In this document: positions 1 to 64,000 of the stretch, piece after piece
Position numbering within the stretch: the first letter of the stretch is position 1
Layout of the letters: each line of letters starts with the position of its first letter
DNA from: Ruditapes philippinarum
Lineage: Eukaryota
Length of the DNA stretch: 64,000 bases
NCBI RefSeq assembly: GCF_026571515.1
Contig: NW_026864865.1
Span: 62,001-126,000 of the forward strand
Direction: 5' to 3'
The notes under the pieces: generated by a model
The model's input: only the letters and a program-made list of their open reading frames with translations
The model's database searches: none
What the model was told of the DNA's origin: nothing
Made by a program: the position numbers and the translations under genes

Positions 1-1209
1 ATTTAATGATATAGGACTTTTATTATACATCAGCAAGAAGTTATAATGTTAAACGAACCACATAACCATAAAAATCTTTTGACCATTTGTTTAGTTAATT
101 ACATTTATATATCATTTAAAAATGTAATTATACACAAATCATTTTAAAGCCATAAGTTTGAGAAACAGTATATATGAGTTTGATTAATTTTGACATTATA
201 CATACCTCGTGCCACTGTAATTAAACAAAATAAAGAATGATAAGAATAATAATCGAATTACATCTATGGTTCAACTTCAAACGCATCGATCATGGCATTA
301 AGGACGTTTATTGTATAAATAATGAATTGATATTTTGGTACCGTCAATGTGGTAAAAAGTAAAACTAATATATTTGGCGCATCATAACATGTATAGATAT
401 TTGTAATAGAACGCAATCTTAAGGAATCTATACATATAATAAACATCAAGCAAAACGGTTAATACTGTTCGACCAGACACTATTGATATGCATTCTTCCC
501 TCATTGTAACAGTTAATCCTGGTAAAATAAGTTAAAAACAAAACAGTGATTAACTATGACTTTCATCTTAAATATTTCTCAATTATTATTAGTTTTATGT
601 ATAATATTAAGGCAAACGTATTTAAGTAATATATGGCACGTTATATTGAAAAATTGTTCCTTAAACTTAATTATCGTTAACATTGTTACACCGATCATCT
701 TGATATACTATTTTGTTATTACTGTGGCTACACGTAATGAGCAACACCAGAAGCTAAATGCGTATTTTCCGAATCAGAGCTATATATGTTTGCGAAAATA
801 GCGCTAATGCACCTTTCATCAACTTGCCTTCGTGATATTAAAACTGCAGAAACCATCAAACTTATTGAATGTCCCGCCCATCGAGCTTGCTCTTTAAAGG
901 CATCTATGTTTCTGATATTTACGGAAGGAGATTGTGTATGAAGGATTTTATTACAAAACTTATTAACCATTAGTATTGGACAACAGTACATATAAGTTTG
1001 GATCATTACGGTCTTCAGAAAAAAACACATATACATGTTTTTTATACCGTATAAATAAAGGTTAGGTTTCATTTTAAACATTTGACGGAATTATTTGTTT
1101 TTGATATTATCTATATAAAATATCAAAATAATGAAATGATAATAATTGCCTTTGTAGATCTATATAAATCAAGCCATTCAAGCGGAGACTGAAAGTACTT
1201 TATACTTAC

Positions 1210-1290
1210 ATATTAAAAGTGCATTTGATTCGATCGCCGACCTTCCATGAGTCTCCAACATTTTGACCGGAATCTCTTCCTTTAAATACC
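1210..1290 (-). CDS. B-box/coiled-coil/SPRY host gene, last confidently placed exon (SPRY: (K)VFKGRDSGQNVGDSWKVGDRIKCTFN)
   Basis: Acceptor ...tctgaAG, donor GTaagt; 81 bp, phase 2 to 2, continues the frame of exon 9196-9280; matches the SPRY 'G.LF.G...G....GDRIGC' segment. Confidence 0.8.
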
Positions 1291-2940
1291 CTTCAGATAA
1301 ATAGACAGATAAACAAGTTTCCATTTCAAATTGAAGGATGAAAATACAATATTAATTTTTTAGCATATTTTACATTGATACTGATTAGAAATTTAACGTT
1401 GTGTTAAGGAATGTAAGTGTTTTATTACCTGTCATTTATCTAAAGCAAGTGTCAGTAAAACTCATATTTTTGTTTGAAGATAAAACGAGTTTACTGGTAA
1501 AGAATAAAAATAAATAAACATAAAAAAAAAAAATAATATATATATATATTTTATATAATATTTGTGTATATGTAATATTTGTATTTATGTACTATATGTA
1601 CATAGAATACGTTTTAGTGAGATAACTGTATAAAACACTAACTCATTTTAAATCTATTGTTTAATGGCAAACTACTGAATCATTTTAAAACAAAAATTAT
1701 AATCAAAATCCTGTGTTTATCCAAATATAAAAATGAAATAGACACAAAGAAACGTTTTACAATTAATTTAACTGATTCGCTTTTATGATTTATGAAGAGT
1801 GCAGTTTATGTTTATTTTACCGATTACTGTGAAACGTTATCTGGAAATCATATTTTAAGTAATGTATTAACTAAATGATGGCTCTTCTTAGTACATATGT
1901 CAATTTTATTAATAAACTTGGAATTTTGCCTTCAGTGAACGTTTATCACTTTGGAATGATATTGTATTTCAGAAAGAAATGCATTATTTTATGAATCAGT
2001 TCGTTTCATAACACATGTAAAATGTGTCTGTTATTTTATGCAATTGAATCCAACGAATGATTATGTCTTATACCATTTAAATGTTGTTGGTATAATGCAA
2101 TTCAATTATTTTCTATATATCGTACTAACATTTGACTGCTATAAGATGGATAAAAATATGTTGTTAAACTAACGTATACTTAAGGGAAAGGTAATACATG
2201 TTTCAATGACTTAATCACAATTGTGGTTGAATTGTTCATTTATTTGAGCATATCAGACACTTACTCTGTTTTATTTCAGCTCATCATTTAGGGAAATAAC
2301 CAGTTTTAAATATAAAAGAATGCTTCCCTACGTTATAATATTTATAAAATATTCATGTTATGATAGGGGTATTCAACTTAAGAACTTAAGATTTACTTTC
2401 TACATAAAATAATGAAATAATTATAGTCAGGCTAAATCTTCACTGCATTTGTAAAAACGTGCCTTTTAAAAGTGGTCTCTGCCATTGTTGCTTTTTAACA
2501 AATAAAATGTAATGGGTTTTTTCTGTTATAGTTAGTTTTGATTTTGAAAAATATTTTAACACGTAAATTGTTAATTCATTTGTTGTCTCTTTGTAAATGT
2601 TCTCAAATTTCAGAAATGAAATGCAGTCATAAATACAAGTTATTCTGATATTATCTAAACGATGATCTTAATATTTATTATACCACTGTCGGTTAAATAA
2701 AATTAAATATAGATAAGAAATGGAAGAAATATGTATTGTTTTATTAGGGACATAATACTTTTTTCCCTTGTAACATACGAAATGAACGTAAACATAACTT
2801 AATTTAAACTGCAAATCAAAAATGAAACTCTTCTTTTTTAAATGCCACTGCTCGTTACTATCATTTATAATTGATCAAACTAGTAAACATTAAAACAGTC
2901 TTTACAAAAATGTGTACCTTGTTAACTTTTTAGCTCACCT

Positions 2941-3446
2941 AGCCTGTCTATCTGGTGAGTCTATAGCCAATCAGGTAATTAAGAAGGCCAATGCAAAACT
3001 TAAGTCTTTATAAAGAAAAAAGTTCATTTTTAAATAGGTTTACTAAACAGCCTTTAGTTTCTTCATTTAAATTAATACAATGTCATTTTGATTATGCGTG
3101 TGCCTTCTGGTATTTAGGGTTGAGTCAAAATCTAAAAAATAGACTTCATGCCACACAGAATAAGTTGGTGAGGTTTATACTTAATCTCAGTCCCCGTACT
3201 CATATAGGGAGGGCTCATTTTGAGGAAGTTGGTTGGTTACCAGTACATAAGAGGGTAAATTTCCTTATTCTTGGTCATGTACATAAGATACATAACAATA
3301 GTGCACCTAGTTATTTAAATGAGCATTTTCAAATTGCAAATGAGGTACACTCTTACGTATCAACGCATGCACTTTCATGTTTACATGTATCTCTTGATGT
3401 TGTCATTGAATTTGTAGTTGTTTTATGACATAATAAAATCCATCCA
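2941..3446 (+). mobile_element. 5'-truncated, frameshifted LINE fragment (CR1/L2-group RT C-terminus and short 3' tail)
   Basis: Peptide LSGESIANQVIKKANAK../..IQCHFDYACAFWY..LKNRL..QNKLVRFILNL..WLPV..RV..APSYL..F; ends aataaaATCCATCC; flanks rejoin into the HINE 5' hairpin. Confidence 0.8.
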
Positions 3447-3802
3447 CATGAGCTAGCTCAGGGTGATCTTTTAGGATCATTGAATGTCCGTCGTATGTCG
3501 TCCGCCGTCAGTCCACAGTTGTTTGTTAACACTCCACTCTAGCGGTCACAATTTTGCCTCAATCATCATCCAACTTTGTCAGGATGCTTATCTAGATAAG
3601 AGCTCGAACGGGTTTGAACAAAGGTCATCTTGGATGAAAAACTAGGTCACATGAACTAAAAATAGAAAAACCTTGTTAACCCTCTAGCGGTCACATTTTT
3701 GCCTCAATCATCATCCAACTTTGTCAGGATGCTTATCTAGGTAAGAGCTCGAACGGGTTTTAACAAAGGTCATCTTGGATGAAAAACTAGGTCACATGAA
3801 CT

Positions 3803-5108
3803 AACAAGAGCACCGCTAGGCGGAGCATTATATGCCCGAAAGTGTTTTTTTTTCTTTTCTAAGGATGAAGCATTTGTAAGACATTACATAAATTAAATAA
3901 AGTATTACCTCCTTCAAACAGCAATCCTCCTATAAAGTTTGAATATTGTGGGCCAAATGGAACTTCAGTTATGCTCTGGAAACTGTTTTTAGTTTTGAGG
4001 TAATAGCTACCTTGAACTTTGACCGTGTGACCCCAAAATCAATAGGGGTCTTCTACCCAATATGAACAATCATCCTATGAAGTTTCAACACTATGGGCCA
4101 AATAGAAAGTAAGTTATGTTCTGGAAACTTTTTTCAGTTTTAAAGTAATAGTGACCTTGACCTTTGACATTGTGACCCCAAAATCAATAGGGGTCTTTAC
4201 CCAATATGGACAATCATCCTCTGAAGTTTGAATATTGTGGGACAAATAGACCTTAAGTTATGCTCCGGAAACTGTTTTCAGTTTTAAAGTAATAGTGACC
4301 TTGACCTTTGACCTTGTGACCCCAAAATCAATAGGGGTCTCCTACCCAATATGGACAATCATCCTATGAAGTTTGAACACTGTCAGCCAAATGGAACTTA
4401 AGTTATGTTCCGGAAACTGTTTTCAGTTTTAAGGTCATAGTGACCTTGACCTTTGACCTTGTGACCCCAAAATCAATAGGGGTCTTCTACCCAATATGGA
4501 CAATCATCCTATGAAGTTTGAACACTGTCGGCCAAATAGAACTTAAGTTATGCCCTGGAAACTGTTTTCAGTTTTAAGGTCATATTGACCTTGACCTTTG
4601 ACCTTGTGACCCCAAAATCAATAGGGGTCTTCTACCCAAAATGGACAATCATCCTATGAAGTTTGAACACTGGCGGCCAAATGGACCTTAAATTATGCTC
4701 CGGAAACTGTTTTCAGTTTTAAGGTCATAGTGACCTTGACCTTTGACCTTGTGACACTAAAAATAAAAGGGGTCTTCTACCCAATATGGACAATCATCCT
4801 ATGAAGTTTGAACACTGTGGGCCAAATGGAACTTAAGTTATGCTCCAGAAACTGTTTTCAGTTTTAGGGTCATAGTGACCTTGACCTTTGACCTTGTGAC
4901 CCCAAAATCAATAGGGGTCTTCTACTCAATATGGACAATTATCCTATGAAGTTTGAATGTTGTGGGCCAAATGGAACTTAAGTTATGCTCCGGAAACCAA
5001 ATTGCTAACGGACGGACGGACAGACGGACGGACGGATAGACAGACGGACGGACGGACGGACGCCAGGGGGTATAACATAATATGCCCGAAATTCTTTCGG
5101 GCATATAA
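3803..5108 (-). mobile_element. Second, unrelated HINE nested in the first; about 8 x 145-bp tandem units
   Basis: subTIR TATATGCCCGAA at ~3829 and hairpin TATGCCCGAAattctTTCGGGCATA at ~5081-5105; (GACG)n at 5008-5062; terminal stem-loop GCACCGCTAGGCGGAGC; unit starts 4031/4176/4320/4465/4610/4755/4900; inserted in an A-run without TSD. Confidence 0.85.
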
Positions 5109-8100
5109 AAATAGAAAAACCTTGTTAACCCTCTAGCGGTCACATTTTTGCCTCAATCATCATCAAACTTTGTCAGGATGCTTGACTACGTAATCTAGGG
5201 GTCACATTTTTTGACTTAATCATCATCAAACGTGGTCAGGATGCTTGACTAGGAAATTGCTCCGTTGAGTTCGAACATGGGTCATTCAGATGAAAAACTT
5301 GGTCACAAGAGCTAAAAAAAGAAAAAACCTTGTTAACACTTTAGTGGTCTCATTTTTTACTCAATTATCATCAAACTTGGTCAGGATGCTTGTCTAGGTT
5401 ATTGCTCGGATGAGTTCGAACATGGGTCATCGCGGATAAAACAATTAGGTCACAAGAGCTAAAAATAGAAAAACCTTGTTAACACTCTAGCGGTCACAAT
5501 TTTGACTCAATTATCACAAAACTGGATCAGAATGCTTGCCTAGGTAATTATTCGGACGAGCTCGAACATGGGTCATCTCGGATGAAACACTTGGTCACAG
5601 GAGGTAGATAAAAATTGTTAACACTCTAGTGGTCACATGTTTGACTCAATTATCATCAATCTTGGTCAGGATACTTGTCTAGGTATTTGCTCAGATGAGT
5701 TCGAATATGGGTAATCTCGGATGAAAAACTAAGTCACAGGAACTAAAAAAAGAAAATTCTTGTTAAAACTCTAGTGGTCACATTTGTGACTCAATCATCA
5801 TCAAACTTCGTCAGGATGCTTGAATGGAAAATTGTTCCGTTGAGTTCGAACATGGGTCATCCCGAATGAAAAACTAGGTCACATGAGCTAAAAATAGTAA
5901 AATCTTGTTAACACTCTAGTTGCTACTGGTTTGTTCCAAATATCCTGGAAAATGGTCTGAAAGTTTGTTTTGATGATTTTTAGGTCAAGTTCGAATATGG
6001 ATCACCTGGGATCAAAACTTTGGTCACACCGCCCAAATATGGGAAAACCTTGTTAATACTCCAGTGGTCACATCTTTGACTCAATTATCATCAAACTTGG
6101 CCAGGATGCTTGTCTAGGTTGTTGCTCGGATGAGTTCGAGGATGGGTCATCTCGGATAAAAAAACTAGGTCAAAGGAGCTAAAAATAGAAAAACCATGTT
6201 AACACTTTAGCGGAACATTATTTTACTCAATTATCATCAAACTTGGTCAGGATGCTTGGCTACGTAATTTCGCGGACGAGCTCGAACATGGGTCATCTCG
6301 AATCAAAAACTAAGTCACAGGAGCTAGATAAACATTGTTAATACTCTACTGGTCACATGTTTGGCTTAATTATCATCAATCTTGGTCAGGATGCTTGTCT
6401 AGGTATTTGCTCGGATGAGTTCGAATATGGGTCATCTCGGACATAAAACTTGGTCAGGATGCTTGTCTAGGTTGTTGCTCGGATGAGTTCGAAGATTGGT
6501 CATCTCGGATGAAAAACTAGGTCACATTAGCTAAAAAAATAAAAAAATATTGTTAACACTCTAGTAGCTACTATTTTTATCCGAATATCATGTAAATTGG
6601 TCTGAAAGGTTGTTTTGATGATTTCTAAGTCACGTTCGAACATGGGTCATCCCGGTTGATAAACTAGGTCACACCGCCCAAATTTGGAATTGTTGACACT
6701 CTAGTGGTATTTTTTTTTTTGACTCAAATATCATCAAACTTGGTCAGGATGCTTCTCTAGGTAATTTCTTGGACGAGTTTGAACATGGGTCATCTCGAAT
6801 GAAAAACTAGGTCACAGGAGCTAAAAATAGAAAAATCTTGTAAACACTCTAGTGGCTACTGTTTTGATAAAAGTATCATGGAAATTTGTCTGAAAGTTTG
6901 TGTTGATGATTTCTAGGTCAGGTTCGAATATGGGTCACCTGGCGTCAAAAATTAGGTAACACTGGTCAAATATGGATAATCCTTGTTAACACTCTAGTGG
7001 TTACATTTTTGACTCACCTGTCCAGAAACTTATTCAGGATCCTTATCTAGGTAATTGTTCGGATGAGTTCGATGGGTCAGGTGAGCGATCTAGGGCCATC
7101 TTGGCCTTCTTGTTTATGATTCACCACAAAAGTAGAAAATTGTATACGGTTTTACAAAGATTGGTACGTTTTTATTATTCATAATTCATCAAACTAGAAA
7201 ATTTGTATTTAGTTTTAAGAAAGATTTGATTGTTATTATTATTGATAATTTGAATATTTCAGTTTAAATATTGAAGATATTGAATGTCTTTTTATCATAG
7301 AATAAACGAGGGGTTATCCAAAATAACGTAAACTTTTGGACGACTTCACACGGCCGCCAAATTTTGTAAATCATAATATTATATAAAAAGAAAACGAACA
7401 GAACATTCAATTAACAACAAGATAGAGATATACTATTCTGAGTACAAATTTCAAGCACGCCATATGATTCTTCTTAAGAAACGCAAATCACAATTCAAGA
7501 AAGAAATGAGAAAATCACAAAATGAACCCACAATAGTTTGATATACTGATGCTATTATGCCAAAGTTTGGCATAATATGAATGATGCGATTTAATTACAA
7601 CAAAATTCATAGTGCGTTGTTTCTAGTTTGGAAATGTCGTTAACAGACATGCGGGAAATCAGTAGAAGTTTTCAGTTCTGTCATTATAATGTACAAATAT
7701 TACAATACACGCTAAGGATGATTGATAAAACAAAAAGGGAATATCCGGAGAACAAATAAACTAACCGGTAGGTTTCTGACGACAAGGGACATCAGGTCGT
7801 GTAAGAAAAACACAACAGGACTTGACAAAAGTGACGTAAATTTTCGATGCACTTCATACGACGATTGAGATTGAAGATCAGAGTTAGCCGTTAGGCACCA
7901 ATCGGATATCATTAAGCAATTTAAAAATCTAATGCCGTTGAAGTTAATTTTGATATATCGATAACTTGGTATATGTCTCCAGTATTATAATATATAATTA
8001 TCATAGCAATTCTTCATACAGTGTGTTCAGTTTGTTGAAAACATTCGTTGCAGATTTTTCTTAAGTTGTGTACTCTTTCAAACCCTTAAGATAAAGAAAA

Positions 8101-9195
8101 CGTTTACACTACCTTTAAAAGCAATGCTATGCATACAATATATATGAATAAGCGTGTATTCTCTGGACATGGCTCCTGTGTATTTTGCCATATATTCATC
8201 CATGAAGAAACATAAAAACCATAGGAAATGCAGTTATGATCCCTTAAGGATTTATGTGAAGTAATAGTAATGGTTTCACATTGTATGACCAGCAGTAGTT
8301 AACTACTTTATTTAAACCGTAACTGTTATCATCTTGTTTAACATGTACTTACTAAATTCGAAACAAAAATGCATCGGACGGTCTTTAATTAAAGAAAATA
8401 TTTCAAAATTAAGTATTTCATGCAGACAGAAAACTTACTGTAAACACGTATTTTTTAACTATACTGCAATTGTTCGAATAGAATAATACAGAAAAGTTGC
8501 TTATACAACAGAAACACTGTCCATATATAGTGTAACTTACTCAAACATTTATTATAATAATACAAGATACTAAGTTTAACATTCACAACAAACATTCGAA
8601 GAAAAAAGTGGTTGTAAAATTATTTTGAAACAATCACTCCCCGTTTACTAAACGCTTTGAAAATCGTCCGTTCATTATATAAACCGGAGGATGACGGAAC
8701 ACGATATTCACAGAAACAAAATTATTGTTATTTATTGTCAGCAGTAAGTTTTATTTTTAATCATTCTGTTTATAATCGATTATTATCAATTCAATAATAA
8801 TTATTGAATACAAGTACCCATTGCGTGTTTCTATCTGAAAATTACCGAATGACGGAGACGCATAGTTCGCATTAAATTGTTTAACTGGAGTATGTAACAA
8901 GTATACATCTCATGTGCCACTTGTTAACCGCAGTTTGCTGAATAATGCCAGTGTTGTCAATGTATTGCATTTCAGATCGTACATAGTTCTAAAGGGTTAA
9001 CGATGTGATAAAAATGCAAGGAAAAATATATTTCTTTACCTTTTTTTTCAAAGTTTGCTGATACGATATGATTCATTTAGTTGCATACTTAATAATGTAT
9101 ATATTTATACTACTTTTTTTCTTTAAATCATACAAATCAACAGTAAAACTATACAAATAATGAAAACATTAGTCAATAAAGATGTCCATACATAC

Positions 9196-9280
9196 TTGCC
9201 ATCTGAATGGTATCCCCAGGAATATTGGCCTACGCCCGGTAGAAGATTGTCAGGATAGTCTTTTGGCACTACACCAATAG
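9196..9280 (-). CDS. Host gene SPRY exon ((A)IGVVPKDYPDNLLPGVGQYSWGYHSDG)
   Basis: ttctAG acceptor, GTatgt donor; 85 bp, phase 1 to 2; motif resembles the SPRYD3/RanBP9-type 'IGLVP.DY....PGW...S.GYH.DDG'. Confidence 0.9.
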
Positions 9281-9677
9281 CTAGAATATAAATATTATAC
9301 TACACGTTCTTTTTTATTTTGTTTAAGTAACGGAAGTAAACATTTCAATTTAGATTAAGAAGTGTTAATAAAAACTAATCTAACTTTTCATTTATGGTAA
9401 AAAAAATCTATTTAAAAAAGAAATAACCATGAACAATATTTGAATTAAAATGACAAAAAGTCTGGACATAACATTGGAAGGAAAAATAAGTTATGTAAAA
9501 TATAATGTTTTTAATGTATATACATAAAATGTAACAAGAGAATAATTGCCGTAGTAGCAAAGATCGTAATGACGTGATCGTTTGTTGATATGAGTCATTA
9601 GGAAATACATATTGAAAATGTACAAACTGACTTTACACGCCGGGTGAATATTTTAACAATAAGTATATTAATGTTAC

Positions 9678-9790
9678 CTAAAGACCCGCTTTTGTCCATG
9701 CTTAATATCTCAATTTCAAACTCTTCGCTAGTGTACACATTCGGCTTGAACACATACAATCCAATACCATTACTTTCGTATGTTGCATAG
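9678..9790 (-). CDS. Host gene SPRY exon (YATYESNGIGLYVFKPNVYTSEEFEIEILSMDKSGSL)
   Basis: ttttacAG acceptor, GTaaca donor; 113 bp, phase 2 to 1; contains the SPRY 'FE(V/I)EI' strand. Confidence 0.88.
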
Positions 9791-10280
9791 CTGTAAAAAT
9801 AAACGTGAAACCATATTATTGTAATGCGTACATTTGTTACAAGTCTAAAGAAAGAATGTAATAGTTAATTATTCTGATTGCATTTGAAATTATTGTATGG
9901 CAGGTGTTTTAAACCATGCATTTTCGCTGGTATATCAAGTATCGTTACTTTTTAGTATTTTCTTTTTTTAATATGATGAAAATGTTACGTTGGTTATTTT
10001 ACAAGTTAATATAAATTGATGATGATTATCTTGTCATAATAATTCTTCACGATGATTAATTAAATTTGTAATGTAAACCTGATAATAGTATTTGTATAGC
10101 AATACCTTATGTCTATATTATTCAATAAAAAAAGAAATAAATATATAACTATAAACTCGGTATTGCTATTTTCCTGTTTAGAGCTTATATAATTAGATAA
10201 CGTATATCATATACATTTTCATATCACTTTTAAACATAACTTTGTATAATCATGTGAAATTTCTAAATCGCAACATAAAT

Positions 10281-10503
10281 GAATTTTATGTGTCATAAAA
10301 TTATTTATATGCAAGACAACATAATTTCTTAATATCATTCACTTTTGTTTTCTGTAAATCCGCATACATCATATACACTGCAGATAGAGGTCCGCATACC
10401 GGAGTTTCGTTACCGACAAATAAACGGTGCATTTATCATGTTTATAATTAGCCTACGTCACTTCGCGTACCCCAGTGAACAAAGAAACTCGCATTTGCTT
10501 TTC
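10281..10503 (+). repeat. Ngaro terminal repeat A1
   Basis: Near-identical to 23960-24173 (few substitutions, one ~9-bp indel). Confidence 0.95.
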
Positions 10504-10718
10504 TCTCTATCAAATTTGTGTATAACTTTTGTTTTTCTACATTTTCAATTAAATAATCAGCGGAATATAATCATCGGCGTGTTTGTGTATTACATGTTAC
10601 CGTGTTTACGTGGATATAAACTTATTTAGACTGCTAGTGAAGGATTGTAATCATTGTTGTCGACCAAAATTTTCAAACAGAGGAAGTAGGTCAACGGAGA
10701 CGCTGAACAGCTACAATT

Positions 10719-10813
10719 ATGCCAACAACAAAGGTCTTGTTATATGGTCATTCATTTGTGTCTCATTTAAAACTTTTCATTCGGAATGAACATGATCTTT
10801 CGTATTCATTTAA
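10719..10813 (+). pseudogene. Ngaro SGNH hydrolase, N-terminal part (MPTTKVLLYGHSFVSHLKLFIRNEHDLSYSF)
   Basis: ATG at 10719; block-I nucleophile motif G-H-S; joins in frame (SYSF-N-LDPAHY) to 17447 when the Kolobok and one TTAA are removed. Confidence 0.88.
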
Positions 10814-12308
10814 GGTACATCAAACTTGTGAATGTGCTACTCCTCAACATTAAATGGCAGTTGCTGAATTGCAAAATAGAGAAGAGTATTGAGTAAAAAA
10901 AGTTTAATTTTAATAAATATATAGGGATATGTCATCATTGGAGTAACTTATTTATTCAAAAATTAAAATATGACAGTGTTGCAAAAGTTTGAAACTGAAA
11001 ATTACACACATACTGCTATGTCAAAATTTGGTTTAATTACTAAGTATTAGATACAAATTCTTTCATAAACATTAAGTCAATATATCAAATTAGTGCACCC
11101 AAATGTTAAATTTCGGTTAAATAACCTCCTTTACGTATTCCAAACTTTTCACGTGCTTCGGCATATATTTTTGACCCGCCATTTTATCAAATGTGTCTGT
11201 TTTTTCGTCGTTTTTTCCCAAAGGATATTCTTCTTATGCTTCGCTTTTTTAAATAAATTAAAACTGATTAATATTCCCATGAACAAAAATATTCATACAC
11301 CATACCTAAATACACAGAATTTCATTTCGATCGCTTTATACCTGACATAGTAATATCTTTCTTGTATTTATTTACATTTTTCGGCTTTCTGTTGACCGCA
11401 TAACGAAAGGAAGTAAAAAATATTCATACACTGAAGTAGACCTGACCTGAAAGATCGGGTAATTTTGGCGCATATTAAGGAAAATGACATTTCTTTTATT
11501 GTTTTGTTTTCGTCTTTGTTAAAAAATATCAATATAACAAACGTATTTCAAATACACGCATTATATCATGGAACTTTGAACAATCGCGTACGTTCTTTTA
11601 ATTCCGTACAATTGGGCGGATATGGATTTCGTATGGTTACCCCAATGTCGTGCGCGGTACGATAACTATAGTTTGTTAGAATGGGTACCAACTAATTAAA
11701 CATGGCGGAATTGTAGACACGTTGTGGCGGAAAATCTTGTTTTCAACTTGTATTGAGTTATTACCGGTAAGATCAGATGTATTAAGTATAATTTATACAC
11801 TGGTACTTTATTCACTTTCTTTATTCCATAAATTGTTATACCGATCGGCCAAGTTGTACGATGATTTAGCATTTACAAATAAGTAACTTTCGTTTTCATT
11901 CAACAAAATGTAAACAAAAACAACAGGTTCTCGAATGCCCTGTAAAAACAATTTTATGAATTGTATTTTATTTCTTCTGAATAATTATGCAAGTGTAATA
12001 TTATAATTAAGTTTTGAAGGTAAGTAAGCCCGAAATCTGTATTGTTTTACAAAAATATTTTTCAAACTAATGAAGCGTGAAATGACATGAATGAAAGTGG
12101 ATATACAAGTAACGCGCTATGGTGTACTGATGTGCTCCAAATTCCTGGAATTTAATTTTTAAATATATTTTATGGAATTTATTTCAATTGTTGTGTCTGT
12201 GTATTCTTTAATTTGGAAATATTTTATACTTGTATAACTTGTGGTGAACATATAGCTTGAAAATAAAGGAAATATTGTAGTGGCACAAGAAAGTTTTAAT
12301 CCACCAGG

Positions 12309-14877
12309 ATGGGTAATAAAAGAAATCAGAAAGGGAAAAGACAAGTTTTTAATAAGGCCACTGGAATTCATAGTTTGAAATATAGAAGGAAAATTGTCAT
12401 TAAAGATGAAAAATTGAGAAGAAAATTTAGGAATATTAAACATGTGGACCCATTCTATATTAGGCAGAAAAAACAAGGTTTGAAATTTACACTTAGTAAA
12501 ATTATTATTCAGAGAGCTAGAAAATTCAAATGTTTGCTCGATAAAGAAAAAGAAAGACTGTATATAACATCATTGAAAGATAATTTAGAAGGTAGTAGAA
12601 TCATTAACATGCATAAACTTAAAAATCACATTTTAGAAATAACTTCACATGCCGCTCTATGCACTGAAGCTCACATGAAAGCCCTTTCAAATGACAATGT
12701 TATTGTCCTGGAAAGTGAGAAAAGGAACGGTTTTTATACCATCATCACCTGTAAATGCCAAGGATGTGGTAAGACATTTGAACTGGAAAATAGTGATAAG
12801 TTTGGATATACAAATATGGTTGATATCAATGTTCGTTCAGTTTGGGGTAGCATGGTAACAGGAGGAGGTTGCTCTTCGCTCAATGAGTGTTTTGGAAGTA
12901 TAGGAATTCCAGGCATTACTGAAAAAAAGTACTCTTCAATTGAGAATGAGATTGGACATATGTGGAAGTCCCTTCTTGATGAAGAACTTGTGAAAGCAGG
13001 TCAGGAAGAGCGTGCATTGGCAGAGGAAAATGACGAATATTTTCAAGGTATTCCAGCAATAACTGTTATATGTGATGGAGGCTGGAGTAATCGAAGTCAC
13101 AAACATAGCTACAATGCCATGGCTGGAGTTGCTGTCGTTTTCGGGGCTAGAACAAAGAAACTTCTGCATGTAGGTATCAGAAATAAAATTTGTTACATAT
13201 GTAGCCGTGCTGAGACTGTAAATGAACCATGCCACTAAATGCCTTAGATCTAATTTAGAACGTTTAATATCTGAAAAGCCACATTATAAAGGAAAAGGTA
13301 AACTCATGAGAAATAACATTAGAAGAATTTGTTCTGGAGTAAGATGCGCTATTGTAATGCGAAGTTCTGAACCCAATAAAATGACAGCAATTAAAAAACT
13401 TAAACAGGATATACGGAATGCCGGGAGACATGTCCTTGGCTTACATGATTTATGTTCCACAGATTTTTGTAAAAATAAGGAGAAAGATACAGACATAACA
13501 AAATCAAATGATAATAAAATGGAAAATAGCAATAATGATGAAGAAGATATCATAATAAGCCAATGCGAGTACTGGACTGATTCTGTAAAAAAATATTCTG
13601 AAAGTGAAATTGAAATGTTAAGAAAGGGCGGTAAGACAATATCACCGAAAAATTTTAATATTGAAGAGTTGTTAAGAGACATTTTTCTATTTCTGAATCG
13701 TCTATCTGAAAAGGCAAACCGTTTGATTGGTAACTTTACAAGTAATTTAGCCGAGTCCTGGATGAGCATTAAATGTAAATTTGAAGGGGGTAAAATGTTC
13801 AATAAATGCTTCCGTGGTTCATTTTACGCAAGATGTTATGGTGGAGCGTTGAGGTCTTTGCTAGGTCCAGCATGGTCACCACAAGTTTACAATCAACTTA
13901 CAGGTAAACGCCCTGACAGAGTTTTTATTAACACTTATAGACAAAGGTTTGTACGCTACAGATGTACCAAACGTGCCAAAGGTAGTGAAATAAACAGGAA
14001 CAAAAGGAAATTGAAGAAAATGAAAGCATCTGTTGAAAGCAGCAGTAAGAAAGCAAGAAAAGAATATGGCGAAACTGTGCTGCAAGATACAGCTGATATC
14101 AGTCCATCACAATTAAAAAAGGAATGTGATACGTTTTATAAATCAACAATATCTACATGCAATAGTAAATTAATTGAACAGCATACACGTGGTCAGTCAA
14201 GTAATATTAACTGGTTTGCTGAAAGAAAGAAAAGACTCACAAGTTCTGTATTTGGAGAAGTGATGTCAAGATCACAAAATAATAACCGTCCCAATTTAGT
14301 GAAAAGGCTTTTGTATTCCAACTTTAAAGGAAACATGTATACTTTGAAAGGGTTAAGTGAAGAGGATAATGCAAGAATTGAATACATTAATTTGAAAGAA
14401 AAAGAAGAAAATCTTAAATACAAAATTGATATTCCGGGTCTAATTGTTGACAAACTGAATCCTTATTTAGCAGCCTCCAGCGATGGTGTCGTAGTTGGAT
14501 CCAAAGGTCCTGAAGGTCTCATTGAAATTAAAACTTTATTACAGAACAAAAAAGCAATGATCAAAGAATCAGCAGAAAATGATAAAGCCTTTTGTTTGTC
14601 AGTGCAGAATGGCATTATTCAACTGAAAAAAAATCATAAATATTTTTATCAAATACAAGGTCAGATGAATATTATGAATTTCAAATGGTGTGATCTAATA
14701 ATTCGAAGAGTAAATCCACATGATATGTTTATTCAGCGCATATACTGTGATACAGAATTATGGAGAAATGTTATGATTCCCAAATTAAAGGCTTTCTATT
14801 TCACCCACATGCTACCTGAATTAGCAGTTCCAAGACATGGTACTCTATCTGGAATAAGAAAACCTGAATTACCATGG
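12309..14877 (+). pseudogene. Kolobok DDE transposase fused to a YqaJ/lambda-exonuclease (PD-(D/E)XK) domain, main exon; internal deletion and frameshift at ~13225-13235
   Basis: CxxC motif (CKCQGC), first Asp in ITVICDGGWSNRSHKHSYNA, RNKICYIC, NHATKC, Glu in TSNLAES; exonuclease motifs TRGQS..W..ER..RLTSS, PYLAASSDG, LIEIK, YFYQIQGQM; donor TGG|GTatgt at 14878. Confidence 0.88.
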
Positions 14878-15058
14878 GTATGTTCCCCATAAATGTAATA
14901 CTCATTTTTTATAATAACAATGTTTTTGTTTTTTTCAGCATATTTACATGTGCTTACATATATATCATCATATATAATAAATTACCATGTATAATAATAA
15001 AAATATATTTATTGTAACTTGTATCTTTTGTGTAATCCTTCATTTTTATATTTTACAG

Positions 15059-15216
15059 TTTTGTGGTACATCCTGCAAGAGATCAGAGAAAAAGAACTGT
15101 AAGAGAATTGAAGGTGACAAATTGGACTAAAAAGACTCACATACTCAGATTAAGACAGACACAGATATTTACATTGCAACCCCATTAATACCAACACCAA
15201 CACAATCAAGTAAAAG
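15059..15216 (+). pseudogene. Kolobok ORF linker exon (one in-frame TAA at 15128)
   Basis: ttttacAG acceptor and AAAG|GTgatt donor; phase 0 to 2 exactly bridges the exonuclease exon and the Tudor exon. Confidence 0.65.
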
Positions 15217-15943
15217 GTGATTTATTTTAATGTATATATAACTATATATAATTAAGATCTTTAAAGAATTCTGTTAAATAGGAAATATTACCAATTTGCA
15301 CTCTTTTAACAGCTGTAAATTTGTTTAGGAAATACCAATATGCAGAAAACATGAAAGTGTTCTTTAAAGGCAGGTGGTCTTAAGTAACAGGTAATTTTGT
15401 TTCTTACATTATGGAAAGGGACAGTTGAAATGTACTTTTTAAGTACAGTTGGTATCTAGCAGTATTAATGTTTAGATTGCTCTGTATACATGTATAAAGA
15501 AGTATTTTTAAATTTTTAATGATGTTTAGAATTTTCAATATACCCTTATTTGAATTTTATAATTTTTGAATGAAGCTGTTATATTAATTTATGTTCATGT
15601 ACTTTTTCACTGTGTACTGTAACACAAATGTTGACAAAATATTGTGCATTACATGCAATCCTTTCCTATCATGATGGTTATAAACATATATTATTGCCTT
15701 TATACACTATAAGCAACTGTAAATTGTTCTCAAATTAACTTTTGTTTACTATTTTTAAACATTAATTTGGCATAACATCCAAATATAATTTGGCATAACA
15801 TCCAAATAAATGAGCAAATTTAACTTGCAACTTTATTTTAAGTTTAAAAATGGCTAAAAATTATAAATATTTATTTCAGATTTTAAGTGCCTTCAACATG
15901 TATTTGAAAAGGATAGTTGATATTTTTTTATACAAATTTGCAG

Positions 15944-16178
15944 ATCAACACGTTTGAGAAAATTAAAATTCCTTGGAAGGAGAATCAACCACCAGTGGAC
16001 AGAATCAGATGGCTCTCTGAATTGGTACAAAGGCACCGTGCTTTCTGTTTCTTCTGGAAAAGACGGAAATCCTGATGCAGTATATGAGGTGCTATATGAA
16101 GGCGAAGACGCGTCATATGAAGTAGATTCTTTGATCAAAGACTATAATGAAGGCACCTTAACTTTCATAGATTTGTAA
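15944..16178 (+). CDS. Kolobok terminal exon encoding a Spindlin/Ssty-like Tudor domain
   Basis: tttgcAG acceptor, phase 2; FLGRRINHQW.E.DG...WYKGTVL...YEVLYEGED..Y...LIKDYNEGTL resembles the Spin/Ssty repeat pattern (G.R(I/V).H.W....W.G.VL...Y.I.YDG....Y...L..DY..GDL). Confidence 0.75.
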
Positions 16179-16730
16179 TGGTATACTTTATTTCTCTTCC
16201 AATTTACATTATACCATGTACTGTATGTTTTTATATTTAAAAATTGATTTTAAAAAATATTTAAATAACATTATGCATAATATCTTTTTAATGTTAACAT
16301 CATATTACAACAGCTTTGAATGTAATTAATCCTATATAATAATTTACAGTTTCTGATTTTATGGTTTTTATGTTTAATTAATTTTGCAAGAAGGTCATGT
16401 TTCAATTCATTTTAATGAATTATTACAAGAAGGAATATTATCCTGCTTATCTTATGGATTATTGCAGTAAATTTTTTTATAAGTAAGCCATGTCCATAAT
16501 AGTACACCATACTTAACCTTGCACTACTTTTGTGTACATGCTATGTAAACATTGGACTTAGATAATGCTGTGTTTACTGGCCTTATTGGAATATAAATTT
16601 TCAATTGATAAATAATTTTTTCAGGTAATGGAGATTCAGTGTCACTAAAATAGATGTTACTTTAAAAGTTTTCATTCATCATATCACATATTTATCATTG
16701 GAAGGAACATTATTTTGACATACAAGTTAC

Positions 16731-17229
16731 TAAGGGTGTAACGGTTTACCGGTATACCGATATATTGCAATATGAAAAAATAAATTTCGAACCGCGGTAC
16801 GATTTTTGGAAAACCGGTATTTTATAAAAATCATCATTTTCAATTAATTGCCTTCTAATTTTGTACAAATTCACATAAAATCTTTAATTGGCAAATTTTG
16901 TTGGCACCAACGTAAGATAAAAGTATCCGACAACTAGTACACTTGAAAGTCAATAAGCGGCCACATAATTTACATAAGCCGCCCAGATGTGAAAGGTCAC
17001 ACGCGACTAGTTTTGTTGATCAAATTGTGTGACACTACTTTCTATTTATTCCTTACATTTTTATTAAGTTTCTACTAAAAATATATACATATAATAATAA
17101 TATATAAATGTTACTCCATCTTTACATCAAAACATATACACGACAATACGTATTGCAATATATTGCAATACGCTTCAGCAAAATGGCAATATATTGCAAT
17201 ACAGTTTTTGCTGTATTGTTACACCCCTA
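16731..17229. mobile_element. hAT-type MITE inserted in the Kolobok 3' region
   Basis: 8-bp TSD CAAGTTAC at 16723-16730 and 17230-17237; TIR TAAGGGTGTAAC / GTTACACCCCTA; subterminal TATTGCAATA repeats. Confidence 0.9.
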
Positions 17230-17446
17230 CAAGTTACATGTGCTGCAAACTGATTCAGGTAAGGCTTTTGCTTTTATTTTATTTTTTTTTTATTTTTAGG
17301 CAATGTAACAGCTTCTTTATAGGAAAAGGATTAATGCCTCAACATTTTCCTTTTGAAATGTACCTCACAATACTTCAGTTGAAAGTTTTAATTTTTGACC
17401 TAAAATTTTCAACAAAACAATATGGCTGCCATTTGATGCACCTTAA

Positions 17447-17956
17447 TTTGGACCCAGCTCATTACATGGTGCAGTTTTCTGCATTCCCAGGATCAACCGT
17501 GTCGAAATTGGATCGAAGCAGCTTGTTGGAAATTGTGAAGGATTTTGAACCTGACATTGTGTTTTTAATGATAGGAACGTGTGACCTTTATCAAACAGGC
17601 AGTTACCCAGAACGTATAGCACAGGACATCTGCACTCTAACGAACAACTGCACAACGTGTACAAAGTGAAATATGTGGTCGTTCTACAAACATTACACAG
17701 AATACCCCCACGTGTTTTTTTTAAATATCCGGTGGACTGCATATCGTTTAACAGTCATGTTGACATATTCAACCATCATTTACATTCCCATTTGCCAAAA
17801 GGGTACTCCAGATTGTTGCGATTAAAAGGCTTTTGGACAGAAACAAGTCAACAGAGGGTATTTGCTGCAGACGGCACACACTTATCTCCCCTAGGGAACA
17901 GAAAACTGTACAACAATGTTAGAGCAGCCATTATCAGTGTAACAAAGGATTTATAA
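17447..17956 (+). pseudogene. Ngaro SGNH hydrolase, C-terminal part (one frameshift at ~17645)
   Basis: PG block II (FPGSTV), PDIVFLMIGTCDL block III, DGTHL block V followed by the G..KLY helix. Confidence 0.88.
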
Positions 17957-18092
17957 ATCAAGATACGTATATATTCCATACACTGCTAGATTTTCACTTT
18001 AAATGTCTTATCTCTTAAGGCTTATATTGTCTTTATCAAATCATTAATCATTAGGATTTGAAACTGTATGGCAATAGCTACATGTACATAGA

Positions 18093-18230
18093 AAATGTTT
18101 ATATTTTCTAGAGGCTTGCATACATGTACTAGCTTAAAATTCCACAAGGAAAGTTTATCATGTAAATGTTTATATTTTCTAGAGGCTTACATACATGTAC
18201 TAGCTTAAAATTCCACAAGGAAATTTTATC
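18093..18230 (+). repeat. Two-copy ~71-bp tandem duplication
   Basis: aaatgtttatattttctagaggctt.catacatgtactagcttaaaattccacaaggaaa.tttatc occurs twice. Confidence 0.9.
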
Positions 18231-18983
18231 TCATGATCCGTATTTTTCAGTTTAAGTATATGCATATTTTATTTCATTTCAGTGCAGTCATACAGCATTT
18301 ATTTATTATATCTTCTGATGTTCTAGATTCCCTCAAGGATTTATTTTACCTTTGGAATCTAATGATCCAGAACTTTTTAGTTAAGCACTATAGTAGGAGT
18401 GTTTTAGACGGACAATATTTCAGTACAGTTTATAAATTTGATGAGCCAGATTTTGCCCTTGGGCTGGTCCGATGTTCCAATATAGTAACAGATTATGCCT
18501 GATGGCGATGATTACATTTACTCTATAGTAACGGAGTATGCCTTATGGCGATGATTAACACTATAATAACAGTGTTGTGGTGCAGTATTTATAACAAGTG
18601 TATATATTTTTTGATGATCCAAATCAATTGATAGGCAATTTTTTCCTAATTCGGTCTGATGTTCTAAAAATGTTCTACTTTCTATTACAGGGTATATGTA
18701 TAATGTACATAACTCAAGAAATATAAAATATAATTATCAAATTTCGGGAACGACAAACATATATTAAAGTTAATATAATAATTTACATTAATTGTCATTG
18801 TTTTTACACAAATATCATATGAATCAATTGATACATCTTTGTAGTGGTACTGCTTTTTACTACTTATCAAATATACTGTATTATACATGAATATTCATAT
18901 AGTATACCTAAAGAGGGTTTTCTTTAATAGTCTTATAAGATATAAATTTGTTCTTTGTTTTAATTTTTTATAAATTTTTGTAG

Positions 18984-20090
18984 GTAAAACGGACCCGGTC
19001 AGGCATGAAGGCTAGTACAGCAGCCTCTGATAGCCAAGCTCAGAAAAGAAAATCAACTAAAATACAGACAAAACTGGGACAGAGAAACTCTTTCTCTACC
19101 AATGTTAAATCGCATTTAAAAACTGGAACTAAAATCGGTACAATTAATAGAAACAGAAGACCACCCCTCCCAGAAAGAAGGCTCAGAGTAAGAACCAATC
19201 AATGCCGGAAGACCCCACGGAAAATGATATCTCAGATGAAGTTGACCAAGAATCCTCAACTTTCTGTGATGGTTCAGATTCAGACATGGATGATGTCACT
19301 TTTAGTCAAATAACGGCAAATCACACAAATAATTTTTTTCAAAATGGTGGGTATGATGGCACTCTTCTAAACACGCCCATTTCTACCCCAATTTCCCCAC
19401 AGATTAACAAAAAATTAAAGAAAAAAATTTGGTCTGACACATACATTGATATGGCAGACCTTCTACCAATGCAAACCTCATCCACCAATACCAATCAATT
19501 TACGCTTCAAATAACGTAAGCCTACCCCCTCTCACAAACCCAGAAAATTTTTCAAAATTGATGATTGGACAACTGCCTTTCTACGATTTGTAGCTGTTTA
19601 TTCGAAAAAATTTCCATATTTAACAGCTGCACTGATGAAATATGCCGAAATAGTCAGGAATATAGCAACCTGTCGACAAGGACTGGCGTGGCAAACTTAT
19701 GACACGCAGTTCCGATTACTGGAATCCCAGATGGGCATGCCTTGGGATACGATGCATTACGAACTTTGGTTAAAAGCATGCACCGATCCACCTCCTTACG
19801 TACATTCAAATCCCCGGCCCTTTCGTTCAGAATTCTCATTAAATAGACACTGGAAAAAACCTAAACCTTCCCAACCCTTGTCAAAGTTTTGGCCAAATAC
19901 ATGCTGGCCTTACAATAGACAAGACTGCAGATCAACTAACTGCACATTACCCCATGTCTGTGGTTTCTGTAAAGGTACCCGTCATGCAAGTCAGTCCCAA
20001 TATCGAAACAGATCGCATGCAGCTCAATCCCTCCTCGGCCAAAACCAAGGGAAACAATCCAATTCACCAAACCACAGTCTGTCAAATATG
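18984..20090 (+). pseudogene. Ngaro gag-like ORF (frameshifted)
   Basis: KKKIWSDTYIDMADLL, DWTTAFLRFVAVY, LMKYAEIVRNIA...W.TYD.QFR...W.....ELW, Cys/His finger CWPYNRQDC...C...HVCGFC...H. Confidence 0.85.
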
Positions 20091-21654
20091 TACAAAAACA
20101 AGCTTCCAACACCCATTAAAATTCGACCCCTCATTTCCTTACAACAGGGTAATAGTGACATGAACTAGATAAAAAATGGTTTCCAAAAGGGGGTTCATTT
20201 AGGTTATATAGGCGATAGGTCAGCATGCGATATTAGAAATTTGAAATCTTGCATGGAATATCCAGAAATTGTAGAAAGAAAACTGGAAGCCGAGAAAAAG
20301 CATCACATAATTGTTGGTCCATTTGAAGTATCTCCCTTCGATAATTTAAAAATTAGCCCAATAGGAGTTGTTGAAAAGAAAACACCAGGTCAATACCGTC
20401 TTATTCATCATTTAAGTTACCCAACAGGTTTCTCAGTAAACGATTTTATAGATCCTTCGTTATCAACAGTAAGTTACACATCATTTGATGATGCAGTCAA
20501 CCTCCTCATTAAGTTGGGCCCTGGTTCCCTGTTCAGTAAAACAGATATTGCAGATGCCTATAGATTAATACCCATTCATCCGGATGATTATAGCTTGTTA
20601 GGCTTCAAATTCAAAGACCAAATTTAATTTGGCAAATGTCTGCCTTTGGGAGCTTCCAGCAGTTGTGCCATTTTCGAACGGTTTAGCTCTAGCCTTGAGT
20701 GGATCGCAAAGAAGAAATTGCTAATTCCACATATAATACACATTTTGGATGACTTTCTCATTATGGGCCCTCAAAAGACAAATACATGTAAGCTCCATTT
20801 AGATAATTTTTTATCCATGTGTAAATCGATTCGGGTACCAATTTAATCTGAAAAGACCCAACAACCATGTAATGTCATTACATTTATGGGCTTAGAATTA
20901 GACTCTGTGCAAATGATGGCCAGACTACCACAAGATAAGCTTATGAAATTAAGACAGTTACTATCAGTTTATATCAATTGTAGGAAAATAACTCTTAAAG
21001 ACATGCAAAGCTTAATTGGTCTTCTAAACTTCTTTTGCTATGTAGTCACACCAGATGTTTTCTTAGAAGATTAATTGATCTCACTAAAAAGGTCATTAAA
21101 CCAAACCATCGCATTACACTTAATGCTGAAAGCCGAAAAGATATTAAAGCTTGGCAAATATTTGTGGAATAATTAATGGAAAAAAATTACTGCTAGATGG
21201 AAAATGGTTGACAGATGAACAATTAAGTTTGTTCACTGATGCATCCGGAAGTTTGGGGTTTGGAGCAATATTTGGCAACATTGGTTCTATAATTTTTGGC
21301 CTGAAAGTCTATCAAATATGGCCATTACCTATAAAGAAATGTTCCCTGTAGTAATAGCCATTGAAGTTTCGGGGGCAAATGTTATGCCATAAATGCCTTG
21401 TTCTTCATTTTGATAATGAAGCTGTTGTATATATTTTAAATAAACAAACTTCCAAAAACCCCTTAGTAATGCATTTAGTTAGACGCTTTGTATTACTTTG
21501 TATGAAATATTATATTCTCATTAAAGCTGTCCATATCAGTGGTAAATTGAATTATCTCTCTGGTCTTTTATCACGTTTACAGATAAACCAGTTCAAAACA
21601 GTGGCACAACAGCACATGGATCCGGATCCCACAGACGTGTCCGATCTCATTTAG
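20090..21654 (+). pseudogene. Ngaro reverse transcriptase / RNase H (stops and frameshifts)
   Basis: LPTPI, GPF..ISPIGVVEKK..YRLIHHLSYP, KTDIADAYR, CLPLGASSS, ILDDFL; RNase H LFTDASG, DNEAVV, HISG..N...LSR. Confidence 0.93.
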
Positions 21655-21669
21655 ACCAAACGGTTCTAG

Positions 21670-22569
21670 ACCTCTTGAATAATTCTTTGTCAATTTCAAC
21701 CAAGCACTCATATGAGCATTCATTAAAACATTTTTTTCACATTTATACAAAGTACCTACCCGGGAAAAGCACCTTTCCCTGTCTCTGAGTATAAAACTGC
21801 TCAATACATAACATACTGTTTCGAAGAAGGTTATCGCTAAATTACTATACGCACTAAAACATTAGCCATTGCTTACTTGCACAAAATCTATAAATATCAC
21901 AATCCTACAGACTCATTTGTCATTTCGAAAATGTTGTATTCAATAAGAACAACCTCTACCCCGTCTGACAGTAGGCTTCCAATAACTATCCCTATTTTGA
22001 AATCAATTATCCAAGCCCTCGACACAATAGTGCCCTCATCATATGACAAGCTCTTGTACAGGGCTATTTTCATAGTTTCTTTCTTTGGCCTCTTAAGGAT
22101 TGGTGAAATGACACTCACACCAACAGGTTCTACTAATGTCATACAAAGTAATAACCTCACTTTCCACAGATCAAAGTCCACCTATAAATACAATAAAGCA
22201 ACGATTTATATGTCAAAGTACAAACATTTTGATGGTAAAACCTCCACAATTCTACTGAAAAAGAATACCTATCTTACCATTTGTCCGGTTAACGCATTAA
22301 AAAGTTACCTAAAGAGAAGGTCAGCTCGGCCTGGTCAATTATTCATATGTAAAAATGGCCGTACATTATTCAGTTCTACTTTTCGCTCATTGTTAAGAAA
22401 CTGTGTTGAACATATAGGTTTGGATCCAATAAAATATACACCTCACTCATTCAGAATAGGTTACGCCACACACGCTTTCAACTGTCAATATACTCAATTA
22501 CAAATCCAGAAATTAGGCCGCTGGAAATCCAATGCTTTCAAAGGATATATTCGCCCTGTCAATTTATAA
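21670..22569 (+). pseudogene. Ngaro tyrosine recombinase (catalytic domain open from 21877; N-terminus disrupted)
   Basis: DSRLPIT, FFGLLRIGE (R), CPV, HSFRIG (HxxR), GRWKS...Y (W, Y). Confidence 0.93.
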
Positions 22570-22644
22570 TACGAAAAAGTTTATGCCATAAAAAAAGCTA
22601 GTGCCATCATACTACCTACAGTGATTGTTTTGTTGTTAGCAATA

Positions 22645-23310
22645 TCCTGACTGGCTAAGGCAGCAGGATATTTAATATTGAATGTTAAGTAATACTGACA
22701 TTGATTACTTGTGTTCACAGTTACCTGACTGGCTGAGGCAGCAGGAAATTTGTACATATGAACTTTTTTCAACATAAAACTTTTACTCTTATAAACTTGT
22801 TCCTGACTGGCTGAGGCAGCAGGAAATCTGTACATATGAACATTTTTCAACATACAACTTTTACTCTTATGAACTTGTTCCTGACTGGCTGAGGCAGCAG
22901 GAAATCTGTACATATGAACGTTTTTCAACTTGCAATTTTTATTCTTGTAAACATGTTCCTGACTGGCTGAGGCTGCAGGAAATCTGTACATATGAACGTT
23001 TTTTCAACTTGCAATTTTTACTCTTTTTAACATGTTCCTGACTGACTTAGGCAGCAGGATATTTGTACGTATGAACAATTTTCACAAATTATATCTATTA
23101 CTCTAATCATTTATATTTCCTGACTGGCTTAGGCAGCAGGATATCTGTACATATATGAAAAGTCTTCCAATGTATCATCCTTTTAACTCTAATTCATAAT
23201 TTTCTGACTGGTTAGGCAGCTATATATCTGTACATATTTATGACAGTTAATATTTTTACATTTAACTGCTTGTTATTCATATTTTCATGACTGGCTTAGG
23301 CAGCAGGATT
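22645..23310. repeat. Nine-copy array of a 24-bp imperfect palindrome (TCCTGACTGGCTNAGGCAGCAGGA) with 54-60-bp AT-rich spacers
   Basis: Core starts at ~22646, 22724, 22802, 22880, 22958, 23037, 23119, 23203, 23286; period 78-84 bp. Confidence 0.93.
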
Positions 23311-23796
23311 TTAGAACATCAAAGTGTTAATTGATACTTTTACATTTTGTTCCTCATACCTTTTAAAATCATTTTTCTAAATAATCTGATCTTAATTGTT
23401 ATACAGGACTAAGTTTGGCAGAAGGCATAATTGTTAAAATATAGTTTATAAACAACAAGCATTTTATACAAATTTTATGTAAGTAAGACTACAATTTTAC
23501 TAAGTGTATATCTAAGATCAGAACAAATTATGTTTGACTCCGACAGCTAAAGCTACAAGATTATATATATTTCATGTTACATTCACTGACTAGCCTAACT
23601 AACAGTTGGCTGTTAATATTTGAGTTATACAACATATTAAAGTTAATTTGTCTCATGTTTCTTAAATCTAATATGGCCAATTTATTTTTATTACTTTGTC
23701 AATTTTATTAACAATGTTTACATTATGTATATACTACTACCAAAAACACAATTTTGTCTGGCAGATATGGGTTAATTTATTAACAACCCATTTATG

Positions 23797-24173
23797 GCGG
23801 TTTTTACCTGCCAGATATGTCGAAAAATTAACACATTCTTATTCATATTATACTTATGGCTTAATAAAGCCCAAAAATCAATCTTATAACATGGTTGTTT
23901 CTTATTTCCCAATACAAGCTTCAATTGAGTTTTTGGTGGTTGTCGCAGTTAATATAAATGTATTTTATGTTTCATAAAATTATTTATATGCAAGACAACA
24001 TAATTTCTTAATATCATTCACTTTAGTTTTCTGTAAATCCGCATATATCTTATACACTGCAGATAGAGGTCCGCATACCGAAGTTTCGTTACCGACAAAT
24101 AAACGGTGCATTTATAATAAGCCTACGTCACTTCGCGTACCTCAGTGAACAAAGAAACTCGCATTTGCTTTTC
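23797..24173 (+). repeat. Ngaro internal B1-A2 junction repeat
   Basis: B1 23797-23959 abuts A2 23960-24173 (..tataAAT|Gtattttatg..), followed by ccagcctcccaccac. Confidence 0.93.
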
Positions 24174-24314
24174 CCAGCCTCCCACCACAATTATAAATTG
24201 CATTACAGTCTTGCAAATAAATAGTTTTGTAACTTCATGCTAATTTCTTATCTAGTCATATACTGATTGTTAATATTGATTTATCATGTTCTTTCTTGTT
24301 GTTATTTGGTGCTT

Positions 24315-24477
24315 GCGGTTTTTACCTGCCAGATATGTCGAAAAATTAACACATTCTTATTCATATTATACTTATGGCTTAATAAAGCCCAAATAGTAAT
24401 CTCATAACATGATTGTTTCTTATTTCTCCATACAAGCTTCAACTGAGTGTTTGGTGGTTGTCGCAGTTAATACAAAT
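24315..24477 (+). repeat. Ngaro terminal repeat B2
   Basis: 163-bp direct copy of 23797-23959. Confidence 0.95.
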
Positions 24478-24587
24478 AAATGTGTCAGATTTTAATAATG
24501 TTTTATGTTAAATAAAGGCTTTATTTGTATTTGCATAAGAGTACCTTAAAAGATATATATAAAACTACATTTAAGTTTTATACATAC

Positions 24588-24646
24588 CTGAGACATTCGC
24601 CATCTATATTTAGATTTTTGCAAACCAGTTTTCTGTCAAGTAATGG
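24588..24646 (-). CDS. Host gene exon, start of SPRY (PLLDRKLVCKNLNIDGECL(S))
   Basis: tttgcAG acceptor, CAG|GTatgt donor; 59 bp, phase 0 to 2; splices to 9790 giving IDGECLSY, like the SPRYD3 'VDGD.LSY' motif. Confidence 0.82.
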
Positions 24647-25208
24647 CTGCAAATGAAACACATAATGTATTGGTTAACGACAATTTAATGAACATCTGCT
24701 ACATCCATATTTGAAAACCTTTAAACAAAAAATTATACATGTGACATCATTTATTTAATAGCAATATCCTTAATTTTACCGTTATCTAACATAGGCAACA
24801 TGTAAATAAAACAAACATTGAATTGAACCTTCAAGTTACACCCAGTCGCTTCTATGGTGCCTCATAGACCACAGAGCCATGCAAATTTAATGTCGTTATA
24901 TGCTGAAAGAACCTGCGCTTTTATTGCCAAAAGTGGCTAGCGGCATTTTTCAGTTAATAACACAACGCTAACACTATTTATTTTTATATCTAATGCCCAA
25001 ATCGTCAACAAGATATTTCAAACACCGACGCATGAAAATAATCAATATGATTTTATTTATTTATCACAAAATAAAAAAGTTGGCGTCAATTATTGTTTAA
25101 TTACCGTAAAAATGTGTAATTATACTGTAATTACATCTTTACATGCCACTTAATTTCATAGAGCATATTTCATAAGAAAAAAATCAGTTCATGTATTAAA
25201 TAACTCAC

Positions 25209-25276
25209 TTGAAGCTTTTGGGGCGCTACTGCCTTCATCGTATCTTCTCTTTTACATGCCACTGCCAATTCTTTCT
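25209..25276 (-). CDS. Host gene linker exon (KELAVACKREDTMKAVAPQKLQ)
   Basis: aatAG acceptor, GTgagt donor; 68 bp, phase 1 to 0, bridges the B-box exon (phase 1) and the 24646 exon (phase 0). Confidence 0.65.
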
Positions 25277-27914
25277 CTATTACAAATACACGTTTCAAGA
25301 TTAGTGAAACTTTCTTTTAGACATATGTAAACTGTTTTATGATGATATTTATGATTTATGATATTAAGCTTACATCGAAACGATTAAAGAACATTAATAT
25401 TACTAATAAAAACTGAATATATTTATAATGGAAATTCATTGTTATTATCACCCGTGTTAGTTTAAATGAATATTAAGAAAGCTACATTATAAAGTATATA
25501 AGGACACTTTATGTGGTGAATTCTAAAAGGACTATCAATTCACCCGAAACAAAAGTGTTCACTAAATATTCAATTTACTGAGAAATGTTATAACATACCA
25601 ACATTTTTGGTTCTTCTTTCACTCTGTGCATGCTATATAATAAATAAAGACGCTATGTAAAATGATAATTGTTAGTATTCATCATCTTACTAGAATGACT
25701 TTTTAAGTTTAAAAAGAAAATGGTTGCGACAATTGTATTCACAGCTTTTTCAAGACAAATTCTTACCAATTACTATGGAGCAGAATTTGGGTATTTATTC
25801 ATTTGACTACTTGTTGTTTTCATTTGCTTAAGTTTAAATCATATTCCTACAAATTTGATTCATCTGTAAGTCAAAGTTCTTTACTTAAATATTTATTTAT
25901 TCTTTTTTACTATGTTTATAGTGATTATTATTTGTTTTCTATGTCCTAGCTGTAAAATTCTAGCGCAAAATCTTAGTGACGGGAGATAACTCATGTATCG
26001 CTTCGGTATTTTCCGTGAGCACAAGGTGTGAGGATACAATGCTACTTATTTAATCCAAGTTTATAGGTAGCACACCACATTAATGTAAGCTACAGCTTCG
26101 AAAGGCCAGGGAGGATTTCTTGGATATAGTGAATATTCTGGATTTAACCTTTTACCCCATGAGCATATTGTGAAAAATGGCAGTTTTCATTGAAAAGCCT
26201 CCAGTTACAAATTCAAACTGCTATGAAACTATAAAAAAATGCTTCAATACTGATGAAACTTGGCACAAATGTTAACTGGACCATGACCTCAGTAACAGCA
26301 TGCTCAATCGTAAATTTTCTGTTACCATGGCAACGGGCAACGTCTCAAAATCACTATTTTGCATTGTTTTTTTTTTCCATCAAAACTGATTTCAAAGTGC
26401 TGCAACTTCTCAATGAATTAAGATAGAGTAAAAGGCTTTTCAGCGTCGGTTACTAGTTACCCTGAGATCGACCTGAGACCGTGTTTAGCCTGACACATGT
26501 CCAAAGTTTTCTTGGCGATGAGGGTGACTACCGCCACCTTCAAACCCCCAAACAGAAGGGGGCACATCAACATTTCTAAAATAAAAACAGTGTTGGGGGC
26601 CTAAATAGGGCATTTTGTCACTGTTTGAGGCCTCAAAAAGGAAGGGGGGGGGGGGCAAAAAACCATCAAAATATGTCTGGTTGTCTTTTAAGTGCATTTT
26701 CAGCATGAAATTTGTTTTTGTGACATCTAATATGATCACTTGCAAATTCGAAATCATGGCCAGAAATCACATGCTGTTGATTATAAATGTCAAGGTCGCC
26801 ATTTTTTGTAAACATTGCTTTTAAACAGCGTGCACGGTAAAAACAAAACATTTTACAGGGGGGTACAAACTATTAGCAGTAGTAGAAAATCTAAAAGGTT
26901 GAGCACCAGTTTTTTTGTGATATTTTGCATGTAAAGGGAGTTGCTAAAACAGAGACGGTGTTCCTTTAGCCTGTATATTTGCAGGTCTTTTTTTGCCAGA
27001 GGGACGAAATGTGTTGTTTTTGGTCTCGGGCCACTGTAGATTTTGGGACTCAACGGAATGAATAATATTGCAACTTTTCTGACTGCCTGCCTATTGCAGA
27101 TGGGATGATTTCTTTGTAGATTTGCAATCTTATGTCATATATGTTCTCAACAAAATGTGTTTTCTTTTTCCAGGTTGTGTAGTTTGGTATCAGAATTATT
27201 AGCCGTATTGACGGCAGAAACTTGAAATTAACTGTGGAGTGCTACCCTGGATTTTGTGGGGTTTTTTAAGAGCATATTTCAACGGTTACACCGTCAGAAA
27301 TTACGGACTTGTACGGAAATATTGGTGCCCGGCCAGATGTATAAATTTAAATTTCAATGTAATTTCGTATTCGTGTTATTGCAGTTCGTATTCGTCTAGG
27401 TGCATTCGTATAGATTTTATTTCATTGTTATGTAACCCAATTTGTATTATTAAAAGGAAGGATGTTCAAGATCATAAGTTAAAACTAAATTATTCAAATT
27501 GAAAAAGAAGAAGTATGCAACATAAAATCTAATTACGTAGTTTAAACAAGAAGTAGAAACAATTGATCCTTGCATTCTGCAGTATCAAACTACAAATTTT
27601 TAACTGGCAATTAAAAGTAGCAATTAAACTTGTTTAAATCAATTTAAATTTATATGATTATAGATAAGAATTCAATGAATACGAATATAAATTAGATAAA
27701 TAGAAATTGAAAGATAAACAGCGAATAAATACCCAAATTCTGCTCCATATATTACCAAGAACAACAAAACCCGTCTTATCATATTGACAAAGATTATGTA
27801 CCCTAGAAAAAGTTCTAGTAATAGAACTGATAAAAACATAAACAAGTTCATGATTATACATCTTTGCATATAACTAACCTTATTTTAAATACTTGTGATA
27901 TTACGAAATGAATA

Positions 27915-28047
27915 NNNNNNNNNNNNNNNNNNNNNNNNNNNNNNNNNNNNNNNNNNNNNNNNNNNNNNNNNNNNNNNNNNNNNNNNNNNNNNNNNNNNNN
28001 NNNNNNNNNNNNNNNNNNNNNNNNNNNNNNNNNNNNNNNNNNNNNNN
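27915..28047. other. Assembly gap
   Basis: Run of 133 N. Confidence 1.
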
Positions 28048-29136
28048 GAATAGCTAAAAAATAAATAAAAACATAAATAAAAATATAAAAACTGATTAAT
28101 TAATTTATTAACAAATTAATTAATTGAATAATTAATTAATTAATTTCTTAAATAATATGAAAGAAATAAGTAAAGCGATTATTCTAGATATTTTTTTCAA
28201 TGTTTACAATGCTTTAAACAATTTAGTTTTGCATGATATACCCTTTTAGCCTTACAACAGTGTTGTGTTCACTTTTATGTGCCCTGAACAAACAATGATT
28301 TCTATGTCATTTATCGGCTTATGTTTTGGGGAGTTAGTGTTAAATTGATAAAGTACTACTTTGTGTGTCATTTTCCTAAGATGATAGCATTCTTATCTTA
28401 GTCCGTAATTACTACACTATGCAACACACGATTGCCATAAAAAATATTCAATTCTGAGGTGTAGTGTGACTTTCATGTCTAGGCATACATCCAGAATTTT
28501 TACGTTTTACATGTCCAAGTAAACATAGTTCATTATTGATTTGTTGTGGACAATAACCACGTATTGTGGTCAATACGTCAGGAAGTAGTTTTATATCTTT
28601 TGCACTTTAGATTTTGTTATAATTATCTTTCCCCCTTAATGTTCTTTTGTTCGGATTGTAAGTTTAAACGTTTCAACCACTTGAACATTATAAAGTAACA
28701 CCAGAGATTTTAAATGAAAATTCTTATATCGACTTGCCTGAGGTAAAGGATCTTGAACTTGCCTTTCATCAGCCAGATTAGTTTGCTTGAATTCGTGATG
28801 ATGTTGTTGGTCTAAAATGTATAGATGTGTCATTTTTATACTAAAGTAACTGATATCCTATTTTTGTCTAAAATGTATATTACACTCAATTGGGCATGCA
28901 TGCTAGATGTCATATATGAAATGATTTTACCTAAACATTGAGTGGTAAAAACAAAAAACACACCCTTTTTCACATCAAACTCAAATAAAATAGTATTGAA
29001 TACCGAATGATCGTTAAAAGGTTACTACAGATATATTGAAATGATTAGCATTGACGACAAAGGCAACGCAGTTTTAAGCATGCTCCTCTTATTTATATAT
29101 TATGCATCATAAATTAAAAAACACAAAAAATCTTAC

Positions 29137-30001
29137 TATGTTTTGACTGTTCTATGAGCGACCCAATCACTTTGCTGTTTTTAATTGATTCAGCTAGTAT
29201 TTTGTCACGCTTGAACTTATACTGAGTCAGAATGTTTTTCTTTTTTACAATATCAATGTGTTCCTTCGTGCTTTTCAAAAACGACTTTACTTGCAGTGAG
29301 GCTACAAAGAGCTTGTTCGACTGATTAATTTTTGATTCTAGCAAATTGCTTTGACGGGACAATTCAGCTATTAAGTCGTCGGTCTGCTTCTGTAAATCGT
29401 CTATTCTTTTTTTGTCGTTCAACATAACCTCCTTTGCCTGATTCAGAACGCTAGTTTTCATTATTTGTATACGCTCAATCACATGATCTGCGAATGCCTC
29501 TACGTCACGAACAAATTGCTCATGGAATTCGGCAATATGTTGTCTGTTGATCAAAAGTAATGAGGCACTATCTTCAACCTCTTTCGTGCATTTAGCAATC
29601 TCTTGTATGATATTTCTAGAATCTTGGCTTGTACTTAAGGCAGCAACTTTGTCCCGAATGAATTCCAACTTGCATCCATTATGGTTTAAAACGCTACATT
29701 CTCCACAGCCAACTTGGTCGTGCTTTGGACAATAAAATTTCACGAATTCTCCATTGTGCTGCTGACATGGGTCGTACGTATCATCAACCGTTACTTTCAC
29801 TGCATTTGAATCGTCAATTGTTACCAATGTATGATTTCTACTAATCTTGCGTCCTTTATGTTTCATAAAACATGAATGGCAAACGTAAACTTCACATTCT
29901 ACGCAAAAACCATCCACACAAGTTTTTATATCAAAATCTTCACAAAAACTACACAGTAGAGCACCTTTGTCCTTCATTAGTTTTTGGTTAGATATTTCCA
30001 T
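29137..30001 (-). CDS. RING-less TRIM-like protein, first coding exon: B-box1, B-box2 and coiled coil
   Basis: CSFC..FCVECEVYVCHSC..H...HTL; CQQH..FYCPKHDQVGCGEC..NH..C; long heptad helical region; ttacAG acceptor just before the ATG; donor CATA|GTaaga at 29136. Confidence 0.92.
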
Positions 30002-31244
30002 TTTTCTGTAACAAAAGCGTACCTACAAATCAGGAAATAAAAATGAATAAATACATATTTTACGTTACATATGAATTACCCATTTTACAAGCTTTGAGTA
30101 TCAATTTTTATTATTGAATTATTTTCTAAATAAACAGTCATATCTTTAAGATAACAACAAATAATCGTAAATGTCAATTGTTAATTATATTTGATTTTGT
30201 CAAAAAAAAACCTGTGTAAAATTTGATTTTTCACGGCTGGAATTGTAACTAAAATATAGCTAATGAAATCAAGAGGACACAAATTTGATTTAAAAATTAA
30301 AATTGTATTCATTTTTCTGGCTTGAAAATGTCAGAAATCTATTTTATCATTATAATATTATTATAATTATAACAAGGTAAACAGTAATCTAGAACTATAC
30401 AATTATTGATATACTCTATATTGTGTATTTATATTTTCAATTTAAGATATATGTGTTATAACATCTAAAATACATGTTCAAATTATGTAGCTTGGAAATA
30501 TTCTTAAAATTTCATATAAACATTCACGTAATCATATAACCGTTATTGCATCATATTTAATACGATATAATTCTTAAAGTAAAACAGAACACATGTTATA
30601 ACGCTATCTCTAAGCGCTTGTATTTTAGTAAAACAGAATATATTTGCTTGCAAAGATGTGACTGATGTACACAGCAAAGCATTCCCGCCACAAGACAATG
30701 TTTCTCATTATTACAGGTGAAGCTATTCCTTTTAATCCTTTTAATAATTTGTCACACATTTAGTTTTAAAAAATGATAAAGATAATACGATTCATTACAA
30801 TGTACAAACTGAAAAAATGCAAAAAATGGTATATTTTTCTCACACTTTGAGTACATATATATTCAATACATTTTCATTAATTTTCCTGCCACACAACTTT
30901 TATTTATTAATTATTTTGTACTGATAAGTGCTGATATTCTTTACTTTATTTCCCGGGTTGTCTTTGTCCTCTAAAATTATTGTTAATTCTAAATGGATAA
31001 TTGTTGTGAAAGAAACGCTTAATAATCTTGGTCTGCAAAATATTTTCATTTACAGAAAGTAGATAATATAAGTCACTTTAAATACATTGTGAATCTTAGA
31101 CTACATGATATTTTTTTACAAGATTGACATAGTACTATTGATACACCTTCTTAATGCTTAGTGTATCGTACATAAAAAAATACTCATTGTTTTGAAAAAT
31201 ATCTAGATGTACTTCCATTTGATGTAGGCACATATTTATGTAAA

Positions 31245-31738
31245 TTTAGAACAATGAATCACCTATTACCAATTAAAAAAGGCAGAAATTTGGCAATTCA
31301 TCATAATAAAAGGCTCTGTTACTTATGTCCGCATCAAGCTATTGGTGATGAATTTTACTAATTCTTTGAATGTTTGTGCTTTAATGACATAAAACGTAAA
31401 TCTCTTCTTACTTGTTTTTATATTCATCCCAATATTTTTAAACTTCTTGACAAATTCATAAATAGTTGTGATAAAACAATTCTATTAAAACTATCTTTAT
31501 TTTGTAAAAACATTATGTTAAAATTTAGATAATAAGTACTTCTCATTCTTCGTTCCCATATGTTACAGTGTAAATACATGTTGTATTGAATTCACGTGAC
31601 AATATGAACAATATGATCTCCTTTTCTGTCTATTTAGATAGTCATAATTGTATTATTTTTTGTGATATTAGTGGTTTTTGACTGTTATTTTTCTGTTCGT
31701 TTGTTTGTTATTATATGCCTTGGTTTAATAAAAAAACT
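31245..31738 (+). mobile_element. Old LINE 3' fragment (RTE-X-like), tail resumes at 32505-32530
   Basis: Degenerate RT.NH.LPI..GR......R.C..C....IGDEF....EC zinc-knuckle region, AT-rich 3' UTR, aataaa plus (ACTGRA)n tail. Confidence 0.65.
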
Positions 31739-32504
31739 AACAACTTGCCCCTTAACATAAGGAATCTACCAACCCTTTCAATGTTTAAAAATTATCTATT
31801 ACGTGATAAGAAAACTACACCAAAATACTTTTATTTTGGTGATAGAAAACTTCAAATTCTTCACACCAGGTTACGCACAAAATGTAGCTCCCTTAATTAT
31901 CATTTGTTTCTAAAAAATATATCACCATCGCCATTATGTGAGTGTGGTCAAATGGAAACTAACTATCATTACTTCTTTGATTGCAATCGCTTTCGTACAT
32001 GTAGAGAAAAATTATTGGGAAATCTAAATAATTTCGATATTACCCTCAACACCCTACTTTTTGGCAACCCGGACATCTCAGATACTGATAATGCCAATAT
32101 CTTTAAACATGTTCATACTTTTATCTCAGAATCAAAGCGATTTCTCTGACTTAAAGTGAAACAGTGAAGCAATCTTTCTTTTCTCTTTCTTTCTTTTTTC
32201 TTCCTATTTGATTATTTGTTTTCCTTTCTTCTTTTTTCGTTATTATAATTTCTAATTCTTATCCCGATGATTACTTATAAATATAACGTTTACTTCGTCA
32301 CAAATATTTACATTCCACTTTTTTGATAATTGTACAAAATATTAGAAAATCGACTCATTATAAAGTTACACTAAAAGGAGAAGAATTTTATAAGACTTAG
32401 TCTTTCATTCTCATCCTTTTCTTTGAATATATTATATATTTGTATTCTGATTGTATTGTATTATGTATATCATGTAAATATTCGGGAAATAAATATGTTT
32501 AAAC
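31739..32504 (+). mobile_element. 5'-truncated CR1-group LINE with a 13-bp TSD
   Basis: NNLP..IRN..FK..PKYFYFGDRKLQILHTRLR..CSSLN..SPLCECG..ET..HYFFDC; 3' end aataaatatgtttaaac; TSD TAATAAAAAAACT at 31726-31738 and 32505-32517. Confidence 0.88.
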
Positions 32505-34488
32505 TAATAAAAAAACTGAAACTGGAACTGTTATCTTATTTTAATACTTAACCTCATAACGGTTATTTATATAACGGATTATGGCCGAGTTTGTGTCCAT
32601 TCTATAGAGATAATGGAGACAGTGCCTGTGATAGTTTACAAATAATGCTTCATTGTTTTGAAAACAATTCGAATTTGAATAACTATTGGAACATCTTTCA
32701 GCACCTTGTATCAAGATTGACATTTTTTAAGAGACTGAAATTCGCGGGAAGGGCGTGTTGTGATGTCAACACAGTAGATATCATATGGCGACTTTCCAAC
32801 TTTACTGGTGAAGAAAGACTGCACGTGCGTCTACACGCATTATTTCAAACACGAACAGGCACCTGAATATATCAACCAACGTTCCGCAAACCAGCTGGAT
32901 AGACGTAAACGTTTTAGCTTAAAACTGCCAAGTCTAAGAATTAACTTTTATTGACTTAACAGTTTTCTACAGATCCCTGTGCGTTCTAATATGTTTTATC
33001 AGGATTGGAAGTAAAACTGTTTGTATTAATGTCAAGACGTATTATTTGTAATCGTATACAAATCATTATATATGTTTGTTTACACGCTACATTTAAAGAA
33101 ATTTTATTATATACAATTGCAAGAAGAAAACGAGTTTAGTGCTAAAATGAAAGAAAAAACACTTACGGTACATGTTAAGTGACTCGGGCCAATAAAACAT
33201 TTCATATACGATTTCCGGAAAAAGGACACCGGAGAAATGCACTTGCTTGGCCAAAAAAGAAAATTAGTTATAAGAGATATAAATAAACCATTATTTCCCC
33301 ATGCATTTAGGTGCCTTGTATATTTATTGTAATTAAGTATCTGAACGGAAGACAAAATCCTATCACATTTTTCTACTTTTATGACAAATCATTTCACATT
33401 CATCCCAACTTTCTTCACGTAACATTTGACTTATTCCTTTCCATTTACTCACTCCTTCGCAGCCATTTACTCTCCACTTTAAAGCTCATTTTTTATACTG
33501 TTATAAATTTTCATTTATTGATCTCTATGTAAAGTGAGTAACAATTAACAAACATATCTGATTATTTTCAAAATATGTGTCCGTCTAATAAGTATCGACC
33601 ATTGTTGAATATCGTTGGAGCATTAACAATGACCGTTTAAGTGTGATTCGAATCTCAAATTAATGAGCACAAAAACAGTATGGTAAGATTCGTAAGATTT
33701 GCTTATGCATATAGCTTTCGGATATATGTTTAATATAACTATTACCTTTCGTGTCACGAAATACGTTAACAATTCCTTTTTCAAACACAAACCGATACAA
33801 TTCTATATGAAATGAGAGACAAGAAATCTTTAAAATCAAGTTAGTTTGTTATTGTTGAAATGTATGTAACACAATGTACTGATTTACATTAAACATTGAA
33901 TAATTTACATTGAACATCTTGTGATTATAAATAAATATATATTTATTTCCCTATGCCTATGCATTTATCACGTAGTTATCTTTAGTGTTAAACTATTTTT
34001 CAAAACAGTTCGGGTTGATAAATTACTATATTGTTTAAAACTAAAATATCAGAAATTGTAAGTAATCAAATGTTACATTTTATTAACAATAATAAAAGTG
34101 TGTACAGATATCTGATATAACTGCAACATGAACTAACAGTTTCCTGTCAAACTTCATTGAACACAAGCTGATGTATTTGTTTTAGAAAATGACCCCAAAA
34201 AAACCTTACGCGAATCAACCTTTTAAGTTATATCTTTTATAGATAAAAGCAGCATAATATACTACAATTTTAATTTCTAAACATTTAAACTATTTTTAGA
34301 TTTGTAAAATGTGTTAATTTAAATAAGGACAATTATGTATTAAATCAATTATCTCACGCTTGAAACTTATAATAGATTTTTTGTGACAAAAATATGTCGT
34401 GTAACTAGATTGTCATATGACAACTTGCGTCCTCTTTACTTTTAATTATCTAACATTTGCACGATGTTTACATGAATAATTAGAATGA

Positions 34489-36895
34489 ATGATGTTAATT
34501 GAACAGTTTATGTTTTAGTTGTATATGCAATGAAGCATTAGTGTAAATCAAATTCCTTCAAATAAAGTGTCTCACAAACTGATATGTTCACATAGATAGT
34601 TAAAATATTCTTGATGTAGTATCAATGGTAAAATACGACCTCGTGTATCATTATATTGATTCAAATGGTGCGTATTTTTAAAACTTCCGGGTTGATACTC
34701 TATTTTATATTCACATTTGTTCACGTTCATATTGTTTATATCAGAGCAATACTGTAATTTTAAAAACAGAACTTTTGCAAGAACTTGAAAAGTTATAATT
34801 TGAAATCTTATTAAACATAAATATAAACAAGAGGGCTAAGATCGCTCACCTGACCCATCGAACTCATCCGAACAATTAACTAGACAATGTGCAATTTTAT
34901 TGAACATTGATATAAACAAAAGGGCCAATATGGCCCTATATCGCTCACTTGACCCATCGAACTCATCCGAACAATTACGTAGACAAACATTCGTGAGTCA
35001 AAAAAATGCGACCACTAGAGTGTTAACAAGGATTATCCATATTTGAACAGTGTGACCTAGTTTTTCCCCAGGTGACCCATATTCGAATTTGACCTAGAAA
35101 TCATCAAAACAAACTTTCAGACCAATTTCCAGGATACCTTGATCAAAACGGTAGCCACTACAGTGTTTACAAGATTTTTCTATTTTTAGCTCCTTTGACC
35201 TAGTTTTTCATCCGAGATGATCCATGTTCGAAATCATCCGAAAAAATACCTACGCAAACATCATGACCAAGTTTCATGATAATTGAGTAAAAAATGTGAT
35301 CACTATAGTGTTAACAAAATTTTTCTATTTTTAGCTCCTGTGACCTAGTTTTTCAAGTGAGATGACCTATGTTCGAACTCATCCGAGCAATTACCTAGGC
35401 AAGCATCCTGATTAAGTTCGATGATATTTGAGTCAAAATTGTGACCACAAGAATGTTAACAAGGTTTTTCATTATTTGGGCAGTGTGATCTAGTTTTTAA
35501 CCCCAGGTGACCCATATTCGAACTTGACCTAGAAATCATCAAAACAAAATTTCATCCAATTTACAGGATATTTGGATCAAAACAGTAGCAACTAGAGTGT
35601 TATCAAGATTTTTTTTAATTTTTAGCTACTGTGACCTAATTTTTCATCCGAGATGACCCATGTTGAAACTCATCCGAGCAATTACCTAGACTAGCATCCT
35701 GACCAAATTTGATGACAATTGAGTCAAAAATGTGACCACTAAAGTGTTGACAAGGTTTTTTCTATTTTTATCTCCTGTGACCTAGTTTTACATCCGAGAT
35801 GACCCATGTTCGAACTCATCCGAACTAATGTCTTGACAATCATCCTGACCAAGTTTTATGACAATTGAGTCAAAAATGCGACCGTTCTAGTGTAAACAAG
35901 GTTTTTCTATTTTTAGCTCCTGTGACCTAGTTTTTCATCCGAGATAACCCATGTTCAAACTCATCCGAGCTATTACCTAGACAAGCATTCTGCCCAAGTT
36001 TGATGATTATTGAGTTGAAATGCGACCGCTAGAGTGATAACAAGTTTTTTCTATTTTTAGCTCCTGTGACCTAGTTTTTTCATCCGAGATGACCCATGTT
36101 CAAGGCCATTTGAGCTTTCAAGTTTAATGACGATTGAGGCAAAAATGTGACCACTAGAGTGTTAACAAGGTTCTATTTTAGCTCCGGTGACCTAGTTTTT
36201 CATCCGATATGACCCATGTTCGAACTCGTCTGAGCTATCTACTAGGTAAGCATCCTGACAAAGTTTGATGATGATTGAGGCAAAAATGTGACCGCTAGTG
36301 TTAACGAACAAGTGTGAACGGGCGAAAGACGACGGACGATGGACGAGCTAGCTCAGGCGGGCTAAAAAGACAACCAACATATCAAGTAATTTGATAAGAG
36401 ATTGGATATATAAAGAACATGATCATTGTCTATCAATTGAAATTAATTTGTAACAGTTATAACAAAATTTACTTCGGTACTTACTCAGTATATAAACATA
36501 CGAATAACTAAGCCTGCTTTGTAGGAAAAGTCGTTGTAGAGCTTAATAAGGCCAACAACAACACTAAGTATATACCTGTCGCATAATAAGTTTAAATAGC
36601 TAGTTTATACATCGATTTTTCGGCGTTAACAATTATACATCAACTAAATATGTTGAATATAAATCACTGATATAACTTAAGCCTTTAGAGCGAGCGAATG
36701 CTTATAGAAATCGCTGATAAAACTTTGCTAAACTTTGTTTTTTAAAGGGTACATATGTTGTTTTTTTATACTTTCGTCCTATTTTTATGACGATATTGTT
36801 ATCCTGAACTGATTATTTTGTGTTATAAACAAACGTCTGTTAAACTAACACATTATCCGCATACTGTCATCATCGGCCAAAGGTTGTTATAATCG
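34489..36895. repeat. Copy 1 of a locally duplicated non-coding segment (split by a HINE)
   Basis: 34489-34790 plus 36374-36895 are colinear with 41258-41855 plus 42172-42420. Confidence 0.85.
34825..36368 (-). mobile_element. HINE of the same family as 2927-7115, reverse orientation, about 9 tandem units
   Basis: aacaa..GGGCC..GGCCC..TCGCTCAC end, ~146-bp units (gtgacctagtttttcatccgagatgacccatgttcgaactc), (GACG) microsatellite, GAGCTAGCTCAGGCGGGCTaaaaa end. Confidence 0.85.
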
Positions 36896-39800
36896 GTGAA
36901 AGGTGTGTGTGACCAACGAAGTTTTTAATGTAGAGTATAGTATTGATTAAAAGAATTTGCTGTTTATATATCTGCTTTTAAACTTCTTGTTTGATTAACT
37001 ATAATATATTCCCGTTAATAGTAAATACCAATTTGAAACTCTCGTTTAACACTCATATATCTATCAGTAGGCTTTTTGTCGTTTTTTATGCAAAAAAAAC
37101 CAACAGTTAACTATGAAAATAAATGAATTTCAGTTTTCAATCAGTACAGCATAAATGCAATATCCTCTTGATTATATAAATGAAATTACACGATCTGGTA
37201 TATTATTATAAGGCATGTTAATGATTCAAATAGTGCGGTTGAAACTGTTTTTCATTAAACCTCCAGATTATTACACACTTTTATATTCACGGTTTCAGTG
37301 TAAGTGTCTGTGCAAGTATAAGTTGATTTTAAAACAAACATTATGGAATTTGGACGTTAATATTAAGGAATAAGATGCCTAATACAGTATCTTCTCTCTA
37401 AATAGTATTAGTGGGGAGACACAGATTGTGTTCAAACCCCAGAAGATGCATTTTTTCAATAATAACAGTTGTGTTTTTTTTCTTTTGTATGAAAAAAAAA
37501 GGTTTTATGTATATTTTTACTGTGAAAATGGATAGAATAACCACTCAAATGATTATATTTTAAAACAAATCAGTGTGGTTAACTTTCTTTTTATTTGCAC
37601 AAATGTTGAAAATAATTTCTTGATAATCATTATTAAAATGTATTGATGTCCCGATTACATTGACAACATCTGACGGGTTATCTTATCCAACCCTCTTCAT
37701 TTTTGATAGAAAATAATAGATACCTGGCTCGATAAAAATCATATACATATAACATTGATATCTTTGTAGATTTTTGAAAATTTAGTTCTTGTTTATTACT
37801 TTTCAAGTAAGGAACATATAAATATACTGAAACAGATAATGAAAATATAATTGGTGTTGTATAAAACCGATACAAAAAACTAAATTTATTTGTCAATATT
37901 TTTCAAGTAAGATTGTAAACGATTGCATTTGTTTGTACTTTTGTCCAGAATATAGTAAAGTTTAATAATGTAGAGTTTTTAACGCCTTTTGAAAAAGTGT
38001 CAATTATACATCTAATAACTTAAAACAAAATTTTATTTGAAAGAAATTCAAAAATAAGCAAACTGTTAACTGATTCTCTAAAGAAAACAAACATATTGAA
38101 AGTGTATTTTAAATTGAAACAGATTTGATAAACGTTATAACAATGTAATTCAGCATTTCGTCAGTATACAAACAAACATACGTATTATATTGCAACAAAA
38201 ACTTCTATGCAAGTAATATCGACGCAAAACATAAATTCAATCATAATCATAAGTTGCTTTATAAGTTTTTAATAATACAACGGTTTTTCAGGATAACCAA
38301 TGTATGATGAATACATAACACTAATATACCTTCAGCCTTTAAAGCATAAAATACTGAAAGTCGATTTTTTACTCCATTATTACTTAAAATGGTACACACA
38401 TTTTATTTGAACAAATAAATCGTTGAAGATATTATGTTTCCGTCTTCTTTTAACATTATATGCTGCTTGATTATTAACTAAGTGAAACAATAAGTTCAAT
38501 TTTTTTAAAACAATCATACTTGACTTACCCCTTTCTTGTGTTATTGATTTACAAAAGAAAGACAAATAAGGCATGTTTCGCTACTTTCTTCAAGAAACAC
38601 GCATCTAACATTTTATTAAACCATTGTTAACATTATACAATTCATTTTGCCTTTTCTGAAGAAGTAAATATTTGTATGTTTCTGACTTGCCTTTAAAAAG
38701 AAGTAAGGTTCCTGTGAGAAAATAATATGACACAACGCTTAACGAGAAAGGTAATATTTATTCATATACCATTGTCAAATGTGATTGTATTCGTCCGTCT
38801 AAATAAACATTATATTCATACAGAAACACTTCCTGACAAATAGTGTAAGATTGTGCATTGTCCTATTTCTTCATCTATAAAGAAATGCCTTGGTATGCAT
38901 AATACATATGTCGTGTTAATGTATCTTATTAGGGGCATGCAATTAGAAATGTCAACAACAAAAGATATAAACACTAGATTTGTCAAAATATTTAATGATG
39001 GAAATAATGAATGTTATGTAATATTATAGGAGGGATATATATCTTAAACGATCTGTTTCAAGTGAAATATTTATCAAATATAATATTAAAACTCATGTAC
39101 AATGGCCTATTCAAAAAATCGAGTGTTTATATCAAAAGATTACCTAATTTATAAGCGCGTGCAATTTAAGACGCCTTTAAACATTAATATAACATAATGT
39201 TTCAAATCGGCATTTGTAATGTACTAATATTTAGATTTAATAACACATTTTTACTAAATGAATGATTCTACTATGTATTGAGTAATATTAAATTGATTAT
39301 TGATACCTTACATTGCAATACGTTTTAGCCTTTTTCATTTTGCACTGCTTGTCCTGAATTGTCCGCCTACCTGTACTCTTAATCTGGTATTTTATATGAC
39401 ATACAGTTGTTTTCTGTCCAATTCTCATTTTATGGTTGGCTCTAGCATTTCTAGTTTATACTGTCCAATCTTCTGAAAAATATCGTCGTTCTTGTCTTTT
39501 TATGGGTGTTATACAACAACCATCTAAGGAATGGTTTGTTGTACCGTCAGTGAAAGTGTAATCAAATCGATACTGTCATTTCAATTTGACTGTGAGTGAC
39601 GATCTGTAACGTTTACTGATTTTAATTGTTCCTTGCTTTTGTTATAGCCACTTTCAATATTTGGAGGCTTTTTGTTGTTTTACAAACAGATTACAATTGA
39701 GGTTAGTTAACAACGTTATTGTATCTTATTGTGTTATCGTCCTTTTTATCACTATAACATTGTATTATATTAGTCTTTGACAATTAAAGCAATGTCATCT

Positions 39801-40437
39801 TAATCTGAAAATTCTGTACTGTTTGCGATAGGAATACAAGTTATGCAAAGTGTTAAATAATCATTTACTACAAAAATCTGAATTTAAAGTCGATGAATCG
39901 AATTAAATATATCTGAAAAATAAGTTGTATTATTATTTTTCATACTTTTTGTTCTTGTCACTTTTACTTTTATAATTTTGATATAGCCGACGCACATACC
40001 TAAAACAGTAATTTAACTCTTTATAAAGTCACAATATATGTTATACACAAAAATAACTCATTGTTACATATACATTTATATGTATCTATTTTGAAATTAA
40101 GAATAAGTAACAATATCTGATGTTAAATATAAGCATTACTCTACTTTCAAGCAGGAATATTGATGTCATACATTTATCGAGTTTACTTGCAATCTTACAT
40201 TACATATCAAAACTTAATCTACGTTATTCAATTATGAATCGTTAACGATGTTCCTGCTTTGCTTATAATAATTAGGTACATTGCAAGTTGACTTTACTTA
40301 TTATGACCTTTTACATTTTAGATTTGATAGTTGTCTTACAACAATGAATTTAAAACCCTTTAGATTTGCTTTTTTAGGGTCCTTAAATTCTGGATACATA
40401 TGGACATGATTTGAACTGATAATATTTTGCAGTATCA

Positions 40438-41240
40438 TTTTATGCACCCCCCCCCCCCTTTTCGAAGAAGATGGGGTTTATTGTTTTGCTTATGTCGGTC
40501 GTTCAGACCACATGGTTTCCGCTGGTTATCTCAAAAAGTCTTCATATCTCACGATATGATTGGTAATAAGTAATAAATGACACCTATTGATTCTTGGGTT
40601 ACTAGGTTAAAGGTCACAGGAGCCTTAAATGTCATAATGGTTTCCGCTCATTATCATGAAACCTATTTATCACAAAGTCTTCATATTTCACATACTGGTT
40701 GGTCATAGATAGAAGATGACCCCTATTGATTTTGGAGTCACAAGGTCACAGGCACCTTATATGTCAGAATGGTTTCCGCTCATTATCTTGAAATCTATTT
40801 ATCACAAAGTCTTCATATTTCACATACTGGTTGGTCATAGATAGTAGATAACCCCTATTGATTTTGGGGTCACTAGGTCACAGGGACCTTATATGTCAGA
40901 ATGGTTTCCGTTCATTATCTTTAACATTATTTATCACAAAGTCTTTATATTTCACATATTGATTAATCTTATTCAGTAGATGACCACTAATGATTTTAGA
41001 GTCACTTGTTCAAAGGGCAAGATAGATCACAGGTGCCTTAAATGTCAGAATGGTTCCGTCCATTATCTTGAAAACTATTTATCTTATAGTCTTTATGTTT
41101 CAAATATTGATCGGGTATAACACGTAGATGATTCCTAATGGTTTTTGGGTCACTAGGTCAAATGCTAAGGTCACATGTCAGAACGGTTTCGGCTCATTAT
41201 CTCGAAAGTATATTAACTTTAAAGTCTTCATATTTCACAT
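40438..41240 (+). mobile_element. HINE (third family) with ~132-bp tandem units, 3' truncated
   Basis: ttttatgc.ccc..ttcgaagaaga.gggg start, gtcggtcg microsatellite, repeated atggtttccgctcattatc...gggtcactaggtca. Confidence 0.75.
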
Positions 41241-41257
41241 AAATAAGGATTAAACTG

Positions 41258-42420
41258 AATGCTGTTAATTGAACATTTTATGTTTTTATTTGTATATTCA
41301 ATGAAGTATTAGAGTAAATCAAAGTCATTTAAAAAAAAGTGTCTCACAAACTGATATGTTCAAATATATAGTTTAAATATTGTTTGTGTAAAATGCGACA
41401 TCGTGCATTATTACAAGGTATTATATTGATTCAAAAGGTGCGTTTTCACAAAACTTCCAGATTGATAACCTATTTTATATTCACATATTGTCACGTTTAT
41501 ATTGATTATATCGCAGCAATACTGTGATTTTAAAAACAAAACTCGGTAAGAACTTGGAAATCAACATATTAAGTAGTTTGATAAGAGATCGGATATATAA
41601 AAACATGATCCTTCTTTGTCAATTGAAAAAGATTTTGTAACAGTTATAACAAAATTTTCCTCAGTACTTGCTCAGTATAAACATACGAATAATATCATAT
41701 TGAAACTAAGCCTACGATATGTAGATAAAGTCGATGTAGAGCTTAAGTAAACATAAGGCTAACAACAGTTGGTATATACCTGTCGCATAATAAGTTTAAA
41801 TAGCCCGTTTATACATCGATTTTACGGCGTTAACAATTATACATCCACTTAATAAAATGTAAAGGTAAAGGTCTTGTTTATAATAGTGTCATCCCTACTG
41901 AAAGGCCAGCCATTTCTGACTTATGAGACACCTTTTGCTTGCATAACATGTACCTCCCAACTCCTACCTCTATGCAAGGCGCCAGGCGGATAGAAATCGG
42001 TAACCATTCATTGTAACTACCTCGCGGCTCACGAAGCGGCCATTTCAGAACGAGTCCCACGATAAACATTCATACTTCAATTAACGCTCCCCCCGTGGGG
42101 TATCGAACCTTCGACTTCCCGATCCGAAGGCGGTCGCCTTAACCACTAGGCCACCGGTATCTTGTCACCTAGAAATCACTGATATAAATTAAGCCTTTAG
42201 AGCGAACGCTTATAAAAAATCGAGTTTAAACTTTGCTAAACTTTATTTTGTTAAGGGTACACATGTTTTTTAATGAATATTTTGAAGATAATATACTTTC
42301 GTCCTATTTATGTGACGATTTTGTTATCCTAAACTGATTATTTTGTGTTATGAAAAAAAAAGTGTGATAAACTAACACATTATCCGCATACTGTCATCAT
42401 CGGTCAATGGTTGTTATAAT
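41258..42420. repeat. Copy 2 of the duplicated non-coding segment (split by a SINE)
   Basis: Colinear with 34489-36895 minus the HINE. Confidence 0.85.
41858..42158 (-). mobile_element. tRNA-derived SINE (Arg-TCG-like head)
   Basis: Minus strand: A box TGGCCTAGTGG, anticodon arm CT-TCG-GA, B box GGTTCGATACCC, ~220-bp body, (ACCTTT)n tail; absent from the paralogous segment at ~36655. Confidence 0.85.
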
Positions 42421-43486
42421 CTGTTTAATTTTGGTAAATGCAACTATCGTATAAATTGTTCAGTCTAAAAGAAGCGATACTTAATATTGATTTTTATGTT
42501 TGGACAAGATAGTTCGTAGCACCGTGTATTTTGCATTCGGAACTGCCTCGGCTATTATCTATAATAACCTCGGAAACAATACGGATTGAAAGTAGTTCTA
42601 CCACGTGGTTTCAGATGTAAACAGAAACAGAGATTATGTAAAAGGAATGTATATATTTTACATCTAATGTCTGTCCCGATACTCTTATGCTTGAAAATAT
42701 GTCTGACAACAATTTGTAATTTAAATATGCCCACTGATGTTCAATTTTAAACAAATCCAACCAAATGTCAACAGGTTGGTTTTTTGTACTTTCGGTTTCT
42801 ACAACCATAATAATAAATATATAAATAATGTATTGTTTGCTTTTGTACCTATGAATTCACTTATTTTAGGTGGACTTTTACTACATATATTGGAAATAAA
42901 CTTGTCAACACTTCCCAGCATTAAATTACTATTTGTTTACATGTTTAGTTTCTTAGCGTAGGGTAGACCGAAATACCGCATCCGTTCTGTGTATTCATAT
43001 TATTGTGTTCGAGGCCCTTATCCGAAGACTGACGGAAAGGGCCGAGTAGTTGCGATTGTGTATTTTGTTTGTATACGACCTTACATAATGACCAACACTA
43101 GTGCTGGAGATTTTCACAACAGATAAGGGACCTGAGATTTACCAAAAATCGGCATTTGAACACGTAATGGCATAAAATTATGCTCGAGTTCATACGCTAT
43201 AATGTAATGTAAGCTTAGCGATTACAGTTTGTATTTATTGACAACAAGCATATAGGTCTCGCTTATGATATTTGTTTGTTGAAAACTTTTGTTTGATTTT
43301 ATCTTTACTCATGCTAAGATTATACGTACAGTATGACAAATTTTATGTTTTATGACATGTTGTATATACCTTCTTTAACTGTAGGATTTATATATTGATT
43401 ATTACTTTTTAGTGTAGTTATCTCTATATACATAAATGTAAATTCCCTTAACGTTTTGATCATATACTCGTACAAGAACACTGATA

Positions 43487-43713
43487 ACTTGCCAAAGAAC
43501 AACGAGTTTGCATTAGTACACGTATAATGTACATAATTATATTGAACTAAAATTTGTTTTGTTCACGTGAAATACTTAGCTCACAAAAAAAAACAATAAA
43601 AATACAAACAAACAAAACAGATGACTTGCAAAGAAAAACGAGTTTGCATTAATATACGTAGGATGTATATTATTATATTGAACAAAAATTTGTTTTGTTC
43701 ACGTGAAATACTT
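43487..43713 (+). repeat. Two-copy ~90-bp direct repeat, period ~138 bp
   Basis: acttgc.aaagaa.aacgagtttgcatta.ta.acgta...tttgttttgttcacgtgaaatactta occurs twice. Confidence 0.85.
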
Positions 43714-44382
43714 ATAAGTCGAACACGATAACGTTTACATTAATCGGTCAAATCATTATGATATAATGGGTTGTGCAAGTTATTCAGTTATTACTTTTTG
43801 CATTTTTGCTGAAATAAAGAAGATTTTAATTGAATATAGACACGTAAATCCGAGTAGCGTAGAGGTAAGAGAGTTCAGATTATGACATGCATGGAGAGTT
43901 CATGTAAATAAAATGCTTTCTTTTTTAGTTCAAATCTGGAATTGTCTTTTAAAGTCTGTATGTTTTTTGCTTTCAGAAAACATTTTCATATTCTCTTTTA
44001 TAAACCTGTTATTAGTTTAATATTGTGTACAATTTAAAGTTAAACTTATAACGATTTAGCAAAATTAAATGTATTTGATTTTAACAGTCATCAAACAGAT
44101 TGAAAAGTATTGTCAATTTAATTCTATTAAAAATTCTGAATTCAATTTGCTACATTTTTTTTACAATTTCGGCTCAATTGTATATTGATATATTTTAATT
44201 TCTTCCATTCCACATTTATCACTATAATCACGACTGTGTTGCCTCTAACTTTACTTGTTAAAGCGAATGTGTGTTAAACTAAATGTTCTCAAATAGAATT
44301 GTGTGAAATAAATTCACGAGGAACTAAAATCCAGTTCTTTGAAAAATATCTAAAAACAAAAAATAAAAGAAAAGAAAAAATA

Positions 44383-44450
44383 CCTCTTCCAAGAATCGAA
44401 CAACGGTCTCTACACTGACAAAGCCAACACTCAACGACTACGCTATTACG
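44383..44450 (-). other. Degenerate tRNA-like segment (GTC anticodon position), probably part of a repeat
   Basis: TAGCGTAGTCG A-box-like, TT-GTC-A loop, TGTTCGATTCT B-box-like, followed by a T-run; stems too broken for a functional tRNA. Confidence 0.5.
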
Positions 44451-45396
44451 CTGAACGGTTAAAAATGAGTAATTGAGTCACACAATAAGTGAATTATTTC
44501 GTTAAAATATACGTACATTTGAATAATGGTGACAGCTGTATAGATCTGATAGGAAACAATTAACTATGTAGTACACTTGAATAAATTTTCCCACTTTTTA
44601 AATTTATTTCCTACTCTACATTTTACTTAATTATGAACAATTATGTGTTTCGATTAAATTGTAAAGATGTCTTCTTTTAACTATACAACTTAAGTATTCT
44701 TAAACGATAAGACATAAACAAATAATCTTGATGAATGTTTGTATAAAAAATCATACCTTATAACTGAAATTTTCTTGTTCTTGTTCTTGTGAACAAATCC
44801 GATGATAAAATGTTAAAGATTGGCAGACCTATAGAGAGAACGATTAAAATATATGCTTTTATTACACTTGTGATTCAAAGCTTGTTTTTTTATCTCTGTT
44901 CAATTTATCAAAGTAAAAAATGTTTGTTTATAAACGGTTACAACAATATATTAGGCAAAATATGAATCTTTTTTTTTCTGTGCTGAATATGTAGATAAGT
45001 ACGTAACTTGATTTGTGATACTCATTGATATTCACATGAAAAAAGTAAATGTACTTTATGTATACACCACAATATTTATTGGTAAATTCATAATAACTTA
45101 CACCATGTCAGGAAGCTATCCCGCTTGATAACAATCGTGGCATTTGTCTGGCGGCCTCGGACCTAATAAAATACAAAGGGGAATACCTTGTTATACAGTA
45201 TAATAGCGTTGTCAAGTTTGTTTATGCGGTGATTTGTCAACCATAAGTATAATCTGATTACGTGGATGAAAGACACACTTCCATTGCATACTTCCATAGC
45301 ATAAACAAAACTAATAAAATAGATTATCTACCGTTGTTATTATTAACTGCAATAAAGTACTTAAAAGTACAGTAGAATGCTTCGCCTTTATCTTAA

Positions 45397-45870
45397 TCAT
45401 TAACAACAACATCGTCACATCTGCAATCATCATTATCGCAGACAACATCGTCATTATCACAATCACGATAATCACCGACAGCATAATAAAAATATTATCG
45501 TCTGCATTATAACCACCATCATCATAATTACCATCAAAACCATAATTTTTACCACAATCAACATAGCTTCCACTCTCACCACAGTCAACAACAACAACAT
45601 CATCATTATCATCACCAGCATTATCATTATCCTGAAGACAATTACAACCATAATTATGATCGTCATAAATACCACCATCACAACCACCATAATCAGTACC
45701 ATCACCATTATCATATCAACCACCATCATTATTAAAACAATCATCATCACCACCAACATTACTATTCCCAGCATCATCATTGTAACCACCATCATAACCA
45801 CTATCACTATTATAATAACCATCACCATAATCATTATACCATCAAGTTAATCTCCACCATTATCACCCCA
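45397..45870. repeat. Degenerate (ATC/ACC)n trinucleotide microsatellite
   Basis: Low-complexity catcat/accacc tract; generates spurious I/T-rich and M/V-rich ORFs. Confidence 0.9.
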
Positions 45871-46585
45871 TTCATCTCAGTACAGCCACAAGCTTTTCTG
45901 CCGAAATCGTCACGTGGAACGTTTAAACCTTGATATATTATAAAAGTTGTTGAAAACGAACAGCATGGAGCATTTTAACTCCAATAGCTGGTAGGGTCCA
46001 TGGTTTTACACTACATTTAACCCCTCGTTTATAGAAACCGAAACAAATCCACGACATGTTTTTCAAGTGTTGAATAAATTCTACATTAAGTCGAAGAAAA
46101 AAATATAGGCTATTACTTTAAGTTCCTCAATAAAGGTTTTTTTTTTTTAAATATCACGGCCATAATTATGACATTTCAAATTTTCTTCTCTTTATAGACT
46201 TACATTTTGAGAAATGGTCCTTAGTCCTGCCTTAAAATTGAGTTTTCCTGTTATAGAGGTGGAACTCCTAGCAGAATGAAAAGCCTGACACATAAAAATG
46301 ATCTTCTTATACGAGGGTATAGGGGTAGCCAACCATTCTTCAAAGAGGATACCCCCCCCCCCATTTTCATTGAAATTTTCAGCTGATCACAGGACTGAGA
46401 TAAACTTTTTTATAAATGCAAATACCAAAGTCACCAATTAATATTGAGACTTATGAAATATTTCATTTCTTAAGAAAACAACACAGTGTTAGTTTCTAAA
46501 TTAGTTTACATACTTAAATCATCTCATTTTCTTCCAATCACCTTATGTCACATTGAATCTTACGGTTTTCTCTTCACTTTTTTCA

Positions 46586-48510
46586 GCCTTGTAACACCGC
46601 ACTTTGGGGTCCAACCCCAAAGTGCGTTACGTACTTTGGGGTCCGACCCCAGAGTGCGTAACAAAAAACGAATTAATATTTCGTAAAAACGAATTATTAT
46701 TTCGTAATTACGAAATAACATTTCGTTTTTACGAATTAATATTTCGTTATTACGAAATAATATTTCGTAAAAACGAATTATTATTTCGTAATTACGAATT
46801 AATATTTCGTAATTACGAAATAATATTTCGTAAAAACGAATTAATATTTCGTAATTACGAAATAATATTTTGTAAAAACGAATTAAATGCCGGGGAAAAA
46901 GTGTCGAAAATGTCACCTTAGGGGCTCCGTACATTTGCATTTTTTTATACTTTTTTGTTTTATGTACATATTTTTTTTATTTGTCGTACATATTTTTTTT
47001 TAAGTTTTGAATACATCCTTTTTTTAGTTTTGCATACATTTTCATTTATTAATTTTGCATGCCTATTTTATTTTAGTTTTTTTGTACAAATTTTTTTTTT
47101 CGCACATATTTTTACATGACGCAATTTGCAAAGTAGAGGTTTGGATAATTACGCCATTTGTAAAACACCATTTTAAAACACTTCGTAAATTACACTTTGT
47201 AAATTACAGTACCCCATTTGCAAATGCCATTTGCAAATACCAATATTTTCATTTTGGAGGTATCAACAAAAATAACAACACTTTTAGTATATAGTCCGCG
47301 GTAACCCAAAGAAAGGTTCTGCATATTGTCTCGATGTGGTTAACATTTTACACAAAGTGCCTGAAAATCCTTTATGGGGTTTTGGAGATAAGGAGCGGAC
47401 ATGAAACCCAAGTCTTAATCCTTTGACCTGAAGGTGTGACCCCGACCTTGAGCCGGCACATCTGACATATAAGTTCTGCACATTATCTGGATGTGCTAAA
47501 GAATTGATCCAATTTTCATCAAAATCCACTAAGCAGTGGATCTTTTTAGATCTTTTGTTATGCATTATTGTAATACACCAGTCATTTGTAACCACCTCTC
47601 TTGCCCCCGGGGAGTGCAGGTTAAAAAAGAATCGTGTGTTGATGTTGCGCTGTTCCGGGGCATAAGGCAGGAATGTTGTTATCTGAGTATCCCCCACAGG
47701 GCTAAGATTCTACCAGTGGTCGGCTTGGTTTAAAGTCAATGACCCCCCCCCTTGCTATTCTCAGGGAGTTGGGTTGAGTGGTGCAAATTCATAATAATAA
47801 CTGATCATTAATCTTAAGCCTATTCCAAATAGACACTAATATAATAGTATATAATATTAAAAAAAAACAATAATTATATAAAATACATATAATTTAAAAA
47901 ATGGGCCGAAAAGGGTCGGCCGAAACCAGACTTGCCCGGCCGAAAACGACTGGGCCGGTTCCAAAAATGGGCCGAAATGTGACCAAACCACTGTGCTAGT
48001 TTTATACTCAACTATGGGCTGTTATGAGATTTGAAGGCTGTTTTGATTGGCTAAAATATGTACGAAAAACAAAAATAAAATATGTACGAATAACTAAAAT
48101 AAAATATGAATGCAAAACTAAAAAAAAATATGTATGCAAAACTAAAAAATGATATGTATGCAAAACTAAAAAAAATGCAAATGTCACTTTTAGGCCACCG
48201 TAATTGTGTTATATAAACACATTTTTTAGATACTTCAAGTGGTAAAATTCATGAAACTTTTATCACTTAAGCATCATCAAAGTATTGACCGCCATCTTGA
48301 ACTCCACCTCATATATTTCAATGTCGCAGATCAAAAATAAGTCAGTACTCAGTATTTAAGCAGAACTCAGATTACACCTTTAGATCTCTGGAACCCAAAG
48401 TGCGTTAATATGTAGCATATTACCGCACTTTGGGGTCAATTTCTCGATTTTGACTCCAAAGTGCGTTTGACTCCAAAGTGCGGTGCGAAGTTTAACGCAC
48501 TTTGGGGTCG
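46586..48510. mobile_element. Nested cluster of foldback/MITE elements
   Basis: Outer CGCACTTTGGGGTC / GACCCCAAAGTGCG repeats at 46597-46660 and 48392-48510; ~21-bp TTCGTAATTACGAA palindromic array 46668-46885; two related ends AATGTCAC..CCGTA at 46932 and 48202; inverted T-rich/A-rich arms 46933-47115 and 48055-48185; GGCCGAAA repeats 47903-47978. Confidence 0.65.
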
Positions 48511-49911
48511 GACTATAATGACCGCAATCGACTACCTGTAGTAGACATGTGTTTGCATGGCTTATTCTACTTAGTAGACAGAAAATGTTTCTTCCGTAAA
48601 ACTGGATTTTTACGACAAAGTTGTGTCAGACAAAATCGATAGTTTCTATAAGCCGTGACATTTAATGCATTTTTGAGATAAAATCCCGCGGATTGAAAAG
48701 TTGCACGCGACATTTTATAAACTGACGATAAAATATATCACGGCTTTTAAATGGACGCCACCGACCACTATACATTTGCAATCTATATTAAAAATGTTGC
48801 GTTATTCCTTGAGCGTTGCAGTATAAACGTGGTTGCCTAGTTTGTGCGTTGACAATTATTTCATTCACGAAATCAACCACGTCTTTGCGACAGCGCTGTT
48901 ATACGACATTTAAAGCCTTCCTCCACCGCCGAAGCTGGGAAGTTTTCGTATCATCTTGAGAGAGCTAGTGCGACTGAACCAACCAAAGAAACACATATAG
49001 CCAATTCGGGCATAACCTTTTCTGATACCAAGGTTACGTGCATGTCATTAAAACAGAAAGCAAAAAATGCATTGAATGATTAATTACGTTTATTACAATT
49101 ATTCTCAAAATTAAACTATTATATCTTCATTTACTTTCCTTGATTAACATGGGATAAATATAAAAAAACTTCTATATAAACATTTTCACATGACAACTAT
49201 TTCAAGTTAAATAAATGTAAGAAAAATATAAGAGAACAAAACAACACAGATATAAACTCATTTATATTACTCGTATCTTAAAGTATAATATTGTTTTATT
49301 TCTTTAGTTTAGTTTACATTAACTAATGAAGTTATACATATAAAAGAGTATCAATACAAAGCATATTGGTCTATCTGTTTGATGTCATATGCTAATTCGT
49401 AGATTTTCTGCATGTAATTTGGAATGTAATCTTGATAAATGATCACAATGAAAGGATATCTGAATACGTTAATATTGATACAAAATATGCCTGTGGCATT
49501 GCACTTTACCCAATATAATTTATAAATTTTTTTTTTTCAAACAAAATTATTTTGAATTTTATAGTGTTGTAACGTTTCAAACTTCACTCCATATCTGACT
49601 ATGTTACATTTTTAACACTAGATGTTTAATTAAATAAAACCAACCCTCAATGAGAGTTTCAAATGCTTTTTCAACGTTTGTAGTTTTCTTAGCCGAGGTC
49701 TCAACATATTCTATGCTTTTTCTTACTGAAGTGAAATTTTATCTAATTAATGTCAAAAATGCTATCTTAAAACTTTTGTTTTACAGGTTCTAAGTAAACA
49801 CTGCAAAGATGCTCCCTTATTTCTCATGTTCTGAAGCTGCTTATTACTGTTTGTGTTGTTTTCTTCCTGCTTTAAAACCGTCCCAGCTTGTCTGTCACTG
49901 TTGTTGCTTTA

Positions 49912-50135
49912 GGGACATTTCACCTTCATGAATTCCTGATTTCATCTTCGTGAATTTGCAATTTTAACTTCGTGAATACACGTTCTCAACCTACGGAATT
50001 CACAATGAACGGTTTCAACATTCATGAATTCACGAATTAAACTTCACAAATTCACGATTTCAACTTCACGAAGATGAAATCATGCTTTGAATTTCACGAA
50101 GTATAATTTATGAATTTACGGAGTTGAAATTTTCA
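49912..50135. repeat. Short-unit (TTCACGAA/TTCATGAA) palindromic array, likely a MITE remnant
   Basis: More than 10 ttca(c/t)gaa-like units in both orientations. Confidence 0.65.
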
Positions 50136-52397
50136 GCTATACTGAAAAAGAAAAACGTCAGTTACAACTCTATACCCAGACTTACTAGATAATATTCACA
50201 AATGAAAATAACCAAGTAGATATTTCTTTATAATAGCTACGACTCTTGTACGACACAATTTATTTGTGACAAAATGTCAGGCCATCTTTGTAACTTGTAT
50301 TAATGTATAAATGAAAGCTCATTTTGAAATGTTAGAATTTAAATATTATCCGGCTAATATTGTTTCAGGAAACACACCTCAAAGATCTGTATGGAAGTCT
50401 GGAAATTACATCCTCTCCTTATTTCTGTAAATATTTTGCTCCAGTTTCTGTTGATCTACAGTATAGTTCAAATCTTTCATCACTGCTTGAAACAACAGTA
50501 CTTACTCGCTATCCTATTAAAATATAAAGCAACAAAATATATCATACAAAGATCTATACACATTTTTTTTAATAATCCGACTACTCAGAAAAATCTACAT
50601 TATCGCATATAGATTTTCTCCTTGTATATAAGGAGACACGTTAATTATGCCATTGTGAACTTCAACAATATGACGACTTAGTTCTTTTCAGAAAAATAAA
50701 ATAATTACGGATAAAAAAGATGCTAAAAAAGTAAAAGTTAATACCGTATTTTTCTTCAAGTTTAGTGTAACGTTTGTCTCTTTTCAGCTTGCGTTTCGCC
50801 AACGCTTACTTGTTGTTGTTGTACTTGAATTGGTGCCCTCGTGTGGATGTTCATTTTGACGTCAAAAATTGTCACACATCTCTTTTTAGAAACGTTCTCA
50901 ATTGGAACATTCGATGAACGCTACTGTTCATATTATGTTCTACTTTATAATGTTTTAATTATTAAAGCACCATTACTTATAAAATTGCGTAAATATAACC
51001 TCAACTGACACACACAATATATTGACCAAAAAAACTTTCCCAATTTCTCAAAAACTCAAATACTCTCATGTTGTCTCGTCAGAAGGACTACCATTGAACA
51101 CTGACGTTCAAATGATAAGTGTTCAACTCGTAAATATAACGCCTTTCCTGAACACAGGCATTCAAAATATAAACGCGAAATGTTCCAAAATTGATTGAGT
51201 GTGGACGCGTCCGGTGTTCTCCTCATTTACAGTGCAGTGATTATATTACTGTACATATAAATTTTAAATATATTGTCGGGAATAAAAGTTTGGCCAAGTA
51301 TAAACAGAATTAGTTTAGTTTTCAATTTTATAACAGCTTTGAGCAAACATTTAAAGAGTATCATCGTGTGATAGAGCATTTCTATAGACAATAATGTATA
51401 TTTTATGCACACTACGTTATAGAGCATATTATTTATAATTATGTATTACTGACAATTTTTATAAGCTGCAGAGACGCGGTCACATGACAGTCAATAGAAA
51501 GTAATATAGTCATGTGAGTAAGGTAAGTAAATTTTACCATGATTATTATTTTAGATATCAAGTTAAAATTACTGCTACGGAATCTTACCAATTAAAACTC
51601 ATTCCTATTTTCAAAGTAAAAAATCAATACCAAATGCATATCATACCAATTAAGATCCATATAAAATCAAAATGTAAACAATGTGGGATGTCATAAAGAA
51701 ATCATAAAACATTGCTGTGAAAAATATTGATTCTGTGTGACTCGTACAGAGCTGCAAAGCCTATATCAGACATGGCTAGCGCCTTATATAATATAGTATT
51801 GAACGCTTTGTACTCATCCACAAGATTTCAGTATTTTACCGAACATTATATAATCACCTATATTTTATTCCGTAGTAGCAAGCGTGTTTCCTTATGATGC
51901 ACTGGTAAGTACACCGAGCAATAGTTTTATATTCAATAAGAACGTATATAGACTTTTATGTTGTAACATCCTTCAACGTCTATTATTTCAAAATATGTTG
52001 TATGCTTTTAGTCTTTTTTATATCGTACGCACTTGCTATCTTTAGTAACTGCATATATTGGTTATCATGTAGTTAGCTTTTAAATGGACATATTTCTTTG
52101 TAAGCAATTGCTGAGAACTTTTAGTGTAAAATATCTGGGAATCATACACGAGTCGAGTGATATGCAAAACGTAATTCAAAATTCTCGCGGCCGAAAAAAT
52201 ACATTATTGACACATATTGATTTACATGTATAAAACGTGTTCATGTTATTTTACTTTATGCAACAGTCTTTACTTTATTTGTAAGGTACGTAAGATTTTA
52301 AAAAAAGTTTGATTGAATTTATTAGATATATTGAAATGTATTCTTCAGTTCTGACCTTTTGATCTATTTAAGGGAGTCCGCGGATCGAGTGATTAAG

Positions 52398-52642
52398 GCT
52401 GTGTAAAACCGCACTTTGGGGTCAAACGCACTTTGGGGTCAAAATCGAGAAATTGACCCCAAAGTGCGTAAATATGCTACATATTAACGCACTTTGGGTT
52501 CCAGAGTTCTGACGGTGTCAATACTGACTTATTTTCGATCTTCGACATTGAAATATTTGAGGTGGAGTTCAAGATGACTATCGATACTTTGTTTGATGCT
52601 TAAGTGAAAAAAGTATCATTGATTTTACCACTTGAAATATTT
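52398..52642. mobile_element. Partial copy of the CGCACTTTGGGGTC MITE, inverted relative to 48228-48485
   Basis: ~240-bp reverse-complement match (e.g. gaggtggagttcaagatg / catcttgaactccacctc; attttaccacttgaa / ttcaagtggtaaaat). Confidence 0.8.
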
Positions 52643-52941
52643 AATAATAGTGTCCATATAAAAAAGTACTCTAGAACATAAAATGTGAATGTATTTCTAA
52701 AATTAAAAGATGCTGCGAAACATATCATGTTCTGTCAGTCATTTATTTGATAACTTTTGGTGCCATATTGAGCCCCACTTTAAATATGAAAGTTCTTCAC
52801 TAACTGATCAAGATCATTTAAAGTCCCCATTGATTGTACTACAGCACATTTTTGCTTCTATTTGATACCTAGATATTATTTAGATACGATGCGTTTAAAT
52901 AAAATGCAGTTAATATTTTTTCCAAAACCCCAAAGAACTAT

Positions 52942-53212
52942 AGGGGCGTCCGTGGCCGAATGGTTAAGGTCGTTGACTTCAAACCACTAGCCCCTCACCG
53001 CTGTGGGTTCGAATCCCAACAGGGACTTGGATCAGTTCTTGTGACGAAGCTTTCCAGCTAGCTAACGGAACGTCGGTGGTTCTACTCAGGTGCCCGTTCG
53101 TGACTGAAATAATGCACGGAGGGGCACCTGAGGTCTTTCTTCACTATTCAAGCTGGAACGTTGCGATATGACCTATAATGTGTCGATGTGACGTAAAACC
53201 CAATCAAACAAA
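52942..53212 (+). mobile_element. Full-length tRNA-derived bivalve-type SINE (long variable arm, Ser/Leu-like head; recalled as BivaMD-like, unverified)
   Basis: A box TGGCCGAATGG, B box GGTTCGAATCCC, core ccagctagct.acggaacgtcggtggttctactcaggtgccc, (CAAA)n tail; 11-bp TSD CAAAGAACTAT at 52931-52941 and 53213-53223. Confidence 0.9.
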
Positions 53213-54464
53213 CAAAGAACTATTAATATATACTGTTGCAATGTTCTGGTGAAATATCAAGTTTCTCGATCGGATTAAAGATAGTGATTTTTACAAATAT
53301 ATTATTAAGCTTATCAACAAACTTTTTTGTAAGCTCTGTAACAACCGTTCGCCAGAGGCTTTTTTAATTGGAAATCTTTCATACTTCTTTAGAAAAGGCA
53401 AACATGAATTTTATAATGTTTTAAAGAAATGTAAGATGCCTGTACCGGAATAAACTAGTGATTAATGTGAAATAATTTGACAAGTAAACAATGTATAGTA
53501 TTGTACTTCCATATAAAATACTAATTCACTATGACTGTATACTTATTGCCAACAAGCAACAGATGAAAAAGGTGGTTCAGGTAATTGACCAATGATAACT
53601 TTTTGGATACTATAGAAGAACACCAAAATTAAAAAGCTTTTAAGAAATACAAATACAAATAAAAGCATAATGGGCCTTTAAAACCTTATTTTTTTTTAAA
53701 TCTCGGGGCGATGGACACCCCACCATCACCTTTTGACCCCTCAATGAGAATTTTACATTTATATGAAATTCCGCTCATAATGTGTGACTACTATAATAGT
53801 GTTACTGCCTGTACGGACTACTACTACCTAAGGCCGCATCTACACATAGTCAAGTTTTTTAAATGTCACATTTAGATTAGCTAAATAAATGACCCTTTTA
53901 TCAGGCACATTTTTACTGAAATGTGTTATTTAGATGTCCCAGGATTTATATCCTCGTCTTTTCTAAGAATATCATATTTCTGTAAATGTGTAAATAACAA
54001 AAAACGGGGAAATGATGCAATTAGCTAAAACAATGAGGTTAATGAAAGGTGTACATTCATTTAAAATAAATTGAAAATGTTAGAAAAATATTTTGAGCTT
54101 ATTAATTGATACAAATCCTTTACTTGATGAAAGTTATTCAATATTATATTTTATTACTATGCTTCCGATCCTTAAGGATCGTTCACATGACAGTATTGTT
54201 GTGCTTGTGGTAAGTTAATTCTTTCTATTCGGCTATTTTCTTGCTGGGTGGTTCCAGTATTGTTCCAGTATTCCTCACTTGAATACTTTTGAATCACCCT
54301 TAGGATATGTGGCCTGCTTTTTAAATTTGTCTTTTGACGTCTTATATGTGATATGCAGGCTTTATAACCTCTGATCCCCTTTAACAATTCCATTTTATTT
54401 AGTTCCGCCCATTGTTTACTCGTTTAGGGCACACGCTTGTAGCATTCCTTCTACAATTTAGTCC

Positions 54465-55378
54465 AACTATAGAATCTGTTCATAATGTGTTCTGTTAGGG
54501 TTTATTAAATGTTCGAAAAAATACAAATACAAGCATGGTGTTAGGTGAATGTGGTAGACTCCCAATTTGTATTACTTATTATACAAATTGCATCCGTTAT
54601 TGGTGTAAACTATTAGTTATGCGACCATACCGTTACCCAAAACAATGTTATCTAATGTTAAAATCACTAAATGAAGCTGGAAGAACTTGTTTGGCTAGTA
54701 AAATACGAATACTTTTGTACAATTACGGATTTGGTAACATTTGGATTTCTCAAGAAAATAGGAGATGTGAATATTTTTGTTAGCACTTTTAAACAACGCA
54801 TAATAGATTGTTTTACACAAAATTGGCATGATAATATTACCAATGCTAGTAGATGTCACCATTATTGTTATTTTAAAAGCTTATAAAATGTAGAACGGTA
54901 TCTTTTAATAGAAATCCCTGTAAAACATAAGAAAGCATATGCTAACTTTCGTTGTTCAAATCACAAACTTAATGTTGAAATCGGTAGGCATTTAAATATA
55001 CCTTTTCAAGATCGCTTTTGCAACTTTTGTCTTGAAAATCATTTCACTTATCACATTGACTGTGAATATCATGCTTTTTTATTGTAAAAAATATTTAGAA
55101 ATTAGAAATACGTATTTACTAAACTGGTATAGTTCCGGAACTTAATTACATAACTTTTATGAATTACATTCATCATGTGATAATTTTATAATTAAGAAAA
55201 TCTCTACTTATATTTACCACCTCATGATCTCTATAGCACAGTAGTATATAAACGTAATGAGAGTCAAAACTTGTATAAGACACAACTTTATAATGTTAAA
55301 TATCATTTTTTGTATGACATGTATTTTGGGCAGGTGGCCTTTACTTACTGAATAAATCTTTTGACTTGACTTGACTTA
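54465..55378 (+). mobile_element. 5'-truncated RTE-X-like LINE
   Basis: IESVH..FC...LNVRKNT...MVLGECGRLP..CIRYWCKLL..RYPKQCY..FKQRIIDCF.QNW..FRCSNHKLNVE.GRH..R.C.FC..EYH; tail aataaa plus (TTGAC)3. Confidence 0.85.
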
Positions 55379-57354
55379 ATTAATGTTGAACCACCTTAAT
55401 TAAAATGGCAATGAACGTCTGAATAAAATTGCTAATTAGATATTTGGCTTGATTTAACTAAAGGAAAGATATGTCTAATAATTATGTTGTGACATTTAAG
55501 CAAATAATTGCATTTGATATGCTCGCTCTAATGATATCTGGTAAATATAAATCATTCTTACATTGATTAAATTTTAATAAAACAAACTTCACTTAAGAAT
55601 ATTAGATTTATTTCATACTATTACTTGTTTGTACCATCGATTTAAGTTTGATTATTGTGCCGTTATATAATTGATATAAATCGCCTCTATATGCATAGGT
55701 ATATAAGTTGTATTGTGTAATATGAGACGACAAACTAGGAGTAATAAATAACCCGTAAAAAACACATTGTTACTCAATTATCTCAATTATGCTCGATATT
55801 GAGACAGGAATGTTAACAAGAGAGAAGAAACCACAAAAAGATATAAAAAGAAAAATACAACACCATGCTGTATATGTTTTTCTAGTTTCGAAAATTCTCT
55901 TTCTGTAATGTTGGAGAGAATTACAGTGTTACTATTCGTGTTATCTCTTCAGTTACGACAGTGGATGTCAAATGCTTACAGTAGACTTGAAGGACTTGAA
56001 TATGAATGTTGTAAAAATTAAAAAGGTGTCCAGACCCTTGACAGACTAAAGCGTGTTCCCATGCTGGTGAGGAGTGACGTGATATTGTCTTAACGTAATT
56101 GTAAGATTACATCGACTTCGTTAAATGAAAAAAAAATAACATAGATTTTCTACAACACATCTATCATATGTAAAAATAATTCCTCTAAATGTGCCAGTAT
56201 GATTGATATTTGAGCAAAAAAAACAAAGGTGGGGTGTGACACTCAAAAAAAAAAAAATTAGAAAATTCGGAAGGTGTAATTTTCTTATATTTGAAAAATA
56301 AATGTCTTAAACAAAAAGTTATGAACAACTTATTCTTATTGATGGCCATTTAGGTCCGTAATCCTGAAATAAAAATTACCTGTATTCTTTTGATTGTTAT
56401 TTCATTTCCAGTGTCAAGATGTTTATCAAGTATTTCTCTATAATGTAACATGTCGTAGGTGATATGTAAAAAATTAACACTTACTAGAACAAGTATGATA
56501 TCACATCACATAAATATCATTACTTTATGTAACGGACACTTAAACATAATTGTACATTGATGTACATGTATATAATTGATCGACAATTGTGAAGTGTAAT
56601 GTATGTGTGCGTAAAGCACTTAAAGTGGTTTAAATTCCGTCATGTTTTATATACTACATTTGTCACGTAGAAGATATATGGTGATATTTTATTTTGTCAA
56701 TATTTTGCGTTGTTATTTGAGATGTACTCTGTCAAGTTGTTGTTATAGTTTATGCTAATAAGTTAAAGTCTATGTTTTTATTAAGTGAGATAAAACAAAT
56801 ATCACTCAGAGAATCACTCACGGAGTTGCGAACCAAGCTTTGTCGAACTGTTTTGTTTCCTGAGTACTTATGATTCCGTAATGTCCTTAAATGTATTGTG
56901 AATCATGTTCTTTAAAGGATATTTCTTGATTCAAAGACAATAACTTTGCTAAAATAATTTAAAAAAAATATATCAACACGATGGTTACTCTAAGCTGTAT
57001 ATTATTTTGTTAAGCGCAGTGTACGCGTAGCCGTTGAACTTCTAAGGTCATTTTCTTTACGTGAGTAAGTTTCCAATGCAAAAAAAAAATATTGATCATG
57101 CTTAAAAATAGGTGTTGTTAGTGTTTTACGTGAATATACTATACATTTATATGATCACACAACTTTAGATGGCTTACAATTGATACGGTACTCTTGAACA
57201 AAGTTTGCTTAATAAAGTCATTATAAAAATGTGAGCTACCTTGTCAATAATTTTAATATTTAAATGTGTATGCGTTTTACGTACTTATATATTATACATG
57301 TAAGAGTATATATTAAGCAAAACGATGATTTAGTTTAAACCATGTGATGTAGCA

Positions 57355-58617
57355 TTTTTTATTGCCTCTACGGAGTAGTGGCGACATAAAGGGGTCACTT
57401 CTCCCACGTCTATTTGTCTTTCCGTCCGTCTGTCAAAAACATGTCAGAACTACTCTTCAGAAAGTACTTGTGCAATTTTATCCAAACTTTACAGGAATAA
57501 TAAGTAGCAAGTCAGCTGTGCACATTGTCAGCATTTTCCGATTCAATGATTTTTGTCAAAGTTATTGCCCTTTAATGTTTATTTTATTTTGTATTTTTTT
57601 AAGTTTGTTTGGACTGCCTCTCCTCTTATACCACTTATCATCGATAATTTATCCGTAGAATTTGATTCAAACAAGCCTTTTAAAAGAAAAAATTGGAATT
57701 ATAAAAAAACTGAGCAGTATACGAAAAATTTAATGCAAAAAGAGATAGGCTCTTTCATACAGCATTAAATAGTAATAAATATTCTGATTGGATAAAATAT
57801 AAGCACTCTCGAAATCAAGTAAATAACATTTAAAAATGCTAAAGATATGGTTTATAATAATTTAGAATTTTCATTGCACGATATGAGCAGTTCTTTTCCT
57901 CGTGAACATTGGAAAAATGAAACTTATAAATCAGGACTGATTTGTAGCTCAAGTCCTTGCGCACATTGCACGGATTTTCCGGTTGAATGAATTTTGGCCG
58001 AGGTATGCCCCTTGAACAAAAAAGGTGTTTCTTGTTTCAATTTAACACAACCTTTACAGGAATGATCAATTCCAAGTGTAGATGCGCATATTTTACGGGG
58101 TTTTCGCTTGAATGATATTTGGCTGAGTTATGATCTTTGAATGAAAAGGGTGTTAATAAAGTTTGTCCGAACTACTCCTAGTATACTACTCATGCAGTTT
58201 CAATGAAACTATACATGATTGATTGATATATCAAGTAGCTGCTTATAAAACACAAGTTTTCTTCCGATTGAATATTTTTTTGAGTTGTTGCCCTTGAAAT
58301 AAAAAGGTAGTTGTTTTTTTGCCAGCCACATAACTTTTGTCTGGACCACTCAGAAATAACTTTTCATCAAAACTGAAGGGGAATGATTAATACCATCTCA
58401 TTATCATTTTTGGTTCATTAATTTTTGTCAGAGTTTTGGCCCTTTAATGATTTTAATTTTTCCTTTTATACCAGTTATGGAATGTCAATGAAACTTTACA
58501 GGATTAATCGTTGGCACAAAATATTGTGCATATTACACAGATTTTTATGTTGAATGGTTTTTTGCCGAGTTATGACTATCATGAGGTGACACATGGCATC
58601 AATGATATCCCTTGTTG
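57355..58617 (+). mobile_element. Old HINE (fourth family) with a probable LINE scrap at ~57620-57930
   Basis: tttttattgcctct..gtggcgacata start, tccgtccgtctgtc microsatellite, decayed units (aaactttacagga..gagttatg.ccct), end gaggtgacaca..ggcatc..gatatccc ttgtt; insert reads PFKRKNWNYKK. Confidence 0.6.
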
Positions 58618-59304
58618 AATGACGTCGTCACCAACGCCAAATAAAACGACGTCGCCAATAATGTTCAATAGCGTTTTAATCAAGTTTTTATTGTCCAAAA
58701 ATATTATTTTTTGTCTAAAATGATTCAGAAAATAATGCATTTTGAGAATCTTTGAAACAAAGTAAAATGTCAAATTTGACCACTTTTTTGGAAATGTCAT
58801 ATCATGGCTGCTCATATTATTCCCTTTATGGAAAAATAAAGGTATTGTGTTACCCAAGTATTTCAATATACTTCAGTAGATTCATTTTAACACAGGTTCA
58901 AAATCCGGGCTCAATTATTGATGGTAATTTATTTTTTTATATGGAAATAGTAATTCAACTTTTTTTTCTCTTATAAAACTTAAAGATTGGTTATGTGCAT
59001 TTTATATTATTATAGTTGTGTATATTGATGAGTATGCAATAAACAAATAAATAAATAGATAGATTAGATAGATAAATAAATAAATAAATAAATAAATACA
59101 TAAATAAAATATTATTTTAAGGCATGACATTGATTCAAAAGGTATGTAGATTAAAATATGTGTCATAAAACTTTTGGATGGACAAAACGTTTTAAATTAC
59201 CAGTTACGATGAATGTGCACGTGTATGTGCAACAATCAGTTGATTTTTAAACAGTCATTTTTGAATTTGGATGGAAATAACAATATAAAATTTTAACAGC
59301 AATA

Positions 59305-60945
59305 CAAAAAGAGGGCTCACAGGTCCCTAGATCGTTCACCTTAGAAATAGGTCAAAAGGTCAAAGTGGAGCCCCTTTTCACCCCAGACGCACCATTTGAA
59401 AAAGGGACAGCTTAATCTGAAAGATTGTTGGCACCAAGGAAATTTCTGTGTAAAATTATTTCAAAATTAAACGAGTGGTGTAGATGTTCTTTATATATTG
59501 TTGTTTTTTTTTTAATTTTAGAATCTGGCAAACATTTAATTAAACAGTTTAGCCTGTCGCTAAGTGAGAGTTGAGCTAATTAAAAGATGGCATAAAAAAG
59601 AGAAGAGAAACAAATATTTGATATGGCTGGGGATTGAAATGTCGATCTCGATCCCCTGGGTCGGGGCCAATTTTGACCCTAGCGTTTCATTTCAACAAAC
59701 ATAATTGATATACACCAGAACATGTATAACATGTTTCATGCCAAATATCTAAGCTCTATCTCTTGGATTTTCACAAGACGATTATTAAAGTTTTATAAAC
59801 ATTTTAGGAAACTCAATGACCCCTGGGGCCAGGCCAATTTTGGCATAAGGGCTTTCATTTCAACAAACTTGATAGACATCTGCTAGAAGATGTTTTATGC
59901 CATATATCTAACCTCTTACATTTTTTTTTCTGGACGATTTTTAAAGTATTTTCTATATGCATATATAAAAAAAAATCAATGGTCTCCTGTGGCGGGGCAA
60001 ATTTTCACCCATGTTTCTCCCATGGACTTTAATTTGAACAAACTTGGTATAAATTCACTAAAAGATGTTTCATGCCAAATATCTAAGCTCTATCACTTTT
60101 GGATTTTCACAAGGAGATTTGTTTATTACATACATATATGGAAAGTCACTGACCCATGGAACCGGGCCAATTTTGACCCTATGGCATCTATTTGAACAAA
60201 CTTGGTAGACATCCACTAGATGTCACAAGAAGATTTTTTAAGATTTTACTTGATACATATAAGGAAAATTAATGACCCCTGAGACCGGGCCAATTAGACT
60301 TTAGGGCTTTGATTTAAACAAACTTGATAGTCATCCACTAGAAGATGTTTCAGACCAAATATCTAAGCTCTTGTTCTTTAAGATTTTCTTAAGAAGATTT
60401 TTTTACTATATACATATATGGAAAATCAATTCCCCATGGCCCGGCCAATTTTGACCTTATGGTATTTACTTGAACAAACTTGGTAGACATCCACTAGAAG
60501 ATGTTTCATGCCTAATATCTAATATATAGTACTTTTGGATCAAAACAAGAAGAAAATCAATAACCTCCTAGGGCAGGTTCTTTTTTGACCCTAGGGGTTC
60601 ATTTGAACAAACTTGGTATACATCCACTAGATGTTTCATGACACTTGTCCAAGCTCTAGCTCTTTTTTTAAAAAAAACAACATGTTTTAAGATTATTTGT
60701 AAAATAATATATCGGTTGATATTGCAACTAGAGTTCCTTATCAAATTAATTCTTGGTACAATTTTGGTAGAGCTTCAGGCAAGAAACATCCCTGCAAAGT
60801 TTCAACAAATTCGGCCAAATCGTGAAGGGAGAGAAGTTGTTTAAATCAATTATTGACGTACGCACAGACGCACGGGCGATGCACGACGGACAATGGACCA
60901 TCGCAAAAGCTCACCTAGAGGACATTGTCCTCTGGTGAGCAAGAA
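59305..60945 (-). mobile_element. HINE (fifth family) with ~170-bp tandem units
   Basis: gagggc.cacagg.ccctagatcg.tcacct end; units ggccaattttgacc...tttgaacaaacttggtagacatccactagaagatgtttcatgccaaatatctaagctc; gacgcacg microsatellite; GCTCACCTAGAGGACATTGTCCTCTGGTGAGC hairpin end. Confidence 0.8.
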
Positions 60946-62671
60946 AATTGATAAGCAATTTAATAACTGATTCGATAGAGAAAACAATAAGATGATATTT
61001 TATGTCAATTGAAACAGATCTGTGAACTGTTATTATTATAATAACAAATTTAGTTAATCTGTATTTACTCAGTATTTAAACATAAGTACATATCGTATTG
61101 GAACTTAGACTACTATGCAAGTAATATCGATGCAGAAATTTAATGAAACATAAAGCAAACACTTATCATAATCATGGTAAAAGTTCTTACCTATCGCTTT
61201 GTAAGTTTTAAAAACTGGAAGCTGTTTTATACAGCGATTTTTCTGCTTAATTAAATATACATCCACTTAGCAAACTGAATACAGATATATTTTATGTTAC
61301 TAATGTTACTTCAGTCTTGGTTAAGTGACCGTTTTGTAAAGTAAAGTTGTGACGCATTTCCTAATATAATATGTTAAGAATGTCATTCGGAGTCCGGATA
61401 TCCGAGCGTTCGAATAACGATTCGGTGTCCGGATCCGAATGTTTCAGCATATTGAGACGAAAAACTTGTCACAGAATGTGATAAATACATGCATCGAGAT
61501 AATCGACGTAGACATGGTGTTGGCACGAATATATTGTACCTTAGTATGACAATACACACCATTAGCGTTGTCTTTGTTCTTACTAACCCATTATACTCAG
61601 TTCACTTCAATGAACATTTAAAACTGTATTGATATGTAGCAGTTCAGTTTTTTTTCATTGATTCATAATAGAAAAAAAATCGACTGCTATATAGCAGTTG
61701 TGTTTGTTCGCACCTTGTATATATCAGTGTAGTTTTTTTCACAGAGGCTCAAACGGGGCAGGGGTAACGAACATTCCCAGTAGCAAAGAAAAAGGGAATC
61801 AATAAAATAAATAAATGAATAAATAAATAAATATATTAATAAATAAATAAATGAAAAATATAAACAAAGATAATTAATGAAATGAAGCTTACTCTCATTT
61901 AATCAAAATGTACATAAGCTGAATGATTTATTCCCACGGAAATAAACCCTTTAATCTTGAATCAACATTGGTAACAGTTTACAATCCTCATCCATCATTT
62001 GATGTCTTTTGTATATCTTTTTTTTGCGGTAGCGAAAACAACTTGAAAAAATGCCTTATCAAAAATAACTTTAATGTAGCTAAAGATTTATTCATTTATT
62101 TATTTATATCTGTTAAAAAAGGAAACATTATGCCATGGCGATAAAACAGTTATAGTATATGACATCAATCGACAAATTACATCAAATCAAACTAAAAAAA
62201 ATAATATACCAGAACGAGTATGAATAACAATGACATATTATGTCCATCAGGCTGCAGTACAGCCAATACTCTTAAAACAGAAAAAATGCGCGTCCATCTC
62301 AATTATAGTTAAATAAGACTGATCTGTACAAACTAGTAACCGTTGTAACTTATGGTATAGTTTTTATGATACAATTTATGCATGCCTGTATATATTCAGT
62401 TTTAGTAGCTAGATTTGTTGTTATTGTTATCAAAGTAGTTCATAGTGAAATAGGTGGTGGGTACTTTGTATACTTCATAATAAACCATTTTAGGTTACAA
62501 TTCATAGAAATATCCCGCCGCTCCGTAGTTATTACACATAAAATTAAAAAAAAACAGCAAAAAGAGATCAACAATTCATAATGCAAACATTATTTTAATT
62601 AGCATATGTAGCGCATTATTTTCACAATTATGAAAAATTATTTCTTAAACATTTTCGCTTTCAGCATACTA

Positions 62672-63666
62672 CGAGGGGTGTTCGGGAAGTTTAAGGACTT
62701 TTGCTGTATTTTTTCCTTAATGGTGCGTTTTATCCATATTTCACAAAATGTAATTTAAATATGTGCTCAATATGTAGTATAACGCTCACTAACAAGAATA
62801 GACAAATACCGCTCGAAACTTGTTTCTATAGAAACCGCATAACGCATAACGCATATACGGAGCACTCCGATTTTATCGTATTTAAGTTAATGGAACCGAT
62901 ATATTTAATTGATAATAATTTTTTAAATTACAATGGATAACGTCACGAAAAAGCACGAGCGTTAAATACATCGTCAACGTCATTTCCAGAAAATTCTACT
63001 TGTAAATCGTTACAATTGTTTGAATAACAACGGTTTTAACATCACTGGTGCTTACACAAATCAAGAGAAAAGTGAAGTCAATAAGTGACGTTGAAGTCAG
63101 GGCAATCATCAAGTTTTGTGTAGGAATAGAAAAGACAAAAACGGAGACCGTATAAAATGATTCAAGCATCTAGTACAACAAAGAAATGCTGTAGATCGCT
63201 AGTATTTAGATGGCACGACATGTTTCGAAAAGACAGAGAGTCAATAGAGGATGTCGACCATCGGTATTGAAAACTGGAGTAAAAGACCGGTTGGAATTAC
63301 AAAATAGTTTCGTCATTCGACAACATCTGGTACGAGGACACGTACGACAAATGGGTTAAGAGGCATAAAAAATGTATCGCTGTGAATGGAGATTACGTCG
63401 AGAAGTTAGTGTGTCGATATGACGATCGGGGAAATTTGACGTTAACATATTTAGCACTGACGTGACGTTAGCGTGCTCCGTATATGATGTTTTATATGTA
63501 TGTTTTGTTTTATTTGTAATTTACTTATTGTTTAATGTATTTCATTGTAATTTTTACAGCTGGCTGTAAAAGAATTAAATATTTTATGGTGTTTTTCTTT
63601 TTTTTTTCAATTCCTATTACTTATCAAACTACAGCAAAAGTCCTTAAACTTCCCGAGCACCCCTCG
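62672..63666 (+). mobile_element. Internally deleted mariner (Tc1/mariner) element, 995 bp
   Basis: TA TSD on both sides; 37-bp TIR CGAGGGGTG(T/C)TCGGGAAGTTTAAGGACTTTTGCTGTA; HTH remnant EVRAIIKFCV..K...ET.YKM...RSLVFRWH..F...RESIED fused to the C-terminus WY...YDKWVKRHKKCIAVNGDYVEK. Confidence 0.93.
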
Positions 63667-64000
63667 TATTGGATGACTGAAACCAGGTCATTTTAGTCTG
63701 AAAAAAGAATTTGCTTGCAAAAGGGAAAACAAGTCATTAAAATTTTAGATAATCATAAATCTGAATTACAGTCAAATAAATCGAACCTGATATATCTGAA
63801 ATGTACGTTTATGAAAACCATTAGTTAAGTTATATTTATGTTTCATTCTTTTATAATTGTTACTTTTATATATCATACACTTTAGTAACGAAACTATAAT
63901 TACGGACCTCGATTTTCGCTCATAATTTAATGCCGCGCATGCGCACGGTATATTTGAAATACAGTTGTTGATGTGAAAACGTAACTTCTGACTTTGCATT

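Follow-up and report, generated by a model that had tools for sequence, protein, structure and literature searches.

The 64-kb stretch of Ruditapes philippinarum DNA analysed here (the window) carries, once a 6.6-kb KolobokE insert is subtracted, a retrotransposon arranged as A1-SGNH-gag-RT/RH-YR-array-B1A2-spacer-B2, with the following features:

10272..10503, +: A1, the 5′ split direct repeat (232 bp), 92% identical to A2 at 23951-24173
10719..10813, +: 5′ piece of the SGNH ORF, with its own ATG and block I (G-H-S), terminating in the left TTAA
10814..17442, +: KolobokE DNA transposon within the SGNH ORF, copy-specific (TTAA duplication, terminal inverted repeats)
12300..13238, +: Kolobok transposase (Pfam Mutator-like), with a continuation at 13222..14892 carrying a lambda-exonuclease-like domain (Pfam YqaJ)
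16731..17229, no strand given: high-copy MITE inside the Kolobok, with an 8-bp duplication
17447..17956, +: 3′ part of the SGNH ORF, with block II Gly, block III G-T-C-D, block V D-G-T-H and the stop
17957..19004, +: non-coding SGNH/gag spacer of 1048 bp, with short tandem duplications of 71 bp and 43 bp
18983, +: acceptor-like site in this spacer, 21 nt upstream of the gag ATG
19005..20168, +: gag-like ORF, frameshifted, with a C-terminal CCCH/CCHC-type cysteine cluster
20004..21654, +: RT/RNase H (RVT_1 match), overlapping gag and YR, with several stops and frameshifts
21630..22569, +: tyrosine recombinase (YR), 5′ part disrupted, catalytic motifs R, HxxR, W and Y kept
22644..23321, +: array of about nine units of 78-84 bp, 3′ of YR, in the place that SGNH takes in 3′-type elements
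23797..24173, +: internal repeat block B1A2 (B1 23797-23959, A2 23951-24173), beginning with a conserved TGGCR motif
24174..24314, +: A2/B2 spacer of 141 bp, beginning with a conserved C-rich tract
24315..24477, +: B2, the 3′ split direct repeat (163 bp), 94% identical to B1

The order A1-SGNH-gag-RT/RH-YR-array-B1A2-B2 had been proposed in a first-pass annotation and is borne out by the repeat matches and by profile matches of the ORFs (for YR, Pfam Phage_integrase, E 9e-7); the element itself ends at about 24480, the end given earlier (22569) being the YR stop. Its gag is 39–41% identical to that of the intact relative L005 and 53% to the gag half of an oyster gene model (P0077), while its RT and RH are 51% and 46% identical to those of L005. 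We take the element to be a defunct copy, broken by the Kolobok, from a Ngaro family with a stand-alone SGNH between A1 and gag.

The SGNH ORF and its KolobokE insert

The insert has TTAA on either side, 11-bp terminal inverted repeats (10/11 matching), RR...YY termini and a lambda-exonuclease-like domain 3′ of the transposase, as in the KolobokE lineage defined in PMC9587614. The MITE nested within it was recognized from a joint in run contigs (16720>17228) and from its far higher depth. Kolobok-free copies, which the first-pass annotation suggested seeking, are present in contigs of both DNA runs (junction depth 28.9 in X1 and 300.9 in X5), and a frameshift near 17641 in the SGNH ORF is likewise copy-specific, being missing in 25.9/25.9 of the depth in X1 and 388/439 in X5. 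Because the run contigs show the Kolobok-free junction and lack this frameshift, the SGNH is a trait of the family.

Read through the Kolobok site and the frameshift (X at each), the SGNH ORF gives 200 aa with no stop from an ATG at 10719, 215 bp 3′ of A1, matching the size and start of about 200 aa and 215 bp first reported for it. GHS lies at 10746-10754 (catalytic Ser 10752-10754), the Cys of GTCD at 17580-17582 and DGTH at 17870-17881. A profile of SGNH relatives matches these coding sequences as three pieces (E 2e-8, 1e-19 and 4e-35) and finds no further SGNH in the whole 64-kb window, so none follows YR, as had been claimed; an ORF order with SGNH first and none after YR is thus confirmed here. 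A word-based homologue search with the block II–III piece gave no matches.

Across an alignment of 136 rows the triad is kept (Ser in 95/98, Asp in 111/117 and His in 114/121 filled rows). The protein has the Ser of block I, the Gly of block II and the Asp-x-x-His of block V, and its predicted structure has the SGNH fold (pLDDT 93.7, Z 19.6); esterase activity of the 5′-type SGNH is a prediction. At block III, Asn is kept by the family at large (Asn 102, Cys 6, other 8, gap 20) and replaced by Cys in the sub-lineage of the window. The first-pass annotation had left open whether this Cys reflects decay or a family trait. Decay is ruled out, as the nearest relatives, P0001 and P0002, carry the same Cys (window + P0001 clade support 99), and on these sequences the Cys is a sub-lineage trait.

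Ngaro affiliation and comparison with other esterase-bearing elements

We assign the element to Ngaro, in the order DIRS, from its repeats (A1 ... B1 A2 B2, with the internal block 3′ of YR) and its overlapping ORFs for a gag-like protein, RT/RNase H and a tyrosine recombinase, all on a single strand. There is no methyltransferase (no Pfam match), the RNase H ending at 21654 inside the YR frame, and the same is true of intact L005, whose gag resembles basidiomycete C3H1 clusters in Atlas, a lead only. PAT-like YR retrotransposons share the split direct repeats and YR (PMC4157794), but have a methyltransferase 3′ of RNase H, whereas in the window RNase H continues straight into YR, so that this PAT-like trait is missing.

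PMC9210276 describes Xenopus DIRS-53_XT and DIRS-54_XT as Ngaro-like YR retrotransposons with a 3′ SGNH hydrolase. They have in common with the window element the A1...B1A2...B2 repeats, gag, RT/RH, YR, an extra SGNH and no methyltransferase, with repeats of like size (A 232 and B 163 bp in the window; 236 and 152 bp in Xenopus). Compared with this described layout, by description and not by sequence, the window element differs in that SGNH comes first rather than 3′ of YR, has its own ATG, overlaps no other ORF and is set apart from gag (by 0.3–1.4 kb in the 5′ type), and in that a tandem array follows YR. The 3′-type Ngaro elements of G182 (L036, L048, L049, L051, L052, L053, L055) form a sister clade with the same repeat-edge motifs, but, unlike the 5′ type, have SGNH directly after YR, beginning at a conserved splice acceptor; in one of them, L048, the gag ATG lies 55 bp after A1.

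Esterases also occur in other retroelements: according to PMC3905857, ZfL2-1 ORF1p (PDB 4C1B) is an active esterase that binds acidic phospholipids, and SGNH domains are given for CR1, RTEX and Penelope elements. An SGNH fold with its triad within a retroelement is common to the window element and to the CR1/L2, RTEX and Penelope-like ORF1p esterases, but the latter is one domain of a multi-domain protein, whereas the 5′-type SGNH is a free ORF of about 200 aa. The window SGNH family matches the ZfL2-1-type ORF1p esterase at E 0.0025 by profile and at Foldseek rank 48; the 5′-type SGNH is no nearer to this ORF1p esterase than to cellular GDSL enzymes. A third esterase placement is seen in PAT-like elements, fused to RT-RH-MT.

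Recurrence of the order and phylogeny of the carriers

SGNH lies upstream of gag in six further loci (L002, L004, L005, L021, L022, L024) and in P0077, which serves for ORF order only. The 5′ SGNH branch of Ngaro is widespread among invertebrates, and the evidence supports its order as a lineage trait that is neither a one-off nor rare. SGNH relatives were found in four additional bivalve genera, and the family is present in Magallana gigas; viral contigs contain no SGNH relative, and one of them (L006), with a weak RT match and no other Ngaro part, was set aside. The sequence common to L001, L003 and L004 begins only 448–479 bp upstream of the SGNH ATG, and in L021 and L022 the SGNH start lies 218 and 195 bp, respectively, past the BA repeat found 3′ of the spacer. 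A spacer between A2 and B2 occurs in relatives too. The host's other copies were judged from contigs of sequencing runs; these pass from YR directly into the array, and among those listed none spans SGNH to gag. SGNH lies 1.76 kb 3′ of YR on one linear contig (L023); we interpret this contig as a collapsed circle, the sole ground being a B1-like motif. Order counts exclude L009 and L010 (short SGNH-bearing contigs with neither RT nor YR) and L016 and L017 (gag-RT without SGNH, contigs too short to judge). Longer fused SGNH forms were found in 0/7998 candidates, a weak test, since the fused model P0077 exists. The 5′ order is absent from the literature searched, which did not extend to Repbase or the founding reviews, where oyster families may show it.

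In the RT/RH+YR tree (20 rows, no named Ngaro references) the 5′-type elements group with four elements in which no 3′ SGNH is visible (81/91), the 3′-type clade has support 100/100, and the two are joined at 100/99, which puts the window RT/YR together with elements arranged gag-RT/RH-YR-SGNH as described. The 5′-type clade is sister to the classical 3′-type clade and not nested in it (YR tree 94; concatenated 81/91), and covers deeper divergences; its monophyly carries no star, and with RT alone it is left as a polytomy. Polarity is based on the 3′ position in Xenopus and on a single outgroup, L060, a distant, long-branched YR element in which SGNH also follows YR and groups elsewhere in the SGNH tree. 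That tree has four well-supported groups with unresolved mutual relations; in the mollusc SGNH tree, 5′-context rows are scattered throughout. The best trees join 5′ and 3′ esterases weakly (61/65; 75 in another tree), while 5′+LINE (AU p 0.33) and 5′+PAT-like (AU p 0.32) are not rejected, and the SGNH tree cannot tell relocation from fresh capture.

The repeat edges are common to both types: a C-rich tract follows A2 in 7/7 (background <0.8% of windows) and TGGCR marks B1 in 6/7 (background 2–6%). A CAG acceptor lies exactly 14 nt upstream of the block I Gly in all seven members of the 3′ clade (7/7), and each of eight 5′-type SGNH ORFs (8/8) has its own ATG 6–15 codons upstream of that Gly. 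A gag acceptor was seen in 5/5 of the first loci at a threshold chosen after looking, and in 1/4 new loci at the same threshold (3/4 one point lower). With donor scores computed from approximate base frequencies, no strong or conserved splice donor was found in either type, the 3′-type SGNH exon included, nor was a splice joint among the rows listed from two low-depth RNA runs. Obligatory fusion of SGNH to Gag, of the kind seen in P0077, was set aside, the SGNH end having no conserved donor.

Origin of the 5′ esterase

In the Ngaro cycle, RT copies the element, its ends are repaired from B1A2, and the tyrosine recombinase integrates the circular cDNA. On balance, it appears probable that the 5′ order is the mark of an ancient clade in invertebrates, likely of one origin, in which the esterase of a 3′-type ancestor crossed the inherited repeat block. 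Specifically, reverse transcription likely acted on a leader-SGNH RNA spliced from the 3′ type, and template switching then linked the product to gag-pol-YR; SGNH would in this way come to sit immediately 3′ of A1 and have a start codon. Full-length RNA would then yield the esterase first, and gag would be reached by splicing or re-initiation over the 0.3–1.4-kb spacer; by analogy with the proposal for LINE ORF1 esterases, the enzyme likely serves membrane binding or lipid hydrolysis in particle assembly. More tentatively, it is possible that animals had two early mirror-image Ngaro designs, one with gag first and a spliced 3′ esterase exon, the other with the esterase first and a spliced gag, arising from retro-copied spliced esterase RNA; the esterase might then be a repeatedly moved membrane-targeting module, which in the 5′ type occupies the place of retroviral matrix.

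It is unlikely, if still a serious contender, that the 5′ esterase was captured independently from a LINE ORF1, PAT-like or Penelope source, the 3′ clade having acquired or retained a different, non-orthologous esterase. Such capture would fit the four SGNH groups and the unrejected topologies above, the G-H-S of block I in the 5′ type as opposed to mostly G-D-S in the 3′ type and LINEs, and the SGNH domains carried by several unrelated retroelements within the same assembly, as well as those that PMC3905857 gives for CR1, RTEX and Penelope elements. However, the best trees unite 5′ and 3′ esterases, and one move is simpler than a gain plus a loss because the carriers are sisters and none of the 20 YR contigs of G182 has both SGNHs. 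We consider it distinctly improbable that this part of Ngaro ancestrally had the 5′ position, with the 3′ position (Xenopus, the G182 3′ clade) derived as a spliced 3′ exon: the deeper divergences of the 5′ type, its polytomy with RT alone and its spread over the mollusc SGNH tree speak for it, but the YR and concatenated trees give sisters without nesting, and L060 likewise has SGNH after YR.

The first-pass annotation had inferred a permuted lineage generated through circular DNA, of which the lineage is supported and the permutation is not. That the circular intermediate was opened anew between YR and SGNH and gained new terminal repeats is very unlikely. The cyclic order gag, RT/RH, YR, SGNH is indeed equal in both types, as seen in circular contigs (L005, L021, L022, L053), but opening a circle anew does not shift any gene across the repeat block unless repeats form afresh, and SGNH precedes B1 in L053 (3′ type) and follows A1 in L021 and L022 (5′ type). 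Permutation would thus require new A/B repeats and loss of the old, whereas both types retain the B1-start and post-A2 motifs and the B1A2-spacer-B2 layout. Finally, a chance neighbourhood or assembly artefact, with SGNH from another element or a tandem upstream copy, has practically negligible probability: the missing SGNH-gag link among the host's listed contigs would allow it, but no B repeat lies upstream of A1, SGNH lies inside A1, and six other loci have the identical order.

With SGNH as the first ORF, the textbook Ngaro layout changes for molluscs, and probably for other invertebrates. The multi-copy ‘SGNH hydrolase genes’ annotated in bivalves (Dreissena, Mercenaria, Ruditapes, Saccostrea, Magallana) are likely retrotransposon ORFs. 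Caution is warranted with circular or collapsed assemblies, which can make either SGNH order resemble the other; one animal-contaminated assembly contains elements of both types. The intact stand-alone esterases, together with the natural Asn/Cys pair at block III, offer material for testing the role of esterases in retroelements.

SGNH position in the window element and in host copies

The first-pass annotation placed the SGNH hydrolase ORF at the head of this Ngaro element, upstream of gag and nowhere else, and the repeats, ORF blocks and a profile search bear this out. The features are:

10272–10503, repeat A1, 92% identical to A2
From 10719, SGNH ORF, starting 215 bp past A1; G-H-S before the insert, G-T-C-D and D-G-T-H after it
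10814–17442, Kolobok insert, 6629 bp; TTAA on either side, inverted ends of 11 bp, 10 of them matching
23797–23959, repeat B1, 94% identical to B2
23951–24173, repeat A2, counterpart of A1
24315–24477, repeat B2, counterpart of B1

No B copy lies upstream of A1 in the window. The SGNH ORF spans 200 aa and is stop-free with X placed at the insert and at a single frameshift near 17641, and a profile of 22 relatives, run in six frames over the whole window, found no SGNH pieces besides these three. Downstream follow gag, reverse transcriptase/RNase H (RT/RH), tyrosine recombinase (YR) and a 78-bp array; gag, RT/RH and YR all carry stops or frameshifts, and this copy is dead. The motif ATAAATG, found at both ends of the element and again at the B1/A2 junction, may be a recombination core. 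The ORFs of the insert match a Mutator-like transposase and YqaJ, and with the TTAA they fit KolobokE as defined in the available portion of PMC9587614. Nested in the Kolobok is a high-copy MITE with an 8-bp duplication (16731–17229), not found in other Kolobok copies, and past the nuclease ORF lies a short, spliced-looking coding stretch (15941–16179), which may be an accessory gene or an additional exon and has raised RNA depth in host run X21. Arrays elsewhere in the window (3537–7072, 35002–36305, 40610–41162; units of 145 bp and 132–148 bp) are presumably of a kind common among bivalve Helitron-derived repeats.

The relatives, and two runs labelled mollusc metagenome, point to a molluscan host. 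Host copies were judged from contigs of four of the 24 listed sequencing runs, two of DNA (X1, possibly the source sample, and X5, another sample from another study) and two of RNA. Kolobok-free copies were recovered, the joint 10809 to 17443 being present in contigs of both DNA runs (depth 28.9 in X1, 300.9 in X5), and the SGNH frameshift is absent in 25.9 of 25.9 depth (X1) and 388 of 439 (X5). Depth over the SGNH part does not fall below that over RT/YR (30–39 versus 16–31 in X1; 437–533 versus 234–260 in X5), and YR continues into the array in contigs of 1362 and 1037 nt. Among the best-supported contigs listed for the runs none joins SGNH to gag, and no splice joint appears among the rows listed for the two RNA runs, both shallow. 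Two joints in X5 (10234 to 24523 and 10263 to 24480) resemble empty sites (window 10234–10275, 24476–24523).

Two gene orders among relatives

The C-terminal SGNH piece matched 66 cluster representatives and the SGNH profile 74 proteins, mostly stand-alone and of about 200–207 aa; named relatives come from Dreissena (seven near-identical loci within one cluster), Mercenaria, Ruditapes, Saccostrea and Magallana, and the Atlas holds an additional cluster whose commonest phylum is Cnidaria. In a Saccostrea model (P0077), SGNH at 1–195 is followed by a stretch 53% identical to the window gag. Four metagenome loci begin similarly: L002 reads SGNH-gag-RT, L004 SGNH-gag, L001 has SGNH followed by the beginning of gag joined to that of YR, and L003 stops after SGNH. 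The sequence common to L001, L003 and L004 begins only 448–479 bp upstream of the SGNH ATG, and therefore the 5′ end of the element lies there. A circular contig of host DNA within a symbiont assembly (L005) has intact ORFs in the order RH-YR-array-1.36 kb-SGNH-gag-RT. Arrays of roughly 50–100-bp units follow YR in 5′-type elements (window 22644–23321, L005:1821–2103, L023, L047, L050, L054), with units varying between families, and short tandem duplications follow SGNH.

Matches to SGNH occur in four of 301 genomes searched. Both orders are found in G182, an animal-contaminated bacterial assembly with 21 YR matches across 20 contigs, all 20 of which were mapped:

L036, L048, L049, L051, L052, L053, L055, L060: SGNH directly after YR (eight contigs)
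L021, L022, L024: SGNH upstream of gag (three contigs)
L023: SGNH 1.76 kb past YR
L047, L050, L054: no SGNH after YR, array present, cut upstream
L046: no SGNH after YR, with just 286 bp past YR, cut upstream
L056–L059: no SGNH visible (four contigs; only L058 complete)

The contigs L021 and L022 each represent a circle or a tandem unit (YR-array-B1A2-spacer-B2A1-SGNH-gag); SGNH starts 218 and 195 bp past the repeat in them, and their counterpart L053 reads YR-SGNH-B1A2-spacer-B2A1-gag. L023 has a B1-like motif about 590 bp upstream of SGNH, from which it may be read as a collapsed circle, though this is not proof. Animal retroelement contigs were seen in the bacterial assemblies G001, G182, G245 and G064, and an esterase named as a Thiodiazotropha protein (P0028) is nonetheless located in an animal-type retrotransposon.

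In the available portion of PMC9210276, amphibian Ngaro elements have a hydrolase of unproven function after YR, whereas in the window element SGNH lies upstream of gag. The 5′ order is likewise absent from the available portions of the papers defining the group (PMC6681497, PMC7192593, PMC4157794, PMC3783388, PMC13465315, PMC12440569, PMC8557442), and was not found in the literature searched, a search without the founding papers, Xenopus supplements or Repbase. Since the SGNH family occurs in Magallana gigas, curated entries with this layout may well exist, undiscussed.

Histories of the elements and of the esterase

If a circle is re-opened at another point, no gene changes sides relative to the repeat block, barring the evolution of new repeats. 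In all seven elements with a visible A2 (three 5′-type, three 3′-type, one without SGNH), A2 is followed by a C-rich tract (11–14 C per 20 nt; background <0.8%), and TGGCR begins B1 in six of seven (background 2–6%), both motifs having been scored only after being noticed. Because these repeat-edge motifs are common to both types, the block would most simply have been inherited by both, with SGNH having crossed it or been gained anew, and the earlier suggestion of permutation through a circular intermediate is left unsupported.

In a concatenated RT/RH+YR tree (20 rows, LG+G4), the 3′ type forms a clade (100/100), the 5′ type groups with four cut elements (81/91) and the two are joined at 100/99; a YR-only tree agrees (96, 94, 97), and an RT-only tree does not resolve the 5′ type as a group. 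An SGNH tree (39 rows, excluding the long-branch rows L061, L009, L063 and L060) recovers the 5′ family (97/91), the 3′ type (100/99), LINE ORF1 esterases (100/99; two carriers confirmed as APE-RT LINEs) and pol-fused esterases (99/96), but between groups it joins 5′ and 3′ at 61/65 and does not reject 5′ with LINE (p 0.33). The carriers are thus sisters, and for the esterase itself the SGNH tree is compatible with either relocation or a fresh capture. L060, a distant YR element, has a 3′ SGNH that falls close to the LINE esterases and may have been captured separately. The pol-fused esterases occupy a third position (L093:4022–6883 and 7998–9395, L094:2322–5123, L096:3282–6134): in these YR elements SGNH is the last domain of a 930–950-aa pol ORF, after RT and a stretch that we take, from its motif, to be methyltransferase-like and for which no Pfam match was found. 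In L093 there are also direct repeats, with an ALOG-type YR downstream.

The Ser, Gly, Asp and His residues of the enzyme are almost invariant over 136 rows, and the block III residue is Asn in 102, Cys in six, another residue in eight and a gap in 20. The first-pass annotation had allowed either decay or a family trait for the block III Cys of the window copy; its nearest relatives, P0001 (54%) and P0002 (56%), carry it too, so that it is, judged from these alignments, a trait, at the level of a sub-lineage, and not decay. It is separately present in P0023, P0052 and P0159. The predicted structure of P0004 (pLDDT 93.7) matches folds of the GDSL/PAF-AH kind, with Z reaching 19.6 and an rmsd of 3.5 across 180 residues, and the zebrafish LINE esterase 4C1B matches the family weakly (E 0.0025). 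That esterase is active and binds acidic phospholipids, with a membrane-targeting role favoured in the available portion of PMC3905857; by analogy, we infer that Ngaro SGNH may act similarly.

Expression and a retro-copy proposal

The two types differ in how SGNH begins. In seven of seven 3′-clade members, a CAG (background 1.5–2% per position) sits behind a T-rich tract at a constant distance of 14 nt upstream of the Gly codon of block I; the ORFs (L036, L048, L049, L051, L052, L053, L055) start at this acceptor, whose codon position is conserved, and in the three closest members no in-frame ATG could start the domain. All eight 5′-type ORFs examined have an ATG 6–15 codons before block I and none has such a CAG acceptor. 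An acceptor-like site lies 0–21 nt before the gag ATG in all five first loci (four families; background 8–31%), at a threshold fixed after looking at them. Since only one of four later loci has it at that threshold, and no strong splice donor was found in either type, splicing to gag in the 5′ type is a lead, not a result. We propose that a spliced leader-SGNH RNA could have been retro-copied and joined to gag-pol-YR, which would explain the position of SGNH, its start codon and the retained repeats. The SGNH-first arrangement thus stands as a genuine structural variant of Ngaro, old and widespread, whose proposed origin differs from the one first suggested.

What the first reader, a model, noticed from the sequence alone, without database searches (positions are those of the whole stretch)
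12309..16178. Transposase-exonuclease-Tudor fusion: a Kolobok transposon with a putative histone-mark reader
Seen: three exons inside the TIRs (to 14877 phase 0; 15059-15216 phase 0 to 2; 15944-16178 phase 2) join in one frame with a single internal TAA. This attaches a ~75-aa aromatic-rich domain (HQW, WYKG, YEVLY, YEV, DY) to the C-terminus of DDE plus YqaJ. Known: KolobokE elements pair DDE with a lambda-exonuclease; Spindlin Tudor repeats bind methyl-Lys/Arg through aromatic cages; chromodomains steer chromovirus integration. Inference: chromatin-guided targeting or anti-silencing by a cut-and-paste transposon that may also process its own ends or donor break. I do not know this three-domain architecture as described. 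Its landing inside another transposon fits heterochromatin targeting but is a single event.
Basis: partly seen in the sequence, partly recalled or inferred. Interest (0 to 1): 0.85.

Follow-up and report, generated by a model that had tools for sequence, protein, structure and literature searches.

The report
Kolobok transposon carrying a Spindlin-type Tudor
A cut-and-paste (KolobokE) transposon family in this mollusc genome encodes, on a small last exon after its transposase and nuclease, a Spindlin-like methyl-mark reader domain that is conserved in diverged copies and in other molluscs; I found no paper describing this for a DNA transposon, and the copy in this window is itself dead.

Summary
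A frameshifting deletion of about 210 bp at 13226 removes the region of the second catalytic Asp.

The element spans 10814-17442. It has GG...CC termini and a TTAA target duplication, proven by at least 8 paralogous empty sites, so it is a KolobokE transposon nested in an Ngaro-like retroelement.

The exon-3 peptide is a single Spin/Ssty Tudor repeat:
- Sequence search against solved structures gives Spindlin-1 at E=1e-7.
- All four aromatic-cage positions are kept.

- Nine other independent copies read CAA at the TAA position.
- One paralog (C10943) has all three exons open.
- Four diverged Kolobok lineages in this genome keep the domain as the C-terminal exon, with dN/dS about 0.3.
- Gene models in Tegillarca, three Mytilus species and Lottia join the domain to the nuclease, and three of them also to the transposase domain.

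I found no paper describing this. A 2025 paper claims the first Tudor-bearing TE, a Gypsy element. The scan noted the same architecture earlier on other DNA of this genome (s1-803738).

I rate it a new variant of a known kind.

The parts
10810..10813 (.). 5' copy of the TTAA target-site duplication
   Evidence: In at least 8 paralogous copies of the host repeat the two flanks are contiguous and share a single TTAA, e.g. G000:C3795:82420-82423.
10814..17442 (+). Whole KolobokE element: a dead copy, 6.6 kb including a nested MITE
   Evidence: Homology to at least 9 other copies starts and stops exactly here.
10814..10824 (+). 5' terminal inverted repeat GGTACATCAAA (5'-RR terminus)
   Evidence: Conserved in all copies. 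Its partner is 17432-17442.
12309..13226 (+). Exon 1, first part: N-terminus and first half of the DDD/E transposase (PF20700 profile positions 2-208)
   Evidence: E=1.4e-40. It ends at the deletion point.
13226..13227 (+). Breakpoint of the ~210-bp frameshifting deletion, private to this copy among those examined
   Evidence: The other copies carry about 210 extra bp here, encoding residues 307-376 of the intact ORF (second catalytic Asp region and the Cys of CxxH).
13227..14877 (+). Exon 1, second part (shifted frame): end of the transposase, linker, and the PD-(D/E)xK YqaJ-like nuclease (about 14212-14673). It ends at the donor CCATGG|gt.
   Evidence: YqaJ 8e-08, Viral_alk_exo 2.6e-05. (SSDG...EIK motif). 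(donor).
14878..15058 (+). Intron 1 (gt...ag)
   Evidence: The sites are kept in the other copies.
15059..15216 (+). Exon 2: a basic, Ser/Thr/Pro-rich linker with a private nonsense codon TAA at 15128-15130
   Evidence: Nine independent copies read CAA (Gln). The exon is open in every copy that aligned to it without indels.
15217..15943 (+). Intron 2 (gt...ag), phase 2
   Evidence: The acceptor and phase are conserved in lineages A and C, and are compatible with my reading of the sequence in B and D.
15944..16178 (+). Exon 3: a single Spin/Ssty Tudor-like domain plus the stop codon. It contains no Met, so it cannot be a free-standing ORF.
16731..17229 (.). Nested 499-bp MITE (TIR TARGGGTGTAAC, 8-bp duplication CAAGTTAC), absent from the other copies
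17432..17442 (+). 3' terminal inverted repeat TTTGATGCACC (YY-3' terminus)
17443..17446 (.). 3' copy of the TTAA target-site duplication

Best explanation
This is a dead, nested copy of an autonomous KolobokE cut-and-paste transposon family of a mollusc genome.

The family's single gene has three exons:
- Exon 1 encodes a DDD/E transposase followed by a PD-(D/E)xK (YqaJ / lambda-exonuclease-like) nuclease.
- Exon 2 encodes a short basic linker.
- Exon 3 encodes one Spin/Ssty (Spindlin-type) Tudor repeat that ends the protein.

Shown:
- The element's ends, and TTAA-specific insertion into an Ngaro-like retroelement.
- The domain identities.
- That the Tudor exon always travels with the transposase-nuclease, as the C-terminal exon in the same intron phase.
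- That it has been kept under purifying selection across four diverged lineages in this genome, and is also present in other molluscs.

Inferred:
- The three exons are spliced into one polypeptide (about 0.8).
- The four-aromatic cage binds a methylated lysine or arginine, most simply on a histone tail as in Spindlin repeat 2. This would tether the transposase to marked chromatin and bias where, or whether, it excises and integrates (about 0.4-0.5).

The window copy cannot make this protein. It lacks the second catalytic Asp region, is frameshifted, and has a nonsense codon in exon 2.
For: Ends, TSD and empty sites. The Kolobok and KolobokE definitions they match: PMC9587614.

Domains: PF20700 at 5e-74 over profile positions 1-357, and YqaJ at 1e-10, in the intact paralog L013:5139-7931.

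Tudor identity:
- phmmer against solved structures gives Spindlin-1 at E=1.1e-7, aligning the query's W18, Y28, Y51 and Y58 with F141, W151, Y170 and Y177.
- AF2 model: pLDDT 90.9, pTM 0.77.
- About the top 45 Foldseek hits are all Spindlin1-4, with TM about 0.65 and rmsd from about 2 A.
- The language-model neighbours that carry a Pfam family are all Tudor families.

Linkage and selection:
- CAA replaces TAA in 9 independent copies.
- Paralog C10943 has all three exons open with gt/ag sites.
- Lineages B, C and D carry the exon downstream of Kolobok transposase matches on the same strand.
- A stop codon follows the domain immediately in every lineage, and the phase-2 acceptor is shared.
- Between lineages dN is 0.25-0.5, with dS saturated or at least 1.3, giving dN/dS about 0.3.

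Other species: gene models ending in this domain exist in Tegillarca granosa, Mytilus edulis, M. coruscus, M. californianus (RefSeq) and Lottia gigantea. In the models that reach the nuclease's end, the join comes right after the conserved nuclease end GIR(E/K)P..W.

Mobility: at least 4 internal-deletion derivatives share one breakpoint (12222 joined to 15537) at different TTAA sites.
Against:
- Pfam's own Spin-Ssty model scores exon 3 below its curated cut-off (19.5 vs 25 bits).
- The low divergence of exon 3 among family copies is not evidence of selection. Intron 2 and the 3' UTR are equally similar, so this copy is a 5'/3' mosaic.
- Arthropod KolobokE gene models lack the domain, so it is not needed for Kolobok transposition in general.
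- Heterochromatin targeting rests on a single nested insertion.
Confidence: 0.75

Rival explanations
1. The Tudor exon makes a separate small product. An alternative transcript would splice a short 5' exon to exons 2-3 and skip the transposase. The result would be a Tudor-only regulator, for instance a competitor for the chromatin site or a repressor, rather than a fusion with the enzyme.
For: No RNA data. Internal-deletion derivatives keep the 5' 1.4 kb and exon 3. Several database gene models are truncated and carry only the nuclease plus Tudor (P0158, P0160).
Against: - Exon 3 has no Met and starts in phase 2. That phase fits the end of exon 2, which in turn fits the phase-0 end of the nuclease ORF.
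- Models in four species run from the nuclease into the Tudor, and the Lottia model joins a truncated transposase to it.
- In the derivatives the Tudor exons are decaying: W18C, and Y28 changed to a stop.
Confidence: 0.12
2. The domain is a real fused Tudor barrel but not a histone reader. It would bind a methylated non-histone protein (for example piRNA-pathway or Sm-type proteins), bind nucleic acid, or mediate transposase multimerisation.
For: The Tudor fold is shared with RNA-polymerase-binding UvrD/PcrA Tudors and others. A single repeat lacks the Spindlin three-repeat context. Only the cage residues, not the peptide-groove residues, are clearly conserved.
Against: The best sequence and structure matches are specifically to Spindlins, well above other Tudors. 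The structural match is to Spindlin1 residues 125-195, which is repeat 2. The four cage aromatics are invariant or nearly so from bivalves to a limpet.
Confidence: 0.3
3. The exon is a passively captured fragment of a host Spindlin-like gene (transduplication) with no role in the transposon.
For: The genome holds many other Spin/Ssty-coding sequences, so donors exist.
Against: - The exon is kept open, C-terminal and in phase in four lineages whose silent sites are saturated, with dN/dS about 0.3.
- It is present in Kolobok gene models of two mollusc classes.
- The cage residues are invariant.
Confidence: 0.03

Closest known systems
KolobokE lineage of the Kolobok superfamily (Kojima & Bao 2022, PMC9587614)
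   Same: TTAA-specific 4-bp duplication, 5'-RR...YY-3' termini, and a DDD/E transposase with the C/DxxH signature followed in the same protein by a PD-(D/E)xK lambda-exonuclease-like nuclease.
   Different: That description has no reader domain (the paper's text has 0 occurrences of 'Tudor' or 'chromodomain'). Here a third module, a Spin/Ssty Tudor repeat on its own 3' exon, ends the protein. It is seen in mollusc members but not in the arthropod gene models sampled.
Spindlin1-4 (Spin/Ssty family), methyl-lysine/arginine readers of H3K4me3, H3R8me2a, H3K9me3 and H4K20me3
   Different: One repeat instead of three packed repeats, attached to a transposase-nuclease rather than free-standing. Binding specificity is untested. 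Pfam's model scores it below its cut-off.
Chromoviruses (Ty3/Gypsy integrases with a C-terminal chromodomain) and the Tudor-bearing Gypsy-10_Ec32 of Ectocarpus (PMC12477816)
   Same: A royal-family histone-reader domain at the C-terminal end of the enzyme that inserts the element. This is the presumed logic of chromatin-guided integration.
   Different: Those are LTR retrotransposon integrases. The Ectocarpus paper states its Gypsy is, to its authors' knowledge, the first TE reported with a Tudor domain.
piggyBac
   Same: TTAA target duplication.
   Different: From my own knowledge, piggyBac termini are CCC...GGG and its transposase is a different family. Here the termini are GG...CC and the transposase matches PF20700. 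PMC9587614 makes the same contrast in the termini.

Membership tests
Kolobok superfamily | [quoted passage not shown] | tested here: met
   TTAA flanks both ends here and in most of the other copies examined. At least 8 empty paralogous sites carry a single TTAA. Definition in PMC9587614.
Kolobok superfamily | Termini 5'-RR and YY-3' | tested here: met
   GGTACATCAAA...TTTGATGCACC.
Kolobok superfamily | DDD/E transposase with the C/DxxH signature between the second D and E | tested here: met
   The intact paralog L013 ORF matches PF20700 over positions 1-357 (5e-74). It has ...ICDGGW......IADGDSS... and ...CANH.... In the window copy the second Asp region and the Cys are deleted. Catalytic roles are assigned by motif only.
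KolobokE lineage | [quoted passage not shown] | tested here: met
   PF09588 YqaJ and PF01771 Viral_alk_exo above their cut-offs. SSDG...EIK motif.
KolobokE lineage | Placement inside the KolobokE clade of the transposase tree | not tested
   No Repbase or KolobokE reference sequences were available in the tools.
Spin/Ssty (Spindlin) family | Match to the family's curated profile | tested here: inconclusive
   PF02513 gives E=8e-4 and 19.5 bits, below the 25-bit cut-off. Direct phmmer to Spindlin-1 chains gives E=1.1e-7 and 34.8 bits.
Spin/Ssty (Spindlin) family | Tudor-like beta-barrel fold of a Spindlin repeat | tested here: met
Spin/Ssty (Spindlin) family | Four-residue aromatic cage | tested here: met
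   W18, Y28, Y51 and Y58 align with F141, W151, Y170 and Y177. They are invariant or nearly so in 15 sequences from this genome, Tegillarca, Mytilus and Lottia. The cage residue numbers of Spindlin1 are from my own knowledge of the 4H75/4MZG structures.
Spin/Ssty (Spindlin) family | Three tandem repeats | tested here: not met
   There is a single repeat, and the protein ends right after it in all lineages. It works like one Spindlin repeat and is not a Spindlin orthologue.
Spin/Ssty (Spindlin) family | Binding of methylated histone peptides | not testable with these tools
   Needs peptide arrays or ITC.

The most novel reading that the evidence does not exclude
A clade of KolobokE cut-and-paste transposases, seen here in two bivalve orders, this genome and a patellogastropod limpet, carries its own histone methyl-mark reader in cis. 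That would be the first DNA transposase known to read a histone mark directly, and a natural template for chromatin-state-directed transposases. The same genome also has a second, unrelated multi-copy ORF family ending in a Spin/Ssty repeat.
Probability: 0.35. Interest if true: 0.8.

Novelty: new variant of a known kind. Interest (0 to 1): 0.62.

Why it matters
Reader domains that steer integration are a classic feature of LTR retrotransposons (chromoviruses). Lentiviruses achieve the same in trans through LEDGF. For cut-and-paste DNA transposons, target choice is usually ascribed to DNA sequence or accessibility.

A transposase that carries a Spindlin-type methyl-mark reader, conserved under selection across molluscs, would make the question "do DNA transposases read chromatin marks?" directly testable. 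The material exists: a small, well-folded domain, and a family with one copy whose three exons are all open. It also adds a third accessory module to the known KolobokE design, and broadens the known contexts of the Spin/Ssty fold beyond free-standing three-repeat proteins.

Tried and rejected
Linkage of the lineage B-D Tudor exons to their transposases therefore rests on the coordinates, not on full element reconstructions.
- The search for homologous proteins found few hits because of its word index and length window: the Tegillarca Tudor region found only itself, and exon 3 alone found three short fragments.
Every search was done exon by exon, by reference.
- I first read the 97-99% identity of exon 3 among copies as purifying selection, then rejected that. 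Intron 2 and the 3' UTR are just as similar, so this copy is a 5'/3' mosaic.
- piggyBac was rejected (termini and transposase family).
- A MULE reading was rejected despite the Pfam name 'Mutator-like', because of the TTAA duplication and RR/YY termini.
- The exon-2 peptides have no significant relatives among the homologues, so I treat exon 2 as a variable linker.
- Complex prediction was not used. Binding would depend on methylation, which it cannot model.
- Insertion-site preference was not tested, because a dozen sites cannot be told from the repeat background.
Full report
**1. What is in the window**

The window is AT-rich eukaryotic DNA (27-39% G+C in 2-kb windows), from a 1.4-Gb assembly of 15,874 contigs. 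Its closest named protein relatives are all from molluscs.

On the plus strand there are two long ORFs in different frames, 12309-13238 and 13222-14892:
- The first matches Pfam PF20700, 'Mutator-like transposase', over profile positions 2-208 of 357 (E=1.4e-40).
- The second matches PF09588 (YqaJ) and PF01771 (viral alkaline exonuclease).

- Donor CCATGG|gtatgt after 14877.
- Acceptor ttttacag| before 15059.
- A 158-nt exon ending AAAAG|gtgatt at 15216.
- Acceptor tttgcag| before 15944.
- An open frame running to the TAA at 16176-16178.

The phases fit (0, 0 to 2, 2). The only stop in exon 2 is TAA at 15128-15130.

**2. The real element**

A DNA search of the whole genome found many copies. 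I aligned the window against copies fetched with long flanks. Homology begins at 10810-10814 and ends at 17442-17446.

The termini are TTAA|GGTACATCAAA...TTTGATGCACC|TTAA, here and in most of the other copies examined, and each copy lies in different flanking DNA.

Searching the two flanks separately gave at least 8 paralogous loci in which the left and right flanks are contiguous and overlap by exactly four bases, a single TTAA. One example is C3795, where one match ends at 82423 and the other starts at 82420. These loci are empty sites. They prove three things:
- This is an insertion.
- The ends are exact.
- The duplication is TTAA.

The host repeat carries a tyrosine recombinase (PF00589, 7.8e-07) and a weak GDSL/SGNH-like hydrolase match. 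That fits an Ngaro-like retroelement, as another note of this scan also reads it (s1-811344).

**3. State of the window copy**

Compared with the other copies it has three private changes.

- **A deletion of about 210 bp at 13226 that shifts the frame**. In protein terms it removes residues 307-376 of the intact ORF. These include the ...IADGDSS... motif, which I take by position to be the second catalytic Asp, and the Cys of the C/DxxH signature.
- **A nonsense codon, TAA, at 15128.** Nine independent copies (C12145, C949, C1438, C10003, C10943, C2215, C14444, C32, C12648) all read CAA there.
- **A nested 499-bp MITE at 16731-17229**, with TARGGGTGTAAC inverted repeats and an 8-bp duplication CAAGTTAC.

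This copy is dead.

It is also a mosaic. Against the main subfamily its 5' part differs by 9-15%, but everything from intron 2 onwards differs by only 1-4%, non-coding DNA included. The high similarity of exon 3 among copies therefore says nothing about selection.

**4. The family is or was recently mobile and has an open copy**

- Four full-length copies differ pairwise by 2.7-4.7%.
- In paralog G000:C10943 (L013/L014), exon 1 is one open frame of 931 codons from its ATG. It contains the full PF20700 domain (positions 1-357, E=5e-74) and YqaJ (1.3e-10). Exons 2 and 3 are open with gt/ag sites.
- At least four internal-deletion derivatives (C9517, C5536, C9211, C11987) share one breakpoint, 12222 joined to 15537, and sit at different sites, three of them with TTAA at both ends. 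C892 shares the breakpoint, but its ends were not examined. The deleted form was therefore mobilised in trans.

**5. What family the element belongs to**

Kojima & Bao 2022 (PMC9587614) define Kolobok by TTAA-specific duplications and 5'-RR...YY-3' termini. [quoted passage not shown] All of these features are met here.

The nuclease shows an SSDG...EIK motif. I could not place the transposase on their tree, because no reference sequences were available.

**6. What exon 3 encodes**

The 77-residue peptide (15945-16175) was tested in several ways.

- **Pfam.** It hits Spin-Ssty weakly (E=8e-4, 19.5 bits, below the 25-bit cut-off).
- **Direct sequence search.** Against all solved-structure sequences it gives Spindlin-1 at E=1.1e-7, then Spindlin-2B, Spindlin-3 and Spindlin-4, with nothing else below E=0.1.
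- **Cage residues.** In that alignment W18, Y28, Y51 and Y58 fall on F141, W151, Y170 and Y177 of repeat 2, and on the corresponding Trp/Tyr residues of repeat 1. The numbering of the H3K4me3 cage is from my own knowledge of the Spindlin1 structures. The tail D-Y-N-E-G-T-L matches D-Y-K-E-G-D-L.
- **Predicted structure.** An AlphaFold2 model built from a 15-row alignment has mean pLDDT 90.9 and pTM 0.77. It shows a strand-rich barrel, a short helix and a final strand.
- **Foldseek.** Roughly the top 45 ranks are all Spindlin chains, with TM about 0.65 and rmsd from about 2 A over about 70 columns.
- **Language-model neighbours.** Those that carry a Pfam family are all Tudor families; the nearest clusters carry none.

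The domain is a single Spindlin-type Tudor repeat with an intact aromatic cage.

**7. Whether it belongs to the transposase gene**

Several independent lines say yes.

- **It cannot stand alone.** The exon has no Met and begins in phase 2.
- **It recurs in diverged lineages.** A protein search of the genome finds four lineages of this exon: A (this family), B (61-65% identical), C (46-52%), and D (split by an extra phase-1 intron).
- **It keeps the same position.** In B, C and D it lies downstream of Kolobok transposase/nuclease matches, on the same strand. Examples:
  - C3025: matches at 9653-11985, exon at 14327.
  - C13510: 117950-115627, then 113495.
  - C4298: 214012-215069, then 216847.
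  - C6995 and C13586: 5.6-7.3 kb downstream.
  - C7910.

- **It always ends the protein.** In every lineage a stop codon follows the domain at once. The acceptor/phase-2 arrangement is shared by A and C, and is compatible with the sequence in B and D.
- **It is under purifying selection.** Between lineages, silent sites are saturated (dS at least 1.3 or not computable) while dN is 0.25-0.5, giving dN/dS about 0.3. Within lineages the ratio ranges from 0.07 to 1.0 on very few substitutions, so it is uninformative.
- **Other species' gene models show the same join.** A full HMMER scan of 1.84 billion representatives with the intact ORF, plus a further word search, found models that end in this domain in:
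  - Tegillarca granosa (P0016; transposase, YqaJ, Tudor at 770-847)
  - Mytilus edulis (P0035)
  - M. coruscus (P0112, P0159-P0161)
  - M. californianus (RefSeq, P0158)
  - Lottia gigantea (P0024)

  Where a model reaches the nuclease's end, the join follows the conserved motif GIR(E/K)P..W, after a 45-160-residue Ser/Thr/Lys/Arg-rich linker.
- **The key residues are conserved.** Across all these sequences H16, W18, W27, Y28, G30, Y47, Y58 and L63 are invariant, and Y51 nearly so.

More distant KolobokE gene models from a spider, a scale insect and a bee lack the domain. Most other hits are single-ORF calls from metagenome-style assemblies, which cannot show a spliced exon.

**8. How it most likely works**

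The architecture is shown: transposase, nuclease, linker, then a Spindlin-type Tudor repeat. Fusion by splicing is inferred at about 0.8.

The most economical mechanism is that the cage binds a methylated lysine or arginine on a histone tail and tethers the transposase-nuclease to chromatin carrying that mark. This would bias integration, or help the enzyme reach silenced donor copies. I put this at about 0.4-0.5.

Which mark is bound cannot be told from sequence. Spindlin repeats read H3K4me3, H3R8me2a, H3K9me3 and H4K20me3. The single nested insertion seen here is no evidence for heterochromatin targeting.

Rival readings are a non-histone ligand (0.3), a separate Tudor-only isoform (0.12) and a passive captured fragment (0.03, disfavoured by the selection data).

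**9. Novelty**

- Full-text searches for Kolobok with YqaJ, with exonuclease or with Tudor, for Spindlin with transposase, and for KolobokE found no description of this architecture.
- The KolobokE-defining paper does not mention a reader domain.
- A 2025 paper on Ectocarpus states that its Gypsy element is, to the authors' knowledge, the first TE reported with a Tudor domain (PMC12477816).
- The scan itself noted the same architecture earlier on another piece of this genome, where a follow-up agent reached the same reading (s1-803738). My tests on this locus are independent of that note and agree with it.

I class it as a new variant of a known kind: KolobokE plus a cis reader domain, analogous to chromoviral integrases.

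**10. Limits**

- The species is not identified.

Noticed in passing
L057:475-1791 (G000:C2566), L059:1480-3084 minus strand (G000:C5185), L060:793-1698 (G000:C9786): A second, unrelated multi-copy family has long intronless ORFs (open frames up to about 1,000-1,150 aa) that, in the three ORFs examined, end in a Spin/Ssty repeat above Pfam's cut-off (35, 29 and 27 bits). The genome holds at least 77 matches, many of them decayed. The N-terminal part has no Pfam family. Its language-model neighbours are a 678-member uncharacterised mollusc cluster and Basidiomycota hypothetical proteins. It may be another mobile element with the same reader module.
   Followed up: partly
window 16731-17229: A 499-bp MITE is nested in the 3' subterminal region of this Kolobok copy only. 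It has inverted repeats TARGGGTGTAAC and an 8-bp duplication CAAGTTAC, which looks hAT-like.
   Followed up: partly
window about 10270-10809 and 17447-24170: The host of the insertion is a repeated element of about 7-8 kb. It has a ~230-bp direct repeat (about 10272-10503, and again at 23951-24173), a GDSL/SGNH-like ORF interrupted by the Kolobok insertion, and a tyrosine recombinase at 21877-22566. It looks Ngaro-like, agreeing with note s1-811344.
   Followed up: partly
window 10814-17442 compared with L013-L022: This copy and C12145 form a subfamily. Its 5' half differs by 9-15% from the main subfamily, while its 3' part (from intron 2 on) differs by only 1-4%. That suggests recombination or template switching between Kolobok subfamilies.
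   Followed up: no
L052-L055 (G000:C7910, C6584, C15648, C14872): In lineage D the Tudor domain is split by an extra phase-1 intron of about 550-780 bp at the ...SG|KDG... position. This is an intron gain inside a transposon's reader domain.
   Followed up: no

Follow-up and report, generated by a model that had tools for sequence, protein, structure and literature searches.

The whole 64-kb stretch of DNA analysed here, referred to below as the window, contains a decayed Ngaro retrotransposon with the order A1-SGNH-gag-RT/RH-YR-array-B1-A2-B2 (Table 1). Apart from the upstream position of its hydrolase, the element agrees with the definition of Ngaro in the available text of PMC9210276 and PMC3783388. 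Its direct repeats are split (A1...B1-A2-B2); gag, RT/RH and the tyrosine recombinase (YR) lie on one strand with internal repeats 3' of YR (intact relative, L050); there is no methyltransferase domain, and the end of RH overlaps the start of YR. A domain scan of the 565-aa L050 pol gave RVT matches only. The Ngaro assignment made in an earlier sequence-only reading of this DNA is thereby upheld. Alignments place the catalytic residues of YR at R86, K128, H202-x-x-R205, W228 and Y236, and within its aligned piece the window gag retains 7 of 8 zinc-ligand positions. Among named proteins, those of bivalves come closest (Mercenaria, 50%; Mytilus, 38-39%), and sequencing runs labelled as mollusc contain part of the stretch, which makes a bivalve host probable.

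Contigs of two sequencing runs pass from the end of A2 into an A1-type flank, and loose ends at 24474/24475 resemble the left flank, that is, an empty target site. The element flanks (10250-10271 and 24478-24600) are themselves repeated, with empty-site contigs at a depth of about 670 in run X5, and the target sequence resembles the B/A junction of the element; a target preference of the element is possible. The nested transposon, which lies outside the main finding, has 11-bp near-perfect terminal inverted repeats, a Mutator-like PF20700 transposase and a YqaJ nuclease domain, and is presumably a Kolobok-type DNA transposon. Elsewhere in the window, a pair of perfect 27-nt inverted repeats 1.9 kb apart (25774-25800 and 27723-27749) probably delimits a non-autonomous DNA transposon, and arrays of 132-156-nt repeats were seen outside the element at 3537-7072, 35002-36305, 40610-41162 and 60244-60553.

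Table 1. Features of the Ngaro element and of its array of predicted hairpins (window coordinates).
Feature	Position	Strand	Remarks
Split direct repeat A1, left element end	10272..10503	+	92% identical to 23951-24173
SGNH/GDSL hydrolase ORF, 5' piece, upstream of gag	10719..10814	+	ATG, GHSF motif
Nested DNA transposon	10815..17441	.	TTAA-flanked, 6.6 kb, splits hydrolase
SGNH hydrolase remainder, frameshifted	17442..17956	+	PF13472 E=0.002; tblastn to other Ngaro SGNH
gag (ORF1), broken	19151..20168	+	3' end encodes CCCH + CCHC-type zinc fingers
RT/RNase H region	20169..21620	+	interrupted by stop codons and frameshifts; no methyltransferase region ahead of YR
Tyrosine recombinase, open C-terminal part	21841..22569	+	PF00589 E=9e-7
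Hairpin copy 1	22646..22667	+	bulged A at 22650
Hairpin copy 2	22724..22745	+	bulged A at 22728; Pumilio-type TGTACATA at 22751
Hairpin copy 3	22802..22823	+	bulged A at 22806; TGTACATA at 22829
Hairpin copy 4	22880..22901	+	bulged A at 22884; identical to copy 3; TGTACATA at 22907
Hairpin copy 5	22958..22979	+	bulged A at 22962; one upper-stem mismatch; TGTACATA at 22985
Hairpin copy 6	23037..23058	+	bulged A at 23041; private loop variant at 23045; Pumilio motif mutated
Hairpin copy 7	23119..23140	+	bulged A at 23123; TGTACATA at 23146
Copy 8, decayed hairpin	23203..23223	+	bulged A at 23207; TGTACATA at 23229
Hairpin copy 9	23286..23307	+	bulged A at 23290; one lower-stem mismatch
Predicted single-copy stem, inner hairpin + TGGCG, left edge of B1	23756..23812	+	
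Split direct repeat B1	23797..23959	+	94% identical to B2
Split direct repeat A2	23951..24173	+	92% identical to A1
Split direct repeat B2, right element end	24315..24477	+	

As in the window (10719-17956), an SGNH hydrolase with its own start was observed upstream of gag in three relatives (L050, 287-913; L070, 3-665; L071, 559-1230), and in these three the SGNH-gag order is intact. Of 10 elements inspected in the array-bearing branch, 4 thus have the hydrolase before gag; the contigs of the remaining 6 begin within about 1.3 kb of gag or are incomplete. At 22 loci with SGNH after YR (L007-L009, L011-L016, L018, L019, L022, L026, L027, L044, L056, L059, L060 and L062-L065) the hydrolase has no evident start codon, and a polypyrimidine tract with YAG was seen by eye ahead of it, which suggests that it is expressed by splicing. 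A polypyrimidine-TAG stretch at 18960-18985 of the window, directly before a start-less N-terminal gag frame, is a possible splice acceptor. Between SGNH and gag there is a second small repeated hairpin, GCC-N4-GGC (window 18481-18557; L050 1145-1161, 1223-1239 and 1612-1628). A structure scan that was run without a control, and had evident false positives among its matches, gave a predicted single-copy stem enclosing an inner hairpin and TGGC(G/A) in both Ngaro branches: in the window, in L050 (6316-6320) and in L002, L003, L012, L020, L030, L052, L053, L057, L058, L060, L062 and L064. In the window and in L050, B1 starts inside TGGCG or at its end. The motif resembles the TGG that opens a tRNA primer site, and the stem is a candidate priming signal.

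The array begins 76 nt 3' of the YR stop codon and comprises nine 22-nt GC-rich cores, eight of them near-intact. Successive bulged A residues are 78, 78, 78, 78, 79, 82, 84 and 83 nt apart, which bears out the nine cores at a 78-84-nt period behind YR described in the sequence-only reading; nine cores are indeed present, but copy 8 is degenerate, lacking one base of the loop and having a disrupted 3' arm (E=1.6 with the RNA model), and copies 5 and 9 each have a stem mismatch. The GC content is 0.45-0.68 in cores and 0.18-0.25 in the 56-62-nt spacers. Parsimony counts on an NJ tree of the units give the cores 9 changes over 22 columns and the spacers 102 over 56 columns (p=1.5e-7). As that reading implied, the core is still more conserved than the spacer when composition is taken into account, both at GC-majority sites (7/15 versus 25/11, p=4e-5) and at AT-majority sites (2/7 versus 77/45, p=1e-3). 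Copies 2-7 alone gave 3/22 versus 43/56 (p=3e-4, parsimony); with copy 8 placed one base out of register, the values were 17/22 versus 99/56 (p=4e-4). Spacer 1 has 29-52% identity to the remaining spacers and spacers 2-5 are mutually 84-95% identical, both in line with the earlier description, and spacers 2-8 are alignable duplicates of one another. The core pattern with up to five mismatches has no further occurrence in the 64-kb window, and exact matches in viral contigs numbered 0. Unit number differs between copies of the element: run X5, from another sample than the best-matching run, contains a joint 22742-23059, a 94% identical contig of depth 220 that extends from YR to copy 2, inclusive, and a second contig spanning 23027-23430. 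Given these contigs and the joint with its different unit number, the array is a family feature of variable length.

YR-anchored scans yielded 51 relatives, 49 of them metagenome loci and 2 genome loci; from assembly G001, 15 of 46 further YR matches were taken, including two duplicates. All six relatives in the window's YR clade bear 2-6 hairpin copies at the same place, so that the array is present in other family members, as the sequence-only reading had anticipated. They represent three further families (L001 with L030 and L031; L002 with L006; L003) with 41-55% YR identity; the hairpin lies 41-579 nt after the YR end in all six loci, in L003 as a variant. Copy spacing in the relatives is irregular (45-295 nt) and the spacers are unalignable. 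A repeat search that takes no account of pairing arrives at these sites as well.

The predicted hairpin consists of a 4-bp stem, a bulged A, a 3-bp stem and a 6-8-nt loop ending in A(G/A)G. We aligned 28 copies (7 from the window, 26 distinct), leaving out window copies 4 (equal to copy 3) and 8 and one bulge-less copy each from L002 and L006. A pairing descriptor had a share in the selection of the copies, so that the percentage paired is inflated. The bulged A is invariant across all 28. RNAalifold returned seven pairs, six with two-sided changes. For the 9-pair structure on the 26 distinct hairpins, which are related and not independent sequences, the covariation score was 0.549, compared with 0.200 for shuffled and at most 0.14 for slid controls. 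Pair 7:29 occurs as four Watson-Crick types and pair 13:24 as three, and two-sided changes are seen both between families and between copies within one family. Sequence is kept at UG-A, at the closing G-C and at the loop AGG, the loops reading UUUAGG, UUAUAGG, UUUUAGG, UGUUAGG, GCUNAGG and UGACWAAG. Wobble pairs appear as G-U on the + strand four times and as C-A once, a difference that is not significant and leans to the transcript strand.

The proposal that the core is repeated as a hairpin is thus supported by a predicted stem with covariation in relatives. Its companion, a dyad DNA site, is not supported: the hairpin is asymmetric with an invariant bulged A, and its copies within one element differ yet keep self-pairing. 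The A/G/T base once taken for the symmetry centre does vary, but it is a base of the 7-nt loop and no dyad centre; loop sequences of relatives do not preserve the inner G/CT-N-AG/G symmetry. The compensatory flank pair is present (A-T in copy 1, T-A in copies 3-5), but this column pairs in only 10 of the 26 distinct hairpins.

A covariance model (R1) recovers the 28 training sites and window copy 4, and in the remaining 45 of the 51 loci it has no match at E<1. Searches of G001 and of the 15 loci taken from it gave no significant match either, so that the tail hairpins of G001 are analogous in shape and of another motif. Rfam searches gave nothing above gathering in window 16000-28000 and the six loci. 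A Smaug/ZCCHC14-type CNGGN pentaloop was considered and rejected: CUGGC occurs only in window copies, the closing pair is broken in 15 of 26 hairpins, and the covariation score is 0.142 versus 0.549.

The distribution of these tails was examined on quick SH-aLRT trees (no bootstrap) of the YR of unlabelled relatives, with 42 rows in the main tree, near-duplicates and most fungal-like loci being left out and L043 filling 25-27% of columns. The seven hairpin-bearing rows form one clade with a support of 99 (98 in a tree with protein-only rows). A wider clade of 19 rows (support 92) has no hydrolase after YR, and 15 of its 19 tails carry repeated, hairpin-folding motifs that are family-specific, mostly with a 5'-side bulge and often with a loop ending in AG/G or UG/G; the fold in L057 is weak. 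L004, L005, L010 and L052 of this clade have no tail repeat; in the first three a single GC-rich multi-stem motif with GGCGCC-like arms was observed 50-110 nt after YR, instead of an array. Among host windows, 4 of 59 contain a repeat and 0 of 59 a hairpin repeat, and any repeat was found in 5 of 15 tails that follow SGNH, 8 of these 15 being shorter than 300 nt. Contigs of a single assembly, G001, carry six different tail motifs. This bacterial assembly, labelled Sedimenticola, has 46 YR-profile matches, the best of them on animal-type Ngaro contigs, which are host contamination of a public genome (L050, L051, G001). L050 is a head-to-tail tandem with a period of 7137. YR searches of viral contigs returned 0 relatives.

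All 128 of the 128 homologues of Gag keep its CCCH and CCHC ligands, which do not vary across the 129 proteins aligned, and the fingers are weakly similar to those of Muscleblind and to zinc knuckles. Ngaro elements with SGNH after YR have the same zinc fingers, without an array after YR. The Gag core (L071 2273-2863) was modelled with a pLDDT of 90; its best fold match had a Z of 5.1, no Foldseek match reached E<=0.001 and no known capsid fold was matched. Retroviral Gag rows were at E 0.5 or worse, and 6rwg, at E=0.3 by sequence, matched in the zinc-finger region only; we do not take these as evidence. In view of this fold result, a Gag particle is only putative. The core family itself is large (15,199 homologues at E<=0.001) and has no structural assignment.

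Folding predictions for the window depend on the span allowed. At a span of 150 the local hairpin has P<0.05 for copies 2-9 and neighbouring copies pair mutually (at equilibrium, for spans of at least 80 nt), the all-local fold having -143.8 kcal/mol versus -166.3 kcal/mol with inter-copy pairing. At spans of up to 70, copies 1-7 fold locally (0.62-0.99) and copies 8 and 9 do not. The in-context local hairpins of L002 and L003 are stable (0.70-1.00) and those of L030 mixed (0-0.69). Since neighbours are predicted to pair at equilibrium, local hairpins in the window would rely on co-transcriptional folding or on protein binding. The analysis covered 4 of 24 listed runs. RNA-seq was sparse: one run gave 159 reads out of 12.9 M and another 104 out of 7.4 M, on both strands, and 72% and 50% of these reads, respectively, continue into unlike sequence. 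At this very low depth there were no defined RNA ends or splice joints in the array. The RNA-seq is compatible with read-through of scattered copies and is not evidence of an element transcript.

Besides the hairpin, six of the nine units hold a Pumilio motif, UGUACAUA, which the sequence-only reading did not mention. Its form TGTACATA, a Pumilio element used in reporters according to the available text of PMC4947167, sits 5 nt 3' of hairpins 2-5, 7 and 8, is mutated in copy 6 and is absent from copies 1 and 9. It has changed less than the remaining spacer in copies 2-8 (1/8 versus 58/48, p=0.0012; p=0.07 with all nine copies). Six copies of UGUAHAUA thus lie on the sense strand in the 3' UTR; on the + strand of the tail, at least one is present in each of the four families and in five of the six relative loci. 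Other tails have such a motif in 0 of 7 cases in one set and in 4 of 8 in another. Against a background of 33 such motifs on the + and 12 on the - strand of the 64 kb, the tail motif is suggestive only as a signal.

The element resembles Ngaro, in the available descriptions, in its DIRS-type order A1-ORFs-B1-A2-B2, its gag, RT/RH and YR, its SGNH hydrolase and its lack of a methyltransferase. Unlike amphibian Ngaro as described there, with the hydrolase after YR, it has the hydrolase 5' of gag, and a conserved hairpin array takes its place after YR. Neither hairpin arrays in Ngaro tails nor a 5' hydrolase are described in the literature searched, whose available text also included PMC6681497, PMC8547959 and PMC4157794. 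In plant Tat/Ogre/Retand LTR elements, arrays that differ from family to family lie in the interval from the coding region to the 3' repeat (PMC3305785, PMC11963269); structure, though not sequence or spacing, is kept across families in the arrays described here, whereas the accessible part of PMC11963269 mentions no conserved structure. The units also recall the lncRNA NORAD, in which Pumilio elements (PREs) stand beside short hairpins in repeated units (PMC4947167, in part), but NORAD is a host gene with 17 PREs in units of ~300 nt, and here a mobile element has six in one family and one in relatives. Palindromic repeats with intervening spacers are reminiscent of CRISPR as well. The sequence-only reading had set CRISPR aside, rightly: the array is not a CRISPR because spacers 2-8 are duplicates of one another, and the hairpin is asymmetric and lies in an animal genome. 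No cas genes were found among the eight ORFs scanned (YR, Mutator and YqaJ only), nor any Rfam CRISPR repeat in 16000-28000.

A closer likeness is to the operators of ssRNA phages (MS2 TR, PRR1, GA), hairpins of ~20 nt with an unpaired purine in the stem and a purine in the loop, as in the structure predicted with covariation here. The phage operator depends critically on the unpaired purine of its stem and on an adenine in the loop (PMC3561173, in part), and many degenerate copies of a packaging signal aid phage assembly (PMC4751978, in part). By analogy, the array likely works like the operator and packaging hairpins of phage coat proteins. Phage hairpins are read by the element's own protein, and we propose the same for Ngaro Gag. 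There is no homology between the two, and, unlike phage operators, the copies here belong to a eukaryotic retroelement, are clustered in its 3' tail and accompany a Gag core without a capsid-fold match.

What reads the array can be approached from the copies themselves. A double-stranded DNA site needs no self-complementarity in each copy with different letters, and the signal would therefore be read single-stranded. The kept UG-A, closing G-C and loop AGG suggest a protein reader. Because six family-specific motifs coexist in G001, presumably in one host, this reader would be encoded by the element. The same diversity weighs against host RNA-binding proteins, since families within one assembly use different hairpins. 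On that account, Pumilio and UAG readers like hnRNP A1 or Musashi would bind the hairpins and UGUACAUA and set stability, translation or germ-cell localisation; in a variant, host proteins would shield the 1.9-kb 3' tail, or the tail would act as a Pumilio sponge as in NORAD. Both hnRNP A1 and Musashi read UAG, and 21 of the 28 loops end in UAGG; this account also draws on the placement and better preservation of TGTACATA beside six of nine hairpins, on the UGUAHAUA motifs in all four families and on the NORAD units (PMC4947167, in part). Yet one motif per kb of tail is weak against the background, relatives have one PRE per 2-6 hairpins, window copies 1-5 and L003 lack a loop UAG, and TGTACA is also a plain palindrome. 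We consider host readers, the main rival to a reader of the element's own, somewhat unlikely.

The remaining accounts fare worse. In a neutral minisatellite, slippage and unequal exchange seeded on a GC-rich palindrome would homogenise the core and leave the AT-rich spacers to decay. Such events are the probable source of the regular 78-nt period, and the clear duplication of units 2-8, the varying unit number and the frequency of 3' arrays in plant LTR elements (PMC3305785, PMC11963269, in part) fit this account. In relatives, however, the hairpins are dispersed irregularly between unalignable spacers and show two-sided differences, which speak against it because homogenisation makes copies alike, not covarying; for the motif, this quite improbable account is largely refuted. 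It is highly improbable that YR reads the array, as a dyad or as an attC-like hairpin with an extrahelical base on single-stranded cDNA. Integron attC sites are recognised by a YR, and the array lies directly 3' of YR, but stems of 7-9 bp would be short for two recombinase arms, the element ends at the B/A junction at least 640 nt away, and no joints or ends in the mapped reads and contigs fall at hairpins except changes in unit number. DIRS-1 does make single-stranded cDNA, which the available text of PMC7192593 describes as antisense; as the wobble pairs here lean to the + strand, RNA is likelier than single-stranded DNA. To processing or splice sites (CUGAY as branch point, UUUAG/G as 3' splice site, or an array cut into ~80-nt RNAs) we give hardly any credence. 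YUGAY with the bulged A occurs in three of four families, and Ngaro elements with a 3' SGNH bear polypyrimidine-YAG at this position (by eye); against this, only 7-9 nt without a pyrimidine tract separate the branch A from the AG, the consensus is missing from L003, no ORF lies downstream, spacing in relatives is irregular, no RNA joints or ends were seen at low depth, and no Rfam ribozyme matched. All other explanations together have an equally slight chance.

We therefore return to Gag. The array is probably a functional and apparently undescribed RNA cis module of Ngaro, and our favoured reading, held tentatively with not quite an even chance, is that its hairpins are multivalent sites for the CCCH-CCHC Gag of the element, marking the RNA for ribonucleoprotein assembly. 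Tandemly amplified in the 3' untranslated tail, the predicted RNA hairpins would fold locally during transcription and act as RNA of the + strand. A protein would read the bulged A and the loop purines, and this protein would be the element's own zinc-finger Gag, whose binding would select the element's transcript to be assembled into ribonucleoprotein and reverse-transcribed. Where a Pumilio-type motif adjoins the hairpin, in six units, it may, more weakly, add host repression or germ-cell control. A broader scenario, which we regard as unlikely, is that one branch of animal Ngaro moved its hydrolase 5' and that the freed tail became a multivalent array of family-specific bulged hairpins, co-evolving with the CCCH-CCHC fingers of a Gag without a capsid fold. 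The array would then be a code by which YR retrotransposon RNA is recognised as self, linked in the window's family through Pumilio sites to germ-line RNA granules.

Hairpin variants supported by covariation, together with matching zinc-finger proteins, make cognate versus non-cognate binding directly testable, and if binding holds, they would be orthogonal hairpin-protein pairs of MS2 size, usable as RNA tags. RNA selection and priming in DIRS-order retrotransposons are largely an open question, and the primer of DIRS-1 is stated to be unknown in the available text of PMC7192593. If the broader scenario is true, the array and the TGGCG structure at the edge of B1, the latter as a candidate site of priming, would together provide the first cis map of Ngaro replication.
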